Position numbers and translations under genes: made by a program. The notes beneath the pieces are model-generated. The model ran no database searches. It saw nothing but the letters and a program-made list of their open reading frames with translations, and was not told where the DNA came from. Below, piece by piece: positions 1 to 64,000 of a stretch of DNA of 64,000 nt. The stretch's first letter is position 1; every line of letters starts with the position of its first letter. Source of the stretch: Patescibacteria group bacterium UBA926. GTDB lineage: Bacteria > Patescibacteriota > Doudnabacteria > UBA920. Location of the stretch: positions 34,479-98,478 of the forward strand of contig DBDS01000004.1 of the NCBI GenBank assembly GCA_002293685.1, given 5' to 3'.

Positions 1-189
1 AGAATCCTGTTAAAACGAATTGGTTTTGTAAAGTTGCAAGCAAGCGTGTTTATTTCCCCGTTTCCAATTTCCAAAGAGGTAGTAGAGTATTTACAGATAG
101 GTGGTTTGATTAATCATATAAGGATTTTAAGAGTAGATCAGTTGGATAATGAAACAGAATTGCTAAAAAAGTATTGTTTAAAAAAGTAG
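1..189 (+). CDS. 3' fragment of PaaX-like (PaaX_C/Cas2-fold) regulator paralog
   Basis: Open frame from the window start to TAG at 187-189. The translation ...GFVKLQASVFISPFP... shares the LGF-x-x-Q-S-(W/F)-ISP motif with the C-terminus of the ORF at 284-763. Confidence 0.35.
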   Translation, partial: RILLKRIGFVKLQASVFISPFPISKEVVEYLQIGGLINHIRILRVDQLDNETELLKKYCLKK

Positions 190-191
190 TA

Positions 192-227
192 CTACCCCGA
201 TTTGTGCGGCCGCACAAATCGGGGTAG
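192..227. repeat. 36-bp perfect palindrome CTACCCCGATTTGTGCGG|CCGCACAAATCGGGGTAG with a GCGGCCGC core
   Basis: Read directly from the sequence. An identical copy lies at 21768-21803 (42-bp perfect palindrome 21765-21806). It sits between convergent genes. Confidence 0.9.
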
Positions 228-255
228 GGGCGTGTGAGAAATTTTGAAAAATTAA

Positions 256-286
256 AGCGATGAGGTTTAGCCCATCGCTATTTTTA
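256..286. terminator. intrinsic terminator hairpin (AGCGATG-N10-CATCGCT) plus T-run, between convergent genes
   Basis: GC stem 256-279 followed by a TTTTTATT run. A T-rich run also follows the hairpin on the reverse strand. Confidence 0.55.
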
Positions 287-763
287 TTCTTTAAACATTT
301 TTTCTAAATCTTCTGTAACATTGATATCTGTAGTTTTGATTAGTCTTATAAAATAATGTTTAGCTAGTTCATTTAATTCTTCTTCGATTTCTGGTGCCAT
401 TGTGTATGGAGATATCCAAATACTATTTTGCCATTTCATGAATCCTAAAGAAACTAATTTAGCACGAATTACATTTCTAACTTGACGTTGCTTCTCGGGG
501 ATATCGAAGATCACTAATTTCCAAATTCCATCCCGTTCTTTTGCTAAAGTGTGCATTAAGATATTGGCATCAGAACTGATTTCATAGCGGTCGTTTTTTA
601 ATTTGACTACACCTTGGGTGGTGAGTCGAAACATCGTATCGTAAATTTTCTTCTTATTAGCGCGGTCTTCAAACGCTTCGTAAAGTTGATGGAGCATCTG
701 AGGCCCTTTATTATTTAAAAGAAGAAGAATGTCTTGTGAAAATTTTGCTAATGGTCGAGGCAT
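284..763 (-). CDS. PaaX-like transcriptional regulator (winged-helix N-terminus, PaaX_C/Cas2-like C-terminus)
   Basis: 159-aa ORF. The motif FDIPE...R...R..L...GF...QNSIWISP is typical of the PaaX C-terminal domain. Confidence 0.5.
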   Translation of the reverse strand: MPRPLAKFSQDILLLLNNKGPQMLHQLYEAFEDRANKKKIYDTMFRLTTQGVVKLKNDRYEISSDANILMHTLAKERDGIWKLVIFDIPEKQRQVRNVIRAKLVSLGFMKWQNSIWISPYTMAPEIEEELNELAKHYFIRLIKTTDINVTEDLEKMFKE

Positions 764-975
764 AAGTACAAATTTAAGAACGTAAATTCATCATACATTT
801 TAACTCTCTGTCTCGTCAAGTATAAAAAGTTTATATGGTTCCGAAACAGTCTTGTTAAGTTATGTAAAAAAATGTTGTATTTTGTCGTAGGCCTTGACAG
901 TAAAATGTGTTATAATAATTTCAATGAACTTTTGCAAAAACCGCAGAATTCGCTGGTAGAAATAAAGATAAACGA

Positions 976-1953
976 TTGAATACACAAACTTTAGACAATC
1001 AATTCCCACATCGAATTTCGCTGTCTCAAGCGGCGGAATTAAGTGGTTATCATCAAGATTATCTTGGTCAGCTTTGCCGTCTTGGTAAGATTAAAGCTGC
1101 GAAAATTGGAAGGAATTGGTATACCACACAAAGTGAGTTACAAAACCTTTTAAATTTCACCGATGCTATTGAAGAAGAGCGTGGTCAAACTTCTGATTTT
1201 ATGGATAGCGAAGAAGACAAAGGTCTGTTCGATTTTTCTGAACCACAAGTTTCAGATGAAAGCATTGCTATGCCTTCAATGGACGCTGTTCGTCCAGCAA
1301 CCCATGCTGAATTAGCTGAGGTGTTAATCAAACAAGCTGACGCTAGGCAAGTTGAGCCAACTACAAACTCAGTTTCCATGAACGCTATCTCGCCAACACC
1401 AGTTATTGCTGATAATTATGTAATCAGTGAAGTCTCCGGAATTCCAATCAAACTCAGGGCAGATGTTGCATCAAGACAGCATCATACCATTCAGACCTTA
1501 ATTACAAAAATGAAACTTGATGCATTGCGGGGCGAAGTCCTTCAGTTATCAGATTTTATGCAAGGCGTCTCTAACGAACTTTCTGAGGTAAAGCAAATTG
1601 TTGCTCGTCACGAAGAAATTCTAAAGCATAAAAAAGATTTGGCAACAGCTTATGCAGCAAGCATTGATGTCGCTCCAAAGCTCGAGCAAGAAAAAATGAT
1701 TCTCACTTTATCAGATGACAGAGAAGAGCCAGTTCAATCTGTAATTACTGTATGGTATGCACCTGCAGTAGCATTGGCCATCGTGGTTATTGCAACCGGT
1801 TGGTTGTTATTGAGTAATCTACCAGGTACCGGTCCTCAAACCAATACTTTGGTTTATCCGGTTAATAATAGTGTAGGTCAAGTAGCGGGTGAGCAAGACT
1901 CAAACTTACCAGTTGAACAGCAGATTATTTTAAATTCAGAAATCCAGCCATAA
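976..1953 (+). CDS. hypothetical protein with N-terminal HTH (excisionase/MerR-like) and a C-terminal transmembrane helix
   Basis: TTG start. The N-terminus SLSQAAELSGYHQDYLGQLCRLGKIKAAKIGRNWY looks like a helix-turn-helix. A hydrophobic helix VWYAPAVALAIVVIATGWLLL lies near the C-terminus. Confidence 0.45.
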   Translation: MNTQTLDNQFPHRISLSQAAELSGYHQDYLGQLCRLGKIKAAKIGRNWYTTQSELQNLLNFTDAIEEERGQTSDFMDSEEDKGLFDFSEPQVSDESIAMPSMDAVRPATHAELAEVLIKQADARQVEPTTNSVSMNAISPTPVIADNYVISEVSGIPIKLRADVASRQHHTIQTLITKMKLDALRGEVLQLSDFMQGVSNELSEVKQIVARHEEILKHKKDLATAYAASIDVAPKLEQEKMILTLSDDREEPVQSVITVWYAPAVALAIVVIATGWLLLSNLPGTGPQTNTLVYPVNNSVGQVAGEQDSNLPVEQQIILNSEIQP

Positions 1954-2492
1954 TGAACAAGTTATTAAAAATTATTTTTGTCTTCGCGATTGTTTTTGGA
2001 ACAATAGGAGTTCAAAATGGAACAGTCGAAGATGTTTTCGTAGATACAACTAAACATACACCAACTACTAATCGAACAGAATTGGCTGTTGCAACAGTAG
2101 AATCAACATCTGATATTGTAGTATCAAGCTCTCCTAATAGTTGTATTTTTTCCGATTCATTTTCTCACAGACTAGATTTGTTACTCTGGAAGCCGTGTAA
2201 TTTTGATTTACAAATCGTTCAACTTGAAACACCGGAACTTATAGTAATCGATGATCCAAATCCAGATGTAACGGTTAGTGTAGCTAATCCTGCGGCAGTA
2301 AAGTTTGCTAAGCACTCAGAAATTAGCCCAAGCTATTCTATCAAGCATTTGGCTTACCAGAGCGGTCTAGTAAATGAATTAATTCAATACCAATTTAGCC
2401 ACTCAAGGCAAGAAAACCATTCAGCACTCAGCCCAGATATAATTAAGCAAAGCATGGACAATAGTCAGGCCTCTATAGTACTATTGTGCTAG
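1953..2492 (+). CDS. hypothetical secreted/membrane protein
   Basis: 179-aa ORF with an N-terminal hydrophobic segment. It overlaps the upstream stop codon (translationally coupled). Confidence 0.4.
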   Translation: MNKLLKIIFVFAIVFGTIGVQNGTVEDVFVDTTKHTPTTNRTELAVATVESTSDIVVSSSPNSCIFSDSFSHRLDLLLWKPCNFDLQIVQLETPELIVIDDPNPDVTVSVANPAAVKFAKHSEISPSYSIKHLAYQSGLVNELIQYQFSHSRQENHSALSPDIIKQSMDNSQASIVLLC

Positions 2493-2540
2493 ACTGAAAA
2501 TCAGTCACTCAATGTTTAATTAATTAATAAAAATAATCTT

Positions 2541-3191
2541 ATGTCAGAAGAAATTCGAGTTGGCCGTCCTCCAGAACGCGTCGAAGGTATGGGTATGAAC
2601 ATGTCATCACGAGCTCCACAAGGTGGACGCAACAACATGCCATGGATCATCCTAGCAGTTGTAGTTCTATTATTAGTTGTTGGTGCAGTATTGTTCCGAG
2701 ACAAATTATTTACTGGTCAGAGTGGTGACACAGCACAGCAAGTAGAAGAAAAGTTATCAGGATATCAAGCAGTTTTCCTTTCAAATGGTCAGGTATATTT
2801 TGGTAAACTTTCGGATGTGACCGCAAGCTATTCTACTTTAGTAGATATTTATTATCTTCAGGTAACACAACCTCCTTTGCAAGGATCACAGCAAGAAGAC
2901 CAGGTTTCACAACAACAGCAACCACAACTTTCTTTGGTTAAATTAGGGCAAGAATTGCACGGTCCAGTTGATGAAATGAAAATTAATCGTGAACACATTT
3001 TGTTTTACGAAGATCTTAAAGAAGATGGTCGTGTAGTACAAGCTATTCGTGACTATCAAGCTAATCCAAATGCTGGAACTCAACAGCAACAAGCACCAGC
3101 TGGACAACAGCAGGCACCAGCGGGTCAGCAACAAGCACCAGCGGGTCAGCAACAAGCACCAGCTGGACAACAGCTACAACAGAATCAATAA
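2541..3191 (+). CDS. hypothetical single-pass membrane protein with C-terminal (QQQAPAG)x4 repeat
   Basis: 216-aa ORF with a transmembrane helix WIILAVVVLLLVVGAVLF. The C-terminus is Q/P-rich and is encoded by a 21-bp tandem repeat. Confidence 0.5.
   Translation: MSEEIRVGRPPERVEGMGMNMSSRAPQGGRNNMPWIILAVVVLLLVVGAVLFRDKLFTGQSGDTAQQVEEKLSGYQAVFLSNGQVYFGKLSDVTASYSTLVDIYYLQVTQPPLQGSQQEDQVSQQQQPQLSLVKLGQELHGPVDEMKINREHILFYEDLKEDGRVVQAIRDYQANPNAGTQQQQAPAGQQQAPAGQQQAPAGQQQAPAGQQLQQNQ
3081..3164 (+). repeat. 21-bp tandem repeat (about 4 units) encoding QQQAPAG
   Basis: The unit cagcaacaagcaccagcgggt and its variants are repeated head to tail inside the ORF. Confidence 0.85.
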
Positions 3192-3206
3192 TCCTAAGTT
3201 AAATCA

Positions 3207-3236
3207 AAACTCCCTCACTTCGAGGGAGTTTTTTTG
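3207..3236 (+). terminator. intrinsic terminator AAACTCCCTC-ACTTC-GAGGGAGTTT plus T7
   Basis: Perfect GC-containing stem followed by TTTTTTT, just after the stop of the ORF at 2541-3191. Confidence 0.85.
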
Positions 3237-3244
3237 ATAAATTT

Positions 3245-3268
3245 TAAACCCGCATGATGCGGGTTTAA
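3245..3268 (-). terminator. hairpin AAACCCGCAT-GATGCGGGTTT downstream of rplT
   Basis: Perfect stem. The flanking T-run is weak in both directions. Confidence 0.5.
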
Positions 3269-3269
3269 A

Positions 3270-3617
3270 TTATTTGGAAAGATCTTTTACCATTTTATCG
3301 AAACCGGTTGGGGCTTTGATAGCCATCTCGGACAACATTTTTCGATTAACAGTAATGCCCTCAGTTTTTAGGACAGCTGCGAATTTGCTCCAAGTGGTGC
3401 CGTTTTCGCGAAGAGCTGCTCCCAAGCGCACTAGCCAAAGTGCTCGTTGATCACGCTTTTTGTTGCGTCGATCGCGGTAAGCGTAAGTTTCAGCTTTGAG
3501 TAAAGCTTCTTTAGCTTGGCGAAGGTTGGTAGAACGGCGGTTATCAAAACCTTTCGTTCGCTTTAATACATTTTTACGGCGCTTATTTCCGGAAACGCCT
3601 CGTTTGATTCTTGTCAT
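3270..3617 (-). CDS. rplT: 50S ribosomal protein L20
   Basis: 115-aa protein MTRIKRGVSGNKRRKNVLKRTKGF...RDRRNKKRDQRALWLVRLGAA, the conserved L20 sequence. Confidence 0.95.
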   Translation of the reverse strand: MTRIKRGVSGNKRRKNVLKRTKGFDNRRSTNLRQAKEALLKAETYAYRDRRNKKRDQRALWLVRLGAALRENGTTWSKFAAVLKTEGITVNRKMLSEMAIKAPTGFDKMVKDLSK

Positions 3618-3637
3618 ATATAGATAGTTAGATTAGT

Positions 3638-3673
3638 TGTCATCCTGAGTCCGCCAAAGGCGGACGAAGGATC
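3638..3673. repeat. GC-rich palindromic mini-element copy E1 (TGTCATCCTGAG-TCCGCCAAAGGCGGA-CGAAGGATC)
   Basis: TGTCATCC terminus with an internal perfect palindrome, set in AT-rich intergenic DNA between rplT and rpmI. Confidence 0.8.
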
Positions 3674-3737
3674 TAGGTTAAAGTCATGGGTTTAGAGATC
3701 CCTCGATAAGCTCTGGATAAAATTTGCTTTGCAAATT

Positions 3738-3932
3738 TTACTTGTGAACAATAAGAGCTTTGATACGGTTGTTAGCAGGGCTAAGTTTAGAATCACGGCG
3801 CTTATTTTTAACGACTTTACCGGTTTCTCTTGTGTTGAAATGATCTTGTCCGCTTGTGCGATGCATGATCTTACCAGTTTTGGTCTTGCGGAAGCGCTTG
3901 GCGGTTCCTTGATGAGTTTTTAATTTGGGCAT
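3738..3932 (-). CDS. rpmI: 50S ribosomal protein L35
   Basis: 64-aa protein MPKLKTHQGTAKRFRKTKTGKIMHR..., the conserved L35 sequence. Confidence 0.95.
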   Translation of the reverse strand: MPKLKTHQGTAKRFRKTKTGKIMHRTSGQDHFNTRETGKVVKNKRRDSKLSPANNRIKALIVHK

Positions 3933-3940
3933 AGTATTGT

Positions 3941-4008
3941 TGTCATCCCAATAGAATTAGGATTTGGTTTAATGAAAGATGGATCCCGGGTCGAGCCCGG
4001 GATGACAA
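3941..4008. repeat. GC-rich palindromic mini-element copy E2 with termini TGTCATCCC / GGGATGACA
   Basis: TGTCATCCC at 3941-3949 and GGGATGACAA at 4001-4008. An internal GGATCCCGGGTCGAGCCCGGGAT palindrome is present. Confidence 0.85.
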
Positions 4009-4024
4009 TTTGCTGCGCAAATTA

Positions 4025-4606
4025 TCACTTAGTAGGGGCGATGGTCATGCCGATTGTGTTTCCAGCTTTCTTCGGCGGTACTTCAATCCGATAGGGGGCG
4101 GTTAAAGCTGCTTTGAAAGATTCCAGTTGCTGATGAGCAACATCGAGGAACGCTTGTTCGCGACCACGCATTCTTAGTTCCAGTTTAACCCAATCGCCGT
4201 CCAATAGGAATTCGTCGGCGCGCTTTGCTTTTGTAGCAATATCGTGGGCAGCAATTTTAGCACTTAAGCGAATCGTTTTGACTTCAACTTTCTTTACGCG
4301 CTTCTTTTGTTGCTGTTCCATTTTCTTTTGCTGATACCTGAACTTGTCGAAACTAATGATTTTGACAACAGGAGGCTTAGCCTGCGGAGATACTTCTACG
4401 AGGTCTAGTCCATGCTCTTCAGCTAAAGCAATAGCTTCTTTGATTGGCAAAATGCCCAATTGTTCACCTACATCATTGAGTAGTCGAACTTCTGGTGCAG
4501 TTATTTGCCGATTGATTCGGGTTTTTTGCAAAGTCTTTTCTAATAAATTTACCTGTAACTGAGCTAAATTATAGCTTTTCTTTAAGATTTTGTCAAAGAA
4601 GGTCAA
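4025..4606 (-). CDS. infC: translation initiation factor IF-3 (true start probably internal or non-AUG)
   Basis: Contains ITAPEVRLLNDVGEQLGI...LDLVEVSPQAKPPVVKIISFDKFRYQQKK. infC-rpmI-rplT gene order is conserved. The N-terminal ~30 aa of the called ORF are probably not translated. Confidence 0.9.
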   Translation of the reverse strand: MTFFDKILKKSYNLAQLQVNLLEKTLQKTRINRQITAPEVRLLNDVGEQLGILPIKEAIALAEEHGLDLVEVSPQAKPPVVKIISFDKFRYQQKKMEQQQKKRVKKVEVKTIRLSAKIAAHDIATKAKRADEFLLDGDWVKLELRMRGREQAFLDVAHQQLESFKAALTAPYRIEVPPKKAGNTIGMTIAPTK

Positions 4607-4646
4607 AATGTGAGATAATATAGTAAAGAAATTCTAAAGAAACAAA

Positions 4647-6011
4647 ATGAAACCAAAAGACATAGTGACTCAAGTTGCAGAAGCCCCTGCGAAAGCTTTG
4701 GAGACAGCTGTTTTGGAAAGTCAGCACGCACTTCGGAGTATTAATAAACCTTGGCGTGAAGCAGAGGATTATTGGTATGCTCTGGGCCCAGGATTAACCA
4801 CTGGAGCATCGGATGACGATCCTTCTGGTATTGCCACTTATTCTCAGGCCGGAGCTTTGTACGGTTTTACTTTGCTTTGGATGGCGCCCTTAACTTTTCC
4901 GTTGATGTCGGTTGTTCAAGAGATGTGCGCTCGCATTGGCTTGGCAACCGGCCGTGGTTTGGCGAGTAATATTCGTGAACGATACTCAGTAAAAGTTTTG
5001 TATGCGCTTACTGCAATATTATTTTTCACAAATGTGATTAATATCGGAGCTGATTTAGGTGCGATGGCCGCGGCTGGCCAAATGCTGTTTCCAGCTTTTA
5101 ATTTTTATACTTTCTTAGGAATATTCACCGTGGTCAGTTTGGGTCTGCAAATTTTTATTACGTATTCTCAGTACGCTCGGTTTTTAAAGTATCTTACTTT
5201 AGTTTTGTTTTTGTATATCATCACCGCGCTGACTTTAGATAATTTACCGTGGCGAGAGATTTGGCAGAATACGATTTGGCCAAATATTACTTGGTCTAAG
5301 GGAACGATTATTATGATTTGTGCGATTCTTGGTACAACGATTTCACCGTATCTGTTTTTTTGGCAGACTGCCCAAGAAGTTGAGTCCAGAAGAGAAGAAG
5401 GCCGAATTAATCCAAAACTCAGACATCAACTTGTAACCAAACGAGAAGTTAGGCGAATGCGTTTTGATGTAATCGCAGGAATGTTCATTTCAAATTTAGT
5501 GATGTTTTTTATCATCGTGACATGTGGAGCGGTTTTATTCCCAGCTGGAATTGAAATTGAAACTGCCGAGCAGGCTGCGTTAGCATTGCAACCATTAGCG
5601 GGTGATCAAGCATATATTTTATTCGCCCTGGGAATTATTGGAACTGGTTTACTGGCGATTCCGGTTTTGGCAGGTAGTGCAGCGTATGCGTTAGCCGAAA
5701 CTTTCAAATGGTCTTCTGGTTTAAATAAAGGACTTAGTCACGCGCGTGCTTTCTACGGCGTGATAATTATCGGAATGTTCCTCGGTCTGGGTATCAACTT
5801 CCTCGGAATAAATCCCATTAAGGCATTAATTTATTCAGCTGTTTTAAATGGAATTACAGCACCAATTATTTTGTACTTCATTGTTAAGCTTAGTAGCGAT
5901 AAAGATTTGATGGGCAAATGGGTTAGTGGCAAGTTTGCGAAATCGGTTGGTTATTCGGTGATTGTGTTAATGACTGTGGCCGCAATTGGCGCTATCATCG
6001 CTTTCTTTTAG
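4647..6011 (+). CDS. NRAMP-family divalent metal cation transporter
   Basis: 454-aa polytopic membrane protein. The motif GPGLTTGASDDDPSGIATYSQAGA is typical of NRAMP/MntH-related transporters. Confidence 0.7.
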   Translation: MKPKDIVTQVAEAPAKALETAVLESQHALRSINKPWREAEDYWYALGPGLTTGASDDDPSGIATYSQAGALYGFTLLWMAPLTFPLMSVVQEMCARIGLATGRGLASNIRERYSVKVLYALTAILFFTNVINIGADLGAMAAAGQMLFPAFNFYTFLGIFTVVSLGLQIFITYSQYARFLKYLTLVLFLYIITALTLDNLPWREIWQNTIWPNITWSKGTIIMICAILGTTISPYLFFWQTAQEVESRREEGRINPKLRHQLVTKREVRRMRFDVIAGMFISNLVMFFIIVTCGAVLFPAGIEIETAEQAALALQPLAGDQAYILFALGIIGTGLLAIPVLAGSAAYALAETFKWSSGLNKGLSHARAFYGVIIIGMFLGLGINFLGINPIKALIYSAVLNGITAPIILYFIVKLSSDKDLMGKWVSGKFAKSVGYSVIVLMTVAAIGAIIAFF

Positions 6012-6066
6012 TTTTGACTTTTTTTTAGCTCAGCGGTAATATTTTCTTATCACACAGGAGGTAAAT

Positions 6067-6453
6067 ATGACTATTGCTCAAGAGTTTGAAGCTATGGGGA
6101 ATGCTGCTTCAGTATTTCGAGACATTACAGCACATCTAGAAAGATTTTTTCTTAGGGCTGGGAATAACCAATCGTTTTGGAACTACCCCATCGAAATTGT
6201 TTTTGATGACCCGCTTCAACTGAAGTTAAACCTACTCACTTCAGATGAACAAGACTATCTTGATAACATTTTAGAAGCAGTGGGTGAAAAGAGGGGAAAG
6301 AGTTTGGTGTTACATTTTCGGGGCAACTCCGACTGGTATTTAGAAATAACACCAATCTTTCCAGATAATAATCTCGATGATGGTGATGACGACACTTCCC
6401 CTAAACCATCTTTTGAAAAACCGGCACTTGTAATGGCGGCCGGCGCAAGATAG
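6067..6453 (+). CDS. hypothetical protein
   Basis: 128-aa ORF with a strong RBS AGGAGGTAAATATG. No recognisable motif. Confidence 0.45.
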   Translation: MTIAQEFEAMGNAASVFRDITAHLERFFLRAGNNQSFWNYPIEIVFDDPLQLKLNLLTSDEQDYLDNILEAVGEKRGKSLVLHFRGNSDWYLEITPIFPDNNLDDGDDDTSPKPSFEKPALVMAAGAR

Positions 6454-6458
6454 AAATA

Positions 6459-6489
6459 ACCCAACGCTTCCACGTTGGGTATCTTTTTT
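6459..6489 (+). terminator. intrinsic terminator ACCCAACG-CTTCCA-CGTTGGGT plus TCTTTTTT
   Basis: Perfect 8-bp stem plus T-run immediately after the stop at 6453. Confidence 0.8.
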
Positions 6490-6525
6490 GATGTTTCTCT
6501 TGGCGAGTAGGCGATCTTGAATGTA

Positions 6526-7554
6526 TTAATTTAAATTTGCATTAAAAAAATCAATTGTTCTTTGCATTACTGTGCCCCAATCAGGTCCGAACTCGTGACC
6601 TTCACCGGGGTATTGATGAAATACAACTTCTTTATTTGCGGCGAGGAGTGCGTTGTAGGTATCTTGGCTCCACTCAATCGGCACATCGGCGTCATTTGTT
6701 CCATGATTAATCATAATTGGAGCTGTAACTTTATCCAAAAAATTTATTGGTGACATATTATCCCAAAATTCGGGATTCGATTCTGGACTGCCGTGAGTAG
6801 CGGCGATTTGGGCAACTGCCTCGGGTCGGCTCTTTGTCCATCTATAATAACTCTCGCGAACATCCGTGGAGACCGCGGCATAGAGCATGTACGCTTGTAC
6901 TAAATCAGGCTGCGTGACCATAATTGTTTGCGCTATTCCACCACCCATTGAGTGACCAATCATCGCAATCCGATTGGTGTCAGCGTAGGGGAGGTTGGCG
7001 GCTTTTAGTGCATAAATAGAATTGATAACATCTTCAGCGTAACCTAGGCGAATGTTCTGCTCAACGTTGGGATCATTGTCTGATTGCGCGTGATTGCGGT
7101 AATCAGGGTGAATCACAATGTAACCGCGATTGGCAAAGTAATCTTGTTCGCGGCGAAGCCCGCGACCGTTTGTGTAAATCGCAGGATCAATGTAGCCGTG
7201 GTTCATTATTACAACAGGGAATGGACCGTCGCCCCTAGGCACATTCATGATTCCAGAAATTGTGAGTTCACCACTTTTGTATGTGATGAAATAGCGAGTG
7301 TAGTTAGCTGACTGGGACTGAACATCTCCAAGAACTAAATCTCGGCCGTCAAATTGTTTTTGCGAGAACGCTTGCAGTGAAACTGGGTAGACTTCTTCAG
7401 TGGAAGTTTCCTGCTCTTTGGTGGTTGAAGATGTGCTCGGAGCAGAATCCGTATTTGGATTACAACCAATCATTAGCAGAGTAGTGGTAAAAACTAAGAT
7501 AAATATATTTTTCATACTATAAATATAACATGGAATTGCGCTTATCTGTTTCAA
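6526..7554 (-). CDS. alpha/beta hydrolase (S9 peptidase/esterase-like) lipoprotein
   Basis: 342-aa ORF with a GHSMGGG nucleophile-elbow motif. The signal peptide carries a lipobox (LLMIGC). Confidence 0.75.
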   Translation of the reverse strand: MKQISAIPCYIYSMKNIFILVFTTTLLMIGCNPNTDSAPSTSSTTKEQETSTEEVYPVSLQAFSQKQFDGRDLVLGDVQSQSANYTRYFITYKSGELTISGIMNVPRGDGPFPVVIMNHGYIDPAIYTNGRGLRREQDYFANRGYIVIHPDYRNHAQSDNDPNVEQNIRLGYAEDVINSIYALKAANLPYADTNRIAMIGHSMGGGIAQTIMVTQPDLVQAYMLYAAVSTDVRESYYRWTKSRPEAVAQIAATHGSPESNPEFWDNMSPINFLDKVTAPIMINHGTNDADVPIEWSQDTYNALLAANKEVVFHQYPGEGHEFGPDWGTVMQRTIDFFNANLN

Positions 7555-7570
7555 CGAAAAAATCCCAATA

Positions 7571-7693
7571 TGTCATCCCCGCCGCTAGATATTTCCTATG
7601 TCATCCCCGCGAAGGCGGGGATCCATTAGGGCACTTATAGATTCCGGATTTCCCGCGTTCACCTTCGGTGAACTTGTAGAATCCGGAATGACG
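7571..7693. repeat. composite GC-rich palindromic element E3 (two TGTCATCCCC starts, ATCCCCGCGAAGGCGGGGAT palindrome, GTTCACC-TTC-GGTGAAC palindrome, end CCGGAATGAC)
   Basis: Read directly from the sequence. It lies between the hydrolase start and the csp terminator. Confidence 0.8.
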
Positions 7694-7699
7694 TAGCCA

Positions 7700-7727
7700 A
7701 CAAAAAAACAGCCCGGTTGAGCTGTTT
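7700..7727 (-). terminator. intrinsic terminator for the csp gene (AAACAGC-TCAACCGGG-GCTGTTT plus T7 on the minus strand)
   Basis: The stem at 7707-7727 is followed on the reverse strand by TTTTTTT (CAAAAAAA on the plus strand). Confidence 0.85.
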
Positions 7728-7735
7728 AATTTTGA

Positions 7736-7933
7736 CTAAACGCGTTGGACGTTAGTCGCGTTCTTTCCTTTAGGGGAATCCTCTTCTTCGAAAGTAACGT
7801 TGTCACCTTCTTGAATTTCGTCAAAGGTAACTCCAACGAGAGAATTGCTATGGAAGAACAGGTCTTTGTCAGAACCTTCAGGGGAGATGAATCCAAATCC
7901 CTTGTCGGTCTTTTTCTTTACTACACCGTTCAT
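7736..7933 (-). CDS. cspA: cold-shock protein, CspA family
   Basis: 65-aa protein MNGVVKKKTDKGFGFISPEGSDKDLFFH, carrying the RNP1/RNP2 motifs. Confidence 0.9.
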   Translation of the reverse strand: MNGVVKKKTDKGFGFISPEGSDKDLFFHSNSLVGVTFDEIQEGDNVTFEEEDSPKGKNATNVQRV

Positions 7934-8121
7934 GATTGCAAACTTATTGATAAAGCAAATTTATAGATTTTAGAACTTGCTTTACGCAACTGTTCTAGAT
8001 GGAGCTCGACGATTTTTCCTAAAGATAAACTTGATAACCTAAGTATGGCATGTCTGATGGATTTTGTCCAGTGTGTTAATGGGAAATAGGGTTAGGAGGG
8101 AGAGGAAATAAATAGATTCTA

Positions 8122-9390
8122 TTAGTTTGATTTAGCCGCATTTTCTCCCGCGAGATAGCCGGTAGTCCAGCAGATTTGCAAACTATACCCGCCGGAGGGT
8201 CTATCGAAGTTTAAGATATCGCCGGCGAGGTAAAGATTGCTGTAGAGTTTGGATTGCATAGTTTTGAAATCAATTTCATTTAAAACAACACCGCCAGAAG
8301 TTACCACCGCTTTTTCTTCTCCTAAGAATCCGCTCACAGACATGGGTAGTACTTTTATTAACCTAACTATTTTCATGCGGTCAGTTTTGGTTAAATTGTT
8401 AGTAGTGATTTCAGGGTTGATTCTTGTGAACTGCAAAATGGTTGAAATCATTTTAGGAGGCACGATTGAACCTAAGTTGTTTTTCACTTGTTTGTTTAAA
8501 GCTTTACCGAGGAGCTCTAGAAAATGTTTATCCAAAGTTCCCAAATCCATATCGGGGTAAAGGTCGAGTTCTAGATTTACAGGCGCGTATTTAAATAGCT
8601 CAGAGATTCCTTTGCTCATGTTCAAAACTAACGGGCCACTGATTCCAAAATGGGTAAGCAAAATTTTACCAGTGCGTGATTCTTGTTTTTCTTTGCCTTG
8701 AAAAACTGTCAGTTTGGCATTTTTAAAACTCACTCCAGAAAGTTTCTTTACCCAATCATCATGTAGCCTGATAGGAACTAAAGCCGGATCAGATTCTTCA
8801 ACTGTATGACCAAGCTCTTTCATCCATTCCATGCCTTCACCTGTGGAGCCGGTTTCTGGGCGAGACTTTCCGCCTGTTGCGATTACGTAATGCTTTGCGG
8901 TGTAAGTTTGTTTTGAGGTTTTGATTCCAGTGATTAAATTTGTCTCCTTGTTGAACAAGACTTTCTTAACAGGGGAGTCGGAGATAATTGTAACGCCTGA
9001 ATCTTTTAAGTATTTAACTAATACCTTCCAAACGTCTTCGGCTTTATTACTGACAGGGAAAGCTCGCTTTTCGGCTTCAACTTTTGTTGGCAGATTCTTA
9101 ACGTGAAAGAAGTCGAGTGTATCTTCCACACCGAAACGCGCAAAAGCGCTATACAAGGATTTGCCTTTGACGCCGTACTTTGCGATTAATTTTTTCACAT
9201 CAAATTCCGCGTTGGTGATGTTACATCGACCACCGCCAGTGATAAGTAATTTTTTGCCAAGCTTATTGTTCTTTTCGATTATGGCAACTTTTGCGCCAAG
9301 CTCAGCCGCGCGACCAGCCGCCATCATTCCTGCCGGACCGCCACCTACGACAATTACATCAAAATCGGATTTTGAAACTTTCTGATTCAT
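8122..9390 (-). CDS. HI0933-family NAD(P)/FAD-dependent flavoprotein (BaiN-like)
   Basis: Contains DVIVVGGGPAGMMAA and TGGGRCNITN signatures. Confidence 0.85.
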   Translation of the reverse strand: MNQKVSKSDFDVIVVGGGPAGMMAAGRAAELGAKVAIIEKNNKLGKKLLITGGGRCNITNAEFDVKKLIAKYGVKGKSLYSAFARFGVEDTLDFFHVKNLPTKVEAEKRAFPVSNKAEDVWKVLVKYLKDSGVTIISDSPVKKVLFNKETNLITGIKTSKQTYTAKHYVIATGGKSRPETGSTGEGMEWMKELGHTVEESDPALVPIRLHDDWVKKLSGVSFKNAKLTVFQGKEKQESRTGKILLTHFGISGPLVLNMSKGISELFKYAPVNLELDLYPDMDLGTLDKHFLELLGKALNKQVKNNLGSIVPPKMISTILQFTRINPEITTNNLTKTDRMKIVRLIKVLPMSVSGFLGEEKAVVTSGGVVLNEIDFKTMQSKLYSNLYLAGDILNFDRPSGGYSLQICWTTGYLAGENAAKSN

Positions 9391-9474
9391 GCCTATATTA
9401 TAGCCCGCCTAAGCGGTTAGTGCTAAGTGCTGAAATATCTATGCAAATTAAAAAACACCATAGAGGTGTTTTTC

Positions 9475-9860
9475 TGGTGGAGATGGCGGGAGTTAAACCC
9501 GCGTCCAAAACTAAGCAATCGAATCATTGGTCACAAGATTAGTCCGTTAAAATACCGACAGCCTCACAACGGACAACTAAGCAGTCGGGCGATATACTTA
9601 ATTTCGGTTGAATGATGTATATCAGACCATTCAACTATAGCTCCAAATAAACCAGCTGATCTACGGTCAGAGCGGACAGTAGGGCTGGGCGTTGCCTAAA
9701 GGTTAGGCGAACGCAGGTGCAAGTTGCTTGCTATTGAAAGCAGCAACGACCTTGTTCCATGCGTTTTCACGTATGATTGCTTGTAAGATTTACGAGCTTG
9801 CAAGCTGGCTCGTCTTGTATATAAAACGATTTTAAAGTCCTGTCAAAATCCGGCATCCCC
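9475..9860 (-). ncRNA. ssrA: transfer-messenger RNA (tmRNA, ssrA)
   Basis: The minus strand begins GGGGATGCCGGATTTTGAC and ends GGACGCGGGTTTAACTCCCGCCATCTCCACCA. The acceptor stem has a G3:U70 wobble pair. The candidate tag frame ...AWNKVVAAFNSKQLAPAFA ends with UAA inside a hairpin. smpB lies 2 kb away. Confidence 0.85.
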
Positions 9861-10034
9861 GACTAAATATTCCTATGATATTCACAAACCAATTGGTTCA
9901 TAAATATAACCTTTTGGCTAAGAAAATTTGGACGAACATCCCAGGTTACCCAGAAAAGGGTAGCATAATTGTACTGTATATATTGACTTTTGTCAAGATA
10001 TCGGCTAAGATTAGTATCCAAAAGGAGGAAATTA

Positions 10035-10336
10035 TGCCCAGATTGAATATGCAAGACCAGATTTCGGCAATGCTTTTCGTAGCCGGATTTTTTATTCCTT
10101 ATGATGCTTCTCAGCATCAATTGATGGTAGGAGATTTAGTTGTGGTAGATTCTCCTGAGTATGGAATCTCCTACCAGTTATTTAAGGGATTTACTCAAGA
10201 TGATTTGCTGGAGATTGGAAGCATTCAAGTCCATCCAACTCATTCGAATATACTGAAGGTGCTTGAGCCACAACTTGCACCAATCGTGACAAAGATTTTG
10301 GATGACCCATCAGTGCTGAAAACTTTGAAAGTTTAA
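10035..10336 (+). CDS. hypothetical protein (start chosen at RBS-supported internal Met)
   Basis: RBS AAAAGGAGGAAATTATG at 10021-10037. The longer upstream extension of the ORF lacks an RBS. Confidence 0.4.
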
Positions 10337-10395
10337 CATGGTAAAAATCCCTCGAATTAATTTTCTAGGGATTTTTTTAAATCTTTTGCACTACC

Positions 10396-10857
10396 TTAGC
10401 GGCGCTTGACTGTTTTTTTAACAACTTTCTTAGCTGCTTTCTTTGCAGCCTTCTTTGCCTTTGAGCCATTCACTTTAACTTTCTTAGCAACTGATTTAAC
10501 AGTTTTTGGAACAACCTTGCGGACACTGCTACTTGCAGCAGAAATTTCTTTGTTGATTACATCCCAATGTTGTTTCAGTTCACCAGCTAGGGAAGTTAAA
10601 TCTTTACTACTTACATCTTTGATGCCTTTGTAGTTCTTTGCTACTTGGTCAACAACTTTGTTGTAATGAGCTTTGGTTAACTTACTTGCTTTACCAACTT
10701 CTTTAGCAACGTCTGATTGCATATCCCTAGCCCACTTAGCAATTTTGGTACGATTCTTTGCATTCTTTCCAGTTAGGAAATATGCTGCGGTTGCAGCGGC
10801 TGCGATGGCGGCAACGCCCGCGCCAACTGCTACAGCTTTTTTTGATGATTTTTTCAT
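10396..10857 (-). CDS. hypothetical Lys/Ala-rich protein with N-terminal TM helix (YtxH-like)
   Basis: 153-aa low-complexity protein with a KKAAKK-rich C-terminus. Confidence 0.45.
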   Translation of the reverse strand: MKKSSKKAVAVGAGVAAIAAAATAAYFLTGKNAKNRTKIAKWARDMQSDVAKEVGKASKLTKAHYNKVVDQVAKNYKGIKDVSSKDLTSLAGELKQHWDVINKEISAASSSVRKVVPKTVKSVAKKVKVNGSKAKKAAKKAAKKVVKKTVKRR

Positions 10858-10858
10858 A

Positions 10859-11131
10859 TTATTTTTTCTTTCTTGTTTGCTTCGGTTTCATCCCTAGCAC
10901 AAACTTAATGAACGAACCGATTTTGAAACCCTCTGACTTTATATTTTTACTAAACTCACTAAGGTCTTCGGTAACTAATTTTACCCCACGTGTAGCTTGA
11001 TCGGCAACCATCTTTAATGCTCGCAGGAACATTATAAAATAGATGAGTGCGATAACTAAAAACGCAGTGACAAAAATAATTGCGATGCCTGTGATAATAA
11101 AAAATAAATCGACTAATGATATCATTTCCAT
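10859..11131 (-). CDS. DUF948-like small membrane protein
   Basis: 90-aa protein with an N-terminal TM helix followed by an amphipathic helix. It is adjacent to the YtxH-like gene. Confidence 0.45.
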   Translation of the reverse strand: MEMISLVDLFFIITGIAIIFVTAFLVIALIYFIMFLRALKMVADQATRGVKLVTEDLSEFSKNIKSEGFKIGSFIKFVLGMKPKQTRKKK

Positions 11132-11162
11132 GTGTTAATTATATCACATTTAACTCTCTGGA

Positions 11163-11720
11163 TTATAACGAGTATTTATAAAGGAGTGTTTCAATCACGT
11201 TTTGGTGTTTTAATCGGAGTTCCTCGTCGCGACCAATCTCGATGATTTCATCGTTGCGGTCTGTACCGCTTGCTGTCCAGTTGAAAGAACCAGTGAAATA
11301 AGATTTTTCGGTGACCAAAGTTTTCAAATGCATAATCGAACTATGATCGTTGAAGGCGATTGGGATTCCTGCTTGTTGTAAATCTTTTACAATTGATTCT
11401 TGGATATCTAAGGTGGTTGATTGTTTCTTATCCATGACCCTGCGCACTTCAACACCTCTATATTTAGCACCAATGAGAGCGTCTTTGATGTCTTGTCTGG
11501 TGAAAGTATAAATCGCGAAATACACAAACCGTTCGGCTTCGTTTATTTCGTTGATTAATAACTCGTTGCTAGCCACTTCTTTGTTGTAATACACTTCCAC
11601 TTGGCGTGCTGCACGTTCTTGCCACGCCGGTTCAACATGAAAAGAATAATAGAACTGCGCGCTCACGGCGATAAGCCCTGCTATTATAGTGACGTAGATT
11701 AAGTCTCTGTTGATTTTCAC
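11163..11720 (-). CDS. phospholipase D-family (HKD-motif) protein, Nuc-like
   Basis: HLKTLVTEKSYFTGSFNWT matches HxK(x)4D(x)6GSxN. An N-terminal TM helix is present. The GTG start lies inside the inverted-repeat module. Confidence 0.65.
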   Translation of the reverse strand: MKINRDLIYVTIIAGLIAVSAQFYYSFHVEPAWQERAARQVEVYYNKEVASNELLINEINEAERFVYFAIYTFTRQDIKDALIGAKYRGVEVRRVMDKKQSTTLDIQESIVKDLQQAGIPIAFNDHSSIMHLKTLVTEKSYFTGSFNWTASGTDRNDEIIEIGRDEELRLKHQNVIETLLYKYSL

Positions 11721-11816
11721 CCTGTTAAATTATTAATATTGATTTAGATGCTCAGATTTATGAACAACTATTCAACCTGTTGAATCTGAAAGTTAAAATG
11801 TATTTAACAGGGTGAA
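11716..11816. repeat. ORF-less inverted-repeat module TTCACCCTGTTAAAT ... ATTTAACAGGGTGAA (15-bp perfect inverted repeat, ~70-bp spacer)
   Basis: Read directly from the sequence. The repeats match the terminal repeats of the GIY-YIG cassette at 18104-18382. One repeat overlaps the start codon of the PLD-like gene. Confidence 0.8.
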
Positions 11817-11877
11817 TATTTATATTATAAAACAGGACGTTCAAACCCTGTTTAAGAAAAACTCAATTTTGATGTAA

Positions 11878-12315
11878 TTATTTGTCTGTGTGTTTTGTAG
11901 TTTCGCGTTTGTCGTCTCTGGTTTTGATGTATTCGCGCTTGTCTTGTTTCTTGCGACCACGGCCAACACCGATTTTTAGTTTCACTAAATTTTTTGGACC
12001 AATGAAAATTTCCATTGGCACAATGATAGTTCCTTTTTCTTTGCCGAGCAGTTGGTTCAACTCTTTTTTGTTTAACAAGACTTGTCGGTCTTTGGTTGGG
12101 TTGTAGTCTTCAGTTGGCGCATACTTGTAAGGTCCGATGTGCGCGTTTACAAGGGTTGCTCCTCGGGCGGAGATTTTGACGTAGCTACCCGCTAGCGAGA
12201 CGTTGCCAGTTTTGGCTGATTTAACTTCGCGACCTTCCAATACCAAACCAGCATCAAAGGTGTCTGTGATGTCGTAATCAAATTTCGCTCGTTTGTTGAA
12301 AGCTAAAGATTTCAT
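11878..12315 (-). CDS. smpB: SsrA-binding protein SmpB
   Basis: Contains KFDYDITDTFDAGLVLEGREVKS...LLNKKELNQLLGKEKGTIIVP, the conserved SmpB sequence. Confidence 0.9.
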   Translation of the reverse strand: MKSLAFNKRAKFDYDITDTFDAGLVLEGREVKSAKTGNVSLAGSYVKISARGATLVNAHIGPYKYAPTEDYNPTKDRQVLLNKKELNQLLGKEKGTIIVPMEIFIGPKNLVKLKIGVGRGRKKQDKREYIKTRDDKRETTKHTDK

Positions 12316-12386
12316 ATTGTTGTCCCTTATATTTTACCTGTAATAGACTAATAAAAAAAGCCGGAGTGGGGAGTACTCAGGCTAAG

Positions 12387-12635
12387 TTATTCTTTCCATT
12401 CTTCGAGCCAGGATTTGTCGAATAAATCATCTCCGTCGAGAATGAACAGTGGTTTATCAGTTTGACGATTGCCAAGCATGACCTTAGGGTTTTCATAAAG
12501 ACCCATTTCAGCATGGACAACCTCAAATGGTCCAGGTCCGAACTTTTTTTCCATGAGGTCTATCCAACTGCTCCGATTTTTGGAGCGCCAAGTTACTTTT
12601 GTTCCAATTTGGAAGTTCTCTGGCGTATTCTTCAT
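12387..12635 (-). CDS. hypothetical protein
   Basis: 82-aa ORF. No motif recognised. Confidence 0.35.
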   Translation of the reverse strand: MKNTPENFQIGTKVTWRSKNRSSWIDLMEKKFGPGPFEVVHAEMGLYENPKVMLGNRQTDKPLFILDGDDLFDKSWLEEWKE

Positions 12636-12733
12636 AATTAAATGCCTCCGTTTTGTTGACTTACTATAAAGTAAAACAGTGGAATTGTCAAGATTACTGC
12701 TTTCGATTTTGTGTTATAATTAAACCCATGAAC

Positions 12734-12825
12734 CCTGTTAAATATGCTAATTTCTTGAACAACAGGGAACAATTAGATTGGCTTACCAGTCTATTTTTAC
12801 TCATTAAATATTTAACAGGGTGAAA
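12734..12825. repeat. ORF-less inverted-repeat module CCCTGTTAAATAT ... ATATTTAACAGGGTGAAA overlapping the argS GTG start
   Basis: The repeats are 13/13 complementary with a ~62-bp spacer. GTG at 12820 is inside the right-hand repeat. Confidence 0.8.
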
Positions 12826-14556
12826 GCTTATATTTCCGGCTTAATTAGCGATGCTGTAAGGCAAATTTCTCCTTCCGAAGCGGAGGAGGTTTTAGGTTCG
12901 GGCAATTTCGATATCAGCTATCCAAAGAGCGGCTTTGGTGACTACGCAACCAATGTCGCGATGATGCTGTTTAAGAAGTTCAATGTTGTTCCGGCAGAAA
13001 ACCCAGTTGATTTTGCAAAACAATTAGCAGAAAAATTAGTCGAACTTGATGGTGGTTATACTTTTTCGAATATCGAAGCTCAGAACGGATTTATTAATTT
13101 CACAATTTCACCAAGAGTTTTGTTAAATACTTTGTCGGAGATAATTGAAGCCAAAGAAAATTACGGCAAAGTGGATTTAGGACAAGGTCAAAAAGTTTTG
13201 GTTGAATATTTTCAGCCGAACATCGCTAAGCCTCTTCATCTTGGTCATTTGCGCACTGCTATTATTGGTGATAGCTTATTCAAAATTTTGGGCTTTTCAA
13301 ATTATCAAACCGAGAGCGATACTCACTTAGGTGACTGGGGAACTCAATTTGGTTTGCTCATGCTTGCTTACAAAAAATGGGGCGATGCAGAAACAGTGAA
13401 GCAAGATCCAATTACAGAATTGAATAAACTTTATGTTCGTATCAATACAGAAATGGAAGCCGACCCAGAATTACGCGAACAAGGTAAGGCAGAGTTTGTG
13501 AAACTAGAACAGGGTGATTCCGAAAACGAAGAACTTTGGAAACAGTTTAAAGAATGGAGCTGGCAAGAATTTGGGATCATCTATGATGATTTAGGTGTGC
13601 GCAAAGCCGATAATGATTGGCCGGAAAGTTTTTACATGGATAAAATGCCAGCTGTTATTGAACAACTAAAGGCTAAGAATTTATTAGTTGAATCTCAGGG
13701 CGCGCAGATTGTGAATTTAGAAGATTACGGTTTAGGTGTTGCTGTGGTTGTAAAAAGCGATGGTGGAACAACATATTTGCTTCGTGATTTAGCAACTTAT
13801 ATTTTCCGAAAACAACAAGGCTTTGAAAAACAAATTTATGTTGTCGATAATCGCCAGTCTCACGCATTAGCGCAAACTTTTAAAATCTTAGAATTACTAG
13901 GAGTGATTACTTCGCCAACCGAAGCTGTTCACATTGCTTACGGTGTGTTGAGTTTGCCGGAAGGTCAGATGAGTACCCGAAAAGGCACAATGGTTGGAGC
14001 GAAAGAGTTGATTCAAAAAGCGCAAGAGAAAGCTTTAGAGATTATCAATGAAAAGAATCCTGGATTACAGAATAAAGAAGCTGTTTCCAAACAAGTAATG
14101 CAAGCGGCCTTAAAGTATTTCGATCTTTCCCATAATTACAAAAGCGATATCGTGTTCACTTGGGACAAAGCGCTTTCGTTTGAGGGGAACACCGGTCCTT
14201 ACTTGCAATACACCCATGCTCGAATCAATGGAATTTTACGAAAAACCCAAGGTATCGCAGTCGAACAAATTGATCAGAACATTGCACTCGAAGACATAGA
14301 GCAACTACTACTTCGTAAGTTGCAAAAGTTCCCGGAAATAATTACTCAAACAGCAGAAAACTTTTCACCGAATATTATTAGCAACTATCTTTTCGAACTT
14401 TCTCAGATATTCAATTCGTTCTATGAAGCCGTGCCGATTCTAAAAGAAACAGATAGCGCGAAACAAAATATTCGAATTAAAATTATTATCGGAACCGCAC
14501 AAGTATTAAAAAATGGTCTTAATCTTTTAGGCATCCCAGCACCAGAGGAAATGTGA
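12820..14556 (+). CDS. argS: arginine--tRNA ligase
   Basis: 578-aa protein with a class I HIGH motif (PLHLGHLRTA) and an MSTRKG motif. It matches ArgRS along its full length. Confidence 0.95.
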   Translation: MKAYISGLISDAVRQISPSEAEEVLGSGNFDISYPKSGFGDYATNVAMMLFKKFNVVPAENPVDFAKQLAEKLVELDGGYTFSNIEAQNGFINFTISPRVLLNTLSEIIEAKENYGKVDLGQGQKVLVEYFQPNIAKPLHLGHLRTAIIGDSLFKILGFSNYQTESDTHLGDWGTQFGLLMLAYKKWGDAETVKQDPITELNKLYVRINTEMEADPELREQGKAEFVKLEQGDSENEELWKQFKEWSWQEFGIIYDDLGVRKADNDWPESFYMDKMPAVIEQLKAKNLLVESQGAQIVNLEDYGLGVAVVVKSDGGTTYLLRDLATYIFRKQQGFEKQIYVVDNRQSHALAQTFKILELLGVITSPTEAVHIAYGVLSLPEGQMSTRKGTMVGAKELIQKAQEKALEIINEKNPGLQNKEAVSKQVMQAALKYFDLSHNYKSDIVFTWDKALSFEGNTGPYLQYTHARINGILRKTQGIAVEQIDQNIALEDIEQLLLRKLQKFPEIITQTAENFSPNIISNYLFELSQIFNSFYEAVPILKETDSAKQNIRIKIIIGTAQVLKNGLNLLGIPAPEEM

Positions 14557-14582
14557 CATCATAAACCAGAATTTGTTTATGA

Positions 14583-14740
14583 TGTCATCCCGGCAGCTAC
14601 AAGTGGTCCCCGCTTTCGCGGGGATAAACTCCGCGAGGACGAGGGCTAGCCGGGATCCATACCCTTTAAACTAATGGATTCCCACCTTCGAGCTCGCGAT
14701 GCTCGGGCTCTGCCCGAGCAAGCTCGTGTGGGAATGACAA
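14583..14740. repeat. composite GC-rich palindromic element E4 (TGTCATCCCGGCAGCTACAAG...CTAGCCGGGATCC followed by GGATTCCCAC...GTGGGAATGACAA)
   Basis: The first half is the reverse-complement homolog of elements at 26060-26150 and 57601-57679. It lies between argS and ileS and ends 9 bp before the ileS start. Confidence 0.85.
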
Positions 14741-14749
14741 CGGAAAATT

Positions 14750-17700
14750 ATGACAGAACAAACTAACAAACCACAATCAAATACTCCAAATTTTAACGAA
14801 CAAGAACTAGAAGTTTTAAAGTTTTGGGCCGAGCAAAATATTTTTGAGAAGAGCTTAGAGCAAACTAAAGATGCTAAACCTTTTGTTTTTTATGATGGAC
14901 CACCGTTTGCAACAGGAGTTCCTCACTACGGACACATTTTAATTTCGGCCGTTAAGGATGCATTCGGTCGTTATCAAACCATGAAGGGCAATTCTGTGCG
15001 TCGTGTTTGGGGATGGGATTGTCATGGGTTGCCTATTGAAAATATTGTTGAAGCCAAGCTTGGTATTTCTGGAAAGAAGCAAATTGAAGAAGTCGGTGTC
15101 GAAAAGTTCAACGCAGCTTGTCGTGAAAACGTCCTTACCTATGTAGACGAATGGGGTCGTACCATTGAGCGATTAGCACGCTGGGTTAACTTCAAGGACT
15201 CCTATAAAACTATGGACACCACCTACATGGAAAGTGTCTGGTGGGGTGTAAAGCAAGTGTGGGATAAAGATTTAATTTACCCTGACCATAAAGTTTTGCT
15301 TTACTGCAGTCGCTGTGAAACGCCATTGTCGAATTTTGAAGTGGCGATGGACAACAGTTATAAAGATGTCACAGAAGCTTCTGTTTTCGTCAAGTTCAAG
15401 TTAAATAGTGGTCAGCGAATTTTGGATTTCATGACCGACGATAAAACTTATGCTTTGGCGTGGACCACAACACCGTGGACATTACCTGGTAATACTGCGC
15501 TAAACATTGGCCCAGAAATCACTTACGTTATTGTTGAGCAAAACGGCGATAACTATATTTTAGCTAAGGACAGATTGGAAATTTTAGAAGGGCAATACGA
15601 AGTTAAGACAGAAATCAGTGCACGTTCTTTGGAGGGCTTAGCTTACGAACCATTGTATCCTGGCGTAATTTCCGATGAATCTGGTACTGCTCACAAGATA
15701 TATATAGAGGATTATGTCACAACTACTGATGGAACAGGGATAGTTCATAATGCTGCGATGTATGGGGAAGAAGATTTCGCGGCTGCCAAGGCACGCAATT
15801 TACCTCGTCAACATATGTTGGATGCGAAGGGTGAGTATCTACCATCTGCGCCTGAGAGCTTGCGCGGCGTGTTCTTTAAAGATGCTGATAAAATTGTTCT
15901 CGATGAATTGACTAGCAAAAATTTGGTTTATAAAACTCTTAACTACACTCACAGTTATCCTCACTGTTGGCGTTGTGGTACAGCGTTGTACTACTCAGCG
16001 TTACCAGCTTGGTTTATCAATATTCAAAAAGTGAAAGCGCGAATGCTCGAACTTAACGAAGGAATCAATTGGTATCCTGAACATCTTAAACACGGTCGCT
16101 TCGCGCAAGGAATTGAAAATGCGCCTGATTGGAACATTTCACGTAACCGTTATTGGGCAACGCCTTTGCCATTTTGGTTGTGTGAGAGCGAAGATTGCGA
16201 TAACAAAGTTTGTATAGGCTCAATTGATGAACTAAAAACCAGAGCTTCAAATTTCGATGAAGTTTATCCAAACTACGATCCGAACCCCTCCCTACCCTCC
16301 CCTCAGGAGGGGAGGGATAGGGAGGGGTCAATTGATTTGCATAAACCATTCATTGATAGAATCAAACTGCCTTGTGAAAAATGTAGCGGTGTAATGGCTC
16401 GCGTTCCTGAAGTAATTGATTGCTGGGTTGAATCTGCGAGCATGCCGTTTGCAGAACTCCATGCCCCGTTTGAAAACCAAGATTTGTTAGAACAGCGCTT
16501 ACCAGCAGATTTTGTATCTGAATATATTCCGCAGACCCGGGCTTGGTTCTACGTGTCGCATGTAATGAGCACGATCATTTTCGACAAAGCTCCGTTTAAA
16601 AATGTGATTACAACCGGAACAGTTTTAGCAGAAGACGGTACAAAGATGTCGAAATCAAAAAATAATTTCCCTGACCCAAATCTTGTTATTGATCAATACG
16701 GCGCAGATCCACTTCGTTTTTATCTTTTGACGAGTTCGATTGTAACCGGTGAAGACTTGAATTTCTCTGAAGCTGGCGTTTCTGAAGTAAACCGAAAGTT
16801 AAGTTTAATTCTTTGGAACACATTCCAGTTTTATAGAATGTATAGCCACGACACAATTGGCACCGAAGCGCCTCACGTAACTCACAGCCTAGATGTTTGG
16901 ATGCTGTCTAGATTGTTTGCAACACATGCTGAAGTTACAAAACAATTAGATGGTTTTAACACAGTGAAGGCAGGACGTGCTATTTCTGAATTAGTTACCG
17001 AACTTTCAACTTGGTTTGTTCGTCGCAGCCGCGATAGAATTAAATCCGGTGGGGAAGACGCTCGCACCGCGCTTCAAGTATTAGGTTTCAGTCTTGTTGA
17101 AATCAGCAAGATGCTTGCGCCATTTATGCCGTATCTCAGTGAAAAGATTTACAAAGAACTTACCGGTGAAGAATCAGTGCACTTAGCTTCTTGGAGTGAA
17201 GTTCGTGAGTATCGTCAAAGTAGTTTGGATGAAATGTCGGCTTTACGTTCAATAGTTGAAATCGGTCTAAGTCTTCGTAAAGAACACAACTTAAAAGTTC
17301 GCCAACCACTCGCAGAATTACAGTACCAAATTGCTAACGAAGAATTGAATCTAGACGAATCACTCGAGCAAATCATTGCCGAAGAAATGAATGTGAAGAA
17401 AGTGACAAACACCGAAGTAATCTCTCGCACCAACTGGGTCTCGAAAGCGGATAATGGTTTTATAGTTGCACTAAATACAGAGTTATCACAAGAATTAAAA
17501 GATGAAGGTTTGGCTCGTGATATCGAACGCGCCGTTCAAGATTTGCGAAAGAAGAGTGGTCTAAAAGTCGGACAAATTGTTGATTTGTATTTCACAACTA
17601 AGGACGACAACCTTGCCGAGATTCTTACATCATTAGTTGATCGAAAAAAGACTTTTATCAATCAAATTAAAACTAGCTTAGAGATTGAAGCTGATTACGA

Positions 17701-17755
17701 GACCCAGGCAACGATTAATGGCTCTGTGGTTTGGCTCGGCTTAGTTTTGGTGTAA
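14750..17755 (+). CDS. ileS: isoleucine--tRNA ligase
   Basis: 1001-aa protein with HYGH and KMSKS motifs. It matches IleRS throughout and carries a 45-bp palindromic in-frame insert. Confidence 0.95.
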   Translation: MTEQTNKPQSNTPNFNEQELEVLKFWAEQNIFEKSLEQTKDAKPFVFYDGPPFATGVPHYGHILISAVKDAFGRYQTMKGNSVRRVWGWDCHGLPIENIVEAKLGISGKKQIEEVGVEKFNAACRENVLTYVDEWGRTIERLARWVNFKDSYKTMDTTYMESVWWGVKQVWDKDLIYPDHKVLLYCSRCETPLSNFEVAMDNSYKDVTEASVFVKFKLNSGQRILDFMTDDKTYALAWTTTPWTLPGNTALNIGPEITYVIVEQNGDNYILAKDRLEILEGQYEVKTEISARSLEGLAYEPLYPGVISDESGTAHKIYIEDYVTTTDGTGIVHNAAMYGEEDFAAAKARNLPRQHMLDAKGEYLPSAPESLRGVFFKDADKIVLDELTSKNLVYKTLNYTHSYPHCWRCGTALYYSALPAWFINIQKVKARMLELNEGINWYPEHLKHGRFAQGIENAPDWNISRNRYWATPLPFWLCESEDCDNKVCIGSIDELKTRASNFDEVYPNYDPNPSLPSPQEGRDREGSIDLHKPFIDRIKLPCEKCSGVMARVPEVIDCWVESASMPFAELHAPFENQDLLEQRLPADFVSEYIPQTRAWFYVSHVMSTIIFDKAPFKNVITTGTVLAEDGTKMSKSKNNFPDPNLVIDQYGADPLRFYLLTSSIVTGEDLNFSEAGVSEVNRKLSLILWNTFQFYRMYSHDTIGTEAPHVTHSLDVWMLSRLFATHAEVTKQLDGFNTVKAGRAISELVTELSTWFVRRSRDRIKSGGEDARTALQVLGFSLVEISKMLAPFMPYLSEKIYKELTGEESVHLASWSEVREYRQSSLDEMSALRSIVEIGLSLRKEHNLKVRQPLAELQYQIANEELNLDESLEQIIAEEMNVKKVTNTEVISRTNWVSKADNGFIVALNTELSQELKDEGLARDIERAVQDLRKKSGLKVGQIVDLYFTTKDDNLAEILTSLVDRKKTFINQIKTSLEIEADYETQATINGSVVWLGLVLV
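16284..16328. repeat. in-frame palindromic insert in ileS: ACCCCTCCCTACCCTCCCCT|CAGGAGGGGAGGGATAGGGAGGGGT
   Basis: Near-perfect 45-bp palindrome, GC-rich, encoding PSLPSPQEGRDREGS (15 codons). Confidence 0.85.
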
Positions 17756-17773
17756 TCGTGGTATAATAATTCT

Positions 17774-18028
17774 ATGGATGCAATCTCAGGATTAAAATAC
17801 GCTTTAGTACTTGTTCTAATCGTTAGTGCTGCCTTGCTTGGCTGGACTACTTATTTAGAACGCAAAACTAATAGTCAAATTGAAGCATTTTCATCAGCCA
17901 TTAGCCAAGCTCAAAATGAAGCTCAAGCCAGACAGGTAATTCAAAACTTCCTTATTGATACCGAAAAGTTTAATCCGGCTTTATCAGCTTCAGCCGATAG
18001 CCAGCCCTGTAGTTGGCTCTGTGAGTAA
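17774..18028 (+). CDS. hypothetical small membrane protein
   Basis: 84-aa ORF with one TM helix. Confidence 0.4.
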   Translation: MDAISGLKYALVLVLIVSAALLGWTTYLERKTNSQIEAFSSAISQAQNEAQARQVIQNFLIDTEKFNPALSASADSQPCSWLCE

Positions 18029-18035
18029 ATCTTAA

Positions 18036-18072
18036 ACCTCCGTCTACATAATAGTATGACGGAGGTTTTTTC
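18036..18072 (+). terminator. intrinsic terminator ACCTCCGTC-loop-GACGGAGGT plus TTTTTT
   Basis: Perfect 9-bp stem plus a T6 run. Confidence 0.85.
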
Positions 18073-18103
18073 ATATTAATCACAGCTTGTTTGATATAAT
18101 TAA

Positions 18104-18382
18104 CCCTGTTAAATAATTTCAAATTTAAACATGCACTATGTTTATGTACTGTGTTCAGAGAAGGATAAAAAATGGTATACTGGTTATACTAGAAATTTGA
18201 AATTAAGATTTGAGCAACATAGGTTAGGTAAAGTAGTTTCTACTAAGCATCGCAGGCCTTTGAAGCTAATTTATTATGAAGCCTGTTTGAACCAACAAGA
18301 TGCAACTCACCGAGAAAAGTATTTAAAAACTTTTCATAGTAAAGTATTTATCAAACGTAGGCTCAAATCTTATTTAACAGGG
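18104..18382 (+). mobile_element. minimal GIY-YIG cassette: 84-aa nuclease gene bounded by inverted repeats CCCTGTTAAATAA / TATTTAACAGGG
   Basis: The inverted repeats abut the ORF, whose last codons YLTG* are encoded by the right-hand repeat. ORF-less repeat pairs occur at 11716-11816, 12734-12825 and 57209-57313. Confidence 0.6.
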
Positions 18383-18385
18383 TAA
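18131..18385 (+). CDS. GIY-YIG nuclease family protein (COG2827-like)
   Basis: MHYVYVLCSEKDKKWYTGYTRNLKLRFEQHRLG, carrying the GIY...YIG motif. Confidence 0.8.
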   Translation: MHYVYVLCSEKDKKWYTGYTRNLKLRFEQHRLGKVVSTKHRRPLKLIYYEACLNQQDATHREKYLKTFHSKVFIKRRLKSYLTG

Positions 18386-18387
18386 AC

Positions 18388-19095
18388 ATGCTAGCTAGAG
18401 ATTTAATGACAAAAAAGGTAATCACTGTTACTCCCGAAACACTCGTAAGTGAGGTAGCGGATCTTCTTCATAAGTATCATTTCACTGGCGTCCCTGTTGT
18501 AAATGATGAAGGTCGTGTTTTGGGTACTATTTCGGAACGAGATTTCATTACCGCCGATTCAAACTTGTATTTACCTACATATATTCATATGCTTTCGAAT
18601 CTAGATTATGTGAGAGGTTCGAACAAGCAACTTCCTCATGTGGTTGAGCAAGTGGTGAATGCAAAAGCAAAAGATATTATGAACCAAACCATTCCTTTTG
18701 CCCGACCTGATACTTCGATTGAAGAAATTGCCCGCATGTTCGCAGAGCAACGCGTGAACCCAGTGCCTGTCACCGACAGCACAAATAAATTACTAGGCGT
18801 AATTGCTCGTAGTGATTTAATTAAATTCTTTTCTCCTGGAATGGTTCGCTCTTCATATATTCCCCAGCAGGAAACTGTGCCTCGTGCACGGATGATTGAT
18901 TCTCAAGTTGCATACACACAATCCCATTTCTCTTCGACTTTTGCTTATGTTGCAAAAGCTAGGGCAAATATTTGGATAACCACAGCTGTTGTATTATTTT
19001 TGGTAGGTTTTATCGGGGGAATAATTTATGTTGCTGACCCGAATGTGTTTCGTGGTAAAATGAGCCCACAGTATTTACCAACTCAGGAAGAATAA
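18388..19095 (+). CDS. CBS-domain pair protein with C-terminal TM helix
   Basis: Two CBS-like segments (VITVTPETLVSEVADLL... and GVIARSDLIKF). Confidence 0.75.
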   Translation: MLARDLMTKKVITVTPETLVSEVADLLHKYHFTGVPVVNDEGRVLGTISERDFITADSNLYLPTYIHMLSNLDYVRGSNKQLPHVVEQVVNAKAKDIMNQTIPFARPDTSIEEIARMFAEQRVNPVPVTDSTNKLLGVIARSDLIKFFSPGMVRSSYIPQQETVPRARMIDSQVAYTQSHFSSTFAYVAKARANIWITTAVVLFLVGFIGGIIYVADPNVFRGKMSPQYLPTQEE

Positions 19096-19098
19096 TCA

Positions 19099-19821
19099 AT
19101 GTCTCGAGAATATAAATTAACAGGTTTCGTAATCAAGTCACAAGACTTAGGTGAGGCAGATTTGCTCCTCACTTTTTTTTCATTGTCGGAAGGAAAAATT
19201 CGCGCAGTTGTGAAATCGGCAAAAAAACTCACAAGTAGATTAGCAGGGAGAATTCAACCTGCTGCAGAAATCGAAATTAATTTGGCAGGAAATAATAGTT
19301 TACCAAAGTTGATTGGCGCGCAGGTTATGAATGCTTATTCTTCAGTTTTGGATTTTGAGGATAGCATGGCCACGCTTGTTGCCATGCAGGAATTTGTCAA
19401 TCGATCACTTCCTGATGGACAGCCAAACGAACAATTATTTGAGATCTATAGATCTTCACTCATAGAACTGGCAAAACATTCCGAATTATCCGGGTTGATA
19501 CTGGCAAGATTTTTTGCTCAAGGTTTGTCTGCACTGGGATTCGCGCCAATGGAACTAGATAAAAATTCAGAACTTGAATCCGAAATCTATTTTAGTAAAC
19601 AGGAAGGAAGATTTTCCAAAAATTCAATTAGTACTGATGATGTAAAAATATCTCCGGAGCTCCATAAATTATACATTCATCTACTATCTGGCGATTCTTT
19701 TAATGAAGCAATTGAACTAGGCTTGCAAAAACAAATTCTTTTCTTTTTGAATAATTTTATTAGCTACCAACTAGAAAGACCACTCCATGGTGCACAATAC
19801 TTTTTTAGCCAAAAGCCGTGA
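19099..19821 (+). CDS. recO: DNA repair protein RecO
   Basis: 240-aa protein with the RecO N-terminal OB-fold pattern (LTGFVIKSQDLGEADLLLTFFSLSEGKIRAVVKSAKK). Confidence 0.7.
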   Translation: MSREYKLTGFVIKSQDLGEADLLLTFFSLSEGKIRAVVKSAKKLTSRLAGRIQPAAEIEINLAGNNSLPKLIGAQVMNAYSSVLDFEDSMATLVAMQEFVNRSLPDGQPNEQLFEIYRSSLIELAKHSELSGLILARFFAQGLSALGFAPMELDKNSELESEIYFSKQEGRFSKNSISTDDVKISPELHKLYIHLLSGDSFNEAIELGLQKQILFFLNNFISYQLERPLHGAQYFFSQKP

Positions 19822-19836
19822 TATAATTAAGTTATT

Positions 19837-21663
19837 ATGGAAGATTTTAAACCTCAAGAAGTTAAAGGTCCGGATAAAAATGGACCATTAGAACCGCAAA
19901 GCATTCCTCCCGAAAACGTTTTAGTACCAGAACAACCTCCAGAATCAGGCGGAATTATGAACTTTTTATCAAACAATAAATGGTATGTAATTGCCATTGT
20001 TGCAGGATTGTTCATTATCGGCGCTTTGGCGGCGTTTGCATTCTGGCCACGATCCGAGCCGAGAACTCAAGAGGCGAAAGTACAACTTAGTATTGAAGCT
20101 CCTCAAACCACTCAAGCAGGAGGGGAGGTGATTTACAGAATTCAAGTTTTGAATGAAGACTCAGCTTCACTCACTGGAATGAATTTGGAATTGGTATATG
20201 ATGACGGAATGTCTTATGTTTCTAGCTCTCCTAAGGCAGAAAATATTTCTGGAACAAGTTTTAGCGTTCCAGATTTAGCTCCAGGTCAAAATGCAATACT
20301 TTTAGTAAAAACACTTGCTCAAGGAAATGTCAATGATAATAAGCGATTAGTTGCTAGACTTCGATATAAATTCGACAATTTTAGTTCTACGTTTACTGCT
20401 GAAACTAATCACACGACTAGGTTGATTGCCGCAAATGTTATTTTAGATATTAGTGGTAAGCAGCAAGTTAATAGTGGTGAATCATTGACTTATAACATTT
20501 CTTATAGAAACACCTCAACACGCCCTATTGATAATGGACGTATTCAGGTCAAATATCCAGAAGGATTTGAGTTTTCTAACAGCAGCCCAGCTACTTCATT
20601 AGCGAATAATATTTGGAATCTAAGTAGTTTAACTCCAAATCAATCGGGGCAGATTAGTTTCCAAGGAACTATGGGCTCAGCGAGGGTGGGGCAAAGTCAA
20701 AGTTTTATAGTTGAATTTTTGGTACCAGACGACTCAGGAAATTACTTCACCCAATCCAGTGTAACTTATGATATTGAAATTGCAACTCAGCCGCTGTCCG
20801 TGGATGCTAGGGTGACTTCTGGTGGAGTTGCAGGGGGAATCGTTCGACCAGGAAGTCAAGTTGCTATTGAGATCCGATATCAAAACAACACTCAAGTGGT
20901 GAATACTGGTTTACAACTTTTGGCGGAAATTGATTCTAGTAGTATTGTGAATGGTTCTATTCAGACCGAAGCAGGTTTTGTTCAAGATCAAGTTGTAAAT
21001 TGGAATGCTTCGTCGCGGCCTACACTCGAGCAATTGAACGTAGGGCAGTCAGGCACAGTCACTGTTCGATTCACAATCGCTAATCCTGCAACTACATCTG
21101 AAAACAAAGATTTAACAGTTGTGATTAGGCCGCGAATAAAATCCAATCAAAACGCACAATTTTTGAGCGGTGGTGAAGTGGTTCTAAAAATCGCTAGCCC
21201 TTCCGAATTAACTGGTGGAGTTACTCATGCCGGTGGTTCGCTACCTCCAAAAGTTGGTACTCAGAGTAGTTTCAGAGTACGATTAGCCCTGAAGAACAGC
21301 TCTAATGATTATCGAGAAGGTGTTCTCATCGGCTATGTTCCTGTGGGGGTCAATCTAGATACTAACAGTATTACTCAGTTAGAACGTAGTTCGGTACAGT
21401 TTGATGTATCTACTGGAAAGTTAACTTGGAGTGTTGGTCAACTGGTGGCACACGCGGGAAGATTAAGGCCAGAGCGGGTGCTGGAGTTCACAGTAAGCAC
21501 TACACCAGGAGCTTCTCAGGTCGGACAAGCTATTAGTTTGTTCCGCGATATAGATTTCACAGCAACAGATAGCTTTACTTCAGAAAGCATTCAATTAGAT
21601 ACCTCCGACCTTTCATCTGCTAACCTTCCTGAAGGCAGTAATCAAGGAAGAGTAACGCCATAA
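19837..21663 (+). CDS. membrane-anchored surface protein with DUF11-like repeats
   Basis: 608-aa ORF with an N-terminal TM helix and Ser/Thr/Asn/Gln-rich beta-type repeats. Confidence 0.45.
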   Translation: MEDFKPQEVKGPDKNGPLEPQSIPPENVLVPEQPPESGGIMNFLSNNKWYVIAIVAGLFIIGALAAFAFWPRSEPRTQEAKVQLSIEAPQTTQAGGEVIYRIQVLNEDSASLTGMNLELVYDDGMSYVSSSPKAENISGTSFSVPDLAPGQNAILLVKTLAQGNVNDNKRLVARLRYKFDNFSSTFTAETNHTTRLIAANVILDISGKQQVNSGESLTYNISYRNTSTRPIDNGRIQVKYPEGFEFSNSSPATSLANNIWNLSSLTPNQSGQISFQGTMGSARVGQSQSFIVEFLVPDDSGNYFTQSSVTYDIEIATQPLSVDARVTSGGVAGGIVRPGSQVAIEIRYQNNTQVVNTGLQLLAEIDSSSIVNGSIQTEAGFVQDQVVNWNASSRPTLEQLNVGQSGTVTVRFTIANPATTSENKDLTVVIRPRIKSNQNAQFLSGGEVVLKIASPSELTGGVTHAGGSLPPKVGTQSSFRVRLALKNSSNDYREGVLIGYVPVGVNLDTNSITQLERSSVQFDVSTGKLTWSVGQLVAHAGRLRPERVLEFTVSTTPGASQVGQAISLFRDIDFTATDSFTSESIQLDTSDLSSANLPEGSNQGRVTP

Positions 21664-21764
21664 ATTTTAGTTACTCAAGCTAGTTTAAAAGTAGTAAATA
21701 AATAATTTGAGATGGTTGCCCAAGTTTATCTAGGAAAACCATCTTTTTATTTTTGCATTTAACA

Positions 21765-21806
21765 ACTCTACCCCGATTTGTGCGGCCGCACAAATCGGGG
21801 TAGAGT
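21765..21806. repeat. 42-bp perfect palindrome (second copy of the GCGGCCGC-core hairpin) between convergent genes
   Basis: ACTCTACCCCGATTTGTGCGG|CCGCACAAATCGGGGTAGAGT. Its 36-bp core is identical to 192-227. Confidence 0.9.
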
Positions 21807-21853
21807 AAGTGACAATACAAAAACCACCAGTTTTACACTGGTGGCTAGTTTAC

Positions 21854-22888
21854 TTATGGGTGAATGATTGCTAATACTTTAGGATCACTCATATCTAGAG
21901 TTCGAACTGTACGGACTCCTAGTCCAGCATAATTGTGTTCGCTGAAAGTGACTTTGGTACCTTCAACTTTTTCAATGTAACCAACGTGTCCATAGCGACT
22001 GTTTTCACTAGTTTGGATAATTGATCCAACTTTTGGTGTTTTGTTAACTGTCGCTCCTGCGCTCCTTGCGTTTTTAGCCCACATATTTGCGTTACCTCGC
22101 CAGTAGACTTTTACCTTACTCGCAACGTAGGCTGTACAATGCCCACGAGCAAACTTGTTACTACCAACGAATGCAGCTCTTGGTACAGATGGAGTGATTG
22201 CAGCAACTCTAGTTGAATTAGTCGGTGCTGGTTTAGGTGGTTCAGGAAGCTGACCACCTGGAACGATTAGGTAGCTACCTTTTTCCAGCACTGCATCAGG
22301 ACCATCTAGTCCGTTGTATGCAATCATTTTTTCTAGACTTGCCTGGTACTTACCAGCAACGTCATCAAGGGAAAGATCTGGGTTGCTAACATGGATTACA
22401 ATACCATCTACTGGTGGAATAATTAGATCCCAACCTGCTAGTAGAGCATTGTTTGGTAAACTATTTGTTTCGCGAATCGTTTTTGTTGAAACACCAAATT
22501 TTTCGGAAACAGTGTAAACTGTATCAAATGGCTGGGTCTTATAGATAGTAACTTGTCGCTCTACTAAACTTTTAACACTGTCCGGATTAGATTTGGTGAT
22601 ACCTGTATCATCAATTTGAATTTCTTCAGAATTAGGCAGATCTGTCTGGTCCCCAAGAACGCGAGGAGTCAATTGATCGAAGCTATTGGCATTAGCTTGA
22701 GAGAAAATACTATTATTAGCCACTTTAGTGCTAATGGTATTTTGTCGATCAGCTAACTGTGGGTTTAGATTGCTGTGATTGCGAAGTAATTGACTAGCTA
22801 AGCTACCGTCTTTGTGCTTGTAATCTGCTGATAAGGGATTAAAGATTATTACATTAATCGCTGCCGCTGTAATTACCACAATTCCCAC
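21854..22888 (-). CDS. CHAP-domain peptidoglycan hydrolase with LysM-like region and N-terminal TM helix
   Basis: The C-terminus ...ARGHCTAYVASKV...GHVGYIEKV shows a CHAP Cys/His arrangement. Confidence 0.65.
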   Translation of the reverse strand: MGIVVITAAAINVIIFNPLSADYKHKDGSLASQLLRNHSNLNPQLADRQNTISTKVANNSIFSQANANSFDQLTPRVLGDQTDLPNSEEIQIDDTGITKSNPDSVKSLVERQVTIYKTQPFDTVYTVSEKFGVSTKTIRETNSLPNNALLAGWDLIIPPVDGIVIHVSNPDLSLDDVAGKYQASLEKMIAYNGLDGPDAVLEKGSYLIVPGGQLPEPPKPAPTNSTRVAAITPSVPRAAFVGSNKFARGHCTAYVASKVKVYWRGNANMWAKNARSAGATVNKTPKVGSIIQTSENSRYGHVGYIEKVEGTKVTFSEHNYAGLGVRTVRTLDMSDPKVLAIIHP

Positions 22889-23476
22889 TAAAATTTCACT
22901 TGAGAAATTAACACTATATTGCCAACCATTCAGTTTCTGGTTTAGTTGAACTGAAGGGTGGTGGTCAGTGTAGTGCTTGGATAGGTGAGGGTATTGAGCC
23001 TTTAAGCTGTGAAGTAATTTTTTAAAGAAGTATTGGCTAATGAACCAATATCTTTTTAGTTTTTTAAGTAAATATTGCGTTAAATGCGAAGCGGGTATAT
23101 GAGTGCCTTTGGCAGAATGCCAACACCAAATTTCCGATCAGCCCCAGTTCAGACGTTTGTATTCCAAACTTCCCTCCAGAAGCCACCAAAAACTTGGGTT
23201 AATTGTTTTTAAATAGTGTAATTTATTGGGATTTTTCTCCAAAATCGACTGATTGGAGTGATTACTTAGCAAGTTTAACAAGGGTCTGAACTGAATACAA
23301 GTCAGGTTGGGGATTAGTGATAAATTGACCACAATTTAAGCCATTTTTTTTCCACAACCCGCATAAATAAAAGGAAAATCACGACTAAATCACAATATTT
23401 TTAGGGCCTCTATTTTTGGGTTGTATTCAACACAAATCAGATTGGAAATTATAATAATGCTATAATTTCTGTAGAT

Positions 23477-25606
23477 ATGGAACTTAATCATCTCAATCAA
23501 GCACAACGTACAGCCGTGACCGCTCCGCTCGGTCCGGTTTTGGTTTTGGCCGGTGCAGGAAGCGGGAAGACTCGCGTTTTAACTTACCGAATCGCTCATA
23601 TTATAGAGCAGGGGCTTTACCGCCCTGATCAAATATTGGCAGTGACTTTTACAAATAAAGCGGCTAAGGAAATGCAAAGTCGTATTGCGAAATTACTTGC
23701 CGAAGGTGGCAACCAGAAGTTGGTGAGTCAGCCAGTTCTTGGAACTTTCCATTCCATTGGTGTTCGAATTCTCAGAAAATATATTTCTAAGCTCGGTTAT
23801 AACCCAAGTTTCTCGATTGCCGACAGCGACGATCAGTTAAAAATTATTAAGGATATTTTAAAAGATTTAGCTGTGCCGAAGCAGTTCGGAGCACCGTTAT
23901 TTAGAGCTTACATCTCTTCGGCGAAGAACTTGTTGCAAACCCCTGCCCAAATGGACTTAGGTTTGGATGGTCATATCCGTGATTTAGCGGCTCAGGTCTA
24001 CGGGCGTTATCAAGACTTTCTATTTAAGCAGAACAATGTTGATTTTGATGATTTGTTAATGCTACCAATCATTTTGTTTCAGAATTTCCCTGAAGTACTA
24101 AGATCTTTCCAAGAGCGATGGCAGTATATATTAGTAGACGAGTATCAGGACACCAACCAAGCTCAGTATATGTTCCTTCATTTATTGGCAAAATCAGGAA
24201 ATATTTTTGTGGTTGGTGACGACGCTCAAAGTATTTATGGTTTTCGTGGTAGTAATATTGCTAATATCTTAAATTTTGAAAAGGACTTTCCAAACGCCCA
24301 AGTGATTAAACTTGAACAAAATTATCGTTCTACTAAGAATATTTTAGCGGCTGCACAAAAAGTTATTGAGTTGAATAGTGAGCAAAAACCAAAAACGTTA
24401 TGGACCGATAATGATGATGGCGATAAGGTTATGATTAAAGAGGTTTATGATGGTCACACTGAAGCTGTGTTTGTCGCCAAAAAGATTGTTAGTCTTTCCT
24501 CAGGGGTAGAAGACGAATGGGAATATGAACTAGATGATGATGAACAACCTCAAACCTTCTCTATATTAGATACTTTTTTAGCACAGCAAAAGCGACGAGG
24601 CGGTTCTGGTAAATCATGGTCTGGAGCAATTGGCATTCCGCAGCTGCCAAAAAACCATGGACCATTAAATGAGTTTGCTGTTTTGTATCGCACTCATGCG
24701 CAGAGTCGTCAGATTGAAGAAGTTTTCATAACAGCAGGAATCCCATATCACATTGTTGGCGGTGTGAAGTTCTATGAACGAAAAGAAATCAAAGATGTTT
24801 TAGCATATCTTAGATTGTTGATTAATCCGCTCGATATCTTAGCTTTAGATAGAGTTATTAATTTGCCACCACGAGGAATTGGTGAAAAATCATTCGAGCA
24901 AATCCGAAAGTATGTACTTGCTTTGCCAAAAGGTTTGTCGGTTGAGGAAGTCGCTACAAAATTAGGACAATTAGCATTACCCCCAAAGCAGCGAGCTGGT
25001 TTAAATCAGTTCTGGGGAATTTTGAAAAAAGCTGCTTTGGTTCCGGAAGAAGTGACTCTTTCGGAATTACTTAAAGTTGTTGTCAAGCTTTCGGGAATCG
25101 ATGATTTGTTAAATGATGGTACTGACATAGGTGAAGTTCGTCGCGAAAACGTTCGTGAATTGTTTAACGTGACTGCAAAATTTGATAACACGGCTTGGCA
25201 TGAAGGCCTTCAGTTGTTTTTAGAGGAAGTCGCCTTAATCACTGATTTAGACAACTTAACTGATGAACGCAACTCTGTAACATTGATGACACTTCATGCT
25301 GCAAAAGGTTTGGAGTTCGATACTGTGTTTTTTGTAGGCTTAGAAGAAGGGATTTTGCCTCATACTAATAGTTTGTTTGATCCAAAAGAATTGGCAGAAG
25401 AGGTTAGATTGGCCTACGTTGGCTTGACTCGTGCCCGTAAGAGATTATTTTTATTATATGCGCAAGGCCGTCAGATGTACGGCAGTTTTCAGAATAATGC
25501 TCCTTCACGTATTTTACACGCGCTACCTAAAGAAGTTATTAATGCAGCAGCGGGTACTAAGCTCGCAGCTCAGGATGGCGATTATTCCTACGAACCATTT
25601 GAGTAA
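23477..25606 (+). CDS. pcrA: ATP-dependent DNA helicase, UvrD/PcrA family
   Basis: 709-aa protein with Walker A VLAGAGSGKTRVLTYR and helicase motifs (DEYQDTN, VGDDAQSIYGFRG). Confidence 0.9.
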   Translation: MELNHLNQAQRTAVTAPLGPVLVLAGAGSGKTRVLTYRIAHIIEQGLYRPDQILAVTFTNKAAKEMQSRIAKLLAEGGNQKLVSQPVLGTFHSIGVRILRKYISKLGYNPSFSIADSDDQLKIIKDILKDLAVPKQFGAPLFRAYISSAKNLLQTPAQMDLGLDGHIRDLAAQVYGRYQDFLFKQNNVDFDDLLMLPIILFQNFPEVLRSFQERWQYILVDEYQDTNQAQYMFLHLLAKSGNIFVVGDDAQSIYGFRGSNIANILNFEKDFPNAQVIKLEQNYRSTKNILAAAQKVIELNSEQKPKTLWTDNDDGDKVMIKEVYDGHTEAVFVAKKIVSLSSGVEDEWEYELDDDEQPQTFSILDTFLAQQKRRGGSGKSWSGAIGIPQLPKNHGPLNEFAVLYRTHAQSRQIEEVFITAGIPYHIVGGVKFYERKEIKDVLAYLRLLINPLDILALDRVINLPPRGIGEKSFEQIRKYVLALPKGLSVEEVATKLGQLALPPKQRAGLNQFWGILKKAALVPEEVTLSELLKVVVKLSGIDDLLNDGTDIGEVRRENVRELFNVTAKFDNTAWHEGLQLFLEEVALITDLDNLTDERNSVTLMTLHAAKGLEFDTVFFVGLEEGILPHTNSLFDPKELAEEVRLAYVGLTRARKRLFLLYAQGRQMYGSFQNNAPSRILHALPKEVINAAAGTKLAAQDGDYSYEPFE

Positions 25607-25614
25607 GGAATAAA

Positions 25615-25693
25615 CAGTAATCAGTAAGAAGTAAATAGTAGTAAGTAAGAAGGGTAAATACATTTTACTTATTACTCTTTACTTTCTACTTAA
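25615..25693. repeat. AT-rich GTAAG/CTTAC imperfect long hairpin just upstream of rsmA
   Basis: AGTAAGAAGTAAATAGTAGTAAGTAAGAAGG...CATTTTACTTATTACTCTTTACTTTCTACTT. A similar element lies at 35795-35888. Confidence 0.6.
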
Positions 25694-25700
25694 TAATAAA

Positions 25701-26654
25701 ATGACAATAGATACTCTTAAAAGTTTATTAAAACACTATGGTCTAAATCCTAACAAGACATACGGTCAGCATTTTTTAATGGACGAAACAATTCTTGAAG
25801 ACATGGCTGATGTTGCTGATGTTAAAGCGGGGGATATGGTTGTAGAAATCGGACCAGGGATTGGTAACTTGACTGAAATTTTGTTAAAGCGAGAAGCAAC
25901 TGTTTTATCAATTGAAAAAGATGAACAGTTTATAAGAGTTCTTCGCACGCTTTCAAAGCAATACAAAAATTTTGAGTATGAGTTAATTGATGCATTGAAA
26001 TTTAATTTCTCCTCTTTCCTGTCATCCCCGGGCGAGCGTAGTGAGAACCGGGGATCCACTAGTGGGTCCCGGCTAGCCCGCGCGACTTCGTCCGCCAAAA
26101 TCTCTACGAGATTTAGGCGGACTTCGTCGCTTGTAGCTGCCGGGAAGACACCACAGTATAAAGTTGTCGCCAACATTCCTTACTACATCACTGGGAAAAT
26201 TGTTCAATTGTTTTTGAAGCAGGAGCATAAACCAAAAAGCATGACATTGCTTATGCAGAAAGAAGTTGCTAACAATATTGTTGCGAAAGTTGGACAACTA
26301 AACTTGTTAGCAATTTCTGTACAACTATATGGCGACGCAAAATTAGTTACAAAAGTTCCTGCTTTTAAATTTCATCCGGCTCCAAAAGTTGAGAGCGCAG
26401 TTATTCATATCGAATTATTTTCCAAACCAAAATATAAATTGAAAGACGAGCAAAAGTTTTTTCGAGTGTTGCGCGCTTGCTTTGCAGGGAAGCGAAAGCA
26501 AATCCATAACACACTGACAAATAATTTAGGACTAGAAAAAACTGTTGCATTGCAAAGTTTGGAAAATATAAATGTTGACCCAACGGCAAGACCACAGCAA
26601 CTAACAATCGAACAATGGATTAAGTTAGTAGACTCAATTGAATTGCCAAATTAA
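25701..26654 (+). CDS. rsmA: 16S rRNA (adenine1518/1519-N6)-dimethyltransferase RsmA/KsgA with ~44-codon in-frame GC-rich insert
   Basis: Contains GQHFLMDE, VVEIGPGIGNLT and YKVVANIPYYITG motifs. It is 317 aa versus ~270 for typical KsgA. The insert lies between FNF and YKVVANIPY. Confidence 0.9.
   Translation: MTIDTLKSLLKHYGLNPNKTYGQHFLMDETILEDMADVADVKAGDMVVEIGPGIGNLTEILLKREATVLSIEKDEQFIRVLRTLSKQYKNFEYELIDALKFNFSSFLSSPGERSENRGSTSGSRLARATSSAKISTRFRRTSSLVAAGKTPQYKVVANIPYYITGKIVQLFLKQEHKPKSMTLLMQKEVANNIVAKVGQLNLLAISVQLYGDAKLVTKVPAFKFHPAPKVESAVIHIELFSKPKYKLKDEQKFFRVLRACFAGKRKQIHNTLTNNLGLEKTVALQSLENINVDPTARPQQLTIEQWIKLVDSIELPN
26019..26150. repeat. GC-rich palindromic element E6 inserted in frame in rsmA
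   Basis: TGTCATCCCCGGGCGAGCGTAGTGAGAACCGGGGATCCACTAGTGGGTCCCGGCTAGCCCGCGCGACTTCGTCCGCCAAAATCTCTACGAGATTTAGGCGGACTTCGTCGCTTGTAGCTGCCGGGAAGACA. It is homologous to 53002-53039, 57601-57679 and 14583-14657. Confidence 0.9.
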
Positions 26655-26667
26655 AATTTATTCCTGT

Positions 26668-26782
26668 TGTCATCCTGAGCGTAGCGAATGATCTAGTTCC
26701 GAGATTCTTCGGCTTTGCCTCAGAATGACATTTGGCACTCCGCATTTGAGTTAAAAATGATCCCGGGTCTCAGCCCGGGATT
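26668..26782. repeat. GC-rich palindromic element E7 (12-bp termini TGTCATCCTGAG / CTCAGAATGACA) plus GATCCCGGGTCTCAGCCCGGGATTT hairpin
   Basis: The element sits in the convergent intergenic region and probably doubles as a bidirectional terminator. Its reverse complement is homologous to the gatB insert at 60733-60822. Confidence 0.85.
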
Positions 26783-26797
26783 TCTTTATGTTTTGTT

Positions 26798-27286
26798 TTA
26801 GAACTGAATCGTGTCACCAACTTTAATTTGATTTCTTTGCGACCAACCAGCAATAACTTCTAGAACGTGAGTGATATCACCTGGCGGAGGATAAGATGGA
26901 AGGCTCTCGTTAGAAGTCGGTGCTGGAACATTCGGTGTAATCCCAATTATTTTATTGTCAGCGATCCAAATTATGTCGATATTGAATTTCATATCCTTCA
27001 TCCAAAAACTTGGTTGTCTGATAGTTGTGTTTGTAAAATCAAAAAGCATTCCTTGTTGTTCTGTTAATGGATCTCGTCCAGATAATCCCTGGGCACGAGT
27101 TTCATCAGTCGCTACAACTTCAACTAATAAACTTGCGTCGCCAACAGTAATCGGAATATCGTATGCAGTTGAAATTGTGGATTCACTTTGAACATTTGGA
27201 CGCTGTGGTTCTGCGAAAGTTGGCTCATTACAACCTGCAAATAGGAACAGGGGAGAGAGTAATAAAATATAAATCTGAATCCGTTT
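26798..27286 (-). CDS. DUF192-family lipoprotein
   Basis: Start taken at MKRIQIY with lipobox LFAGC. The called ORF extends further upstream without support. Confidence 0.55.
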   Translation of the reverse strand, partial: KRIQIYILLLSPLFLFAGCNEPTFAEPQRPNVQSESTISTAYDIPITVGDASLLVEVVATDETRAQGLSGRDPLTEQQGMLFDFTNTTIRQPSFWMKDMKFNIDIIWIADNKIIGITPNVPAPTSNESLPSYPPPGDITHVLEVIAGWSQRNQIKVGDTIQF

Positions 27287-27373
27287 CATAGCTATTGCCA
27301 AAATGGTTAATTTCTGATATAATAATAACAAAGTTACTGAATTTCCGAAACAAAAATCAAAATAAAACTTAAT

Positions 27374-27739
27374 ATGTCTAATCAATTTGTACAAAAAATC
27401 GCTTCGGTGGTTTTAATTCTTGGGATATTTGTGAGCCTTTTTATGGCAGCGCAAACCGCGCGTGCACAAACCCAATCGCTGCCAATCACTCAACCATTTG
27501 GTGGAGCAATTTTATTTTCTGTTCCTCCATCACCTACTTGTGGAACAGCGCATACAATTATCTTTGATTTTAGATCAATGTCAGTTAGAGCAGTGGCACC
27601 TGTACCTTCTAGTAGAATTTATGAAAATCGGAATTTAACCACTCCTGGGACTTTTGTTTTGGGAAATTATACGAACACCCCGATACCTTGCTTGCTTCCA
27701 TATCCAATTTTTCCAATTTCTCAAGTAGGTACATCATAA
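27374..27739 (+). CDS. hypothetical secreted protein (signal peptide), first gene of the T4SS-like region
   Basis: 121-aa ORF with an N-terminal hydrophobic segment and AQTARA cleavage-like site. Confidence 0.4.
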   Translation: MSNQFVQKIASVVLILGIFVSLFMAAQTARAQTQSLPITQPFGGAILFSVPPSPTCGTAHTIIFDFRSMSVRAVAPVPSSRIYENRNLTTPGTFVLGNYTNTPIPCLLPYPIFPISQVGTS

Positions 27740-27740
27740 A

Positions 27741-28442
27741 ATGAAATTCGTTAAAACAAAAATACAACAGTACGGATTTACTGTTAACCACATCGCGTTA
27801 TTGGCTGTGGCTGTTTTGATTTTTGGAGCATTAGTCATTCCAAAGACAGGGCTTTCAATCACATCTGTATTCGGGAATGATGAACAACAACCGATGCTTA
27901 CTTACGATCAGATTCGTGGCGAGGTCTATGCTCAGATGGGCGTTGGTTCAGAAGATGCTTATATCCAAGAACTAGAAAACCAATTTGCATTATTAGATCG
28001 TGGTAGTACTGATGGTGCGGTGCTTGGAGAGATTATTGGTGTTGGTGAATTACCTGATCCCAACTCGTTGCATTTACCTGAGGTTGATGCCAAGTATCCA
28101 GCTCGTGTAATCAACGACAACTCTCCAACTTCCATCAGTGATTACCAAGATGCTGTAGCAGCTATCGAAACTCGAAATGGAGGAGCTCGTTTGTTCGCAC
28201 AACTTAGCACAGCAGATACAAACTTGCTAAATCAAAGCGTAGCTGGATTCAGCACAATCCTAAGTGAGATTTCACAATTGAACGTCCCAAGTAGCCAGCT
28301 TGAGATGCACAAGGTTCACTTATCTTATTATTACTCAATCATGAAGATGGCAGAAATTTACGCAGGTAGTGGAGATGAATCACAGCTACAGTTTTTCCTA
28401 ACTGTGATGATGAGCACTGGTAATAAGTTAAATTCATTTTAA
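27741..28442 (+). CDS. hypothetical membrane-anchored protein
   Basis: 233-aa ORF with an N-terminal TM helix, translationally coupled to the upstream gene. Confidence 0.4.
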   Translation: MKFVKTKIQQYGFTVNHIALLAVAVLIFGALVIPKTGLSITSVFGNDEQQPMLTYDQIRGEVYAQMGVGSEDAYIQELENQFALLDRGSTDGAVLGEIIGVGELPDPNSLHLPEVDAKYPARVINDNSPTSISDYQDAVAAIETRNGGARLFAQLSTADTNLLNQSVAGFSTILSEISQLNVPSSQLEMHKVHLSYYYSIMKMAEIYAGSGDESQLQFFLTVMMSTGNKLNSF

Positions 28443-28445
28443 AGT

Positions 28446-30422
28446 ATGAAATCTTTTTTTCTAAAAATTTCATCAGGAATTACTTTAACGGCGTTAATCG
28501 CTGCTTCTTTAATTTCTCCACAAACAGCTATTGCACAATTCTCTGGCACGGGACCAACCGTTCCTGTGAATGATTCACAGGTACTTGATTCTCTGGGATA
28601 CAACACTTCTTTATCGATCACAGGGGTGGTTTCGGAAGTGCAAACTGCGATCGCAGAAATCGCATCCTTGTGTAATGACATACTAGATACAGTTGAAGAC
28701 ACAGAAAATATTGCAAATTCCGTGAGTCGTTTTGAACAAGTGCTCAATGTAGCTATGAGCGTTATCGGCGGTAGTCCGGTAGAAGCAACAAAAGCATCTG
28801 TTCAGGCAGAACTCACACAAAGAAAGATCGATTGTGGTTATGCCTACCTCGAGGCATTAAATGAAATTGAACCAACCAGTTTAAATGATGCCAACCAATT
28901 GCAAAAAGCTGTGACTGAGGTTGCTACAGAATTAAATGCTCTTGAAACAAATTTAAAAAATCTGCAAGCACAGGCTAATGCAGGATGGAAAGATGTTGCA
29001 AAAGCGGTGATGGTAAGAACTTTACTTACAGTAAATAAGAACATCACCACAAAATTAGCCAATGAGTTAATCAATCGATATAAAATTGATGATTACTTGG
29101 CTTATGGCGATGCCGTGGCAACGCAAATTTATGCGATGAAGTATATCGATCAGAATTATCAGGGTGATGCTCGTACGCAAATGATGATGCGCTCGTTAAT
29201 TCAAAGCCCAAAAGCTCCAGAAAAAGCTCGGATAGCAGCGAACTTTGCAAATCAGCAAGCTAGAGAGTATATCGCTAATAGTTGTGGTAGTGCTGGGTCT
29301 TTAGATTCATCAAACAGAACTTCGCTAAATTGTTTAGCTGCTTATGGCGATGTTCAAGCTAGTCCAATGTTCAAGTATATGAACGCTTTGGACACAGCTA
29401 GTCAGATTAAGCTGCAAGCAGATAAAACAGCTCAAGCTGAGATAGCACAAAGCGCTGGTTATGCTCCGCCTCGTGACTGTAGTGGTTCTTTGTCTCAGCA
29501 ACAACAATTAGATTCGAGAATTCAAGCTGTATCGGCAGAGCGCGATGCTGCCGAAGCAGTACTAGTGAGATTACAACAAGCCTTGAAGCAAGGTCAGACA
29601 ACTCAAGCTGAAGTCGATAAAGCAGAAGCAGCTTTCTTTGCGGCAGACACAAAGTTAGTAGAATTACCGCAAGAGGTAAACTCCCCGGTAATTGATATTT
29701 GTAAAGCTATTGATTCACCGGCGTCATATTTGGGAAATCAGGTGAATGAATGGGTAAGTAATTTAACCAAACAATCTACAGACTTAAAGCAGGACAACTT
29801 ACCTTTCTACGCGAACTTTATCAGTGACATAGCAAGTAACTTCTTAACAAATTTATTGACTGGTGGTAAAAGTACTTCCCAAGTGTTTAAAGAAGCAGGG
29901 CTTCAAGCGATGGGTGCGGGGGTTGTCAGCTTGGGAAGTTTAACAAATAATAATAGCTCAGGCGGTGGACCTCTTACTTCACAAAGTTTAAGTGAGGGCG
30001 ATGTTCAAATTTATGCTCGTAGTGCAAACAGCACAGAGCGCATTAACGTGTTAATGAGCGGACAGTCTTATGTGTTAGTGATAGACTTCGCTGGGTTGAT
30101 AGCACGACCTGGTACAAATGAAGATCCTGTGTTCAATCCAGTGCGAGCAGTGGTTTCGGGTGGTAACTTTGAGGGAAGTAATAACTTCCAATTATCTCCA
30201 GCCGAATTAGCAGCTGGTCGCATTGAGTTAGATCTCACGAATGTAACGCAGTCATTTTCTATCAATGCTCAATTCTATGCTCGCGTGCAAGGTTCTGACA
30301 CCCCGTTGCGTGGTGGTGGGTGGACTCAATCGTTTGTAGTTGGAACGGTAGGTGGTGCAAAGACAGTGTTCTTCAATCCTCGAGGGGAAATGCCGAACAC
30401 AAGCACGTTCCGCATCCGATAA
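28446..30422 (+). CDS. hypothetical large secreted protein
   Basis: 658-aa ORF with a signal peptide and Ala/Gln-rich coiled-coil-like segments. Confidence 0.45.
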   Translation: MKSFFLKISSGITLTALIAASLISPQTAIAQFSGTGPTVPVNDSQVLDSLGYNTSLSITGVVSEVQTAIAEIASLCNDILDTVEDTENIANSVSRFEQVLNVAMSVIGGSPVEATKASVQAELTQRKIDCGYAYLEALNEIEPTSLNDANQLQKAVTEVATELNALETNLKNLQAQANAGWKDVAKAVMVRTLLTVNKNITTKLANELINRYKIDDYLAYGDAVATQIYAMKYIDQNYQGDARTQMMMRSLIQSPKAPEKARIAANFANQQAREYIANSCGSAGSLDSSNRTSLNCLAAYGDVQASPMFKYMNALDTASQIKLQADKTAQAEIAQSAGYAPPRDCSGSLSQQQQLDSRIQAVSAERDAAEAVLVRLQQALKQGQTTQAEVDKAEAAFFAADTKLVELPQEVNSPVIDICKAIDSPASYLGNQVNEWVSNLTKQSTDLKQDNLPFYANFISDIASNFLTNLLTGGKSTSQVFKEAGLQAMGAGVVSLGSLTNNNSSGGGPLTSQSLSEGDVQIYARSANSTERINVLMSGQSYVLVIDFAGLIARPGTNEDPVFNPVRAVVSGGNFEGSNNFQLSPAELAAGRIELDLTNVTQSFSINAQFYARVQGSDTPLRGGGWTQSFVVGTVGGAKTVFFNPRGEMPNTSTFRIR

Positions 30423-30546
30423 AAATTTAAAAATACCGTCGTTCGAAGCAATTCGGGCGGCGGTTTTTTGTTCACAGATTTAGCTTGGAGTTTGAGATGT
30501 GTATGTGGTATAATATTTACAAGATTTAGCGGTTAAAACACATTCT

Positions 30547-33500
30547 GTGACCACGAAACAAACATCAAATTTCCTCAATTTTTTGCTTAAATTTTTGAAA
30601 CAAAACCTACATAAAAGAAGCAAGCGGATTGTTCTCGCTTTCGACAAGTTGAGGCGGATTGTTCTAGCATCCCTCGTTGCTTTTTTGTTTGTTCCGGTCG
30701 TTGGTTATGCTCAAGGACCCTTACCACCATCACAAACACCTCCAATCAATCCAACTCCAACCAATAGTTCTACTTGTGATTTGACCAGATTATCTGATGC
30801 GAATGCCAAGGCTGATTATGTGTTTGCGCCATCTGAAAACACTCCAATCAATCCAGAACAGGTTTTTCAAATTGGTGTGAAAATTAGCAATATTACAGAC
30901 CAACAACTAGCAGCAGCTTGTTACCAGAGCCAAAATTTAAAAATTTCAGCTAAATTTTATTTGTATCAATGTCTTCCTCTTCTTGATTATATAGCCTGCA
31001 GTCAAGCTACTGGTCCTGCTCTATCTGAAGGGATTTTAGAAGGAACTGGAAAGGTGATCAAAGACTCGAGCGGTACAGCTATTGGAATCGGTGGTGTTTT
31101 TGCTCCCATGAAGCTTACGGACATAATGAAAACCAGAATTACTGGCGCTCCTTTTGATTTTTCTATCACCAATACCATTCTGAATAATTATTATGTATAT
31201 GTATATCCAGAAGTTTTAATTTCGGATATGAATAAGGTTGAAGTTCCGTTCAATGATACTTATGCATTTTGGAGACAAGTGACTGTGAGTGCACCAGTTG
31301 GTTCACCGGGCGCAGTTCCCCCGGAGTTTGCACCTGAGACTGAGAATACAGCAAATCCTGGAGCAGCTGGCACACTTTTCAACTTCATCCGAAGTGTAAT
31401 CGCTTACATTGTTTTATTATTGACCAGCTTTATTTATTACATATTTTCAATTATTTTAGTTCCGGTTTTGGTCGCACTGTTGCAGATTCAGGCGTACAAA
31501 GATAACTTTGTAAACTTTATTTACCCAGGTTGGGTTATCATCAGAAACATCTCGAATATCTTGTTCATAATCGCGCTGTTATGGATTGGGCTTCGTACTC
31601 TTTTCCAAGTTGATGACGCAAGCAAGAGTCGTAGCTTTATAGTTCGATTAATTTTAATGGCGTTGCTCGTTAACTTCAGTTTGGTAATTGGTCAAGCCAT
31701 TGTTGGTATAGCTGATACTGTTCAAGCCCAGTTTTTACCGAAAGATAGTAGGGTTGTTGAAGCTTTGGGTCATAAGTTGATGGTTGACCCGATTATCACT
31801 TTCCGTGGTGGTGCAGATCTTGATGCAAGCGGCAACTTCACCAGCAACTCGTTCGCAAGTGATTTACCAAAAGCAATTATCTTACTTGTTCTTGCGGTTG
31901 CAGCATTTTTTGCTTTCGTTGCACTAATAGCATTTATTTTTGTGCGACTAGGAATGTTATGGCTTTTATATATGTTGTCGCCGCTGGCGTATGTGGCGCA
32001 AATATTACCTGAAACTAAAGAGTATGGTAAAAAATGGTTTACCGAGTTTCTTCGCTATGCATTTGTTGTACCTATTTTAGCGTTTTTCTTAAATATGACC
32101 GCTCTAATAGCAGTTACTTTTTCTAGAACAAGTGGTGATCAGGTTCAAGTTGAAGGCTCTGGTACGACTGCGCTGGGAGGGTTAGTTCCTACGGGCGATG
32201 CGGCAGCGGGAATAGTAGAGTTTGCAGTCACTGTAATGTCTCACTTCATCGTTCTAGTTTTCTTGTTTGGCGGAATGGCCTTCGCTCAAAAATTTGGTGG
32301 TGTTGGTTCAAAACAAATTGTTTCATTCGCGAAGAAGGGCTTTGATGCTGTTACTAAGAGACCAGCAATGTGGGCAGCGCGAGGCGCTGGGAATTTGGCT
32401 AAAAGTTATGGAAAAGAACAGTATGAACGAAAAATTGCTGGTGGATTGTTAGATCCAAAAGCATGGAAAGAGGGTTGGAAAGGTAGAATTAGTACAGAGA
32501 CTAACACTCAGAAATCTAATCGTTTACTTAAGAAAGATGGTAAACTGAATCCCGGTATTGCGACCCAGTATATGGGAACTTCCTTAAAATATTTGTTTCA
32601 TAAAATGACCTTCGGTGCACCTCATCGATTACTCTCAGAAGCTGATAGACTAAAAGAGCAGGCAAGTATTTTTACTGAGAACGAGAGATTAGCCAAGGAA
32701 GTCAAGTTGGGAGAAAATCAATCTGTTAAGCAAATTTATGATGCATTTAAAACTGGAATACCGGAAACAGGGCCAATCAATGTTGCTGGATTATTGGGTA
32801 GTTTAGGAACCCAAATAACTGATTTTGAAAATCAAGGCAATTTAAAAGCAGATAATCTAGAGATAGAAGCCAATACCTTGGAGGCGAATGGAAATATGTC
32901 TGGAGCTGCAGCAAAAAGAGCAGAAGCAGCTTCAGTTTTACAAGAATATGAGGATAAAGTAAAAGAGTTAAATAAAGTTAAAGATAAACTTGATCCTGCG
33001 ACTAATGGTGGGGTAGATGTAAACTCTGATCCAGGTTTGCGTAAACAAATTTCCAATGACTTGGAAAAAAGTATTGAGGAGCTTGCAAAAAATATTGAGG
33101 ATTCTCAGAAACAAATTAAGGACAATAATGTTCTTAAGCAAAAGTACGGCGTAACGGGTGATTTACCTGAGTCAGAAAGAGAGAGATTAAGGAAACAGGC
33201 CGAGTCGTTAGAACAAAAAGCCAGTGAACGAAAACTTCCAGAATCTCTGGCAATAAGGGCTTTATTGAGAGAAGGGCAAAAGAAGGAAATGGAAAAATAT
33301 GATGGTGTTGATGACCCAGATGAACTAATTGCTATTCATAAAAAGGCTATGAAAGATAATAATCTTTTGTTAGCAACGGCAATTCAAAAAAAGTTAGCTA
33401 AGGAAGGCTTCTTTAAAGATCTTCTACAAAGTGAAGGTGGGCGAAATAATATTGAATCGATGCAGGCATTCTTTGCGAAGAATTTAAAGGGAATGGCTCC

Positions 33501-33930
33501 TAATGTTCGCATGCAGGTTATGTCAGAGGTAAGTTATCTTAATAAACAAAGCAATAACTTGGCGTTATCCAATGCCACCAAAATGGATGCTGAAACAGGT
33601 AGTCTGAGATTAGCCACCTTAGAAGAACAAGCCAAAAAGGTAAATGGATTCTTAGAGTCAAGAAATCCTAATGATTTATCAAATCTTAAAGCTGATCAGG
33701 TAGTTAGGGAAAGAGAAGATGGTAAGAATGAAATTTTTGGTGGTTATGTAAATGCAATGAAAAAGCATATGGAAAGTTTGTCTGCCATAGAATTCGATAA
33801 ATATGTTCCTAAAATTCCTACCAATGTAGCAAAAAAGGTGGCTAATGCTACTAACTTTGGAGATTTTAATCCACAAGGCACTGCGATAGGAAATAAGATT
33901 CAACAAGCTTTTAAGGATCGTGGGAAATAA
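30547..33930 (+). CDS. giant polytopic membrane protein, VirB6/TrbL-like candidate with long charged C-terminal tail
   Basis: 1127-aa ORF with about 7 TM helices in residues 280-560 and a K/E-rich coiled-coil C-terminus. It lies next to the VirB3/VirB4-like genes. Confidence 0.4.
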   Translation: MTTKQTSNFLNFLLKFLKQNLHKRSKRIVLAFDKLRRIVLASLVAFLFVPVVGYAQGPLPPSQTPPINPTPTNSSTCDLTRLSDANAKADYVFAPSENTPINPEQVFQIGVKISNITDQQLAAACYQSQNLKISAKFYLYQCLPLLDYIACSQATGPALSEGILEGTGKVIKDSSGTAIGIGGVFAPMKLTDIMKTRITGAPFDFSITNTILNNYYVYVYPEVLISDMNKVEVPFNDTYAFWRQVTVSAPVGSPGAVPPEFAPETENTANPGAAGTLFNFIRSVIAYIVLLLTSFIYYIFSIILVPVLVALLQIQAYKDNFVNFIYPGWVIIRNISNILFIIALLWIGLRTLFQVDDASKSRSFIVRLILMALLVNFSLVIGQAIVGIADTVQAQFLPKDSRVVEALGHKLMVDPIITFRGGADLDASGNFTSNSFASDLPKAIILLVLAVAAFFAFVALIAFIFVRLGMLWLLYMLSPLAYVAQILPETKEYGKKWFTEFLRYAFVVPILAFFLNMTALIAVTFSRTSGDQVQVEGSGTTALGGLVPTGDAAAGIVEFAVTVMSHFIVLVFLFGGMAFAQKFGGVGSKQIVSFAKKGFDAVTKRPAMWAARGAGNLAKSYGKEQYERKIAGGLLDPKAWKEGWKGRISTETNTQKSNRLLKKDGKLNPGIATQYMGTSLKYLFHKMTFGAPHRLLSEADRLKEQASIFTENERLAKEVKLGENQSVKQIYDAFKTGIPETGPINVAGLLGSLGTQITDFENQGNLKADNLEIEANTLEANGNMSGAAAKRAEAASVLQEYEDKVKELNKVKDKLDPATNGGVDVNSDPGLRKQISNDLEKSIEELAKNIEDSQKQIKDNNVLKQKYGVTGDLPESERERLRKQAESLEQKASERKLPESLAIRALLREGQKKEMEKYDGVDDPDELIAIHKKAMKDNNLLLATAIQKKLAKEGFFKDLLQSEGGRNNIESMQAFFAKNLKGMAPNVRMQVMSEVSYLNKQSNNLALSNATKMDAETGSLRLATLEEQAKKVNGFLESRNPNDLSNLKADQVVREREDGKNEIFGGYVNAMKKHMESLSAIEFDKYVPKIPTNVAKKVANATNFGDFNPQGTAIGNKIQQAFKDRGK

Positions 33931-34972
33931 AAACCTTATGCAATCAATAGATATGAGCACAATCAAAGATATTATCGCAACAAATGATGTCAGGGAGGCT
34001 GTCAGATTGTTGGTATTTTTAAAAAAATCTCCAAAGATTGAAATTGATCAAAATTTATTGATGCAACTTCAGTATGTACGAATGAATAGCTTAACCCCAT
34101 CTCGCCTATTAGATTTATTAAGAGCATCTGTATTAGCTTGTTATTCAATCCCAAATTCATTGCTTAGTGAGAAATTGAAGGAATACTTAATTCAACTTGA
34201 TAGTGTTCCAGAAGAAATTGATTTTTTTGAAAAATTTATAAAGTTATTGGAAACTGACGAAGAGTTGATTGCTAATTCAAAACTGGTTGTAAAAGGTCAG
34301 CCATTTATACCGTCAATTAAGAATTTTATTGCGGACTTTAATTCTTCTACAAATGATTTTTCAAATAAAGATGCTTTGGTGGAAATTCGATACTTCTCTA
34401 ATTCTCCTTATATCAATTCTTTGCCTGAGGAAAGAAAGTTCATAGCAAGGGATATTATAAAAAGTTATAATTATGCTAAATCATCATTGCAAGAGTGGAA
34501 TAGTATTCCTGAAATAAAATCTCCCGAAGAGAAAGCCAATATATTAAAGAACTTTGATTTATACAAGGCAATTCCGTGGTTAGAAGAATATTTAGAGGAA
34601 GAGATAGAAAATGAATCACAGACAGTCGCTCCGAAAACAATTTTTCAAACATCTCAGCCTACACAATCAACTCAAGTTACTCAACCTGTACAATCACAGC
34701 GGGTTATCCGAAATAACACACCACCTGTGGGGACAGACACTCAACAAGCAAAAATCGACCGTAATTTACAAGTGGGTTCAGATGAGAATGAATTTAAAAT
34801 CCCGCAACAACGAGATTTAGACTTGTCCCGTCAAGCAAAACGAGGATTAGTGTTTGATGAGCCAACTAATGTCGATTTAACGGAAGTCGCGAAACGTCGA
34901 GAAGAGGAACTAAAAAAACAAAGAGCTATCGATGAAAAATTAAACGCTCTTAAACAGCGTAAGCAGAAATAA
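33920..34972 (+). CDS. hypothetical protein
   Basis: 350-aa ORF overlapping the upstream stop. No motif recognised. Confidence 0.4.
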   Translation: MGNKNLMQSIDMSTIKDIIATNDVREAVRLLVFLKKSPKIEIDQNLLMQLQYVRMNSLTPSRLLDLLRASVLACYSIPNSLLSEKLKEYLIQLDSVPEEIDFFEKFIKLLETDEELIANSKLVVKGQPFIPSIKNFIADFNSSTNDFSNKDALVEIRYFSNSPYINSLPEERKFIARDIIKSYNYAKSSLQEWNSIPEIKSPEEKANILKNFDLYKAIPWLEEYLEEEIENESQTVAPKTIFQTSQPTQSTQVTQPVQSQRVIRNNTPPVGTDTQQAKIDRNLQVGSDENEFKIPQQRDLDLSRQAKRGLVFDEPTNVDLTEVAKRREEELKKQRAIDEKLNALKQRKQK

Positions 34973-34973
34973 T

Positions 34974-35780
34974 ATGTCAGATCCAGTAAAAATTCAAAAG
35001 CTTACAAACTTGGTGGAAACCTCTACTATACTAAATGCTCAGGAAAAATCCGAGTGGCTTGCTTTGATGCAACTGATGAACGATAAGCAACTCTCAGAGC
35101 TTGAAGAAATTTTGAAGCCTGCCGCACCGAGCGTTACACCTGTTAGTAACAATAATCAAACTCAAGGTGTGAGCACACCTCCTTTGTCGCACATTAGCAA
35201 TCTACCTAGTCAGATGGTCGACCCGAGAATTAAGGCACGGCCTTTGGAGATGTTTCATTCCTCACAACCGGCTAAGCCAGCTGTGAAAACTCCAGTTCAA
35301 TCACCTCGCGTTCCTGAGCCACGACCACAGCCTAGAGTTCAAGCACCATCTCCTGTTATCTCTAAAGCTCAACCAATTACTCAACCAGTGCCTGTTGTTA
35401 GCTCACCTCAGAAACCACTTCAGACAGTTGCACCAAAGCCTGCATTTAACCCGGAGCCTGTAACCCCACCTACTCATGGACAAGTCAAAGTGGCACCGAC
35501 AATTCAATTAAGCTCGCTGGATGAAGCAAGTACATTAACATCCGCCGCGCTTCACGAGCAAACCAGGGAAGGTTTTTATAAGGCCATTATTGGTCTGGCA
35601 GAACAATTCGGTTATTTTCAAGTTTTATCCCAATTAGAACTAAGTCCTCTATATAAAGATTATTTGGTTTATGGAAAAGTAAGATTAAATGGTGGTCCGG
35701 ATGATAATTTACCTCTTTCACAAGAGGAGTTTGAGTTTGTTGCAGATTTGTTGACGGCGTTAAAAATTAACCGCGTTTAG
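34974..35780 (+). CDS. hypothetical proline-rich protein
   Basis: 268-aa ORF with a P/Q/V-rich central region. Confidence 0.4.
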   Translation: MSDPVKIQKLTNLVETSTILNAQEKSEWLALMQLMNDKQLSELEEILKPAAPSVTPVSNNNQTQGVSTPPLSHISNLPSQMVDPRIKARPLEMFHSSQPAKPAVKTPVQSPRVPEPRPQPRVQAPSPVISKAQPITQPVPVVSSPQKPLQTVAPKPAFNPEPVTPPTHGQVKVAPTIQLSSLDEASTLTSAALHEQTREGFYKAIIGLAEQFGYFQVLSQLELSPLYKDYLVYGKVRLNGGPDDNLPLSQEEFEFVADLLTALKINRV

Positions 35781-35794
35781 TTTGGTATAATTTG

Positions 35795-35888
35795 AGTTAG
35801 GAAGTAAGCAGTAGAAAGTAGTGAGTAAGACTCTACTGATCCGAACCTGGCTAAAATTACTTCTTACTTCTTACTATTTATTTCTTAG
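35795..35888. repeat. AT-rich GTAAG/CTTAC imperfect hairpin upstream of the VirB3-like gene
   Basis: GGAAGTAAGCAGTAGAAAGTAGTGAGTAAG...TTACTTCTTACTTCTTACTATTT. An extended -10 TGGTATAAT at 35782-35790 precedes it. Confidence 0.55.
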
Positions 35889-35893
35889 TTTCA

Positions 35894-36349
35894 ATGCAAT
35901 TTCCTGTCCCACAATTTACCGACGTCGAAGATAAAATTATCGCAGGTCTAACCTTTAAACAATTCGCGATAGTTTTTGGGGCAGCTGTTTTCACTTTCAT
36001 AATTTATACAATCAGCAAAAACTTACCAATTACTATCGGAGTAGCAGTTTTTACAGGCATACCAGCACTCGCATTAGTGTTTGGAAAGTTGAATGGCCGC
36101 CCTTTATACTCTAGTGCTGGAAATTTTGTTCAATATCTTTTTGGCCCCAAAGTTTATATTTACCATAAAGAGGGAAAAGATTTTGGCTCAGAGTATACTC
36201 CAATTATAGTTGAGGAAAAAGTTGCACCTAAAGACTTGAAACAAACTGCTGTGAAAATCAAAGAACTAAATTATGTTTTGCAACAACAACAATCTGAGCA
36301 ATCAAAGTTAATAGATATGATTAAGCAAAACCGCGAACAATCTAAATAA
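35894..36349 (+). CDS. small two-TM membrane protein, PrgI/VirB3-like candidate
   Basis: 151-aa ORF with two adjacent TM helices, immediately upstream of the VirB4 N-domain gene. Confidence 0.4.
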   Translation: MQFPVPQFTDVEDKIIAGLTFKQFAIVFGAAVFTFIIYTISKNLPITIGVAVFTGIPALALVFGKLNGRPLYSSAGNFVQYLFGPKVYIYHKEGKDFGSEYTPIIVEEKVAPKDLKQTAVKIKELNYVLQQQQSEQSKLIDMIKQNREQSK

Positions 36350-36357
36350 ATAGTTCC

Positions 36358-37041
36358 ATGGAAACCAAAAGCAAAAAAACAGTCGGCTCACCAACTCAGC
36401 AATTTCTAAAGCTCTCAGAGATTAGAGATGATTTAATCGTGATGAACGATGGAACATTGCGCGCGGTACTCGCTGTTTCTTCAACGAACTTTGACTTGAA
36501 GAGCGAAGAAGAACAGAACGCTCTAATCTATAGTTATCAAAGATTTTTGAATTCTTTAGAGTTTCATATTCAAATTGTTGTTCAATCTAGAAAAATGGAT
36601 ATTGCCGAGTACATGAGCAAGCTAAAAGTTTTAGCCGAAAAGCAAACCAATGAGTTACTTCGAATGCAAACCCAGGAGTACATCGAGTTCATTGATCGTT
36701 TGGTTGAATCGGCCAACGTAATGAACAAAGATTTCTACGTAATCGTTCCTTATACTACCAGCATTACCCCAGCGTCCACTGGAATATTTGGAAAGTTATT
36801 TGGTACAGGCCAATCTAAGCAAGTAGCCGATAGGGAAGCTAATCTAGCAAACGGTCGCAAGCAACTTGATGAGCGAGCAAATACTGTAGCCGCATCCTTA
36901 TCTAGTAGCGGTTTGCGCGTGGTTAGACTGGGAACTGATCAATTAATCGAACTTGTTTATAATTCTTATAATTTTGCAGCTGGCCCAAGCATAGATGCTA
37001 GTCAATTAGAAAAAGTTACTATTAAAGACTTACGAAATTAA
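36358..37041 (+). CDS. VirB4/TrbE/CagE N-terminal domain protein (first part of a split VirB4)
   Basis: The pattern LSEIRDDLIVMNDGTLRAVLAVSSTNFDLKSEEEQ resembles the VirB4 N-terminal domain. The stop at 37041 is followed 2 nt later by the ATG of the ATPase ORF. Confidence 0.5.
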   Translation: METKSKKTVGSPTQQFLKLSEIRDDLIVMNDGTLRAVLAVSSTNFDLKSEEEQNALIYSYQRFLNSLEFHIQIVVQSRKMDIAEYMSKLKVLAEKQTNELLRMQTQEYIEFIDRLVESANVMNKDFYVIVPYTTSITPASTGIFGKLFGTGQSKQVADREANLANGRKQLDERANTVAASLSSSGLRVVRLGTDQLIELVYNSYNFAAGPSIDASQLEKVTIKDLRN

Positions 37042-37043
37042 TT

Positions 37044-38891
37044 ATGTCTTTATTTTCAATCAATAAATCAGAATTAGATAAGAAAAAGTCCGAACTCGAG
37101 CATCTTAAAGGTCAAATTTCTGCTGACAGTAAGCTAGTTGAAGTTGAAAAGCAGTACCGTGAAGGTGTTACAACTCTGCGTGATTTACTCGCACCTGCTT
37201 CACTAAAATTTACTAATTCTTATTTCGAACTTAACGGCAAATTTGGTCGTAGCTTTTTTGTACTCGCATATCCACGATTCCTATCCTCAAACTGGCTTTC
37301 ATTTATTATCAATTCCGAGAGTGCTTTAGACGTTTCGATGTACATTTATCCAATTGATTCTGGGATGGTACTAAAAAAGCTTAAGAGTAAGATTGGAGAA
37401 ATTGGTTCACAGATTACGATTGAGCAAGAAAAAGGCCTTGCTCGAAATCCACTTTTAGAAACTGCTTATCACGACGTAGAAGAACTTCGAGATGAACTTC
37501 AGCAAGGCACAGAGCACTTCTTCCGTTTTGCATTGTACTTCACTTTGTATTCAGATTCTTTGGATGAGTTAGATAAAAACTCGAAAATTTTAGAAAGCGC
37601 ATTGGGTGCAAAGTTAGTTGTGACTAAACGCGCATTGTTAGCTGTTGAAGCAGGATTTAATTCTACTTTACCTTTAGGTGTAGACGAATTAGATGTGGCG
37701 AGTAATTTAAACACCAGTCCGTTGTCGAGCACTTTTCCATTCGTGTCTTCAGATTTAACTGGAAACGACGGAATCCTTTATGGAATCAATCGTCATAACA
37801 ACAGTTTGATTTTGTTTGATAGATTCCAAATGGAGAATGCTAATTTTGTGATTTTTGCAAAATCTGGAGCAGGAAAATCTTATGCTGTTAAATTAGAAAT
37901 CCTTCGTTCGTTGATGGTCGGCATTGATGTAATAGTCATTGATCCAGAAAATGAGTATCAGCATTTGGCAGAAGCTGTTGGGGGTACTTATATTAATATT
38001 TCTCTTAACTCAGATTTCCGAATTAATCCTTTTGATTTACCGATTGGCATGGAAGATGAAGACAAAGCAGATATTTTACGCAGCGCCGTTATTAATTTAG
38101 TGGGTTTGATGGGATTGGTTTTAGGTAAACTCGATCCAACCGAAGAAGCGATACTAGACAAAGCTCTCTGGGCAACATATGCCAAAAAAGATATCACTGA
38201 AAATTCTGATTACGCCACCGTTGAAATGCCAATTATGAGTGATCTAATCGAAGTTTTAGCAGGAATGGTTGGGGGTGAGAGCTTGGCGCAACGCTTAGGT
38301 AAATTTACCGAAGGAACTTTTGCAGGATTGCTTAACAATCAAACCAACGTAGTTTTAAAAAATCAATTGTTAGTATTTTCGATTCGAGATTTAGAAGATT
38401 CGCTTCGCCCAATCGCGATGTATATTATCCTTGGTCATATATGGAATGTGGTTCGTAGTGAACTTAAAAAACGAATTATGGTTTTGGACGAAGCTTGGAT
38501 CATGATGCAACATGAAGACTCAGCTCGTTTCGTATTTGGTATCGCTAAGCGTGCGCGTAAGTATTACTTGGGTCTTACCACAATCACTCAGGACGTCGCT
38601 GATTTTATGGCCAGTCCATATGGAAAACCAATTGTGACTAATTCTTCAATTCAATTGCTTCTTAAACAAAGCCCTGCCGCAATTGAAATTGTGCAAGAAA
38701 CTTTTTTCCTTACTGAAGGAGAAAAATATTTGTTGCTCGAAAGTGATGTGGGAGAAGGAATTTTCTTCGCTGGATTAAAGCACGCTGCAATAAAAATTTA
38801 TGCATCGTATGTTGAAGACCAAATTATTACAACCGACCCGAAACAATTATTAGAAATCGAACAAAGTAAGGAAGAATTATCTGAGCAGTAA
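37044..38891 (+). CDS. virB4: VirB4-family type IV secretion ATPase (C-terminal/ATPase part)
   Basis: Walker A FAKSGAGKSY, Walker B VLDEAW, and VirB4-specific regions. Confidence 0.8.
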   Translation: MSLFSINKSELDKKKSELEHLKGQISADSKLVEVEKQYREGVTTLRDLLAPASLKFTNSYFELNGKFGRSFFVLAYPRFLSSNWLSFIINSESALDVSMYIYPIDSGMVLKKLKSKIGEIGSQITIEQEKGLARNPLLETAYHDVEELRDELQQGTEHFFRFALYFTLYSDSLDELDKNSKILESALGAKLVVTKRALLAVEAGFNSTLPLGVDELDVASNLNTSPLSSTFPFVSSDLTGNDGILYGINRHNNSLILFDRFQMENANFVIFAKSGAGKSYAVKLEILRSLMVGIDVIVIDPENEYQHLAEAVGGTYINISLNSDFRINPFDLPIGMEDEDKADILRSAVINLVGLMGLVLGKLDPTEEAILDKALWATYAKKDITENSDYATVEMPIMSDLIEVLAGMVGGESLAQRLGKFTEGTFAGLLNNQTNVVLKNQLLVFSIRDLEDSLRPIAMYIILGHIWNVVRSELKKRIMVLDEAWIMMQHEDSARFVFGIAKRARKYYLGLTTITQDVADFMASPYGKPIVTNSSIQLLLKQSPAAIEIVQETFFLTEGEKYLLLESDVGEGIFFAGLKHAAIKIYASYVEDQIITTDPKQLLEIEQSKEELSEQ

Positions 38892-38898
38892 AACCTTA

Positions 38899-39055
38899 GT
38901 CATTCTGAACAAAGCAACTTCATCATTCTGAGCTCTTCGAAGAATCTACCTCTGTCATTCTGAAGCCGTAGGCTGAAGAATCCAATAATTAGAGATCCTT
39001 CGCTTCGCCCGCCAAAATCCCTTTGAGATTTAGGCGGATTACGCTCAGGATGGCA
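38899..39055. repeat. GC-rich element E8: three tandem GTCATTCTGA(A/G) sub-units plus a CGCCAAAATCCCTTTGAGATTTAGGCGGA module
   Basis: Read directly from the sequence. The CGCCAAAATC...GAGATTTAGGCGGA module also occurs inside the rsmA insert at 26085-26125. Confidence 0.85.
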
Positions 39056-40015
39056 TCTCCTAACATGTTACTTCTAGACTCCACAAACTTTAATGCATCC
39101 GATTCAAACGAATCTCTCTCAGACGAGAGAGATTCTTTTGTTGGTAATGATCAAGAACAAGACGGGGATCGTGAAGAGTTAAAAGCAAAAGCTAAGCAAA
39201 ATGCACTGTCCCGGTTGAGCGCACCTAAACCATTAAATTTGAATCAGCGTGTGCCAGGTTCGCAAGGTTCAAGTAGTTCGATGGGTGGCGTTGGTAAACC
39301 AGGAATTGCTAAACAAAAACTTGGCCGTGACCCACAGAAACTTTCTGGATATGGTGGAGCTGGAGGCCCTTCTGCAATGAAATCTTCAGGAGTAGGTAAT
39401 ACCAAGTCTTCGATGGGAAAAGCAAAGACTTCATCTGTGAAAAAGGGTGGTAAGGGTGATGCAGTCAATGCTGTTAAAGATGTGGCAAATCAGGTGCCTG
39501 TTATTGGTCAAAAAGTTTCTGCAAAAATTGCAAGCTTGCAAGAAGACGAGGGACGCTTGATAGGATTTTTGCTCTGGGTTATTTGGGGATTGCTATCAAT
39601 TGCTGGATTGATTGTTTCCATTAGTATAGTTGGGATAGTTATTGCGGCCCCAGTCATTTTAATCTTTAATTTATTATTGATTTCACCTCGGCTAGTTTAT
39701 AGACTCACGGTCTGGATATTAGATTTATTTGGGATTGGTGAATTCCTGCAAGGAGCTGAAAAGTCAGGAATTATTGATAAACATACAATTAGAATCGGTG
39801 GTTTCGAAAAAACCACTATAATTTTATTTGATATCTTGCTCTTCATCGGAATTGTCCTGATGTTGGTGATGTTTGTTTACTTCTCATGTTGGTTAGGTGA
39901 GCAGACAGGAGTATTGGGTACAGGTTTTGCAAAGGTGGTATTAACCGGTTATGACTGGTGGAATGGAACTGAATACGCATCTATAGTAGATCAAGTCTGC
40001 GGGCTTGTAAATTAA
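39023..40015 (+). CDS. hypothetical membrane protein (G/S/K-rich N-terminus, 4-5 TM helices at C-terminus); start uncertain
   Basis: The called TTG start lies inside element E8. Alternative ATG starts are at 39048 and 39066. Confidence 0.4.
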   Translation: MRFRRITLRMASPNMLLLDSTNFNASDSNESLSDERDSFVGNDQEQDGDREELKAKAKQNALSRLSAPKPLNLNQRVPGSQGSSSSMGGVGKPGIAKQKLGRDPQKLSGYGGAGGPSAMKSSGVGNTKSSMGKAKTSSVKKGGKGDAVNAVKDVANQVPVIGQKVSAKIASLQEDEGRLIGFLLWVIWGLLSIAGLIVSISIVGIVIAAPVILIFNLLLISPRLVYRLTVWILDLFGIGEFLQGAEKSGIIDKHTIRIGGFEKTTIILFDILLFIGIVLMLVMFVYFSCWLGEQTGVLGTGFAKVVLTGYDWWNGTEYASIVDQVCGLVN

Positions 40016-40074
40016 CGCAAAATATGATATTATTAAATTAATAAAAGTCTTCTTAGATACAAAAATATAAATTA

Positions 40075-41238
40075 ATGAATAAAAAAGCAATTGCGATATT
40101 AGGTGGGATATTTATCCTTATTGTCGGTACTTTAGGGGTAATTATTTATTTACGCTCAACAGGTGATGATGAGCCAACTACTCCAGTGGAAACTCCACCT
40201 GTGGTTATTCAAGAACCTGTGATAGATTTTCCGGATTTTGAAGAACCGGAGCCAACTCCAGTTACAGGTTCTGGGGCTACTCGATTAACAGATGAAGCAG
40301 TGATTACGCCTGCCTTGTTTTTCCAAGGAAATGGCATCGCTTATTTTAACAGACAGGGTCAGTTATTCAGAACTGATATGGCCATTTCAGGTTCCACTGT
40401 CTTACTAAGTAATAAAACTGAGATCACCATTCCTCCTAAAAGTGGTATTTCAAAAATATTATGGCCTCTAGTTGGACAAAGTTTTATAGCTGAATCTGGA
40501 GTCGGTTTGGCACGTCAGTGGAGTTACTATAACCCAGAAACTGGGGTGTACGTTGAATTGCCAAGACAGGTGAAAAGTCTAAGCTGGATGCCTGATGGTA
40601 CAAAAATTGTGTTCGTGTGGGTAGACGATAATGGAAATGCTACTTTAAATCTGGCTAACCCAGACACGACTGGGTACCAATTACTGTCTGAGCTATATGA
40701 TAGTGATATTGAAATTATGGTTTCCCCTGATGGGCGGACCATTGCTTATTACAGAAATCAAAACACCAATTTAAGTGAGAATGGTTTGTTTACAGTATCA
40801 GCAGATGGCCAGACATGGGGGACAATCACTCGTGAAGGTTATAACCGCGGAGTATTATGGAGTCCAGATAGCCGTAAGTTGTTATTCAGTAAGCGGGATA
40901 GTTCAGGTTCATCAACTCTTTGGATGGCCGATCTTACAACTTCGCAAGTGAAAAGTCTGGGCGTGAGCTCAAGTGAAACCAAAGCTGTGTGGAGTCGCGA
41001 CAGTCAAAGCGTTGTTGTTGCGGTGCCAAGTTCGGGTGGTGTCGGCAGTGGTTTAACATCTGATTCAATTGCTAAAATAGATGTGATGTCTGGTTCTAAA
41101 ACCGATTTCAGCTTAGGAAGCGGTGTGGATGCGCAAGAATTATTCTTGAACCTTGAAGAAAATATATTATTCTTCCGTAACGCTCAAGACGGATCTCTTT
41201 ACTATTTGTTCCTATCCTCACCTAGTTCTTCGTTTTAA
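40075..41238 (+). CDS. membrane-anchored beta-propeller protein (TolB/PD40-like repeats)
   Basis: N-terminal TM helix plus repeated WxPDG / SPDGR motifs. Confidence 0.5.
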   Translation: MNKKAIAILGGIFILIVGTLGVIIYLRSTGDDEPTTPVETPPVVIQEPVIDFPDFEEPEPTPVTGSGATRLTDEAVITPALFFQGNGIAYFNRQGQLFRTDMAISGSTVLLSNKTEITIPPKSGISKILWPLVGQSFIAESGVGLARQWSYYNPETGVYVELPRQVKSLSWMPDGTKIVFVWVDDNGNATLNLANPDTTGYQLLSELYDSDIEIMVSPDGRTIAYYRNQNTNLSENGLFTVSADGQTWGTITREGYNRGVLWSPDSRKLLFSKRDSSGSSTLWMADLTTSQVKSLGVSSSETKAVWSRDSQSVVVAVPSSGGVGSGLTSDSIAKIDVMSGSKTDFSLGSGVDAQELFLNLEENILFFRNAQDGSLYYLFLSSPSSSF

Positions 41239-41283
41239 AAATACTATACACAAAATTTTATATTATCCTTGGCTTAACTAAGT

Positions 41284-41376
41284 ATCCCCGGCGAAGGCCG
41301 GGGCCTACATCACAGATCCCGGATCGCCTTTGGCGTCCGGGAATACTTTTTTTGTCATCTCAGCGTCTGGGAATAC
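41284..41376. repeat. GC-rich palindromic element E9 (ATCCCCGGCGAAGGCCGGGG ... ATCCCGGATCGCCTTTGGCGTCCGGGAAT ... TGTCATCTCAGCGTCTGGGAAT)
   Basis: Homologous to the segment at 62717-62790 inside miaA. Confidence 0.85.
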
Positions 41377-41491
41377 TTCTCATATCAACCCGCAAATAAT
41401 TTAATCTGCCGGGTTTTTAATTTTCAAAATCTTATTGCAACTTTGAGATTTTCTTAATCTGGATTTTAAAGCAATAAGGTATAATATCTTT

Positions 41492-42787
41492 ATGGCCATA
41501 AAAACAGTTTATACATGTGAAAATTGTGCTTTTCAAAGCCCTCGCTGGCAAGGAAAATGTCCATCCTGCGGGGAATGGAATTCATTTCAGGAGCAAACTA
41601 TTCAAACTACCAAAAAGAGCGTTGGTTCTATTTCTTTCGGATCAGCGGTTAAGCCTGTTCAATTATCAGAGGTAAGGCAGAACAAGGTACCGCGAATTCT
41701 TACTGGAATAGGTGAGTTGGACTTGGTATTAGGCGGAGGTATAGTACCGGGTTCTGTAATTCTTCTTGGTGGCGATCCAGGGATTGGTAAATCGACTTTA
41801 GCACTACAGTTAGCCAATCTTCTGGAAAAGGCCAATCAGAGCGTTTTATACGTGTCTGGTGAGGAATCTGCCCAGCAAATCGCGATGCGAAACCAACGCC
41901 TGACCTTAAAAGAGGATATTTTAGTTTTAGCAGAAACAGATTTGGAATTAGCTATCGCAACAATCGAGCAATTTAAACCTACAGCTGTAATTATCGACTC
42001 CATCCAGACGATGAGTTCGTCAGAAGCAGGTGGTGTTACCGGTGGTGTAGCTCAGTTATCTTATGTTACGAATCAACTTATTCGTTTAGCTAAACGACTT
42101 CATGTAGCAATTATTTTAATTGGTCACGTTACTAAAGAAGGAATGTTGGCTGGTCCAAAAACTATTGAACATATGGTGGATTGTGTTTTATATTTAGAAG
42201 GTGAGCGTCTTGGTAATTTGCGAATTTTACGTAGTTCCAAGAATCGTTTCGGAAGCATCGGCGAAGTTGGAGTTTTCGAAATGCACGACACAGGTTTAGT
42301 AGAGGTTGCGAACGCTTCCAGTATGTTTTTGGAAAATACCGAAACCCCGATGTCGGGGAGTTGTGTGACAGCGTTAATGGAAGGTAATAAAACTTTACTT
42401 ATAGAAATTCAAGCCTTAACAAACACTTCCAGCGCAAGTTACCCAAGGCGCGTTGCTTCTGGGTTTGATGCAAACCGACTTCAGTTACTATTAGCTATTA
42501 TGCAAAAGACTTTAGGAATCAATCTTGGTAATCAAGATGTGTACGTAAACGTAGCAGGTGGTTTTAAAGTTAGCGAACGGGCCGCTGATTTACCAGTCGT
42601 GATGGCGATTTTATCTTCTTACTATGGAAAGGCTTGGCCAAAAGGAACTATTGCGTATGGTGAAGTTGGTTTGCTAGGCGAAGTTAGGCTAGTTTCTCAG
42701 GCACAGAAACGGGACAAAGAGGCCAAGAAATTAGGTTTCAATAATTTAGTCAAAGTGAAATCGATTAAGAATTTGAATTTAAAATAA
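41492..42787 (+). CDS. radA: DNA repair protein RadA/Sms
   Basis: Zn-finger CENCAFQSPRWQGKCPSCGEW, Walker A GGDPGIGKST, and KNRFG motif. Confidence 0.9.
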   Translation: MAIKTVYTCENCAFQSPRWQGKCPSCGEWNSFQEQTIQTTKKSVGSISFGSAVKPVQLSEVRQNKVPRILTGIGELDLVLGGGIVPGSVILLGGDPGIGKSTLALQLANLLEKANQSVLYVSGEESAQQIAMRNQRLTLKEDILVLAETDLELAIATIEQFKPTAVIIDSIQTMSSSEAGGVTGGVAQLSYVTNQLIRLAKRLHVAIILIGHVTKEGMLAGPKTIEHMVDCVLYLEGERLGNLRILRSSKNRFGSIGEVGVFEMHDTGLVEVANASSMFLENTETPMSGSCVTALMEGNKTLLIEIQALTNTSSASYPRRVASGFDANRLQLLLAIMQKTLGINLGNQDVYVNVAGGFKVSERAADLPVVMAILSSYYGKAWPKGTIAYGEVGLLGEVRLVSQAQKRDKEAKKLGFNNLVKVKSIKNLNLK

Positions 42788-42827
42788 AAAACCATGGTTA
42801 GTATGTTGGTTTTTAGCGAAATGAAAA

Positions 42828-42859
42828 CCTGCAAGTGGGAGACTTGCAGGGTGTTTTTT
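42828..42859 (+). terminator. intrinsic terminator CCTGCAAGT-GGGAG-ACTTGCAGG plus GTGTTTTTT
   Basis: Perfect 9-bp stem plus T-run after radA. Confidence 0.8.
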
Positions 42860-43070
42860 AATGCTTGCGACTTCTTCGGGAGACCCGTTCGTGTCGATGG
42901 CGAATGACCTCCCCGTAAGGAAACCATTTTTTTCCGTCTTGACTTACTTCGGTGATGGTTACATTGTAACCATTAATGACTTCTCTCCGAATTCTCCGCA
43001 CATGATTGACTTCTATGTCTGTCATTTCTCTCTCCTCTAGATTTTTGTATTTGTACCACTGGACGTTCAT
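42858..43070 (-). CDS. hypothetical small basic protein
   Basis: 70-aa ORF. No motif recognised. Confidence 0.3.
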   Translation of the reverse strand: MNVQWYKYKNLEEREMTDIEVNHVRRIRREVINGYNVTITEVSQDGKKWFPYGEVIRHRHERVSRRSRKH

Positions 43071-43123
43071 CTCATCGAGTGAATACTAAGTCTTTATACC
43101 AAATTTAAGGTAATTTGTCAATT

Positions 43124-45178
43124 TTACTCAATATGGAGAGTTTCTAGGTAGCTAGTTGATAGTGATTTTAAGTGTTGGTGATTCGCTAGGTTTTCATCGT
43201 TGCTCAAAATCTCTCCTGCAATTTGGTTAGCAGTTTTCAAAGCTTCGAGAGTTATGAATTTTGGGAATTTAAAATTGAAACCTGATTGATTTTCACCAAA
43301 CAAATCTCCATAACCACGTTGTTCTAAATCGTGCTCTGCAAGAATAAATCCGTCAGAAATTTTCTCAAACACTTTTAGTCGCTCAGACTCGGTATGGTTA
43401 TCATTGGTTGTGAATAGGTAACAGTAGCTTGGATGTTCACCACGACCGACTCGGCCTCGAAGTTGATGCAACTGGGCTAATCCAAAGTTTTCCGCCCCTT
43501 CGATTAAAATTACGGTTGCGTTTGGGATGTCTATACCGATTTCAATGACAGTGGTCGCTACTAAAATATCAAATTTATGAGCGGCGAAGTCATTCATGAC
43601 TTGTTCTTTTTCAGCGCTTTTCAACCCACCATAAATTAGTCCAATTCGAAAATTTGGAAACAGTTTTTTTAATCTATCGAACTCTGCCTTTACAGATTTT
43701 GTTTCAGACTCACTTTCTTCAACTTTTGGTGTGATAATGAAAACTTGTCTGCCTGCCGTAATTTCGGATGAGATTTTTTGATAAGCAATTTTTCTTTCTG
43801 ATTCGGAACAGAGTTTAGTTGTAATCGGGAGACGATTCTTTGGCATTGATTTGAGTTGAGAAATTTTCAAACTCCCGAATAAAGACAAAGCTAAGGTTCT
43901 AGGAATCGGTGTGGCAGACATCGATAAGAAGTGTGGAACTAGATCTTGTTGGTGAGCTTTTGATAGGAACGCCCTTTGTCCTACACCAAACCTATGTTGT
44001 TCATCGATTATGATCAATCCTAAATCTCCTAGTTCAACTGAACCGGAAAGAACGGCATGAGTGCCGATAAGGATTTTAATTTTATTATTTGCGACTTGGG
44101 TCAAAAACTTTGCTTTAGATACCTGTTCTCCTTCTATTGTCGAGAAACTTTTAGTAAGTAATCCGATTTCTGAATCATGGTCCTTAGCAAACTTTCGAAA
44201 AGATTCATAATGTTGCTGCGCAAGAATTTCTGTTGGGGCAAGCACAACCGTTTGATAATTAGATTTGGCAGTCATCAATGATGCGAGAATCGCCACAATA
44301 GTTTTACCACTACCCACATCTCCTTCAAGTAAACGATTCATCGGTTTTCCTGTTTCTAAGTCTTGTAGAATATCCCAAGTTGCCCGTTTCTGGCTGTTAG
44401 TTAAATCAAATGGAAGTAGGGAGAGTTGTTTCTTAACATATTCAATGTCGGTTGCGATTTTCGGAGACGAACTATTTTCTAGCTGTTTTTGCTTAATTTG
44501 TGCAGCTAATTGTTGCGGCAATACATCATCAATTGCAACTCTAAATCGAGCTGAGTTTATTGCCTGAGTATTTTCAGGAAAATGCAAAGTCGTAATTGCC
44601 TTTTCGATTGGGAGTAATTTGAACTTGGATAGAACCTCCTTACTTAAAAACTCAGTGAACTTTTTTTCGGTTCCTTCCCATGCAATTTTTATCAACTTAG
44701 CTAAACGCAGATTGGTGATTCCCGAAGTAAGGGGATAGACTGGCAAGATTTTCCCAGAAGCAACTGCGTCATCACTTAGGATTTCAAAGTAAGGATTAGT
44801 AAGTTGGTTTTGCCGGTAAAATTCTACTTTACCTGCTACTATTATTCTTGAGCCTTCGGTTAGCTGTTTTGCGATGTATGGCTGGTTAAACCACATCAGA
44901 CGAATTTCTCCCGAACTATCTTCTAAAGTAGCCTCAGTGAAAGCCAAGCGACTGCGGAAAGATCGTCGCGCTTTGATATCGATGATCTGACCTTCTAGTG
45001 TAACTAGTTGTCCAACTTCAGTTTCTCCAATTGGAATCTTCTGAGAAAAATCTATGTATCTAAACGGAAGATGATAGAACAAATCGAGAATATAAAAAAT
45101 CCCCAATTTGTTTAGGGTTTTTTTTAAAGCAGGCCCAACACTAGATAGCCTTTCAATTTTGGTGTTAAGTGTCAGCAT
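43124..45178 (-). CDS. recG: ATP-dependent DNA helicase RecG
   Basis: Wedge domain, Walker A GDVGSGKT, and DEQHRFGV motif. Confidence 0.9.
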   Translation of the reverse strand: MLTLNTKIERLSSVGPALKKTLNKLGIFYILDLFYHLPFRYIDFSQKIPIGETEVGQLVTLEGQIIDIKARRSFRSRLAFTEATLEDSSGEIRLMWFNQPYIAKQLTEGSRIIVAGKVEFYRQNQLTNPYFEILSDDAVASGKILPVYPLTSGITNLRLAKLIKIAWEGTEKKFTEFLSKEVLSKFKLLPIEKAITTLHFPENTQAINSARFRVAIDDVLPQQLAAQIKQKQLENSSSPKIATDIEYVKKQLSLLPFDLTNSQKRATWDILQDLETGKPMNRLLEGDVGSGKTIVAILASLMTAKSNYQTVVLAPTEILAQQHYESFRKFAKDHDSEIGLLTKSFSTIEGEQVSKAKFLTQVANNKIKILIGTHAVLSGSVELGDLGLIIIDEQHRFGVGQRAFLSKAHQQDLVPHFLSMSATPIPRTLALSLFGSLKISQLKSMPKNRLPITTKLCSESERKIAYQKISSEITAGRQVFIITPKVEESESETKSVKAEFDRLKKLFPNFRIGLIYGGLKSAEKEQVMNDFAAHKFDILVATTVIEIGIDIPNATVILIEGAENFGLAQLHQLRGRVGRGEHPSYCYLFTTNDNHTESERLKVFEKISDGFILAEHDLEQRGYGDLFGENQSGFNFKFPKFITLEALKTANQIAGEILSNDENLANHQHLKSLSTSYLETLHIE

Positions 45179-45204
45179 GAGCGGGTGATTCTGGAAAAGT
45201 GACT

Positions 45205-45678
45205 CTAAAACTTAAACCGGTGAGCGATTTTTTGCGCACTGGTTGGTTCGATTTCTGAGTGCTCAGGTAGAATGTCGATTAAGAATTCACGAATTTCATC
45301 TGCATCTTCATCTTCTAATTCAATTGCAAGTTGATGATTAAGATATGCAGTTGTTTCAATATTTAAAACTTTATGTTCATGATCATCGATAATCCAAAAA
45401 TGTTTGATTCTATTGTAAGGAATTAAATCGCCACTAATATGAATTCCTTGATCAGAAATTTCCATTTCGACATGCTTGGGGGTTTGTCGGGCAAAGAAAG
45501 AAATAATAATACCAAGTATGATTAACGAAACAGCTCCAAACCAGTCACCTAAAATAATTTGATAGGCGATTAGCAATCCAACAACAATGAACATAGTGAT
45601 GTACCAAGCTGGGTTTTTTGGGTAGTGACGGAATTCCGGCGCTTCCCATTTAAAAACTGATAGAGGTGCTTTTGCCAT
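45205..45678 (-). CDS. hypothetical two-TM membrane protein
   Basis: 157-aa ORF. Confidence 0.4.
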   Translation of the reverse strand: MAKAPLSVFKWEAPEFRHYPKNPAWYITMFIVVGLLIAYQIILGDWFGAVSLIILGIIISFFARQTPKHVEMEISDQGIHISGDLIPYNRIKHFWIIDDHEHKVLNIETTAYLNHQLAIELEDEDADEIREFLIDILPEHSEIEPTSAQKIAHRFKF

Positions 45679-45915
45679 TTAAATTAGATGTCTGTTTCTA
45701 AACCCTTGTCCAGAACCAGACTTTAAGTATTTTTCAAAATTAAGAGCATCTTGCCTCTTAGAGAATGCACAGTACCATATTAATTTAACTGGTAGAAAAT
45801 TTTTAGTAGCATTCACTGACCCTTCGGTGTGTCGGTTCAATCTTTCTTTTACGTCTTTACTACTACCTGTATAGATTTTACCATTTATTAGTTTTAGTAG
45901 ATACACGTAATGCAT
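45679..45915 (-). CDS. GIY-YIG nuclease family protein (second copy), adjacent to tRNA-Ser
   Basis: MHYVYLLKLINGKIYTGSSKDVKERLNRH. The start is taken at the internal Met. The upstream extension of the called ORF overlaps a hairpin. Confidence 0.7.
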   Translation of the reverse strand: MHYVYLLKLINGKIYTGSSKDVKERLNRHTEGSVNATKNFLPVKLIWYCAFSKRQDALNFEKYLKSGSGQGFRNRHLI

Positions 45916-46023
45916 GTTTATTTTGCAACCCTTCGCTAAAGCTATGGGTTGCACACTTCGCTATTGTGATTTATTGGCTTGCCACACGAAGCCTTCTTGC
46001 CATCCGAAGGATGGGGCGAAGTG

Positions 46024-46111
<88 letters not shown>

Positions 46112-46550
46112 ACGTCGTACTTGTCTCCGAGCTTTCGGTACAGGCTAAAGCCTGTCCCTTACGCTCTCCATCAAGTACTCCTCTCACATTCACGCTTAAC
46201 CTCGCTATCGCTCGGCCCAAGTGTGAATGTGGTAAACTCACTTTCTTGGTCGCGGATACGGCAAGCCGTCCCGCTCCTTGTTCGCACTGGCGAAGCCAGA
46301 CGCTCACATGCTAAAGAATATTGTTGCCCTACGGGCATCTAAGATAAATCTAAATTGTGGATACTGTAAGTAGGACCTCCCTAACTACACTGTCTAAATG
46401 ACTCTACTATTATAACATTTTACCAAACTAAATCAAAAACGAGCCGTACTCTAGAATTGGCTCGTTTTTTGTTGGGTTTCGATTTCTGGTAGTACTATCA
46501 TTTCTGGATGGACGCCCACTTGGACTCAACTGGGCGTAGACCAAAAAGGA

Positions 46551-47708
46551 TTATTGAGGATATTGGCTTTCGGCTGGTTCAACTATGAAACCAGTAGTAG
46601 CTTGGCTTGGTTTTTGAACTGATGTATCTTCAGGTTCTGGGGTTACTGGTTCGGTTGGGGTGGTTGGTTGAGCTGGTGTTGTAGTTGTGGAAGTGGTAGC
46701 TCCTTGAACGCTCGCAGTTGTAGGTGCGATTGGGGTAGGCAATACCGCCAATGGGTCAAGTACAATTATCTTTTTCGCAATAAGGGAATTGTTTTCACGA
46801 GTTCCGATTACAGCAATTTTTCCGTTTAGACTATCCAGCTCGGTGATAGGCTCACCGTCCTGACTCATCATAATGGTCTCAGGATTGATTATAAAGGCAT
46901 TTTTTTCTACAGTGACTGTGGTTCTACTGCGATTACTAATAATTCCTGTGACAGAAATTTTGTTTGGAAGATCGAGCAAACTTTGTTCATTTACCGCGGC
47001 AATAAGTCTGGCTAAGTTCTTGTCAGTTTCTTTGATTGTGTCGAGAGCTTTAGCAAGTTTTTCACCATCTGGTAATTTCGCAGCACTCTCTATAACAGTT
47101 TTCTTTTCTTTATTTAAAGCAACTAAGTTATTTAATAAACTGGAATCATTTTGTGAAGCTTTCGTTGCAGCTAACTGAGAAGTTACTTCAAAAGTTTTTT
47201 CAGTTTGCTTTGCGAGAGCATCCAAAGCGATTGCTTCCTGGTCCGGGTTACTTAGTGCGATAACTAACTTAGTTTCCGAGAGTCGCTTCTTTGCTAATTC
47301 TAAGTGAATTTCTGCCTTCTTTTCGTTATCTAAAGCAAGTTTTAAGCGAAGTTGTTCCTTAGAGATTTTCACTCCGTATAGACGATCGCCAGGAAGGCTG
47401 TCTTCGGAAGCTTGAATTGTTCCGTACCCACCAACTAATAACATCGCTAGTGCCAAAGGGATAGTTGCAAGTTTGTAAGTTTGAAAAGTATTAACCAGCT
47501 TTTGCCAAACTCCGACTTTCTGAGCATATGCGTGACGCATGGTAGGGGAAGGAGCTTTACTAACCGGGATTGAGTTTAAAGTTTGTGCCAACTTTAACAT
47601 CTCCACCAATTCTTCAGATTGGAAGTGCTGAGCGATTGATTCAATACTTTCGCCTTGATTTAGTCTGGCAAGAGCTTGATCTAAGATGTCGTCTGAACTT
47701 AATTTCAT
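46551..47708 (-). CDS. putative anti-sigma factor (membrane-anchored)
   Basis: Its start lies 4 nt after the ECF sigma stop. One TM helix is followed by an extracytoplasmic Thr/Pro-rich tail. Confidence 0.5.
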   Translation of the reverse strand: MKLSSDDILDQALARLNQGESIESIAQHFQSEELVEMLKLAQTLNSIPVSKAPSPTMRHAYAQKVGVWQKLVNTFQTYKLATIPLALAMLLVGGYGTIQASEDSLPGDRLYGVKISKEQLRLKLALDNEKKAEIHLELAKKRLSETKLVIALSNPDQEAIALDALAKQTEKTFEVTSQLAATKASQNDSSLLNNLVALNKEKKTVIESAAKLPDGEKLAKALDTIKETDKNLARLIAAVNEQSLLDLPNKISVTGIISNRSRTTVTVEKNAFIINPETIMMSQDGEPITELDSLNGKIAVIGTRENNSLIAKKIIVLDPLAVLPTPIAPTTASVQGATTSTTTTPAQPTTPTEPVTPEPEDTSVQKPSQATTGFIVEPAESQYPQ

Positions 47709-47712
47709 TGAT

Positions 47713-48297
47713 TTATAATTTTCTGATGTTGTTGTCGAACAGTTCTTTAAGTTTACTGATAGCACGGTGTTGGATAACTCTGATCGCGCCTTCGGTCTTG
47801 TTTAAGATTTGAGCAATAGTTGAGTTGTCGAGTTCTTCGAGGAACTTCATTTTGATTACCGTTTGCTGTTCATCATTTAACTCTTTGAGAAGTTTAATTA
47901 AGATACTTTGTTCAATTTGTAGATTTATGATTTCTACAACATTAGTTTCGTATTCAAGGGTATTCTCTATTGCATCCAACGGAACCAATTGCTTTTTTTT
48001 GCGGTAATAATCAATTACTAGGTTTCTGGCTATTTGGAATAACCAACCTTCGAAAGCTTCAATCTTTTCTAAGTTTTTTAAACTATTGAAAGCTTTTATG
48101 AAAGTGTCTTCCGTGATGTCTTCAGCGGTTTCTCTATGAGAAACACGATAGTAAACAAAGCGATAAACTCTCATAAAGTAAGCCTCGTAAATATCCGAAA
48201 GAGCTTCTTGCTTACCAGCCTGGGCTTGTGTGATGAGTCTTGTGAGACTGCCAGCTGGCAAATCCGTCATATTACTGATGTTGGTTTGAGAGTTCAT
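47713..48297 (-). CDS. ECF-type RNA polymerase sigma-70 family factor
   Basis: Region 2 (YRFVYYRVSHRETAEDITEDTFIKAF) and region 4 HTH (LNDEQQTVIKMKFLEELDNSTIAQIL). Confidence 0.85.
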   Translation of the reverse strand: MNSQTNISNMTDLPAGSLTRLITQAQAGKQEALSDIYEAYFMRVYRFVYYRVSHRETAEDITEDTFIKAFNSLKNLEKIEAFEGWLFQIARNLVIDYYRKKKQLVPLDAIENTLEYETNVVEIINLQIEQSILIKLLKELNDEQQTVIKMKFLEELDNSTIAQILNKTEGAIRVIQHRAISKLKELFDNNIRKL

Positions 48298-48505
48298 GAT
48301 TATAGACGTGGGTTTAGTTGTTTTGTTACAGAAGGTCCTGAAACACTGCTGATTATGTATATTTTATCACAAAGCAGTAGTATTTAGGCAAAATAAAAAC
48401 CCTTTTGGGATTGTTTTAGATTTCTGGATTTAAAGCGAAGGATTCTTTGAATCCCTCTACAAAACCGAAAGAGGTTTTTCATCCACAAAGTGAATAAAAA
48501 ACCTC

Positions 48506-48598
<93 letters not shown>

Positions 48599-48810
48599 TC
48601 GTCGCAACAACCTCCATCCGTTCAAATTTGGCTAAAGCCAAATTTTCACTAGTTCCGGTGTTGCTCCTCTCACATTCACGCTTAACCTCACTACGCTCGG
48701 CCCAAGTGTGAATGTGTCAAATTATTAATACAGTCGCGGATGCTGCAAGCGGCCCCGCAGATATGTATCAATAACTCACTCATTTTACTGCAAAAGTGGT
48801 CATTGGTCAA

Positions 48811-49497
48811 TTAGTCTTGAGCAATAGCGATACACCAAACAGATTTTACGCCTGCGCGCTTTAAAACAATAGTTGCTTCTAAAAAAGTTGAGCCTGTGGT
48901 TGTGATGTCATCAACCAAAATCACTTGCTTTGGGATTGGTCCCAAACTGACACTGAAAGCACTTCTCAAATTGGAAGCCCTTTGTTCTTTATTTAATTCT
49001 TTTTGTTGGCGAGTGGCTTTGGGTTTTACCAGAATATTATCTACAGCTAAACTGAAATGTTTGGATAACACTCTGGCGATTAACTCAGCTTGATTGAAAC
49101 CTCGCCATCTAGCTTTACTTTTAGTTTGGGGAATAGGGCATAGTATGTATTTCCAAATCTGCTCATCACGTATTTTTATTTTACGAGCTGCTATAAAAGC
49201 CAAATCAGAAAAAATTTCAGGAACCAAACCAGACTTCCCGGTGTTGATTAAGCTACTTACCACTTTGGAGTGGTAATCAAAAATTGAAATTAAGCGTTCA
49301 GGTGCATACCTCTTTTTGCATTTTGGATGAGTCCATCCACTTAAACTAGGTTTTTGGCACACAATACATCTTTGAAAAGTTTGAACTTTCAAACCACTTT
49401 CACACTCACTACAGATAAAATTCCCCCAAGTTCTGCAACTGAAGCATTGTTTTGGGAATATTAAATCCTTAATCATGATTTCAATTTCATCAAACAT
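48811..49497 (-). CDS. comFC: ComF-family protein (double zinc-ribbon plus phosphoribosyltransferase domain)
   Basis: N-terminal Cys clusters, and VILVDDITTTGSTFLEA PRT motif. Confidence 0.75.
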   Translation of the reverse strand: MFDEIEIMIKDLIFPKQCFSCRTWGNFICSECESGLKVQTFQRCIVCQKPSLSGWTHPKCKKRYAPERLISIFDYHSKVVSSLINTGKSGLVPEIFSDLAFIAARKIKIRDEQIWKYILCPIPQTKSKARWRGFNQAELIARVLSKHFSLAVDNILVKPKATRQQKELNKEQRASNLRSAFSVSLGPIPKQVILVDDITTTGSTFLEATIVLKRAGVKSVWCIAIAQD

Positions 49498-49565
49498 GAT
49501 TAATTATAATCTAACCTTGATAAAATCACGTTTAAGTTTTTTTCAAAGTTGAACTAAGTTTTGGA

Positions 49566-49673
49566 TGTCATTCCTGGGCGCGAGCGGAGTGGGCGAACCG
49601 GGAATCTATTAAAGTGACAAGCTGATTTAGTGGATCCCCGGTTCTCACCCTACGGGTGAGCCCAGGGATGACA
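49566..49673. repeat. GC-rich palindromic element E10 with 13-bp termini TGTCATTCCTGGG / CCCAGGGATGACA
   Basis: 108-bp unit in AT-rich intergenic DNA, with internal palindromes CCGGTTCTCACCCTACGGGTGAGCCCAGG. Confidence 0.9.
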
Positions 49674-49723
49674 AAAAGTAAAACCCTCCTACGTCAACCT
49701 AGCGGTGGACTTCGCAGGGCAAG

Positions 49724-49750
49724 TAAAACCCCGCCTTTAAGCGGGGTTTG
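49724..49750 (-). terminator. terminator hairpin AAACCCCGC-TTAAAG-GCGGGGTTT plus T-run, downstream of clpC
   Basis: Perfect 9-bp stem followed by TTTT on the minus strand. Confidence 0.7.
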
Positions 49751-49760
49751 AACTTATAGA

Positions 49761-52301
49761 TTATGCAGGAACAGGAGCAGGTTTTTTATTATCGGATTTG
49801 AATGTAACCTTGTCTGCTTCAAGACCTATAGTTATAGTCGTACCTTCTTTTAAGCCGTCACTGATAATCTGTTCAGCCAAAGGGTCGCTGATGTAATCCT
49901 GAATGTTCTTACGAATATAGCGAGCTCCTTGCAGAGGATCGTAACTCTTTTCGGTTATAAATTTAATAACCGCTGGAGTAATCTTTAAGGTGGTTTTTTG
50001 TGGTTCTAGTCGTGATTGAAGATCTGCGAATTGAAGTTGCGTGATCTTTTTTAGTTCCGCAGCTGCAAGCGGTCGGAAGATAATTACTTTGTCGATACGG
50101 TTTAAGAATTCCGGTCGCAAATCCTTTTTTAGTTTTTCTACCAAACCTTCTTTGATGCGGTCGTATTCTTTATCGAGCTTAACTTTTTCCGAATCGTTTT
50201 CGTCTCTATCGGTGAATCCCATTTTCACGCTTGCCGCATTAAGTTCTTGCATACCTAAGTTGGAAGTCATGATGATTACCGTGTTGGCAAAGTTTACTTT
50301 TTTACCTTGCGCGTCTGTTAGTTGACCATCTTCTAAAATCTGCAGAAGAATGTTGAATACTTCAGGATGAGCTTTTTCGATCTCATCGAACAGAACAACT
50401 GAATACGGTTTGCGGCGAACAGCTTCGGTAAGACGACCACCTTCTTCGTAGCCAACATATCCTGCAGGAGCACCGATTAATCTAGCAACATTATGACGTT
50501 CCATAAACTCCGACATATCTACGCGAATTAAAGCATCGATGTCTTCGAATACTTCTTGAGCAATCATTTTAGCTGTTTCTGTTTTACCAACTCCTGTTGG
50601 TCCAAGGAACATGAAAGAACCGATTGGACGCTTTGGATCTGCTAAGCCTGCGCGAGAACGGCGAATAGTCTTTGCGATTTCTGAAAGTGCTTCGTCTTGA
50701 CCGACGATTCTGGTCTTCAGAGTTTTTTCTAGATTGGTAAGTTTGCCAATTTCGCTTTGTGCTAATTTTTTGAGAGGGATTTTGGTCATTAAAGAAACAG
50801 TGTGTGCGATATCTTCAGCTGTTAGGGAATAAACAGGACCAGTATCTTCCTTCGCCATGGATTCTAATTCTTTTTTCTGAGCGAGCAACCTTTCTTCTTG
50901 GCTGCGCAAATGCAAAGCAGTGGTGAAATCCTGAGACATCACAGCTTTAGTTTTTTCTTCTTCTAATTGTTCGAGCTCTAATTCGACTTTGCGCTTTGTT
51001 TTCGCAAGTTTAGAGTTGCTGTGAATACTTCGAAGAAAAGCAGCAGTTTCATCTACTAAATCGACAGCTTTGTCGGGAAGGAAGTGGTCTTGAATATAAC
51101 GGTCGGATAGATCTACAGCAGCTTGAATGGCCTCATCAGTAATCTGAACGTTGTGATGTTTTTCGTAATTAGGGCGAATACCTTTAAGAATGGCAACGGA
51201 TTCTTCTTTGCTTGGTTCTTCAACTAAAATTGGTTGAAAACGTCGTTCGAGGGCCGCGTCGTGTTCGATGTGCTTTTTGTATTCTGCTAAAGTTGTCGCG
51301 CCGATTGTGCTTAACTCACCGCGCGCTAACGCTGGTTTGAAAATATTTGCAGCATCAAGACTTCCAGTGGTTGCTCCCGCACCCATCATGGTGTGAAGTT
51401 CATCGATGAACAAGATAATATTTGGATTAGCTTTCACTTCGTCGATGATTTGCTTTAAGCGGTTTTCAAATTCACCTCGGAACATCGAACCTGCTACTAC
51501 CAAAGCTAAATCTAAAGATAAAATCTTTTTATCTAATAGAGTGTCTGGTACTTCGCGGTTAGCGATAGCAAGAGCGAGACCTTCAACGATAGCAGTTTTA
51601 CCGACACCTGCTTCGCCAATTAACACAGGATTATTTTTGGTACGACGGCCTAGAATGCTGACTAGCCGTTCAATTTCTTTTTTACGGCCAATAACAGGAT
51701 CGATGCCGCCTTGCGCAGCTTTCTTAGTTAAGTCAGTTGTAAAGTATTCCAATGGATTTCCTTTTTGGGCGTTTGGGTTAGGGGATTGATGAGAGTGATT
51801 TTCTGGTCCCATGTTTCCTGGTTGATCTTGAGGCATGTCTGGGAATTTAGAAATGTTTTCGAATACGGTAACAAGATTATGTTCAAGTTCACCGATGTCG
51901 ACCCCAATCTTAGAAAGAATGACGCGAGCTTTATTGTGTTCGGTTGTAATTAGTCCGTATAGAAAATGTTCGGTGCCGATAAACTGATAACCGTACTGGC
52001 TGGCAATAATGGCAGATTTTTCGATAGCGGTTTTTAAGTTTGCGGATAGAATTGGTTTCCAAACAGCGACTTCGTTGTTTTGATTAACCATGGTTAATTC
52101 AGCTTTCACGAGTTCGGAGGAAATTTTTGCTTTATTTAATATTTCGCCTGCAAAGCTGGATTTCTCGGCAACAACGCCAAACAATAAATGCTCCGTCCCG
52201 ATGTGATCGTGGTGGAGTTCTTCAGAAACCATTTGTGCTGCGATGAGAGCGTTTTTTGCTCTACTCGACAGGCGTTCTAATATAAAGGCGAAGTTGTTCA
52301 T
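49761..52301 (-). CDS. clpC: Clp/Hsp100 ATPase, ClpC-like (two Clp-N repeats, two AAA+ modules, short M-domain)
   Basis: 846-aa protein with GEAGVGKTAIVEGLA, GPTGVGKTETAK and sensor motifs. Confidence 0.85.
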   Translation of the reverse strand: MNNFAFILERLSSRAKNALIAAQMVSEELHHDHIGTEHLLFGVVAEKSSFAGEILNKAKISSELVKAELTMVNQNNEVAVWKPILSANLKTAIEKSAIIASQYGYQFIGTEHFLYGLITTEHNKARVILSKIGVDIGELEHNLVTVFENISKFPDMPQDQPGNMGPENHSHQSPNPNAQKGNPLEYFTTDLTKKAAQGGIDPVIGRKKEIERLVSILGRRTKNNPVLIGEAGVGKTAIVEGLALAIANREVPDTLLDKKILSLDLALVVAGSMFRGEFENRLKQIIDEVKANPNIILFIDELHTMMGAGATTGSLDAANIFKPALARGELSTIGATTLAEYKKHIEHDAALERRFQPILVEEPSKEESVAILKGIRPNYEKHHNVQITDEAIQAAVDLSDRYIQDHFLPDKAVDLVDETAAFLRSIHSNSKLAKTKRKVELELEQLEEEKTKAVMSQDFTTALHLRSQEERLLAQKKELESMAKEDTGPVYSLTAEDIAHTVSLMTKIPLKKLAQSEIGKLTNLEKTLKTRIVGQDEALSEIAKTIRRSRAGLADPKRPIGSFMFLGPTGVGKTETAKMIAQEVFEDIDALIRVDMSEFMERHNVARLIGAPAGYVGYEEGGRLTEAVRRKPYSVVLFDEIEKAHPEVFNILLQILEDGQLTDAQGKKVNFANTVIIMTSNLGMQELNAASVKMGFTDRDENDSEKVKLDKEYDRIKEGLVEKLKKDLRPEFLNRIDKVIIFRPLAAAELKKITQLQFADLQSRLEPQKTTLKITPAVIKFITEKSYDPLQGARYIRKNIQDYISDPLAEQIISDGLKEGTTITIGLEADKVTFKSDNKKPAPVPA

Positions 52302-52495
52302 TTAGTGACTTTCTAGACCGCCATCTGGCAGTCTGGAGCAAGTCCAGACTTGAGATGGCTTAGACCAATTTCTTTGTCGCCAGCTCCACTCCTTGCTCAG
52401 CGTACCTTTAGTACGCTTCGCTCGGTGCTCGCTGGCTTCTCGAACTTGGTCAATCTAGGAAGCCACTCAATTGGATTGCTATTGCTGTGTATTAT

Positions 52496-52522
52496 TTAGC
52501 ACTCTCAAAGTTAGACTGCTAA
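52496..52522. promoter_or_regulatory. CIRCE-like inverted repeat TTAGCACTC-N9-GACTGCTAA (HrcA operator candidate)
   Basis: Matches the consensus TTAGCACTC-N9-GAGTGCTAA with one mismatch. It lies ~195 bp upstream of clpC and ~110 bp upstream of the divergent recX-like gene. Confidence 0.55.
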
Positions 52523-52631
52523 TTATTTTATATCGGATTTATGAGTGAATGTCAACTCTATATATAACTACCGATATCTATTATAATTGTAACACGCATC
52601 GAAATTTTGTTATCTATTATTTCTCAAAGTT

Positions 52632-53144
52632 ATGTTTAAGAAAGCTCGACCACTGAAAGATCCTTCCGATTACGACCACGGCTATCAATATGCCTTATTC
52701 TTGCTCAATTTAAGCATGCGGACTGTTGGCGAAGTAAGAGACAAAATGACTAGTCGCGGATACACTTCTACTGTAATAAACGAAGTTATAAACAATCTGT
52801 TACAAGAAAAATACTTGAACGACTCAAATTATGCCGAAGTTTTTATAAATAGTATGAAAAACTATAAAACTTGGGGTCGGTTCATGATGAAAAAGAAGAT
52901 GTATGAGAAAAAATTACCGAAAGAATTAATTGACGAAAGCTTAAATGAATTTTTAAGTACCAAAGAAGAGAAGGAAATTGCTATGAGGTATCTATCTTCC
53001 ATGTCATCCTCGGTCGAGCGAAGCGAGAACCGGGGATCCATTGAATGGATTAAATCCCTGCCTTACGACGAAAAACAAAAACTAATGAGAAAGTTATTAT
53101 CACGCGGGTTTGGGATGGACATAGTAACAAAACTAATAAAATAA
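52632..53144 (+). CDS. recX: RecX-family regulatory protein with short in-frame GC-rich insert
   Basis: 170-aa ORF with a three-helical-repeat pattern (YALFLLNLSMRTVGEVRDKM...). Confidence 0.6.
   Translation: MFKKARPLKDPSDYDHGYQYALFLLNLSMRTVGEVRDKMTSRGYTSTVINEVINNLLQEKYLNDSNYAEVFINSMKNYKTWGRFMMKKKMYEKKLPKELIDESLNEFLSTKEEKEIAMRYLSSMSSSVERSENRGSIEWIKSLPYDEKQKLMRKLLSRGFGMDIVTKLIK
53002..53039. repeat. truncated copy of the rsmA-type GC-rich element inside recX (TGTCATCCTCGGTCGAGCGAAGCGAGAACCGGGGATCC)
   Basis: ~85% identical to 26021-26055. It is translated in the same frame (ERSENRGS). Confidence 0.85.
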
Positions 53145-53188
53145 AAAACTGCAGGACGGGGAGCCCTGCAGGTGATCTCGGATAGAGA

Positions 53189-53737
53189 TCATTTTTTGGT
53201 GTTTGCGTTTGCCGCCGCTTTGGGTGCGGTCGGTGGTGACGCAACTGTTTCATTGGTTGGTGAGATCGGCGGCGAAGTTTCCGCTGGGGGCATAGCCTTA
53301 CCGTCAATCTGATTTTTCATTAAAATCGCCATCTTGTCAGCTGCCTTGGGCAGCAAGCCGATCCCTACTGTATCTGGGACGCCAGTTTCCGTGCTAGACA
53401 CAGACACACACCCTCCGGGGAGTAGACTGTCTGATTTGTCCAATGACCTGTAGTCCTCAGCCGTGACACAGAGCGTTACGGATCGTTTGTCCTCCGACCA
53501 TTTTGCTTTGGCTTCGTACCTGATCCAGCTTTCGGAGCTGTTGGTGAAGCCATTAGCTGCCATCGCTTGCTGCAGGGTGGCTTGAACCTGGTGGCTCAAG
53601 TTTTCTGCGTTTATATGACCACTACCAGAAAGGCTCCGGTAGTTTAGCGCTGCTTTACCAGTAGCGCTTGCGTCATTGCATGCCATCGAAGCAAAGCCTA
53701 AACCGATAACTACCATCAAAACTAGTAACTTTTTCAT
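53189..53737 (-). CDS. hypothetical lipoprotein
   Basis: Start taken at MKKLLVLMVVIGLGFASMAC (lipobox). Confidence 0.4.
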   Translation of the reverse strand: MKKLLVLMVVIGLGFASMACNDASATGKAALNYRSLSGSGHINAENLSHQVQATLQQAMAANGFTNSSESWIRYEAKAKWSEDKRSVTLCVTAEDYRSLDKSDSLLPGGCVSVSSTETGVPDTVGIGLLPKAADKMAILMKNQIDGKAMPPAETSPPISPTNETVASPPTAPKAAANANTKK

Positions 53738-53825
53738 AATATATTGTCCCTCACTATCAGATTTTCGAACTTGCCCAGTATACCAAAAACAGGCACTTTT
53801 GTCAATACCTGTTTTATGAATTATA

Positions 53826-54146
53826 TTAGTGTATTCTTTCACCAGTATTGATGACACCATCATCATCTGGCAAACCTTCTTTACTAGTTCTGATGTATCT
53901 ATTCAACTCTCTTGCTATGTTGTTCAAAGTTTGGATTTCTTCTAATTGCTTGCCTGTCGGTGCTGGGTGCTCATCTAATTTAGTCGAGAGCTCTTCTTGA
54001 ATTGTTCGGTAAAGAGACTCAACTTCTGTTGCTGATAATTCTTTTTCTGATATTTTTTGATAAATTTTCGAAACTATTTCATCGTTAAAATACCATTCTT
54101 GAGGAAGTGAAGATTCAAAATTGAAATTTGGTTTATATTTTTCCAT
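53826..54146 (-). CDS. hypothetical protein
   Basis: 106-aa acidic ORF. Confidence 0.35.
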   Translation of the reverse strand: MEKYKPNFNFESSLPQEWYFNDEIVSKIYQKISEKELSATEVESLYRTIQEELSTKLDEHPAPTGKQLEEIQTLNNIARELNRYIRTSKEGLPDDDGVINTGERIH

Positions 54147-54147
54147 T

Positions 54148-55053
54148 TTATTTATCCATCCCTCTAAGGCGCTTGATACGTTCTTCTATTGGTGGGTGAG
54201 TGTTGAATAATCCTGCAAACCAACTTTGTCCGTCGCCTTCGTGATCTTTGAGCGGATTGGAAATATATAAGTGAGCAGTTGCTTTATTGGCAGTTTCCAG
54301 TGGTTCATGATCGGCTGCAATTTTTTCTAAAGCAGAAGCTAAACCTTCAGGGTAACGAGTCATCAATGCGCCGGTTGCATCGGCAAGATACTCGCGTTGT
54401 CTGGAGACAGCTAACTGAATTAACATTCCAACTATTGGTGAAAGAATTGCTAAGCCAATTCCAATAAGCAGGAATACTCCGTTATTCCCACCGCCTTCAC
54501 TATTCTTTCTATTGCCACCAAAAAATGACATTCTTAACATCCAATCGGCGAGAAGTGTAATGATTCCAACTAAGACAACCACTAAAGCCATGAAGCGGAT
54601 ATCGTAGTTGCCGATATGTGAAAGTTCGTGAGCGAGAACACCTTCGAGTTCGGTTTTATCTAGTTTTTGAAGTAAACCTGTAGTTACAGCAATGACGGCA
54701 TTGTCGGGATTACGACCGGTTGCGAAAGCATTTAAGGCTGAGTCTTCTATTATATAGACACGTGGCATCGGGAGACCTGCAGCAATTGAAAGATTTTCAA
54801 CAATTCTATAGAGTTCAGGATTAGCATTCAAATCAATTTGGGTTGCTCCAGACATTGAAAGTGCAATTTGATCGGAGAAAAAATATGAAATAATAGCTGA
54901 TACAGAACTAAACACAACTGCTAGCAGTAAAATTTCTGGTGCTCCGTACGCTTGCGAGAATACAAAACCAAGCCCGATGATTACGAGAAGGAATACCATT
55001 ATGAGCAAAACCGAATAGGTTTTATTTTTACTAATTTGGGTGTATGTAAGCAT
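54148..55053 (-). CDS. htpX: M48-family zinc metalloprotease HtpX
   Basis: HELSH motif inside HAHELSHIGN, with TM helices flanking. Confidence 0.85.
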   Translation of the reverse strand: MLTYTQISKNKTYSVLLIMVFLLVIIGLGFVFSQAYGAPEILLLAVVFSSVSAIISYFFSDQIALSMSGATQIDLNANPELYRIVENLSIAAGLPMPRVYIIEDSALNAFATGRNPDNAVIAVTTGLLQKLDKTELEGVLAHELSHIGNYDIRFMALVVVLVGIITLLADWMLRMSFFGGNRKNSEGGGNNGVFLLIGIGLAILSPIVGMLIQLAVSRQREYLADATGALMTRYPEGLASALEKIAADHEPLETANKATAHLYISNPLKDHEGDGQSWFAGLFNTHPPIEERIKRLRGMDK

Positions 55054-55055
55054 GA

Positions 55056-55571
55056 TTAACTAACAGGTCCACATTTAGCTGGTTCAATAATTCTATCCAC
55101 TTTTTCCAACCGAACTGAACCGCCGCCAGTGTTGTAATAACCTTCTTTGAAGCTTGAGTAAACTATAGAAGCTTTTCCTGAAATTTGTTCGCACTTATCT
55201 CCATCTAATTTGCCAGCACTGTTAGTGTTGAGCATTAGTTTAGCCTCAGCTTGGTTTTCAAAACAGTAGGTTGGATTTCCTGCATCAGGGGTAAAGCATA
55301 ATGTGTCTGGTGCGATTCCAATAGCATACATACTAAATGTTCCAGAAATTCGAGTGTGTCCTGTAGGTAGTACTGCTTCTGTGTTATCGGGTTTTGCTTG
55401 CTCTGGTTCAGGTGTGGTGCTCTCATTTTCGTTGTCCGGAGTTTTGTCTTGCACTGTTTCGTTAGACGAGTTGATTTCGCTTTGGTTTTTATCTTTTAAA
55501 ACTAGTGACCACACCAGTAATATTGAAAGAGCGACAACTGCAATTATTGCAACAATGATTTTTGTATTCAT
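55056..55571 (-). CDS. hypothetical secreted protein
   Basis: 171-aa ORF with an N-terminal TM/signal segment. Confidence 0.4.
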   Translation of the reverse strand: MNTKIIVAIIAVVALSILLVWSLVLKDKNQSEINSSNETVQDKTPDNENESTTPEPEQAKPDNTEAVLPTGHTRISGTFSMYAIGIAPDTLCFTPDAGNPTYCFENQAEAKLMLNTNSAGKLDGDKCEQISGKASIVYSSFKEGYYNTGGGSVRLEKVDRIIEPAKCGPVS

Positions 55572-55575
55572 ATTA

Positions 55576-56124
55576 TTAGAACTTTACTTCAACTGGTTGC
55601 TGCTCTGGCCCATTATCATCAATATCGAAGAATGCCCGCTTAGTGAAACCGAGCATCTGAGCAAATAAGTTAGTCGGGAACACTTCAATTTTAGTGTTGA
55701 AGTCACGAACATTACCATTATAGAAACGACGTGCGGCCTGAATCTTGTTTTCTGTATCCGTTAAATCATTTTGCAATTGCAAAAAGTTTTGGTTGGACTT
55801 TAAGTCTGGGTAGTTTTCAGCAACAGCAAACAAACTTTTCAAAGTTCCTGAAAGCATGTTTTCATCTTGCTGATGTTCTTGCACAGTCTGTGCGCCCATG
55901 GCTCGAGTACGAGCCTCAGTGACGCGTTCCAAAACACCAGATTCTTGTGCCGCGAAACCTTTAACAGTGTTTACAAGGTTTGGGATTAAGTCATAGCGAC
56001 GTTTAAGTTGAACCTCAATGTCTGCCCATGCTTCTTCCACACGATTGCGAGAACGAATTAAAGAGTTGTATACACCAACACCTATAATAAGTACCGCTAC
56101 GATAATTATTACAAAAATTAACAT
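55576..56124 (-). CDS. lemA: LemA family protein
   Basis: N-terminal TM helix and the conserved LemA core (YNSLIRSRNRVEEAWADIEVQLKRRYDLIPNLV). Confidence 0.85.
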   Translation of the reverse strand: MLIFVIIIVAVLIIGVGVYNSLIRSRNRVEEAWADIEVQLKRRYDLIPNLVNTVKGFAAQESGVLERVTEARTRAMGAQTVQEHQQDENMLSGTLKSLFAVAENYPDLKSNQNFLQLQNDLTDTENKIQAARRFYNGNVRDFNTKIEVFPTNLFAQMLGFTKRAFFDIDDNGPEQQPVEVKF

Positions 56125-56296
56125 AATTTCCTTTCTATTATTTATTACCGAAATTGGTTTGATAGTAACATTAGTATAGCAAAACCACTAGCTCAATTCT
56201 AGTTAAAATAGCACCTACTTTAATATGCTTTCGTCTGATAAGGTGCCTGCACTGCGAAGTCCACCAGTGGCGGACGTAGGGGTGTGGATAGCTGGA

Positions 56297-56325
56297 TTGA
56301 CACAGAGCGAGAAATTCAATATAAT
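56297..56325 (+). promoter_or_regulatory. consensus sigma70-type promoter TTGACA-N17-TATAAT
   Basis: Exact -35 and -10 hexamers with a 17-bp spacer. Confidence 0.55.
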
Positions 56326-56445
56326 TGCTCATATGAATTTATATCTGCACACAACCTGCGCAAACATTACTAAGGCGATTCGTTTTGCCTTTTTGCCTTT
56401 TGCGTTTTCAGGCGTCAGATATAGAGCATAATTTTTCTAGGAATT

Positions 56446-56482
56446 AACTCGCTATCTGGTCCGCCGGGTAGCGAGTTTTAAT
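56446..56482 (+). terminator. leader hairpin AACTCGCTA-loop-TAGCGAGTT plus TTTAATTTT (attenuator-like), 25 nt upstream of a strong RBS
   Basis: Read directly from the sequence. It sits ~120 nt downstream of the consensus promoter. Confidence 0.45.
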
Positions 56483-56505
56483 TTTAATTAGCAACGGAGG
56501 AAAAA

Positions 56506-56709
56506 ATGAAAAAGGATGAAGTTGAAAATTCTGACCCAAAAGTAGGTTTGGTTCAAACGATCAATTCCCACGGGTTTTTGGATAAAGGTGACGACTGTGA
56601 TCGCGCCATGATACTACAAGGCATCAGAGAACGCACATCCCAGCGTTTAGTGAGGAGATTCGCGGGCAAAGGGTTAAGACGAAGAATTCACACTCAGGAG
56701 GGTCAGTAA
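56506..56709 (+). CDS. hypothetical small protein 1 of a GC-rich three-gene cluster
   Basis: RBS AACGGAGGAAAAAATG. Local GC is ~50% versus ~38% in the flanks. Confidence 0.4.
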   Translation: MKKDEVENSDPKVGLVQTINSHGFLDKGDDCDRAMILQGIRERTSQRLVRRFAGKGLRRRIHTQEGQ

Positions 56710-56921
56710 TGGAAGGTAATTCTTGCGGCAAGGGCCATGTTGGCAATTCACGCTTACGCTTTACTAAGGAGCAGGCGGAGTCGGAAGCTGTTAAGCATCC
56801 AGCGGTCAATGATCATGGATTGTTAACAAAGCGATATCGGTTACAGAGTCGCTATGGGTTAGAGGTTGGAAAGAACAGCAAACAGGAGGTTGAAAATGAG
56901 CATTCGTCGAGAGAGTGGTAG
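56709..56921 (+). CDS. hypothetical small protein 2
   Basis: RBS AGGAGGGTCAGTAATG overlapping the upstream stop. Confidence 0.4.
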   Translation: MEGNSCGKGHVGNSRLRFTKEQAESEAVKHPAVNDHGLLTKRYRLQSRYGLEVGKNSKQEVENEHSSREW

Positions 56922-57135
56922 GCCGGGATTTGTTCGAAGTTCTGGCATGGAAGACTTGGTTGCCAAACCTGCCCAAGGTGTGGTCGGTATTGGTATCGAA
57001 GGATTAAGTCCGAGCGAAGTACAGGACATAGTAAATAGTCCAAATCGGATCGGACCGGATGAAGTGCGTCGTTACACCGATGAAGAAATACACCAATCAT
57101 GGGGTGCGGAGCGCAACTTCGGGGCATTGAAGTGA
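56896..57135 (+). CDS. hypothetical small protein 3
   Basis: RBS ACAGGAGGTTGAAAATG. It overlaps the 3' end of protein 2 in another frame. Confidence 0.4.
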   Translation: MSIRRESGRPGFVRSSGMEDLVAKPAQGVVGIGIEGLSPSEVQDIVNSPNRIGPDEVRRYTDEEIHQSWGAERNFGALK

Positions 57136-57155
57136 ACTTATGTTCATTGCATTAT

Positions 57156-57186
57156 AGCGCAGACTTTGTTCTGCGCTTTTCTATTT
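57156..57186 (+). terminator. intrinsic terminator AGCGCAG-ACTTTGTT-CTGCGCT plus TTTCTATTTT
   Basis: Perfect 7-bp stem plus T-run after the small-ORF cluster. Confidence 0.8.
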
Positions 57187-57208
57187 TATTTATTCCCTCT
57201 ATAATTTA

Positions 57209-57313
57209 CCCTGTTAAATATAGCTGAAATTAGCTAGTTTAGAAGACGTGTTTTGGTTTCGTAAAAGTGTTATAATTAACACATAAATCATAAATAATTT
57301 AACAAGGTAAATG
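57209..57313. repeat. ORF-less inverted-repeat module CCCTGTTAAATA ... ATTTAACAAGGTAAATG abutting the gatC start, with internal extended -10 TGTTATAAT
   Basis: Same half-sites as the GIY-YIG cassette. The right-hand half-site is degenerate by one base. TATAAT at 57271-57276. Confidence 0.7.
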
Positions 57314-57592
57314 TTAACCCCTGAAGAAGTAAGAAAAATCGCTCAATTAGCCCGAATTGAACTCCGTGAAGGAGAAGTTGAAAAGTTTCAGAAGGACTTG
57401 TCGTCAATTTTGGATTATGTTGAAGAGTTGAAAGCGGTTGATACCGACGGTTTGGATATTGTTTCCTCGGTGACAGGTTTAGAAAACGTTCAGCGACCAG
57501 ATAAAGCAGTGTTAATCGATTATCAAGAAGGCATTATGACAAATGCCCCTGAGCGAAAAGATCGTTATTATAAAGTGAAATCAATTTTGTAA
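57311..57592 (+). CDS. gatC: Asp/Glu-tRNA amidotransferase subunit C
   Basis: MLTPEEVRKIAQLARIELREGEVEKFQKDLSSILDYVEEL. Confidence 0.9.
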   Translation: MLTPEEVRKIAQLARIELREGEVEKFQKDLSSILDYVEELKAVDTDGLDIVSSVTGLENVQRPDKAVLIDYQEGIMTNAPERKDRYYKVKSIL

Positions 57593-57600
57593 TCTTAAGT

Positions 57601-57679
57601 ATCCTCGGGCAAAGACCCGGGGTCTGGATCCCGGCTAGCTCGCGCCCCGCTTCACGGGACTTGTAGCTGCCGGGATGAC
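57601..57679. repeat. GC-rich element E12 ending CCGGGATGAC, which overlaps the gatA ATG
   Basis: GGATCCCGGCTAGCTCGCGCCCCGCTTCACGGGACTTGTAGCTGCCGGGATGAC. It is homologous to 26060-26150 and to the reverse complement of 14583-14657. Confidence 0.85.
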
Positions 57680-59195
57680 TTATAGCATGAACTACGAAGA
57701 ATTATCTCTCGCTGAGTTGCGGGAAAAATTGGATAACAAAGAAGTTTCGTCAGTCGAACTGACGAACTATTTTTTGGCGCGAATCAAAGAGCAGAATCCG
57801 GAGCTCAATGCGTTCATTACAATTACTGAACAAGAAGCGTTAGAACAAGCAAAAGAAGCTGATGAATTTATAAACTCACCAGGCGACAACTTTCCACTAA
57901 CAGGAATTCCTTTTGCAGCGAAAGATTTATTTTTAACTAAGGGTATTCGTACAACAGCAGCTTCAAAAATTTTAGATAACTATATCCCGCCGTACGACGC
58001 AACTGTAATTGCAAAACTGAAAGAGCAGAAAGCAGTGTTGCTTGGTAAAGCGAACATGGATCAGTTTGCGCATGGCTCATCGGGTGAAACATCTGCTTAT
58101 GGCGCAACCAAAAATCCGTGGGACAAAACTCGTATGCCTGGCGGTTCTTCTTCGGGTAGTGCTGCTGCAGTGGCTGCGGGGCTTGCTCCTTGGGCTTTAG
58201 CTACAGAAACAGGCGGCAGTATTCGCCAACCTGCTTCGTTAACCGGCGTAAGTGGTTGGAAACCAACTTATGGCCGTGTTTCGCGATATGGAGTAGCGGC
58301 GATGGCTTCAAGTTTGGACAGCATGGGCGCTATGGCTACAAGCGTAAAAGATTTGGCAATGATTGCCGAAAGTATTTCTGGTCATGATCCAAAAGATGGC
58401 ACAACTGGAGAGCGTGAAGTTCCTGCTTACTCAAAATTACTGGACGCAAATATCAAAGGAATGAAAATCGGTGTGCCTAAAGAATATTTTGTTGATGGAA
58501 TGGAAGCAGGGGTGCGGGAAGCTGTCGAGAAGGCAATTGAAGAAATAAAAAACTTAGGTGCAGAAATTGTTGAGGTTAGTTTACCAAACACAAAGTACGG
58601 TTCGCTTGTTTACGCAATCGTATGTCCAAGCGAAGTATCTTCAAACCTAGCTCGTTACGATGGAATTCGTTACGGCCATTCCACATCTGAAGGCGGCAGT
58701 TTATTAGATGTGTACCAGAAAAGCCGCGCGGAGGGCTTTGGTGACGAAGCCAAACGCAGAATTATGACAGGTACTTACGTTCTTAGCGCGGGCTATTACG
58801 ATGCTTATTACAAAAAAGCGCAGCGCGTGCGTCGTAAGATTTTAAATGAATTCGAAGAAGTTTTTAAGCGGGTAGATATTTTACTTGCACCATCAAGTCC
58901 GAATGTTGCTCAGCCTTTGGGGAACGCCGCGAGTGATCCATTGTTTGGATATATCGCCGATCAATTAAACATCCCAGCTTCATTGGCAGGTTTGCCTGCA
59001 TTGTCGTTGCCGTGTGGTTTTGCTTCCCCTCCTTTCCAAGGAGGGGTGGCCGAGTCCGCGACAGCGGGCGAGGACGGGGTGCTACTTCCAGTTGGACTTC
59101 AAATCATCGGTCCGCAATGGGGCGAACAAAAAGTTTTTAATGTTGGATACGCTTATCAGCAAGCAACTGATTGGCATACTAAGAAAGCAAAATAA
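57675..59195 (+). CDS. gatA: Glu-tRNA(Gln) amidotransferase subunit A with ~18-codon in-frame hairpin insert
   Basis: Amidase signature GGSSSGSAAAVAAGL, with catalytic Ser/Lys context. The true start may be Met at 57687. Confidence 0.95.
   Translation: MTYSMNYEELSLAELREKLDNKEVSSVELTNYFLARIKEQNPELNAFITITEQEALEQAKEADEFINSPGDNFPLTGIPFAAKDLFLTKGIRTTAASKILDNYIPPYDATVIAKLKEQKAVLLGKANMDQFAHGSSGETSAYGATKNPWDKTRMPGGSSSGSAAAVAAGLAPWALATETGGSIRQPASLTGVSGWKPTYGRVSRYGVAAMASSLDSMGAMATSVKDLAMIAESISGHDPKDGTTGEREVPAYSKLLDANIKGMKIGVPKEYFVDGMEAGVREAVEKAIEEIKNLGAEIVEVSLPNTKYGSLVYAIVCPSEVSSNLARYDGIRYGHSTSEGGSLLDVYQKSRAEGFGDEAKRRIMTGTYVLSAGYYDAYYKKAQRVRRKILNEFEEVFKRVDILLAPSSPNVAQPLGNAASDPLFGYIADQLNIPASLAGLPALSLPCGFASPPFQGGVAESATAGEDGVLLPVGLQIIGPQWGEQKVFNVGYAYQQATDWHTKKAK
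59037..59090. repeat. in-frame CCCCTCCTTTCCAAGGAGGGG hairpin element in gatA
   Basis: Perfect 8-bp stem. The insert encodes ASPPFQGGVAESATAGEDG between the conserved CGF and LPVGLQIIG. It is homologous to 62155-62215 in miaA. Confidence 0.85.
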
Positions 59196-59669
59196 ATGAA
59201 CAAGCCTTCAGCGATTACTAAAGGTATATTTATAATCTTAATGCTACTAATTGCAGCGTTTGCTTTATTGCCTTTATACTTGATTAAGCAAAACGTAACT
59301 GCTTTGGTTGATGGTCGTCAAATAGTAGGCGAAGTCATGAATGTTCAGACCCAGATTACTGGCAGTTGTTTTTCAGAAGTTGACTGCCGTTCAGATGTGA
59401 TTAAGCAGATAAAGTATTTTGATGATAATGGGAATGAACAGTTTTTTACAACTTCAGCTTATAGTAGTGTTTCTTTTCTGGGATTGTTTGATGAGGGTGA
59501 TAAAGTGAATTTAGTGGTGATTAATGAGGATTTTAGTAGTATTCAAGTGTATCTACCTTTTGTAACATGGGCTTACATTTTTCTACTTCTTGTGATTGTT
59601 GCTCTGGCTGTTAAAGGAGCAATTGCATTTTTACATCACAACAAGAACATACAAGGTAATCAAATATGA
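59196..59669 (+). CDS. hypothetical two-TM membrane protein inserted between gatA and gatB
   Basis: Overlapping stop/start codons on both sides (translationally coupled). Confidence 0.45.
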   Translation: MNKPSAITKGIFIILMLLIAAFALLPLYLIKQNVTALVDGRQIVGEVMNVQTQITGSCFSEVDCRSDVIKQIKYFDDNGNEQFFTTSAYSSVSFLGLFDEGDKVNLVVINEDFSSIQVYLPFVTWAYIFLLLVIVALAVKGAIAFLHHNKNIQGNQI

Positions 59670-61252
59670 ACTTAAACGGATACAAACCAGTTATCGGACT
59701 CGAAATCCACGTACAGCTTGCAACCAAAAGCAAGATGTTTTCTAGCGCGCCTAATAATCCTGACGAAAAACAGCCAAATACTAATATAGACGAAGTCGTT
59801 ACGGCGGAACCGGGAACTTTGCCGGTGCTTAATAAAGAAGCGGTTCGTCTTGGGGTGATGGTGGGTTTGGCTTTAAATTGCGAAATTCCTGAATACTCAA
59901 AATTTGATCGGAAACATTATTTCTATCCAGATTTACCGAAAGGTTATCAGATTTCTCAGTACGATGAACCAATTGCCTTAAACGGTTGGGTAGAAATTTT
60001 GGTACCAACAAATGGGGAACGCGATGCTTACACTAAACGCATCCGCATCACCCGCGCACACTTGGAAGAAGATGCTGGTAAAAACATGCACCCAGAAGGT
60101 TTGCCATATTCGCTCGTTGATTACAATCGAGCCGGTAGTCCGCTTTTAGAAATTGTCACCGAACCAGATATAGAAACTGCCGAAGAGGCGCGCATCTTCT
60201 TGCAGGAATTACAAAGAATTGTTCGCTATGTCGGAGCGAGCTCTGCTGATATGGAAAAAGGCACAATGCGTTGTGAGCCAAACATTTCAGTTCGCAAACC
60301 CGGAGAAGAAAGCTTGCCAAAATACAAGGTTGAAGTGAAAAACATCAACAGTTTTAAATTTGCGGAAGCAGCAATCAATTACGAAATTCCTCGTCACATC
60401 GAAATGCTTGAAGCAGGTGGCATGCCAAAGCAAGTCACGATGGGTTGGAATGAGAAAACTAACAAGACTGTTGAACAACGCAGTAAGGAAGAAGCAAATG
60501 ATTATCGCTATTTCCCCGAACCAGATTTAGCGCCAATGCGTTTTACAAAAGAATTTCTTGATGAACTGCGGGGAGATTTACCTGAATTGCCATCACAAAA
60601 GCGCGTGCGTTTCAAACAAGAGTTTGCTCTTGATGAATCTGTAATCGAAACTTTACTAAATTGGAAAGACCTCAATGAATATTTTGAGGATGTTGTTAGT
60701 GAGATTGACGCTTGGATAATTACTGACTCCAGTGTCATTCTGAGTGATAGCGAAGAATCTCAATCATCAGATCCTTCGGCTTCGCCTCAGGATGACGGGA
60801 AAGAGATCTCTCAGGATGACGGAAAAAGAGCGAGATTAATCAAAGCGGCGGCGAATTGGTGCATTCAAGAATTTTCAGCTTTACTAAATGCCGACTTGGC
60901 AAACCCAAGTGACTCAAAAGTTTCAGCAGAAAATATGGCTGAACTTGTAAAGCTAATTGACGCTGGAAAAATTTCTGGTTCAGCAGCGAAGCAAGTATTT
61001 AAAAAGATGTATGAAACTGGCGGTGAGCCAGACCATATAGTAGAAGAACTTGGCTTGTCACAGGTTAGTGATGAAGGAGCAATTGAAACTGCAGTAGACG
61101 AAATCATCGCTGCAAATCCGAAAGCCGTAGAGGATTACAAAGCTGGTCAACAAAAATCGTTCGGCTTCTTGGTAGGGCAAGTGATGGCGGCCATGAAAGG
61201 AAAAGCTAATCCACAAGTGGTTAACGAAATTTTAAAAGAGAAATTATCATAA
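59666..61252 (+). CDS. gatB: Asp/Glu-tRNA amidotransferase subunit B with ~30-codon in-frame insert before the C-terminal YqeY-like domain
   Basis: Conserved N-terminus MNLNGYKPVIGLEIHVQL and the GatB/GatE catalytic core. Confidence 0.95.
   Translation: MNLNGYKPVIGLEIHVQLATKSKMFSSAPNNPDEKQPNTNIDEVVTAEPGTLPVLNKEAVRLGVMVGLALNCEIPEYSKFDRKHYFYPDLPKGYQISQYDEPIALNGWVEILVPTNGERDAYTKRIRITRAHLEEDAGKNMHPEGLPYSLVDYNRAGSPLLEIVTEPDIETAEEARIFLQELQRIVRYVGASSADMEKGTMRCEPNISVRKPGEESLPKYKVEVKNINSFKFAEAAINYEIPRHIEMLEAGGMPKQVTMGWNEKTNKTVEQRSKEEANDYRYFPEPDLAPMRFTKEFLDELRGDLPELPSQKRVRFKQEFALDESVIETLLNWKDLNEYFEDVVSEIDAWIITDSSVILSDSEESQSSDPSASPQDDGKEISQDDGKRARLIKAAANWCIQEFSALLNADLANPSDSKVSAENMAELVKLIDAGKISGSAAKQVFKKMYETGGEPDHIVEELGLSQVSDEGAIETAVDEIIAANPKAVEDYKAGQQKSFGFLVGQVMAAMKGKANPQVVNEILKEKLS
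60733..60822. repeat. GC-rich element E14 inside gatB (TGTCATTCTGAG...CCTCAGGATGACGG...CTCAGGATGACGG)
   Basis: Homologous to the reverse complement of the intergenic element at 26668-26730. It encodes SVILSDSEESQSSDPSASPQDDGKEISQDDG. Confidence 0.85.
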
Positions 61253-61258
61253 AATAAA

Positions 61259-61295
61259 GACGCGACAGCTAGGAGGGCTGTCGCGTTTTTTTTTG
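61259..61295. terminator. bidirectional intrinsic terminator GACGCGACAGC-TAGGAGG-GCTGTCGCGT plus T9
   Basis: Perfect 11-bp stem plus TTTTTTTTT. It lies between convergent gatB and the minus-strand ORF. Confidence 0.9.
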
Positions 61296-61307
61296 TCTTG
61301 AACTTAG

Positions 61308-61760
61308 CTAAGCAGATTTCACTACTGATCGTGCCAAGCTGAACTTGTAAGTCAGTTCATAGGGTTTCCCCCAAAACTCGGTCGTCTGATAATCAGTCAC
61401 AGGCTTTGTTTCTTCTTTCATCCTTTCAAATTTTTGTGGGCCGCACATTACGGCTTTATCAAAGATCTTCGCCTGGAGTTCTTCATTAATACGCTTAGGG
61501 TACTCACTAAGCTTCATTCCGCTTGAAATGATTGGCGACGCTTCGCAGGAAAATTGGACGGTTTCACCTTGGTGAGGGAAGCTACCTTCGCTGTAAAGCG
61601 GAGTGACGATGTGTAACTGGTAACCTTCACCCTTGTTCGGTGGGTCGAGTTTCATGAACTGGCCACTGCCAAGTTCCAGTAGTATCAAGGCGCTGCTTGG
61701 AATGGAAGTGGAAAAACTTGTTCCTCCAATTCCGTTTTGGGGTGTAGAAAGTTCTGACAT
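61308..61760 (-). CDS. hypothetical protein
   Basis: 150-aa ORF. No motif recognised. Confidence 0.4.
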   Translation of the reverse strand: MSELSTPQNGIGGTSFSTSIPSSALILLELGSGQFMKLDPPNKGEGYQLHIVTPLYSEGSFPHQGETVQFSCEASPIISSGMKLSEYPKRINEELQAKIFDKAVMCGPQKFERMKEETKPVTDYQTTEFWGKPYELTYKFSLARSVVKSA

Positions 61761-61814
61761 TAATTATTTTCTCCTTCAAGTTGTATTTTCGTTTTTCAAC
61801 GAAAAATTATTCTA

Positions 61815-62975
61815 TCACCTTAGGAGCTTTTTGGCAAGGGTGATTAACTCGTCTGGTGAATCGGACCAATGAATATCTTTATTCCGTTTCCACCAAGTTA
61901 GTTGACGTTTGGCGTATTGTCTAATGGATATCACTGACAGTTCCTGCATTTGTTTGGCAGTAATTTTATTCTGCAAAAACTGAGCTGTATATTTATATTC
62001 TAATCCGAAGCTTTCAAATCTTTTCCAAGATACACCATTTTTGTGAAGCGAACTTACTTCATCGATCATACCGCGCTTTAACCAAGACTTCATTCGTTTA
62101 CTGATTTTACCTTCTAATACTTCCATGGATGGGTTTATTCCTAACCAAAGTGTCGACCACCCCGTCTTCGCCTTCGGCGAATCCACCCCTCCTTGAAAAG
62201 GAGGGGAGAGCAAAGGCACAGGTTTGCCAGTTGATTTAACAATTTCAATTGCTCGTATCAGACGGTGAGGATTTTTTTCATCAATAGTTTTTGCACGTTC
62301 CGGGTCTAGCTTCATAAGCATCTTAAACATCTCAGTAGTGCTGAGTTTAGATAATTTTGCTCGGAGTTTCAAATCAGGTTTGACTTTTGGAAATTGTTGA
62401 TTGAATGCAACTGAATCAATCCAGTGCATAGTGCCGCCGCAGAGGATTGGTAGCTTACCGCGTTTTAAAATATCCGAAATTATTTTATGTGCCTTTCGCT
62501 GAAATTTCTCTGCGGAATATTGTAGCTTTGGATTAGCTTCATCAATTAAGTAGTGGGGAATTGATTTGTAAATAAAGACTTTTTTGGAAATAGATCCTTC
62601 GACTCGCTTCGCTCGCTCAGGATGACGTGGAGTAGATCCTTCGACTCGCTTCGCTCGCTCAGGATGACGTGGAGTAGATCCTTCGACTCGCTTCGCTCGT
62701 CCGTGAATACTAGATGGGATAGCAGTATCCCCGGCGAATGCCGGGGTCTGTAATGTAGATCCCGGATAGCCCTGCGGGCTTCCGGGATGACTGGAAAATG
62801 GAACTGTCATCCATTTTCCAGTCACTTTCCCGCTTCCAATATCTAGCCCACGATAAATTTGTCGGCTGTCTGCCGAAATAATTTCACCATTAAATTTCTT
62901 GGCTAATTTAACAGCCAATTCACTTTTTCCACTAGCTGTTGGACCGACAACAATTACGAGCTTTGGTTTGTTCAT
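61815..62975 (-). CDS. miaA: tRNA dimethylallyltransferase MiaA carrying two in-frame GC-rich inserts (~85 extra codons)
   Basis: P-loop VIVVGPTASGKSELAVKLA and ISADSRQIYRGLDIGSGK, then a long insert before the conserved SIPHYLID. It is 386 aa versus ~300 aa for typical MiaA. Confidence 0.9.
   Translation of the reverse strand: MNKPKLVIVVGPTASGKSELAVKLAKKFNGEIISADSRQIYRGLDIGSGKVTGKWMTVPFSSHPGSPQGYPGSTLQTPAFAGDTAIPSSIHGRAKRVEGSTPRHPERAKRVEGSTPRHPERAKRVEGSISKKVFIYKSIPHYLIDEANPKLQYSAEKFQRKAHKIISDILKRGKLPILCGGTMHWIDSVAFNQQFPKVKPDLKLRAKLSKLSTTEMFKMLMKLDPERAKTIDEKNPHRLIRAIEIVKSTGKPVPLLSPPFQGGVDSPKAKTGWSTLWLGINPSMEVLEGKISKRMKSWLKRGMIDEVSSLHKNGVSWKRFESFGLEYKYTAQFLQNKITAKQMQELSVISIRQYAKRQLTWWKRNKDIHWSDSPDELITLAKKLLR
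62155..62215. repeat. in-frame CCCCTCCTTGAAAAGGAGGGG hairpin element in miaA (homolog of the gatA insert)
   Basis: Its reverse complement CCCCTCCTTTTCAAGGAGGGGTGG...GACGGGGTGG aligns with 59037-59090. It encodes LSPPFQGGVDSPKAKTG. Confidence 0.85.
62591..62823. repeat. complex GC-rich insert in miaA: 42-bp tandem repeat x2.4, a homolog of intergenic E9, and a GACTGGAAAATGG...CCATTTTCCAGTC hairpin
   Basis: TAGATCCTTCGACTCGCTTCGCTCGCTCAGGATGACGTGGAG is repeated head to tail (62591-62700). The next segment, 62717-62790, is ~80% identical to 41284-41344. Confidence 0.9.
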
Positions 62976-62996
62976 ATATTCATATGATACAATAGA

Positions 62997-63554
62997 ATGA
63001 AGAAAATTAAACTATATATTATGAGTAAACAAGCAATGTACGGCATTATTGCCTTAGTAGTTCTGCTAATTGTTGGTGGAATTATCTACGCACAGTCAAA
63101 CAACTCTACGACAGACGAAGCTAACACAACCGAATCACAGCTTCAACAAGACACAGAATCTGATACTAATAATGGATCAGATTTACTCCCAGTTGATGGA
63201 GAGCCATCAACTCCTGCCACCCCGGGTGCTCAAATGGAAGGTCGATTTAGCGGTGAAGGAGATATTATGGCTCCTGACGTGACCGTTCATGAGATTAACT
63301 TCAGTGGTTCTGCTTTTTCACCATCAAATCTTACAATTAAGAACGGTGATATCGTTGTATTCAAAAATAACAGTAATAAAGATTTCTGGCCAGCATCGGC
63401 TCCTCATCCACAGCATACAGATTATCCCGAGTTTGATTCAAAGCAAGGCTTAGCACCAGGTGAAACTTTTCAGTTCAAGTTCACAAAAACAGGTTCCTGG
63501 GGTTTTCATGACCACATCACACCAAGTGCGTTCGGTCGAATTATTGTAGAATAA
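62997..63554 (+). CDS. hypothetical membrane-anchored protein, possible cupredoxin-like fold
   Basis: N-terminal TM helix, a Ser/Thr/Asp-rich linker, and a C-terminal beta-rich domain with several His residues. Confidence 0.35.
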   Translation: MKKIKLYIMSKQAMYGIIALVVLLIVGGIIYAQSNNSTTDEANTTESQLQQDTESDTNNGSDLLPVDGEPSTPATPGAQMEGRFSGEGDIMAPDVTVHEINFSGSAFSPSNLTIKNGDIVVFKNNSNKDFWPASAPHPQHTDYPEFDSKQGLAPGETFQFKFTKTGSWGFHDHITPSAFGRIIVE

Positions 63555-63639
63555 GTGCTAATTGAACATATATCTGAAGATTTTTAAAGAACCTCCAAGA
63601 GAGGTTCTTTTCATCTATAATATGATATAATTTATCTGT

Positions 63640-64000
63640 GAAAGCCACTGAAAAAACGGCAAATTTGGATATTTGGAACACTTCTGGACAGTTTGGTGCG
63701 AAACGCCTGTTGTCTAGCTTTTTGACTTTCCCAGATGCATCTACATTGCCTCATGCGTTCATTTTTTTAGGACCGAGTGGTGTTGGAAAATTTAAACTAG
63801 CTCAAGAGTTCGCTGTTAAGATAGCCGAAACATGGAATAATCAATCCGAGAAATATGTGTTCGACTTTTTGGAAGACAATGGCTTAGATGAACTTCGAGA
63901 GTTAATAAAATTATCTAGCTTAACTTCAGTGGGAGATGGGAGAAAAATTTTCATACTTAAGAATTTTGAACTCGCTCCAAATAGTAGTTTAAATGCTTTG
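63640..64000 (+). CDS. holB: DNA polymerase III delta-prime subunit (5' partial; runs off the window end)
   Basis: GTG start. AAA+ Walker A PHAFIFLGPSGVGKFKLA. No stop before the window end. Confidence 0.55.

What the first reader, a model, noticed from the sequence alone, without database searches (positions are those of the whole stretch)
62155..62823. miaA carries a complex insert: an in-frame 42-bp tandem repeat, a copy of an intergenic element, and a separate hairpin element
Seen in sequence:
- The MiaA ORF is 386 aa, about 85 aa longer than typical MiaA.
- Between the P-loop region and the SIPHYLID block lie 2.4 copies of a 42-bp unit (TAGATCCTTCGACTCGCTTCGCTCGCTCAGGATGACGTGGAG; 14 codons).
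- These are followed by a ~75-bp segment that is ~80% identical to the intergenic element at 41284-41344.
- A second hairpin (62155-62215) sits nearer the C-terminus.

Inference: this is a hotspot where elements have inserted within elements. The tandem expansion suggests replication slippage inside an already-inserted element.
Basis: seen in the sequence. Interest (0 to 1): 0.7.

Follow-up and report, generated by a model that had tools for sequence, protein, structure and literature searches.

The report
Palindromic REP repeats inside miaA
The tRNA-modification gene miaA of this tiny Candidatus Doudnabacteria (Patescibacteria) genome has been invaded, in frame, by clusters of small GC-rich palindromic repeats of a known kind (CGTC/TGTC-tagged REPs, relatives of the Rickettsia palindromic elements). 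The unusual part is that the first repeat is always joined to the gene through a conserved hairpin whose other arm is the gene's own coding sequence.

Summary
miaA (61815-62975, minus strand) is an intact 386-aa ORF, 85 aa longer than its 301-aa syntenic relatives, because of two in-frame GC-rich inserts (+74 aa and +11 aa net). The inserts are modules of a dispersed hairpin family. Its anatomy (unpaired TGTC/CGTC tag, 8-bp stem starting with AT, tail CCA) matches the published CGTC-tagged REP superfamily, which includes Rickettsia RPE-4/6 and Neisseria dRS3. Copies lie in intergenic DNA and in frame inside gatA, gatB, ksgA, recX and ileS of the same window.

- **Gene status:** the MiaA core is under purifying selection (dN/dS about 0.05). 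It models as a normal MiaA fold, with the inserts as disordered loops.
- **Tandem array:** the 42-bp array is polymorphic, with 2.6 copies in 21 contigs and 3.6 in a related genome.
the left junction is a 16-bp hairpin that pairs the host codons V-x-G-x-W with an inverted copy of them. It recurs and covaries in 8 lineages.
- **Wider distribution:** the core 25-mer occurs across most bacterial phyla.

The transposition mechanism, and whether each insert was gained or lost in a given lineage, remain unresolved. I classify this as a new variant of a known kind.

The parts
61815..62975 (-). miaA coding sequence, 386 aa, intact, carrying two in-frame inserts.
   Evidence: ORF. Pfam IPPT 7e-56 and IPT. 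dN/dS of the core is 0.05 and 0.044 against L008 and L011. The AF2 core has pLDDT >90. Foldseek TM 0.84-0.85 to MiaA-tRNA complexes 2zm5 and 3foz.
62580..62810 (-). Insert 1: residues 56-132 (77 aa) replace a 3-aa beta-turn of the relatives (net +74 aa, 222 nt).
   Evidence: DNA alignment with empty sites in L008 and L011. The basal state of this loop is 3 aa in most Patescibacteria MiaA. AF2 places it at the tip of beta-hairpin E54-58/E131-136, with pLDDT 34-54.
62787..62825 (-). Junction hairpin H1. The 16-bp stem is GTGACTGGAAAATGGA (host codons V-T-G-K-W) / TCCATTTTCCAGTCAT, with a 7-nt loop. The 3' arm runs into the GTCAT head of the first REP.
   Evidence: -25 kcal/mol, z = -7.3, 0/200 shuffles. 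It is present in 8 lineages: 8 of 15 pairs change on both sides, 85.8% of cells are paired against 33-46% when slid, and 0/500 shuffles reach the observed values. The minimal version is in L260.
62758..62791 (-). REP module: (A)GTC-ATCCCGGA-[AGCCC GCA GGGCT A]-TCCGGGAT-CTA.
   Evidence: -22.1 kcal/mol, z -5.3. Tag, AT-stem and tail anatomy.
62724..62787 (-). Two-hairpin composite (the REP above plus hairpin CCCCGGC-ATTC-GCCGGGG at 62729-62746). It is a copy of the intergenic composite at 41281-41342.
   Evidence: 78% identity over 64 nt. Both copies fold, with different inner stems.
62591..62716 (-). Head-to-tail array of the REP GTCATCCTGAGCGAGCGAAGCGAGTCGAAGGATC plus an 8-nt spacer TACTCCAC (42 nt = 14 codons). 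Full copies lie at 62593-62626 and 62635-62668, and a 5'-truncated copy at 62677-62698. It encodes RHPERAKRVEGSTP repeats.
   Evidence: TRF period 42, 2.6 copies, 100% matches. One more copy in L007/P0121, giving 400 aa. An independent 33-nt tandem duplication sits at the same site in L013.
62148..62213 (-). Insert 2: residues 255-276 (22 aa, against 11 aa in relatives). It holds hairpin CCCCTCCTT-TTCA-AGGAGGGG (62186-62206) and hairpin TTCGCC-GAAG-GCGAA (62167-62181). The second hairpin is flanked by the direct repeat CCACCCC (62157-62163 and 62183-62189).
   Evidence: The same element type in the same orientation and frame (SPPFQGGV) is found in gatA at 59025-59089. The same site is occupied by CCCTCCC..GGGAGGG elements in L012 and L013.
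41281..41342 (+). Intergenic member of the same two-hairpin composite.
   Evidence: (z -4.25).
60734..60822 (+). In-frame REP dimer (tags outside) plus a partial copy, in the inter-domain linker of gatB (30 aa).
   Evidence: Absent in L008, L011 and L012. An orthologous-looking 87-nt copy is present in L013.
59025..59089 (+). In-frame CCCCTCC..GGAGGGG-type element in gatA (22 aa).
   Evidence: Absent in L008 and L011.

Best explanation
**What it is**
- miaA carries two clusters of REP-type palindromic repeats of the CGTC/TGTC-tagged superfamily: unpaired tag NGTC, an 8-bp stem beginning with AT, a variable and often nested interior, and a tail CCA/CTA.
- This repeat population is spread through the Doudnabacteria genome and sits mostly between genes.
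- It survives inside essential genes only where the insert keeps the reading frame and falls in a permissive surface loop. In MiaA those loops are the tip of a beta-hairpin after the G-K-V-x-G-x-W motif, and the loop returning from the tRNA-clamping domain.

**How the gene copes**
- The inserts are transcribed and translated into disordered, Gly/Ser/Pro/Arg/Glu-rich loops. The enzyme core stays functional.
- The encoded peptide is incidental. The same DNA element is read in different frames and orientations in different genes and lineages.

**How it changes over time**
- Once resident, a cluster evolves in place. The 42-bp unit (REP plus spacer) was amplified head-to-tail by slippage or unequal exchange, and still varies in copy number.
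- The junction hairpin H1 is most likely a product of intra-strand template switching (quasipalindrome-type templated synthesis). This would be nucleated by complementarity between the REP head (T/A)GTCAT and the host GTG(AC) codons, and would copy the conserved upstream codons in inverted orientation and keep the two arms matched.

**Shown**
- Identity and anatomy of the repeats.
- In-frame presence or absence between genomes.
- Copy-number polymorphism.
- Purifying selection on the core and an intact fold.
- H1 and its covariation.

**Inferred**
- Translation of the inserts.
- Slippage as the amplification mechanism.
- Template switching as the origin of H1.
- The way the repeats move: no transposase was found, as for published CGTC REPs.
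For: **Family anatomy**
- 7600 reads TGTC-ATCCCCGC-GAAG-GCGGGGAT-CCA, and 3983 reads TGTC-ATCCCGGG-CTCGA-CCCGGGAT-CCA.
- The detector's 21 hits (a few are AT-rich false hits) have mostly TGTC tags, 8-bp AT-starting stems, and tails CCA (8) or CTA (3).
- These match the published definition of CGTC REPs (PMC3733652).

**Dispersed population**
- 15 perfect GC hairpins against about 0.8 in shuffles. Eleven lie in the 16% of the window that is non-coding.
- In-frame copies occur in ksgA, recX, ileS, gatA, gatB and miaA.

**Empty sites and repeat density**
- Syntenic L008 and L011 have empty sites.
- Those loci are REP-poor: 0.5 and 0 hairpins per 10 kb, against 4.0 in the window region.

**Functional gene**
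- dN/dS is 0.05 and 0.044.
- Catalytic motifs are invariant.
- AF2 gives a core pLDDT >90 and 34-54 for the inserts.
- Foldseek TM is 0.84-0.85 to 2zm5 and 3foz.

**Peptide not conserved**
- The same element reads RHPERAKRVEGS in the window and VILSERSESKDP in L012. It is read in reverse as DPSASPQDD in gatB, and in frame 2 in ksgA and recX.

**Copy number**
- 386 aa on 21 contigs against 400 aa in GCA_022842405.1, which has two extra SNPs.
- A separate 33-nt tandem duplication is present in L013.

**H1**
-.
- It is not a general property of the repeat family: 0 of about 500 other copies have a flank hairpin.
Against: - No direct evidence of transcription or translation of the inserts.
- No mobilising enzyme was found. 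There is no transposase, HUH or recombinase Pfam hit among window ORFs of at least 110 aa. Only 64 kb of an approximately 850-kb genome was seen.
- No target-site duplication was recognised, and junctions are locally diverged.
- Interiors are much longer and more nested than the 4-5-nt loops of the published families. Clusters and head-to-tail arrays are described there as rare or negligible.
- The constant 9-nt spacing between the H1 arms, and partly similar loops, in distant lineages fit one old origin with maintenance better than repeated de novo template switches.
- The gatB insert has the same 87-nt architecture in the window and in L013, but is absent from L008, L011 and L012. Precise loss or allele transfer therefore cannot be excluded.
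Confidence: 0.75

Rival explanations
1. **Nucleic-acid-guided, site-specific (homing-like) insertion.** The REP unit carries, or acquires, an arm complementary to the conserved codons V-x-G-x-W. It uses this pairing to land repeatedly at the same codon of miaA, which would explain the hotspot.
For: - Occupied sites are scattered among relatives that have the basal 3-aa turn.
- The stem always ends at the host GTG paired to the CAT/CAC that starts the REP.
- Stems are perfect, 12-16 bp, in distant lineages whose host codons differ: GGA/TCC, GGT/ACC, GGC/GCC, AAT/ATT, ACA/TGT, GAA/TTC.
Against: - The arm changes with the host sequence, so it cannot be a fixed guide carried by the element.
- Other copies of the family show no such flank pairing (0 of about 500).
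- Site 2, gatA and gatB are also recurrent sites without an H1-like hairpin.
- No enzyme candidate was found.
Confidence: 0.12
2. **One ancient insertion, with H1 kept by selection for a function.** H1, alone or with the REP hairpins, would be an RNA or DNA structure acting in cis. Possible roles are modulating translation or mRNA stability of miaA, or acting in replication or recombination. Empty sites in relatives would be precise secondary losses.
For: - Covariation: 8 pairs change on both sides.
- The 9-nt arm spacing is constant, and the last loop bases are similar in 6 of 8 lineages.
- L258 and L259 are close relatives with homologous loops and one compensated change.
- The gatB insert looks orthologous between the window and L013 (80.5% identity, against 76.7% for the flanks).
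Against: - Losses would have to restore exactly the ancestral 3-aa and 11-aa loop lengths many times.
- Stems have decayed in L012, L013 and L259.
- Biased template-switch correction can produce the same covariation without any function.
- No Rfam family matches.
Confidence: 0.15
3. **The inserts are not translated.** They would be removed or skipped, either by intron-like excision or by programmed translational bypassing, as for the mitochondrial 'byp' elements or T4 gene 60.
For: - A stable hairpin (H1) sits exactly at the upstream junction and includes a GGA codon. This superficially resembles a take-off site.
- GC-rich mobile hairpins that are bypassed are known in yeast mitochondria (my own knowledge, not checked here).
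Against: - Every intragenic insert examined keeps the frame and is stop-free. In this window these are 222, 33, 87 and 54 nt (plus a 264-nt version of insert 1 in L007).
- Two independent tandem units are 42 and 33 nt, both multiples of three. Bypass or splicing would not require this.
- There is no stop codon after the putative take-off, and no matched landing codon that would preserve the invariant W55.
- No intron or ribozyme family was detected.
Confidence: 0.04
4. **Artefact or dead gene.** The cause would be a miscalled start, a collapsed or chimeric assembly at repeats, or a decaying pseudogene.
For: - These are metagenome-assembled genomes.
- One short contig (L256) starts inside H1 with a divergent first 40 nt, as expected where assemblers break at hairpins.
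- NCBI annotates the protein only as 'hypothetical'.
Against: - The gene is identical in six independent assemblies that were checked (0 mismatches), and 21 contigs carry it.
- The ORF spans both halves of a conserved single-domain-architecture enzyme.
- dN/dS is about 0.05.
- Homologous inserts occur at the same sites in many other assemblies.
Confidence: 0.03

Closest known systems
CGTC-tagged REPs (Di Nocera, De Gregorio & Rocco 2013, PMC3733652), which include Rickettsia conorii RPE-4/RPE-6 and Neisseria dRS3
   Same: - Unpaired tag CGTC, often TGTC.
- Stem of 8-9 bp whose first two pairs are A-T.
- 3-nt tail, usually CCA.
- Dimers with the tags outside.
- Mostly intergenic, but with in-frame intragenic copies and clusters encoding tens of residues.
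- No dedicated transposase known.

Window copies at 7600-7625 and 3982-4006 fit stem 8 / loop 4-5 exactly.
   Different: - A new phylum (Patescibacteria). The paper lists 5 phyla.
- Most copies have long, nested or GA-mismatched interiors instead of 4-5-nt loops.
- Clusters and head-to-tail arrays are common here, but rare or negligible in the paper.
- A strong recurrent hotspot in one gene, with a host-pairing hairpin.
Rickettsia palindromic elements (RPE-1 and relatives), 'selfish DNA in protein-coding genes' (Ogata et al. 2000; my own knowledge, and as cited in PMC3733652)
   Same: - Palindromic repeats inserted in frame in housekeeping genes of a reduced genome.
- Tolerated at surface positions.
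- Patchy among relatives.
   Different: - RPE-1 is a longer unit (100-150 bp) that is itself conserved as a peptide-coding module.
- Here the units are 25-50 nt, combinatorial, and read in several frames.
REP/REPIN-RAYT systems (GTAG-tagged REPs mobilised by Y1 HUH transposases)
   Same: Short hairpins with a conserved unpaired tag, inverted doublets, and clustering into mosaics (BIME-like).
   Different: - The tag is TGTC/CGTC, not GTAG.
- No RAYT was seen in the window.
- A separate 36-nt perfect palindrome with CTAC...GTAG ends (192-227 and 21768-21803) may be a GTAG-type element in the same genome.
Bacterial MITEs inserted in genes (e.g. Coxiella QMITEs, PMC5896051; review PMC10969869)
   Same: Small, non-autonomous, inverted-repeat elements that can add peptides to proteins.
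   Different: No target-site duplication, and no separate terminal inverted repeats flanking a unique core, were recognised in the window copies. The cross-phylum doublets of the 25-mer do look MITE-like.
Coding palindromes in Nematomorpha mitochondrial genes (PMC6649704), and quasipalindrome template-switch mutagenesis (Ripley; Lovett laboratory; my own knowledge)
   Same: A long, near-perfect inverted repeat inside a functional coding sequence, with one arm being conserved coding sequence. Templated correction offers a way to keep the arms matched.
   Different: Here there is one short hairpin (15-16 bp), tied to a REP insertion. Its second arm encodes an unconstrained loop.

Membership tests
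CGTC-tagged REP superfamily | Unpaired terminal tag CGTC (TGTC or CCTC variants allowed) at one end. | tested here: met
   Detector hits in the window carry TGTC (15), AGTC (5) and CGTC (1), including a few AT-rich false hits. The tandem-array and gatB copies read C-GTC. Definition taken.
CGTC-tagged REP superfamily | Stem of 8-9 bp whose first two positions are complementary A-T. | tested here: met
   The outer stem is 8 bp of the form ATCCCNGG/CCNGGGAT in 3983, 7600, 26021, 49634, 53003, 57628 and 62759. In the 25-mer type the AT-NNN stem covaries: 64 of 77 non-CCT variants are complementary, in 9 other pair types.
CGTC-tagged REP superfamily | Loop of 4-5 nt. | tested here: inconclusive
   Met by 7600 (GAAG) and 3983 (CTCGA). 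Most other copies have 13-33-nt interiors with further hairpins or tandem G.A pairs.
CGTC-tagged REP superfamily | 3-nt unpaired tail, consensus CCA. | tested here: met
   The tail is CCA in 8 GC-rich copies and CTA in 3.
CGTC-tagged REP superfamily | Dimers with tags outside (HH) predominate; head-to-tail arrays negligible; clusters rare. | tested here: not met
   HH dimers exist (gatB 60734-60796, 26669-26729, 49567-49672, and the cross-phylum doublets). However, the miaA array, 38899-38990 and gatB contain head-to-tail copies, and clusters are frequent (14580-14738, 26013-26150).
REPIN/RAYT (GTAG REP) system | GTAG tag and an associated RAYT (Y1 transposase) gene flanked by the repeats. | tested here: not met
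   The tag is not GTAG. No Y1_Tnp or any transposase Pfam hit was found in window ORFs of at least 110 aa.
MITE | Terminal inverted repeats plus target-site duplication; related autonomous IS. | tested here: inconclusive
   No consistent direct repeats at filled versus empty sites. The only candidate is the ATTT(T)CCA repeat flanking insert 1, and it overlaps H1. No IS was seen.
Rickettsia palindromic element RPE-1 type | Unit of about 100-150 bp, conserved as sequence and as peptide, inserted in frame. | tested here: not met
   Units are 25-50 nt and are read in at least 4 frame/orientation combinations. In-frame insertion itself is met.
Programmed bypass elements (byps) / introns / inteins | The insert is absent from the mature protein. 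Signs would be take-off/landing codons, ribozyme or splicing motifs, or intein blocks, with no need to keep the frame. | tested here: not met
   All inserts are in frame and stop-free. There are no Rfam hits and no intein domains in Pfam. Removal at the RNA or protein level cannot be tested with these tools.
Coding-region VNTR (slippage-prone tandem repeat) | Head-to-tail identical units, length a multiple of 3, copy number varying between strains. | tested here: met
   TRF reports 42 nt x 2.6 copies at 100% identity. L007 has 3.6 copies.

The most novel reading that the evidence does not exclude
H1 may not be a mutational by-product. It could be part of how this REP type finds or holds its place. 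In that reading, a small palindromic repeat is installed next to a conserved coding motif through base pairing with that motif, in a guided or microhomology-primed, homing-like insertion without a dedicated nearby enzyme. The resulting host-element hairpin is then maintained. This would make miaA codon 55 a specific 'address' reused across Patescibacteria. It would also give the first mechanistic handle on the orphan, pan-bacterial CGTC/TGTC REP superfamily.
Probability: 0.15. Interest if true: 0.85.

Novelty: new variant of a known kind. Interest (0 to 1): 0.6.

Why it matters
1. **Selfish repeats in minimal genomes.** Even approximately 0.85-Mb, streamlined CPR genomes carry an active-looking population of selfish palindromic repeats. 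These remodel essential proteins: six housekeeping genes are affected in 64 kb.
2. **Annotation.** Such inserts degrade annotation. This MiaA is 'hypothetical protein' at NCBI. They also inflate the apparent novelty of CPR proteins. Recognising the GTCAT...ATC(C/T)A signature lets them be masked.
3. **Breadth of the family.** The core 25-mer GTCATCCTGAGCGNAGCGAAGGATC, with a covarying stem, was found in genomes of many bacterial phyla and in viral contigs. That is far beyond the 5 phyla reported for CGTC REPs, and no mobilising enzyme is known.
4. **Study system.** The host-pairing hairpin H1 is a compact natural case of either templated (quasipalindrome) mutagenesis inside an essential gene or guided insertion. 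The 42-bp array is a ready strain marker.

Tried and rejected
- **Rfam.** A gathering-threshold search of the window and 17 loci, and an E-value search on 62100-62900, gave no family for any hairpin.
- **Literature.** Searches on CPR plus palindromes, Patescibacteria plus REP, and the raw sequence motifs returned nothing specific; the motif hits were only unrelated primers.
- **Metagenome scan for more copy-number alleles.** The pattern CCATCTAGTATTCACGGAC found a single unrelated chance match.
- **Is the inverted copy of the upstream flank a general property of the repeat family?** Rejected: 0 of 25 Doudnabacteria, 1 of 211 genome and 0 of 265 viral copies have a flank stem of at least 9 bp.
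- **Enlarging the H1 sample.** A profile search of 1.84 billion representatives returned mostly N-terminal fragments. It added one clear case (P0124) plus other REP types at the same site.
- **Transposase in the window.** None found.
- **Target-site duplications and a fixed target motif.** GTGAC occurs at or near the gatB and miaA sites, but only in about half of the lineages. Inconclusive.
- **Intein, intron or bypass.** Considered and set aside because of strict frame conservation.
- **The L256 contig-end variant of H1.** Treated as unreliable.
Full report
**1. What is there**

The window has 40% G+C and comes from a Patescibacteria genome. The identical MiaA protein is deposited as a 'hypothetical protein' of a Patescibacteria group bacterium, and the nearest named relatives are Candidatus Doudnabacteria.

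ORF 61815..62975 on the minus strand encodes 386 aa. Pfam IPT matches residues 5-52 and IPPT matches 137-364, leaving about 84 residues unmatched between them.

Tandem Repeats Finder reports 62591-62699 with period 42, 2.6 copies and 100% identity. Local G+C rises to 0.55-0.65 in 62130-62220 and 62610-62820. Segment 62724-62787 is 78% identical (50/64) to intergenic 41281-41342.

**2. The inserts are real, and the gene is alive**

- The exact protein is on 21 contigs. In six loci fetched from independent ENA, JGI and NCBI assemblies the 1161-nt gene has 0 mismatches to the window.
- Syntenic loci of two relatives (L008, L011; MiaA 87% and 81% identical over shared columns) encode 301-aa proteins. 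They lack both inserts cleanly.
- Excluding the inserts, dN/dS is 0.05 and 0.044. The P-loop, DSRQxY, CGGT and other motifs are invariant across 121 homologues.
- AlphaFold2 with that alignment gives pLDDT >90 for the core. Residues 60-125 score 34-54 and residues around 255-270 score 52-75.
- Insert 1 sits at the tip of a beta-hairpin (strands 54-58 and 131-136). The model superposes on the E. coli MiaA-tRNA complexes with TM 0.84-0.85.
- In S. epidermidis MiaA (3d3q), residues 58 and 60 flank the position of insert 1.

**3. What the inserts are made of**

Read on the coding strand, insert 1 consists of:
- a hairpin H1 (described in section 6);
- the REP (A)GTC-ATCCCGGA[AGCCCGCAGGGCTA]TCCGGGAT-CTA;
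- a spacer;
- the hairpin CCCCGGC-ATTC-GCCGGGG;
- a spacer;
- a 5'-truncated copy and then two full copies of GTCATCCTGAGCGAGCGAAGCGAGTCGAAGGATC, each followed by TACTCCAC.

Insert 2 is CCCCTCCTT-TTCA-AGGAGGGG followed by TTCGCC-GAAG-GCGAA. The second hairpin is flanked by the 7-nt direct repeat GGGGTGG on the coding strand.

The same kinds of module are scattered through the window. There are 15 perfect GC-rich hairpins against about 0.8 expected, and 11 of them lie in the 16% non-coding DNA. In-frame copies are present in:
- ksgA (47 aa);
- recX (16 aa);
- ileS (18 aa);
- gatA (22 aa, SPPFQGGV as in miaA insert 2);
- gatB (30 aa).

GatA and GatB of L008 and L011 lack them. Those loci are poor in such hairpins overall, at 0.5 and 0 per 10 kb against 4.0.

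**4. Which known family**

The copies share an unpaired NGTC tag (mostly TGTC), an outer 8-bp stem that starts with AT, and a tail CCA or CTA. For example, 7600 reads TGTC-ATCCCCGC-GAAG-GCGGGGAT-CCA.

This is the definition of the CGTC-tagged REP superfamily of Di Nocera et al. (PMC3733652):
- the tag CGTC is often TGTC;
- stems are 8-9 bp with AT in the first two positions;
- loops are 4-5 nt;
- the tail is CCA;
- dimers with the tags outside predominate;
- intragenic copies are known;
- no dedicated transposase is known.

The superfamily includes R. conorii RPE-4/6 and Neisseria dRS3.

Differences here are the long nested interiors, the frequent clusters and the head-to-tail arrays. No Rfam family matches. 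No transposase was found in any window ORF of at least 110 aa.

**5. Breadth of the family**

A scan of one genome per species with GTCATCCTGAGN{4,30}CGAAGGATC stopped at its 120-locus limit. The hits came from:
- Chloroflexota, Acidobacteriota and Bacteroidota (including cultured Hymenobacter);
- Bacillota, Planctomycetota, Omnitrophota, Gemmatimonadota and Nitrospirales;
- Cyanobacteria, Rickettsiales and Legionellaceae;
- Saccharibacteria, Komeilibacteria and Moranbacteria.

The viral collection also hit the limit.

The commonest form is the 25-mer GTCATCCTGAGCG-N-AGCGAAGGATC. In variants, the three stem pairs after GTCAT covary: 64 of 77 are complementary, in nine other pair types. Many copies form inverted doublets with the tags outside, and these fold into long hairpins. 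Most lie outside long ORFs (133 of 167).

**6. The junction hairpin H1**

On the coding strand, GTGACTGGAAAATGGA (codons V-T-G-K-W) is followed after 7 nt by TCCATTTTCCAGTCAT, whose end is the head of the first REP. Folding gives -25 kcal/mol and z = -7.3.

The same architecture is found in miaA of other lineages, with arms that follow the local host codons:
- L014: GGGTAAATGGAA/TTCCATTTACCC;
- L257: GTGGAAGGCAATTGG/CCAATTGCCTTCCAT;
- L258: GTGACAGGAACATGG/CCATGTTCCTGTCAT;
- decayed versions in L259, L013 and L012;
- L260, the minimal form: host arm, 9-nt loop, CCATTTTCCA, then the canonical 25-mer.

On the 8-lineage alignment, 8 of 15 pairs change on both sides. 85.8% of cells pair, against 33-46% when the partner is slid, and no shuffle out of 500 reaches the observed values.

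At protein level this shows as G-x-W...P-y, with y the reverse-complement codon of x: K/F, N/I, T/C, A/C and Q/L.

The feature is specific to this site. About 500 other copies of the family have no such flank hairpin.

**7. Hotspot and history**

In a neighbour-joining tree of 121 MiaA sequences, the basal loop lengths are 3 aa (site 1) and 11 aa (site 2). Sequences with REP-derived peptides (HPERSEGS-like at site 1, LPSPxEGRVREG-like at site 2) are scattered among them. Other Patescibacteria also carry REP peptides at site 1.

The same element is read in different frames in different lineages. L013 has its own 33-nt tandem duplication at site 1.

A close relative of the window genome (L007, GCA_022842405.1) has one more 42-nt copy plus two substitutions, giving 400 aa.

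Gain versus loss is not settled. The gatB insert has the same 87-nt architecture in the window and in L013 (80.5% identity, against 76.7% for the flanks), but is absent from L008, L011 and L012.

**8. Reading**

- **Best explanation (0.75).** These are in-frame clusters of CGTC/TGTC-tagged REPs, tolerated as disordered loops and evolving in place. The array arose by slippage. H1 arose through intra-strand template switching nucleated by the REP head pairing with the host GTG(AC).
- **Rivals.** Guided homing-like insertion (0.12); an ancient insertion with a selected H1 function (0.15); removal or bypass of the insert (0.04); artefact or pseudogene (0.03).
- **Not shown.** Translation of the inserts, the slippage mechanism, the origin of H1 and the mobilising activity are inferences, not demonstrated.

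Noticed in passing
window 59196-59669 (between gatA and gatB); L007:13401-15392; L008:12967-14571: The space between gatA and gatB is highly variable. The window has a 157-aa ORF, L007 a 663-aa ORF and L008 a 534-aa ORF, and L011 has nothing. None of these ORFs has a Pfam hit.
   Followed up: partly
window 192-227 and 21768-21803: Two identical copies of a 36-nt perfect palindrome, CTACCCCGATTTGTGCGGCCGCACAAATCGGGGTAG. Its ends are CTAC...GTAG, so it may be a GTAG-type REP dimer coexisting with the TGTC-tagged family.
   Followed up: no
Genome-contig loci L015-L134; viral loci L135 onward: The 25-mer GTCATCCTGAGCG-N-AGCGAAGGATC has a 5-bp stem, tandem G.A pairs and a GCGNAGC mini-hairpin. It occurs in many bacterial phyla and in viral contigs, often as inverted doublets 20-110 nt apart. 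It has no Rfam family and no paper was found for it.
   Followed up: partly
window 46012-46277 and 48500-48761: Two tRNA-Ser genes (anticodons TGA and GCT) are each followed by about 150 nt of similar sequence (85-100% identity in blocks), 2.5 kb apart.
   Followed up: no
window 3083-3172 (in ORF 2541-3191): A 21-nt in-frame tandem repeat (4.3 copies) encodes a Gln/Ala/Pro/Gly-rich stretch in a protein with no Pfam hit.
   Followed up: no
window 35894-38891: A PrgI-family protein and a TraG/VirB4-like P-loop ATPase lie next to several large ORFs without Pfam hits (28446-35780). This may be a type IV secretion or DNA-uptake-like cluster.
   Followed up: no
L256:1-45: A 3.2-kb JGI contig begins inside H1 with a divergent sequence (GTGCCGGGAAAATGGAGACAAGTTCGTTTTCCC) that still pairs (GGGAAAA/TTTTCCC). 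It is either a real allele or an assembler break at the hairpin.
   Followed up: partly
window 9475-9860 and 11878-12315: tmRNA (Rfam, 112 bits) with smpB nearby. ARAGORN did not report the tmRNA.
   Followed up: no
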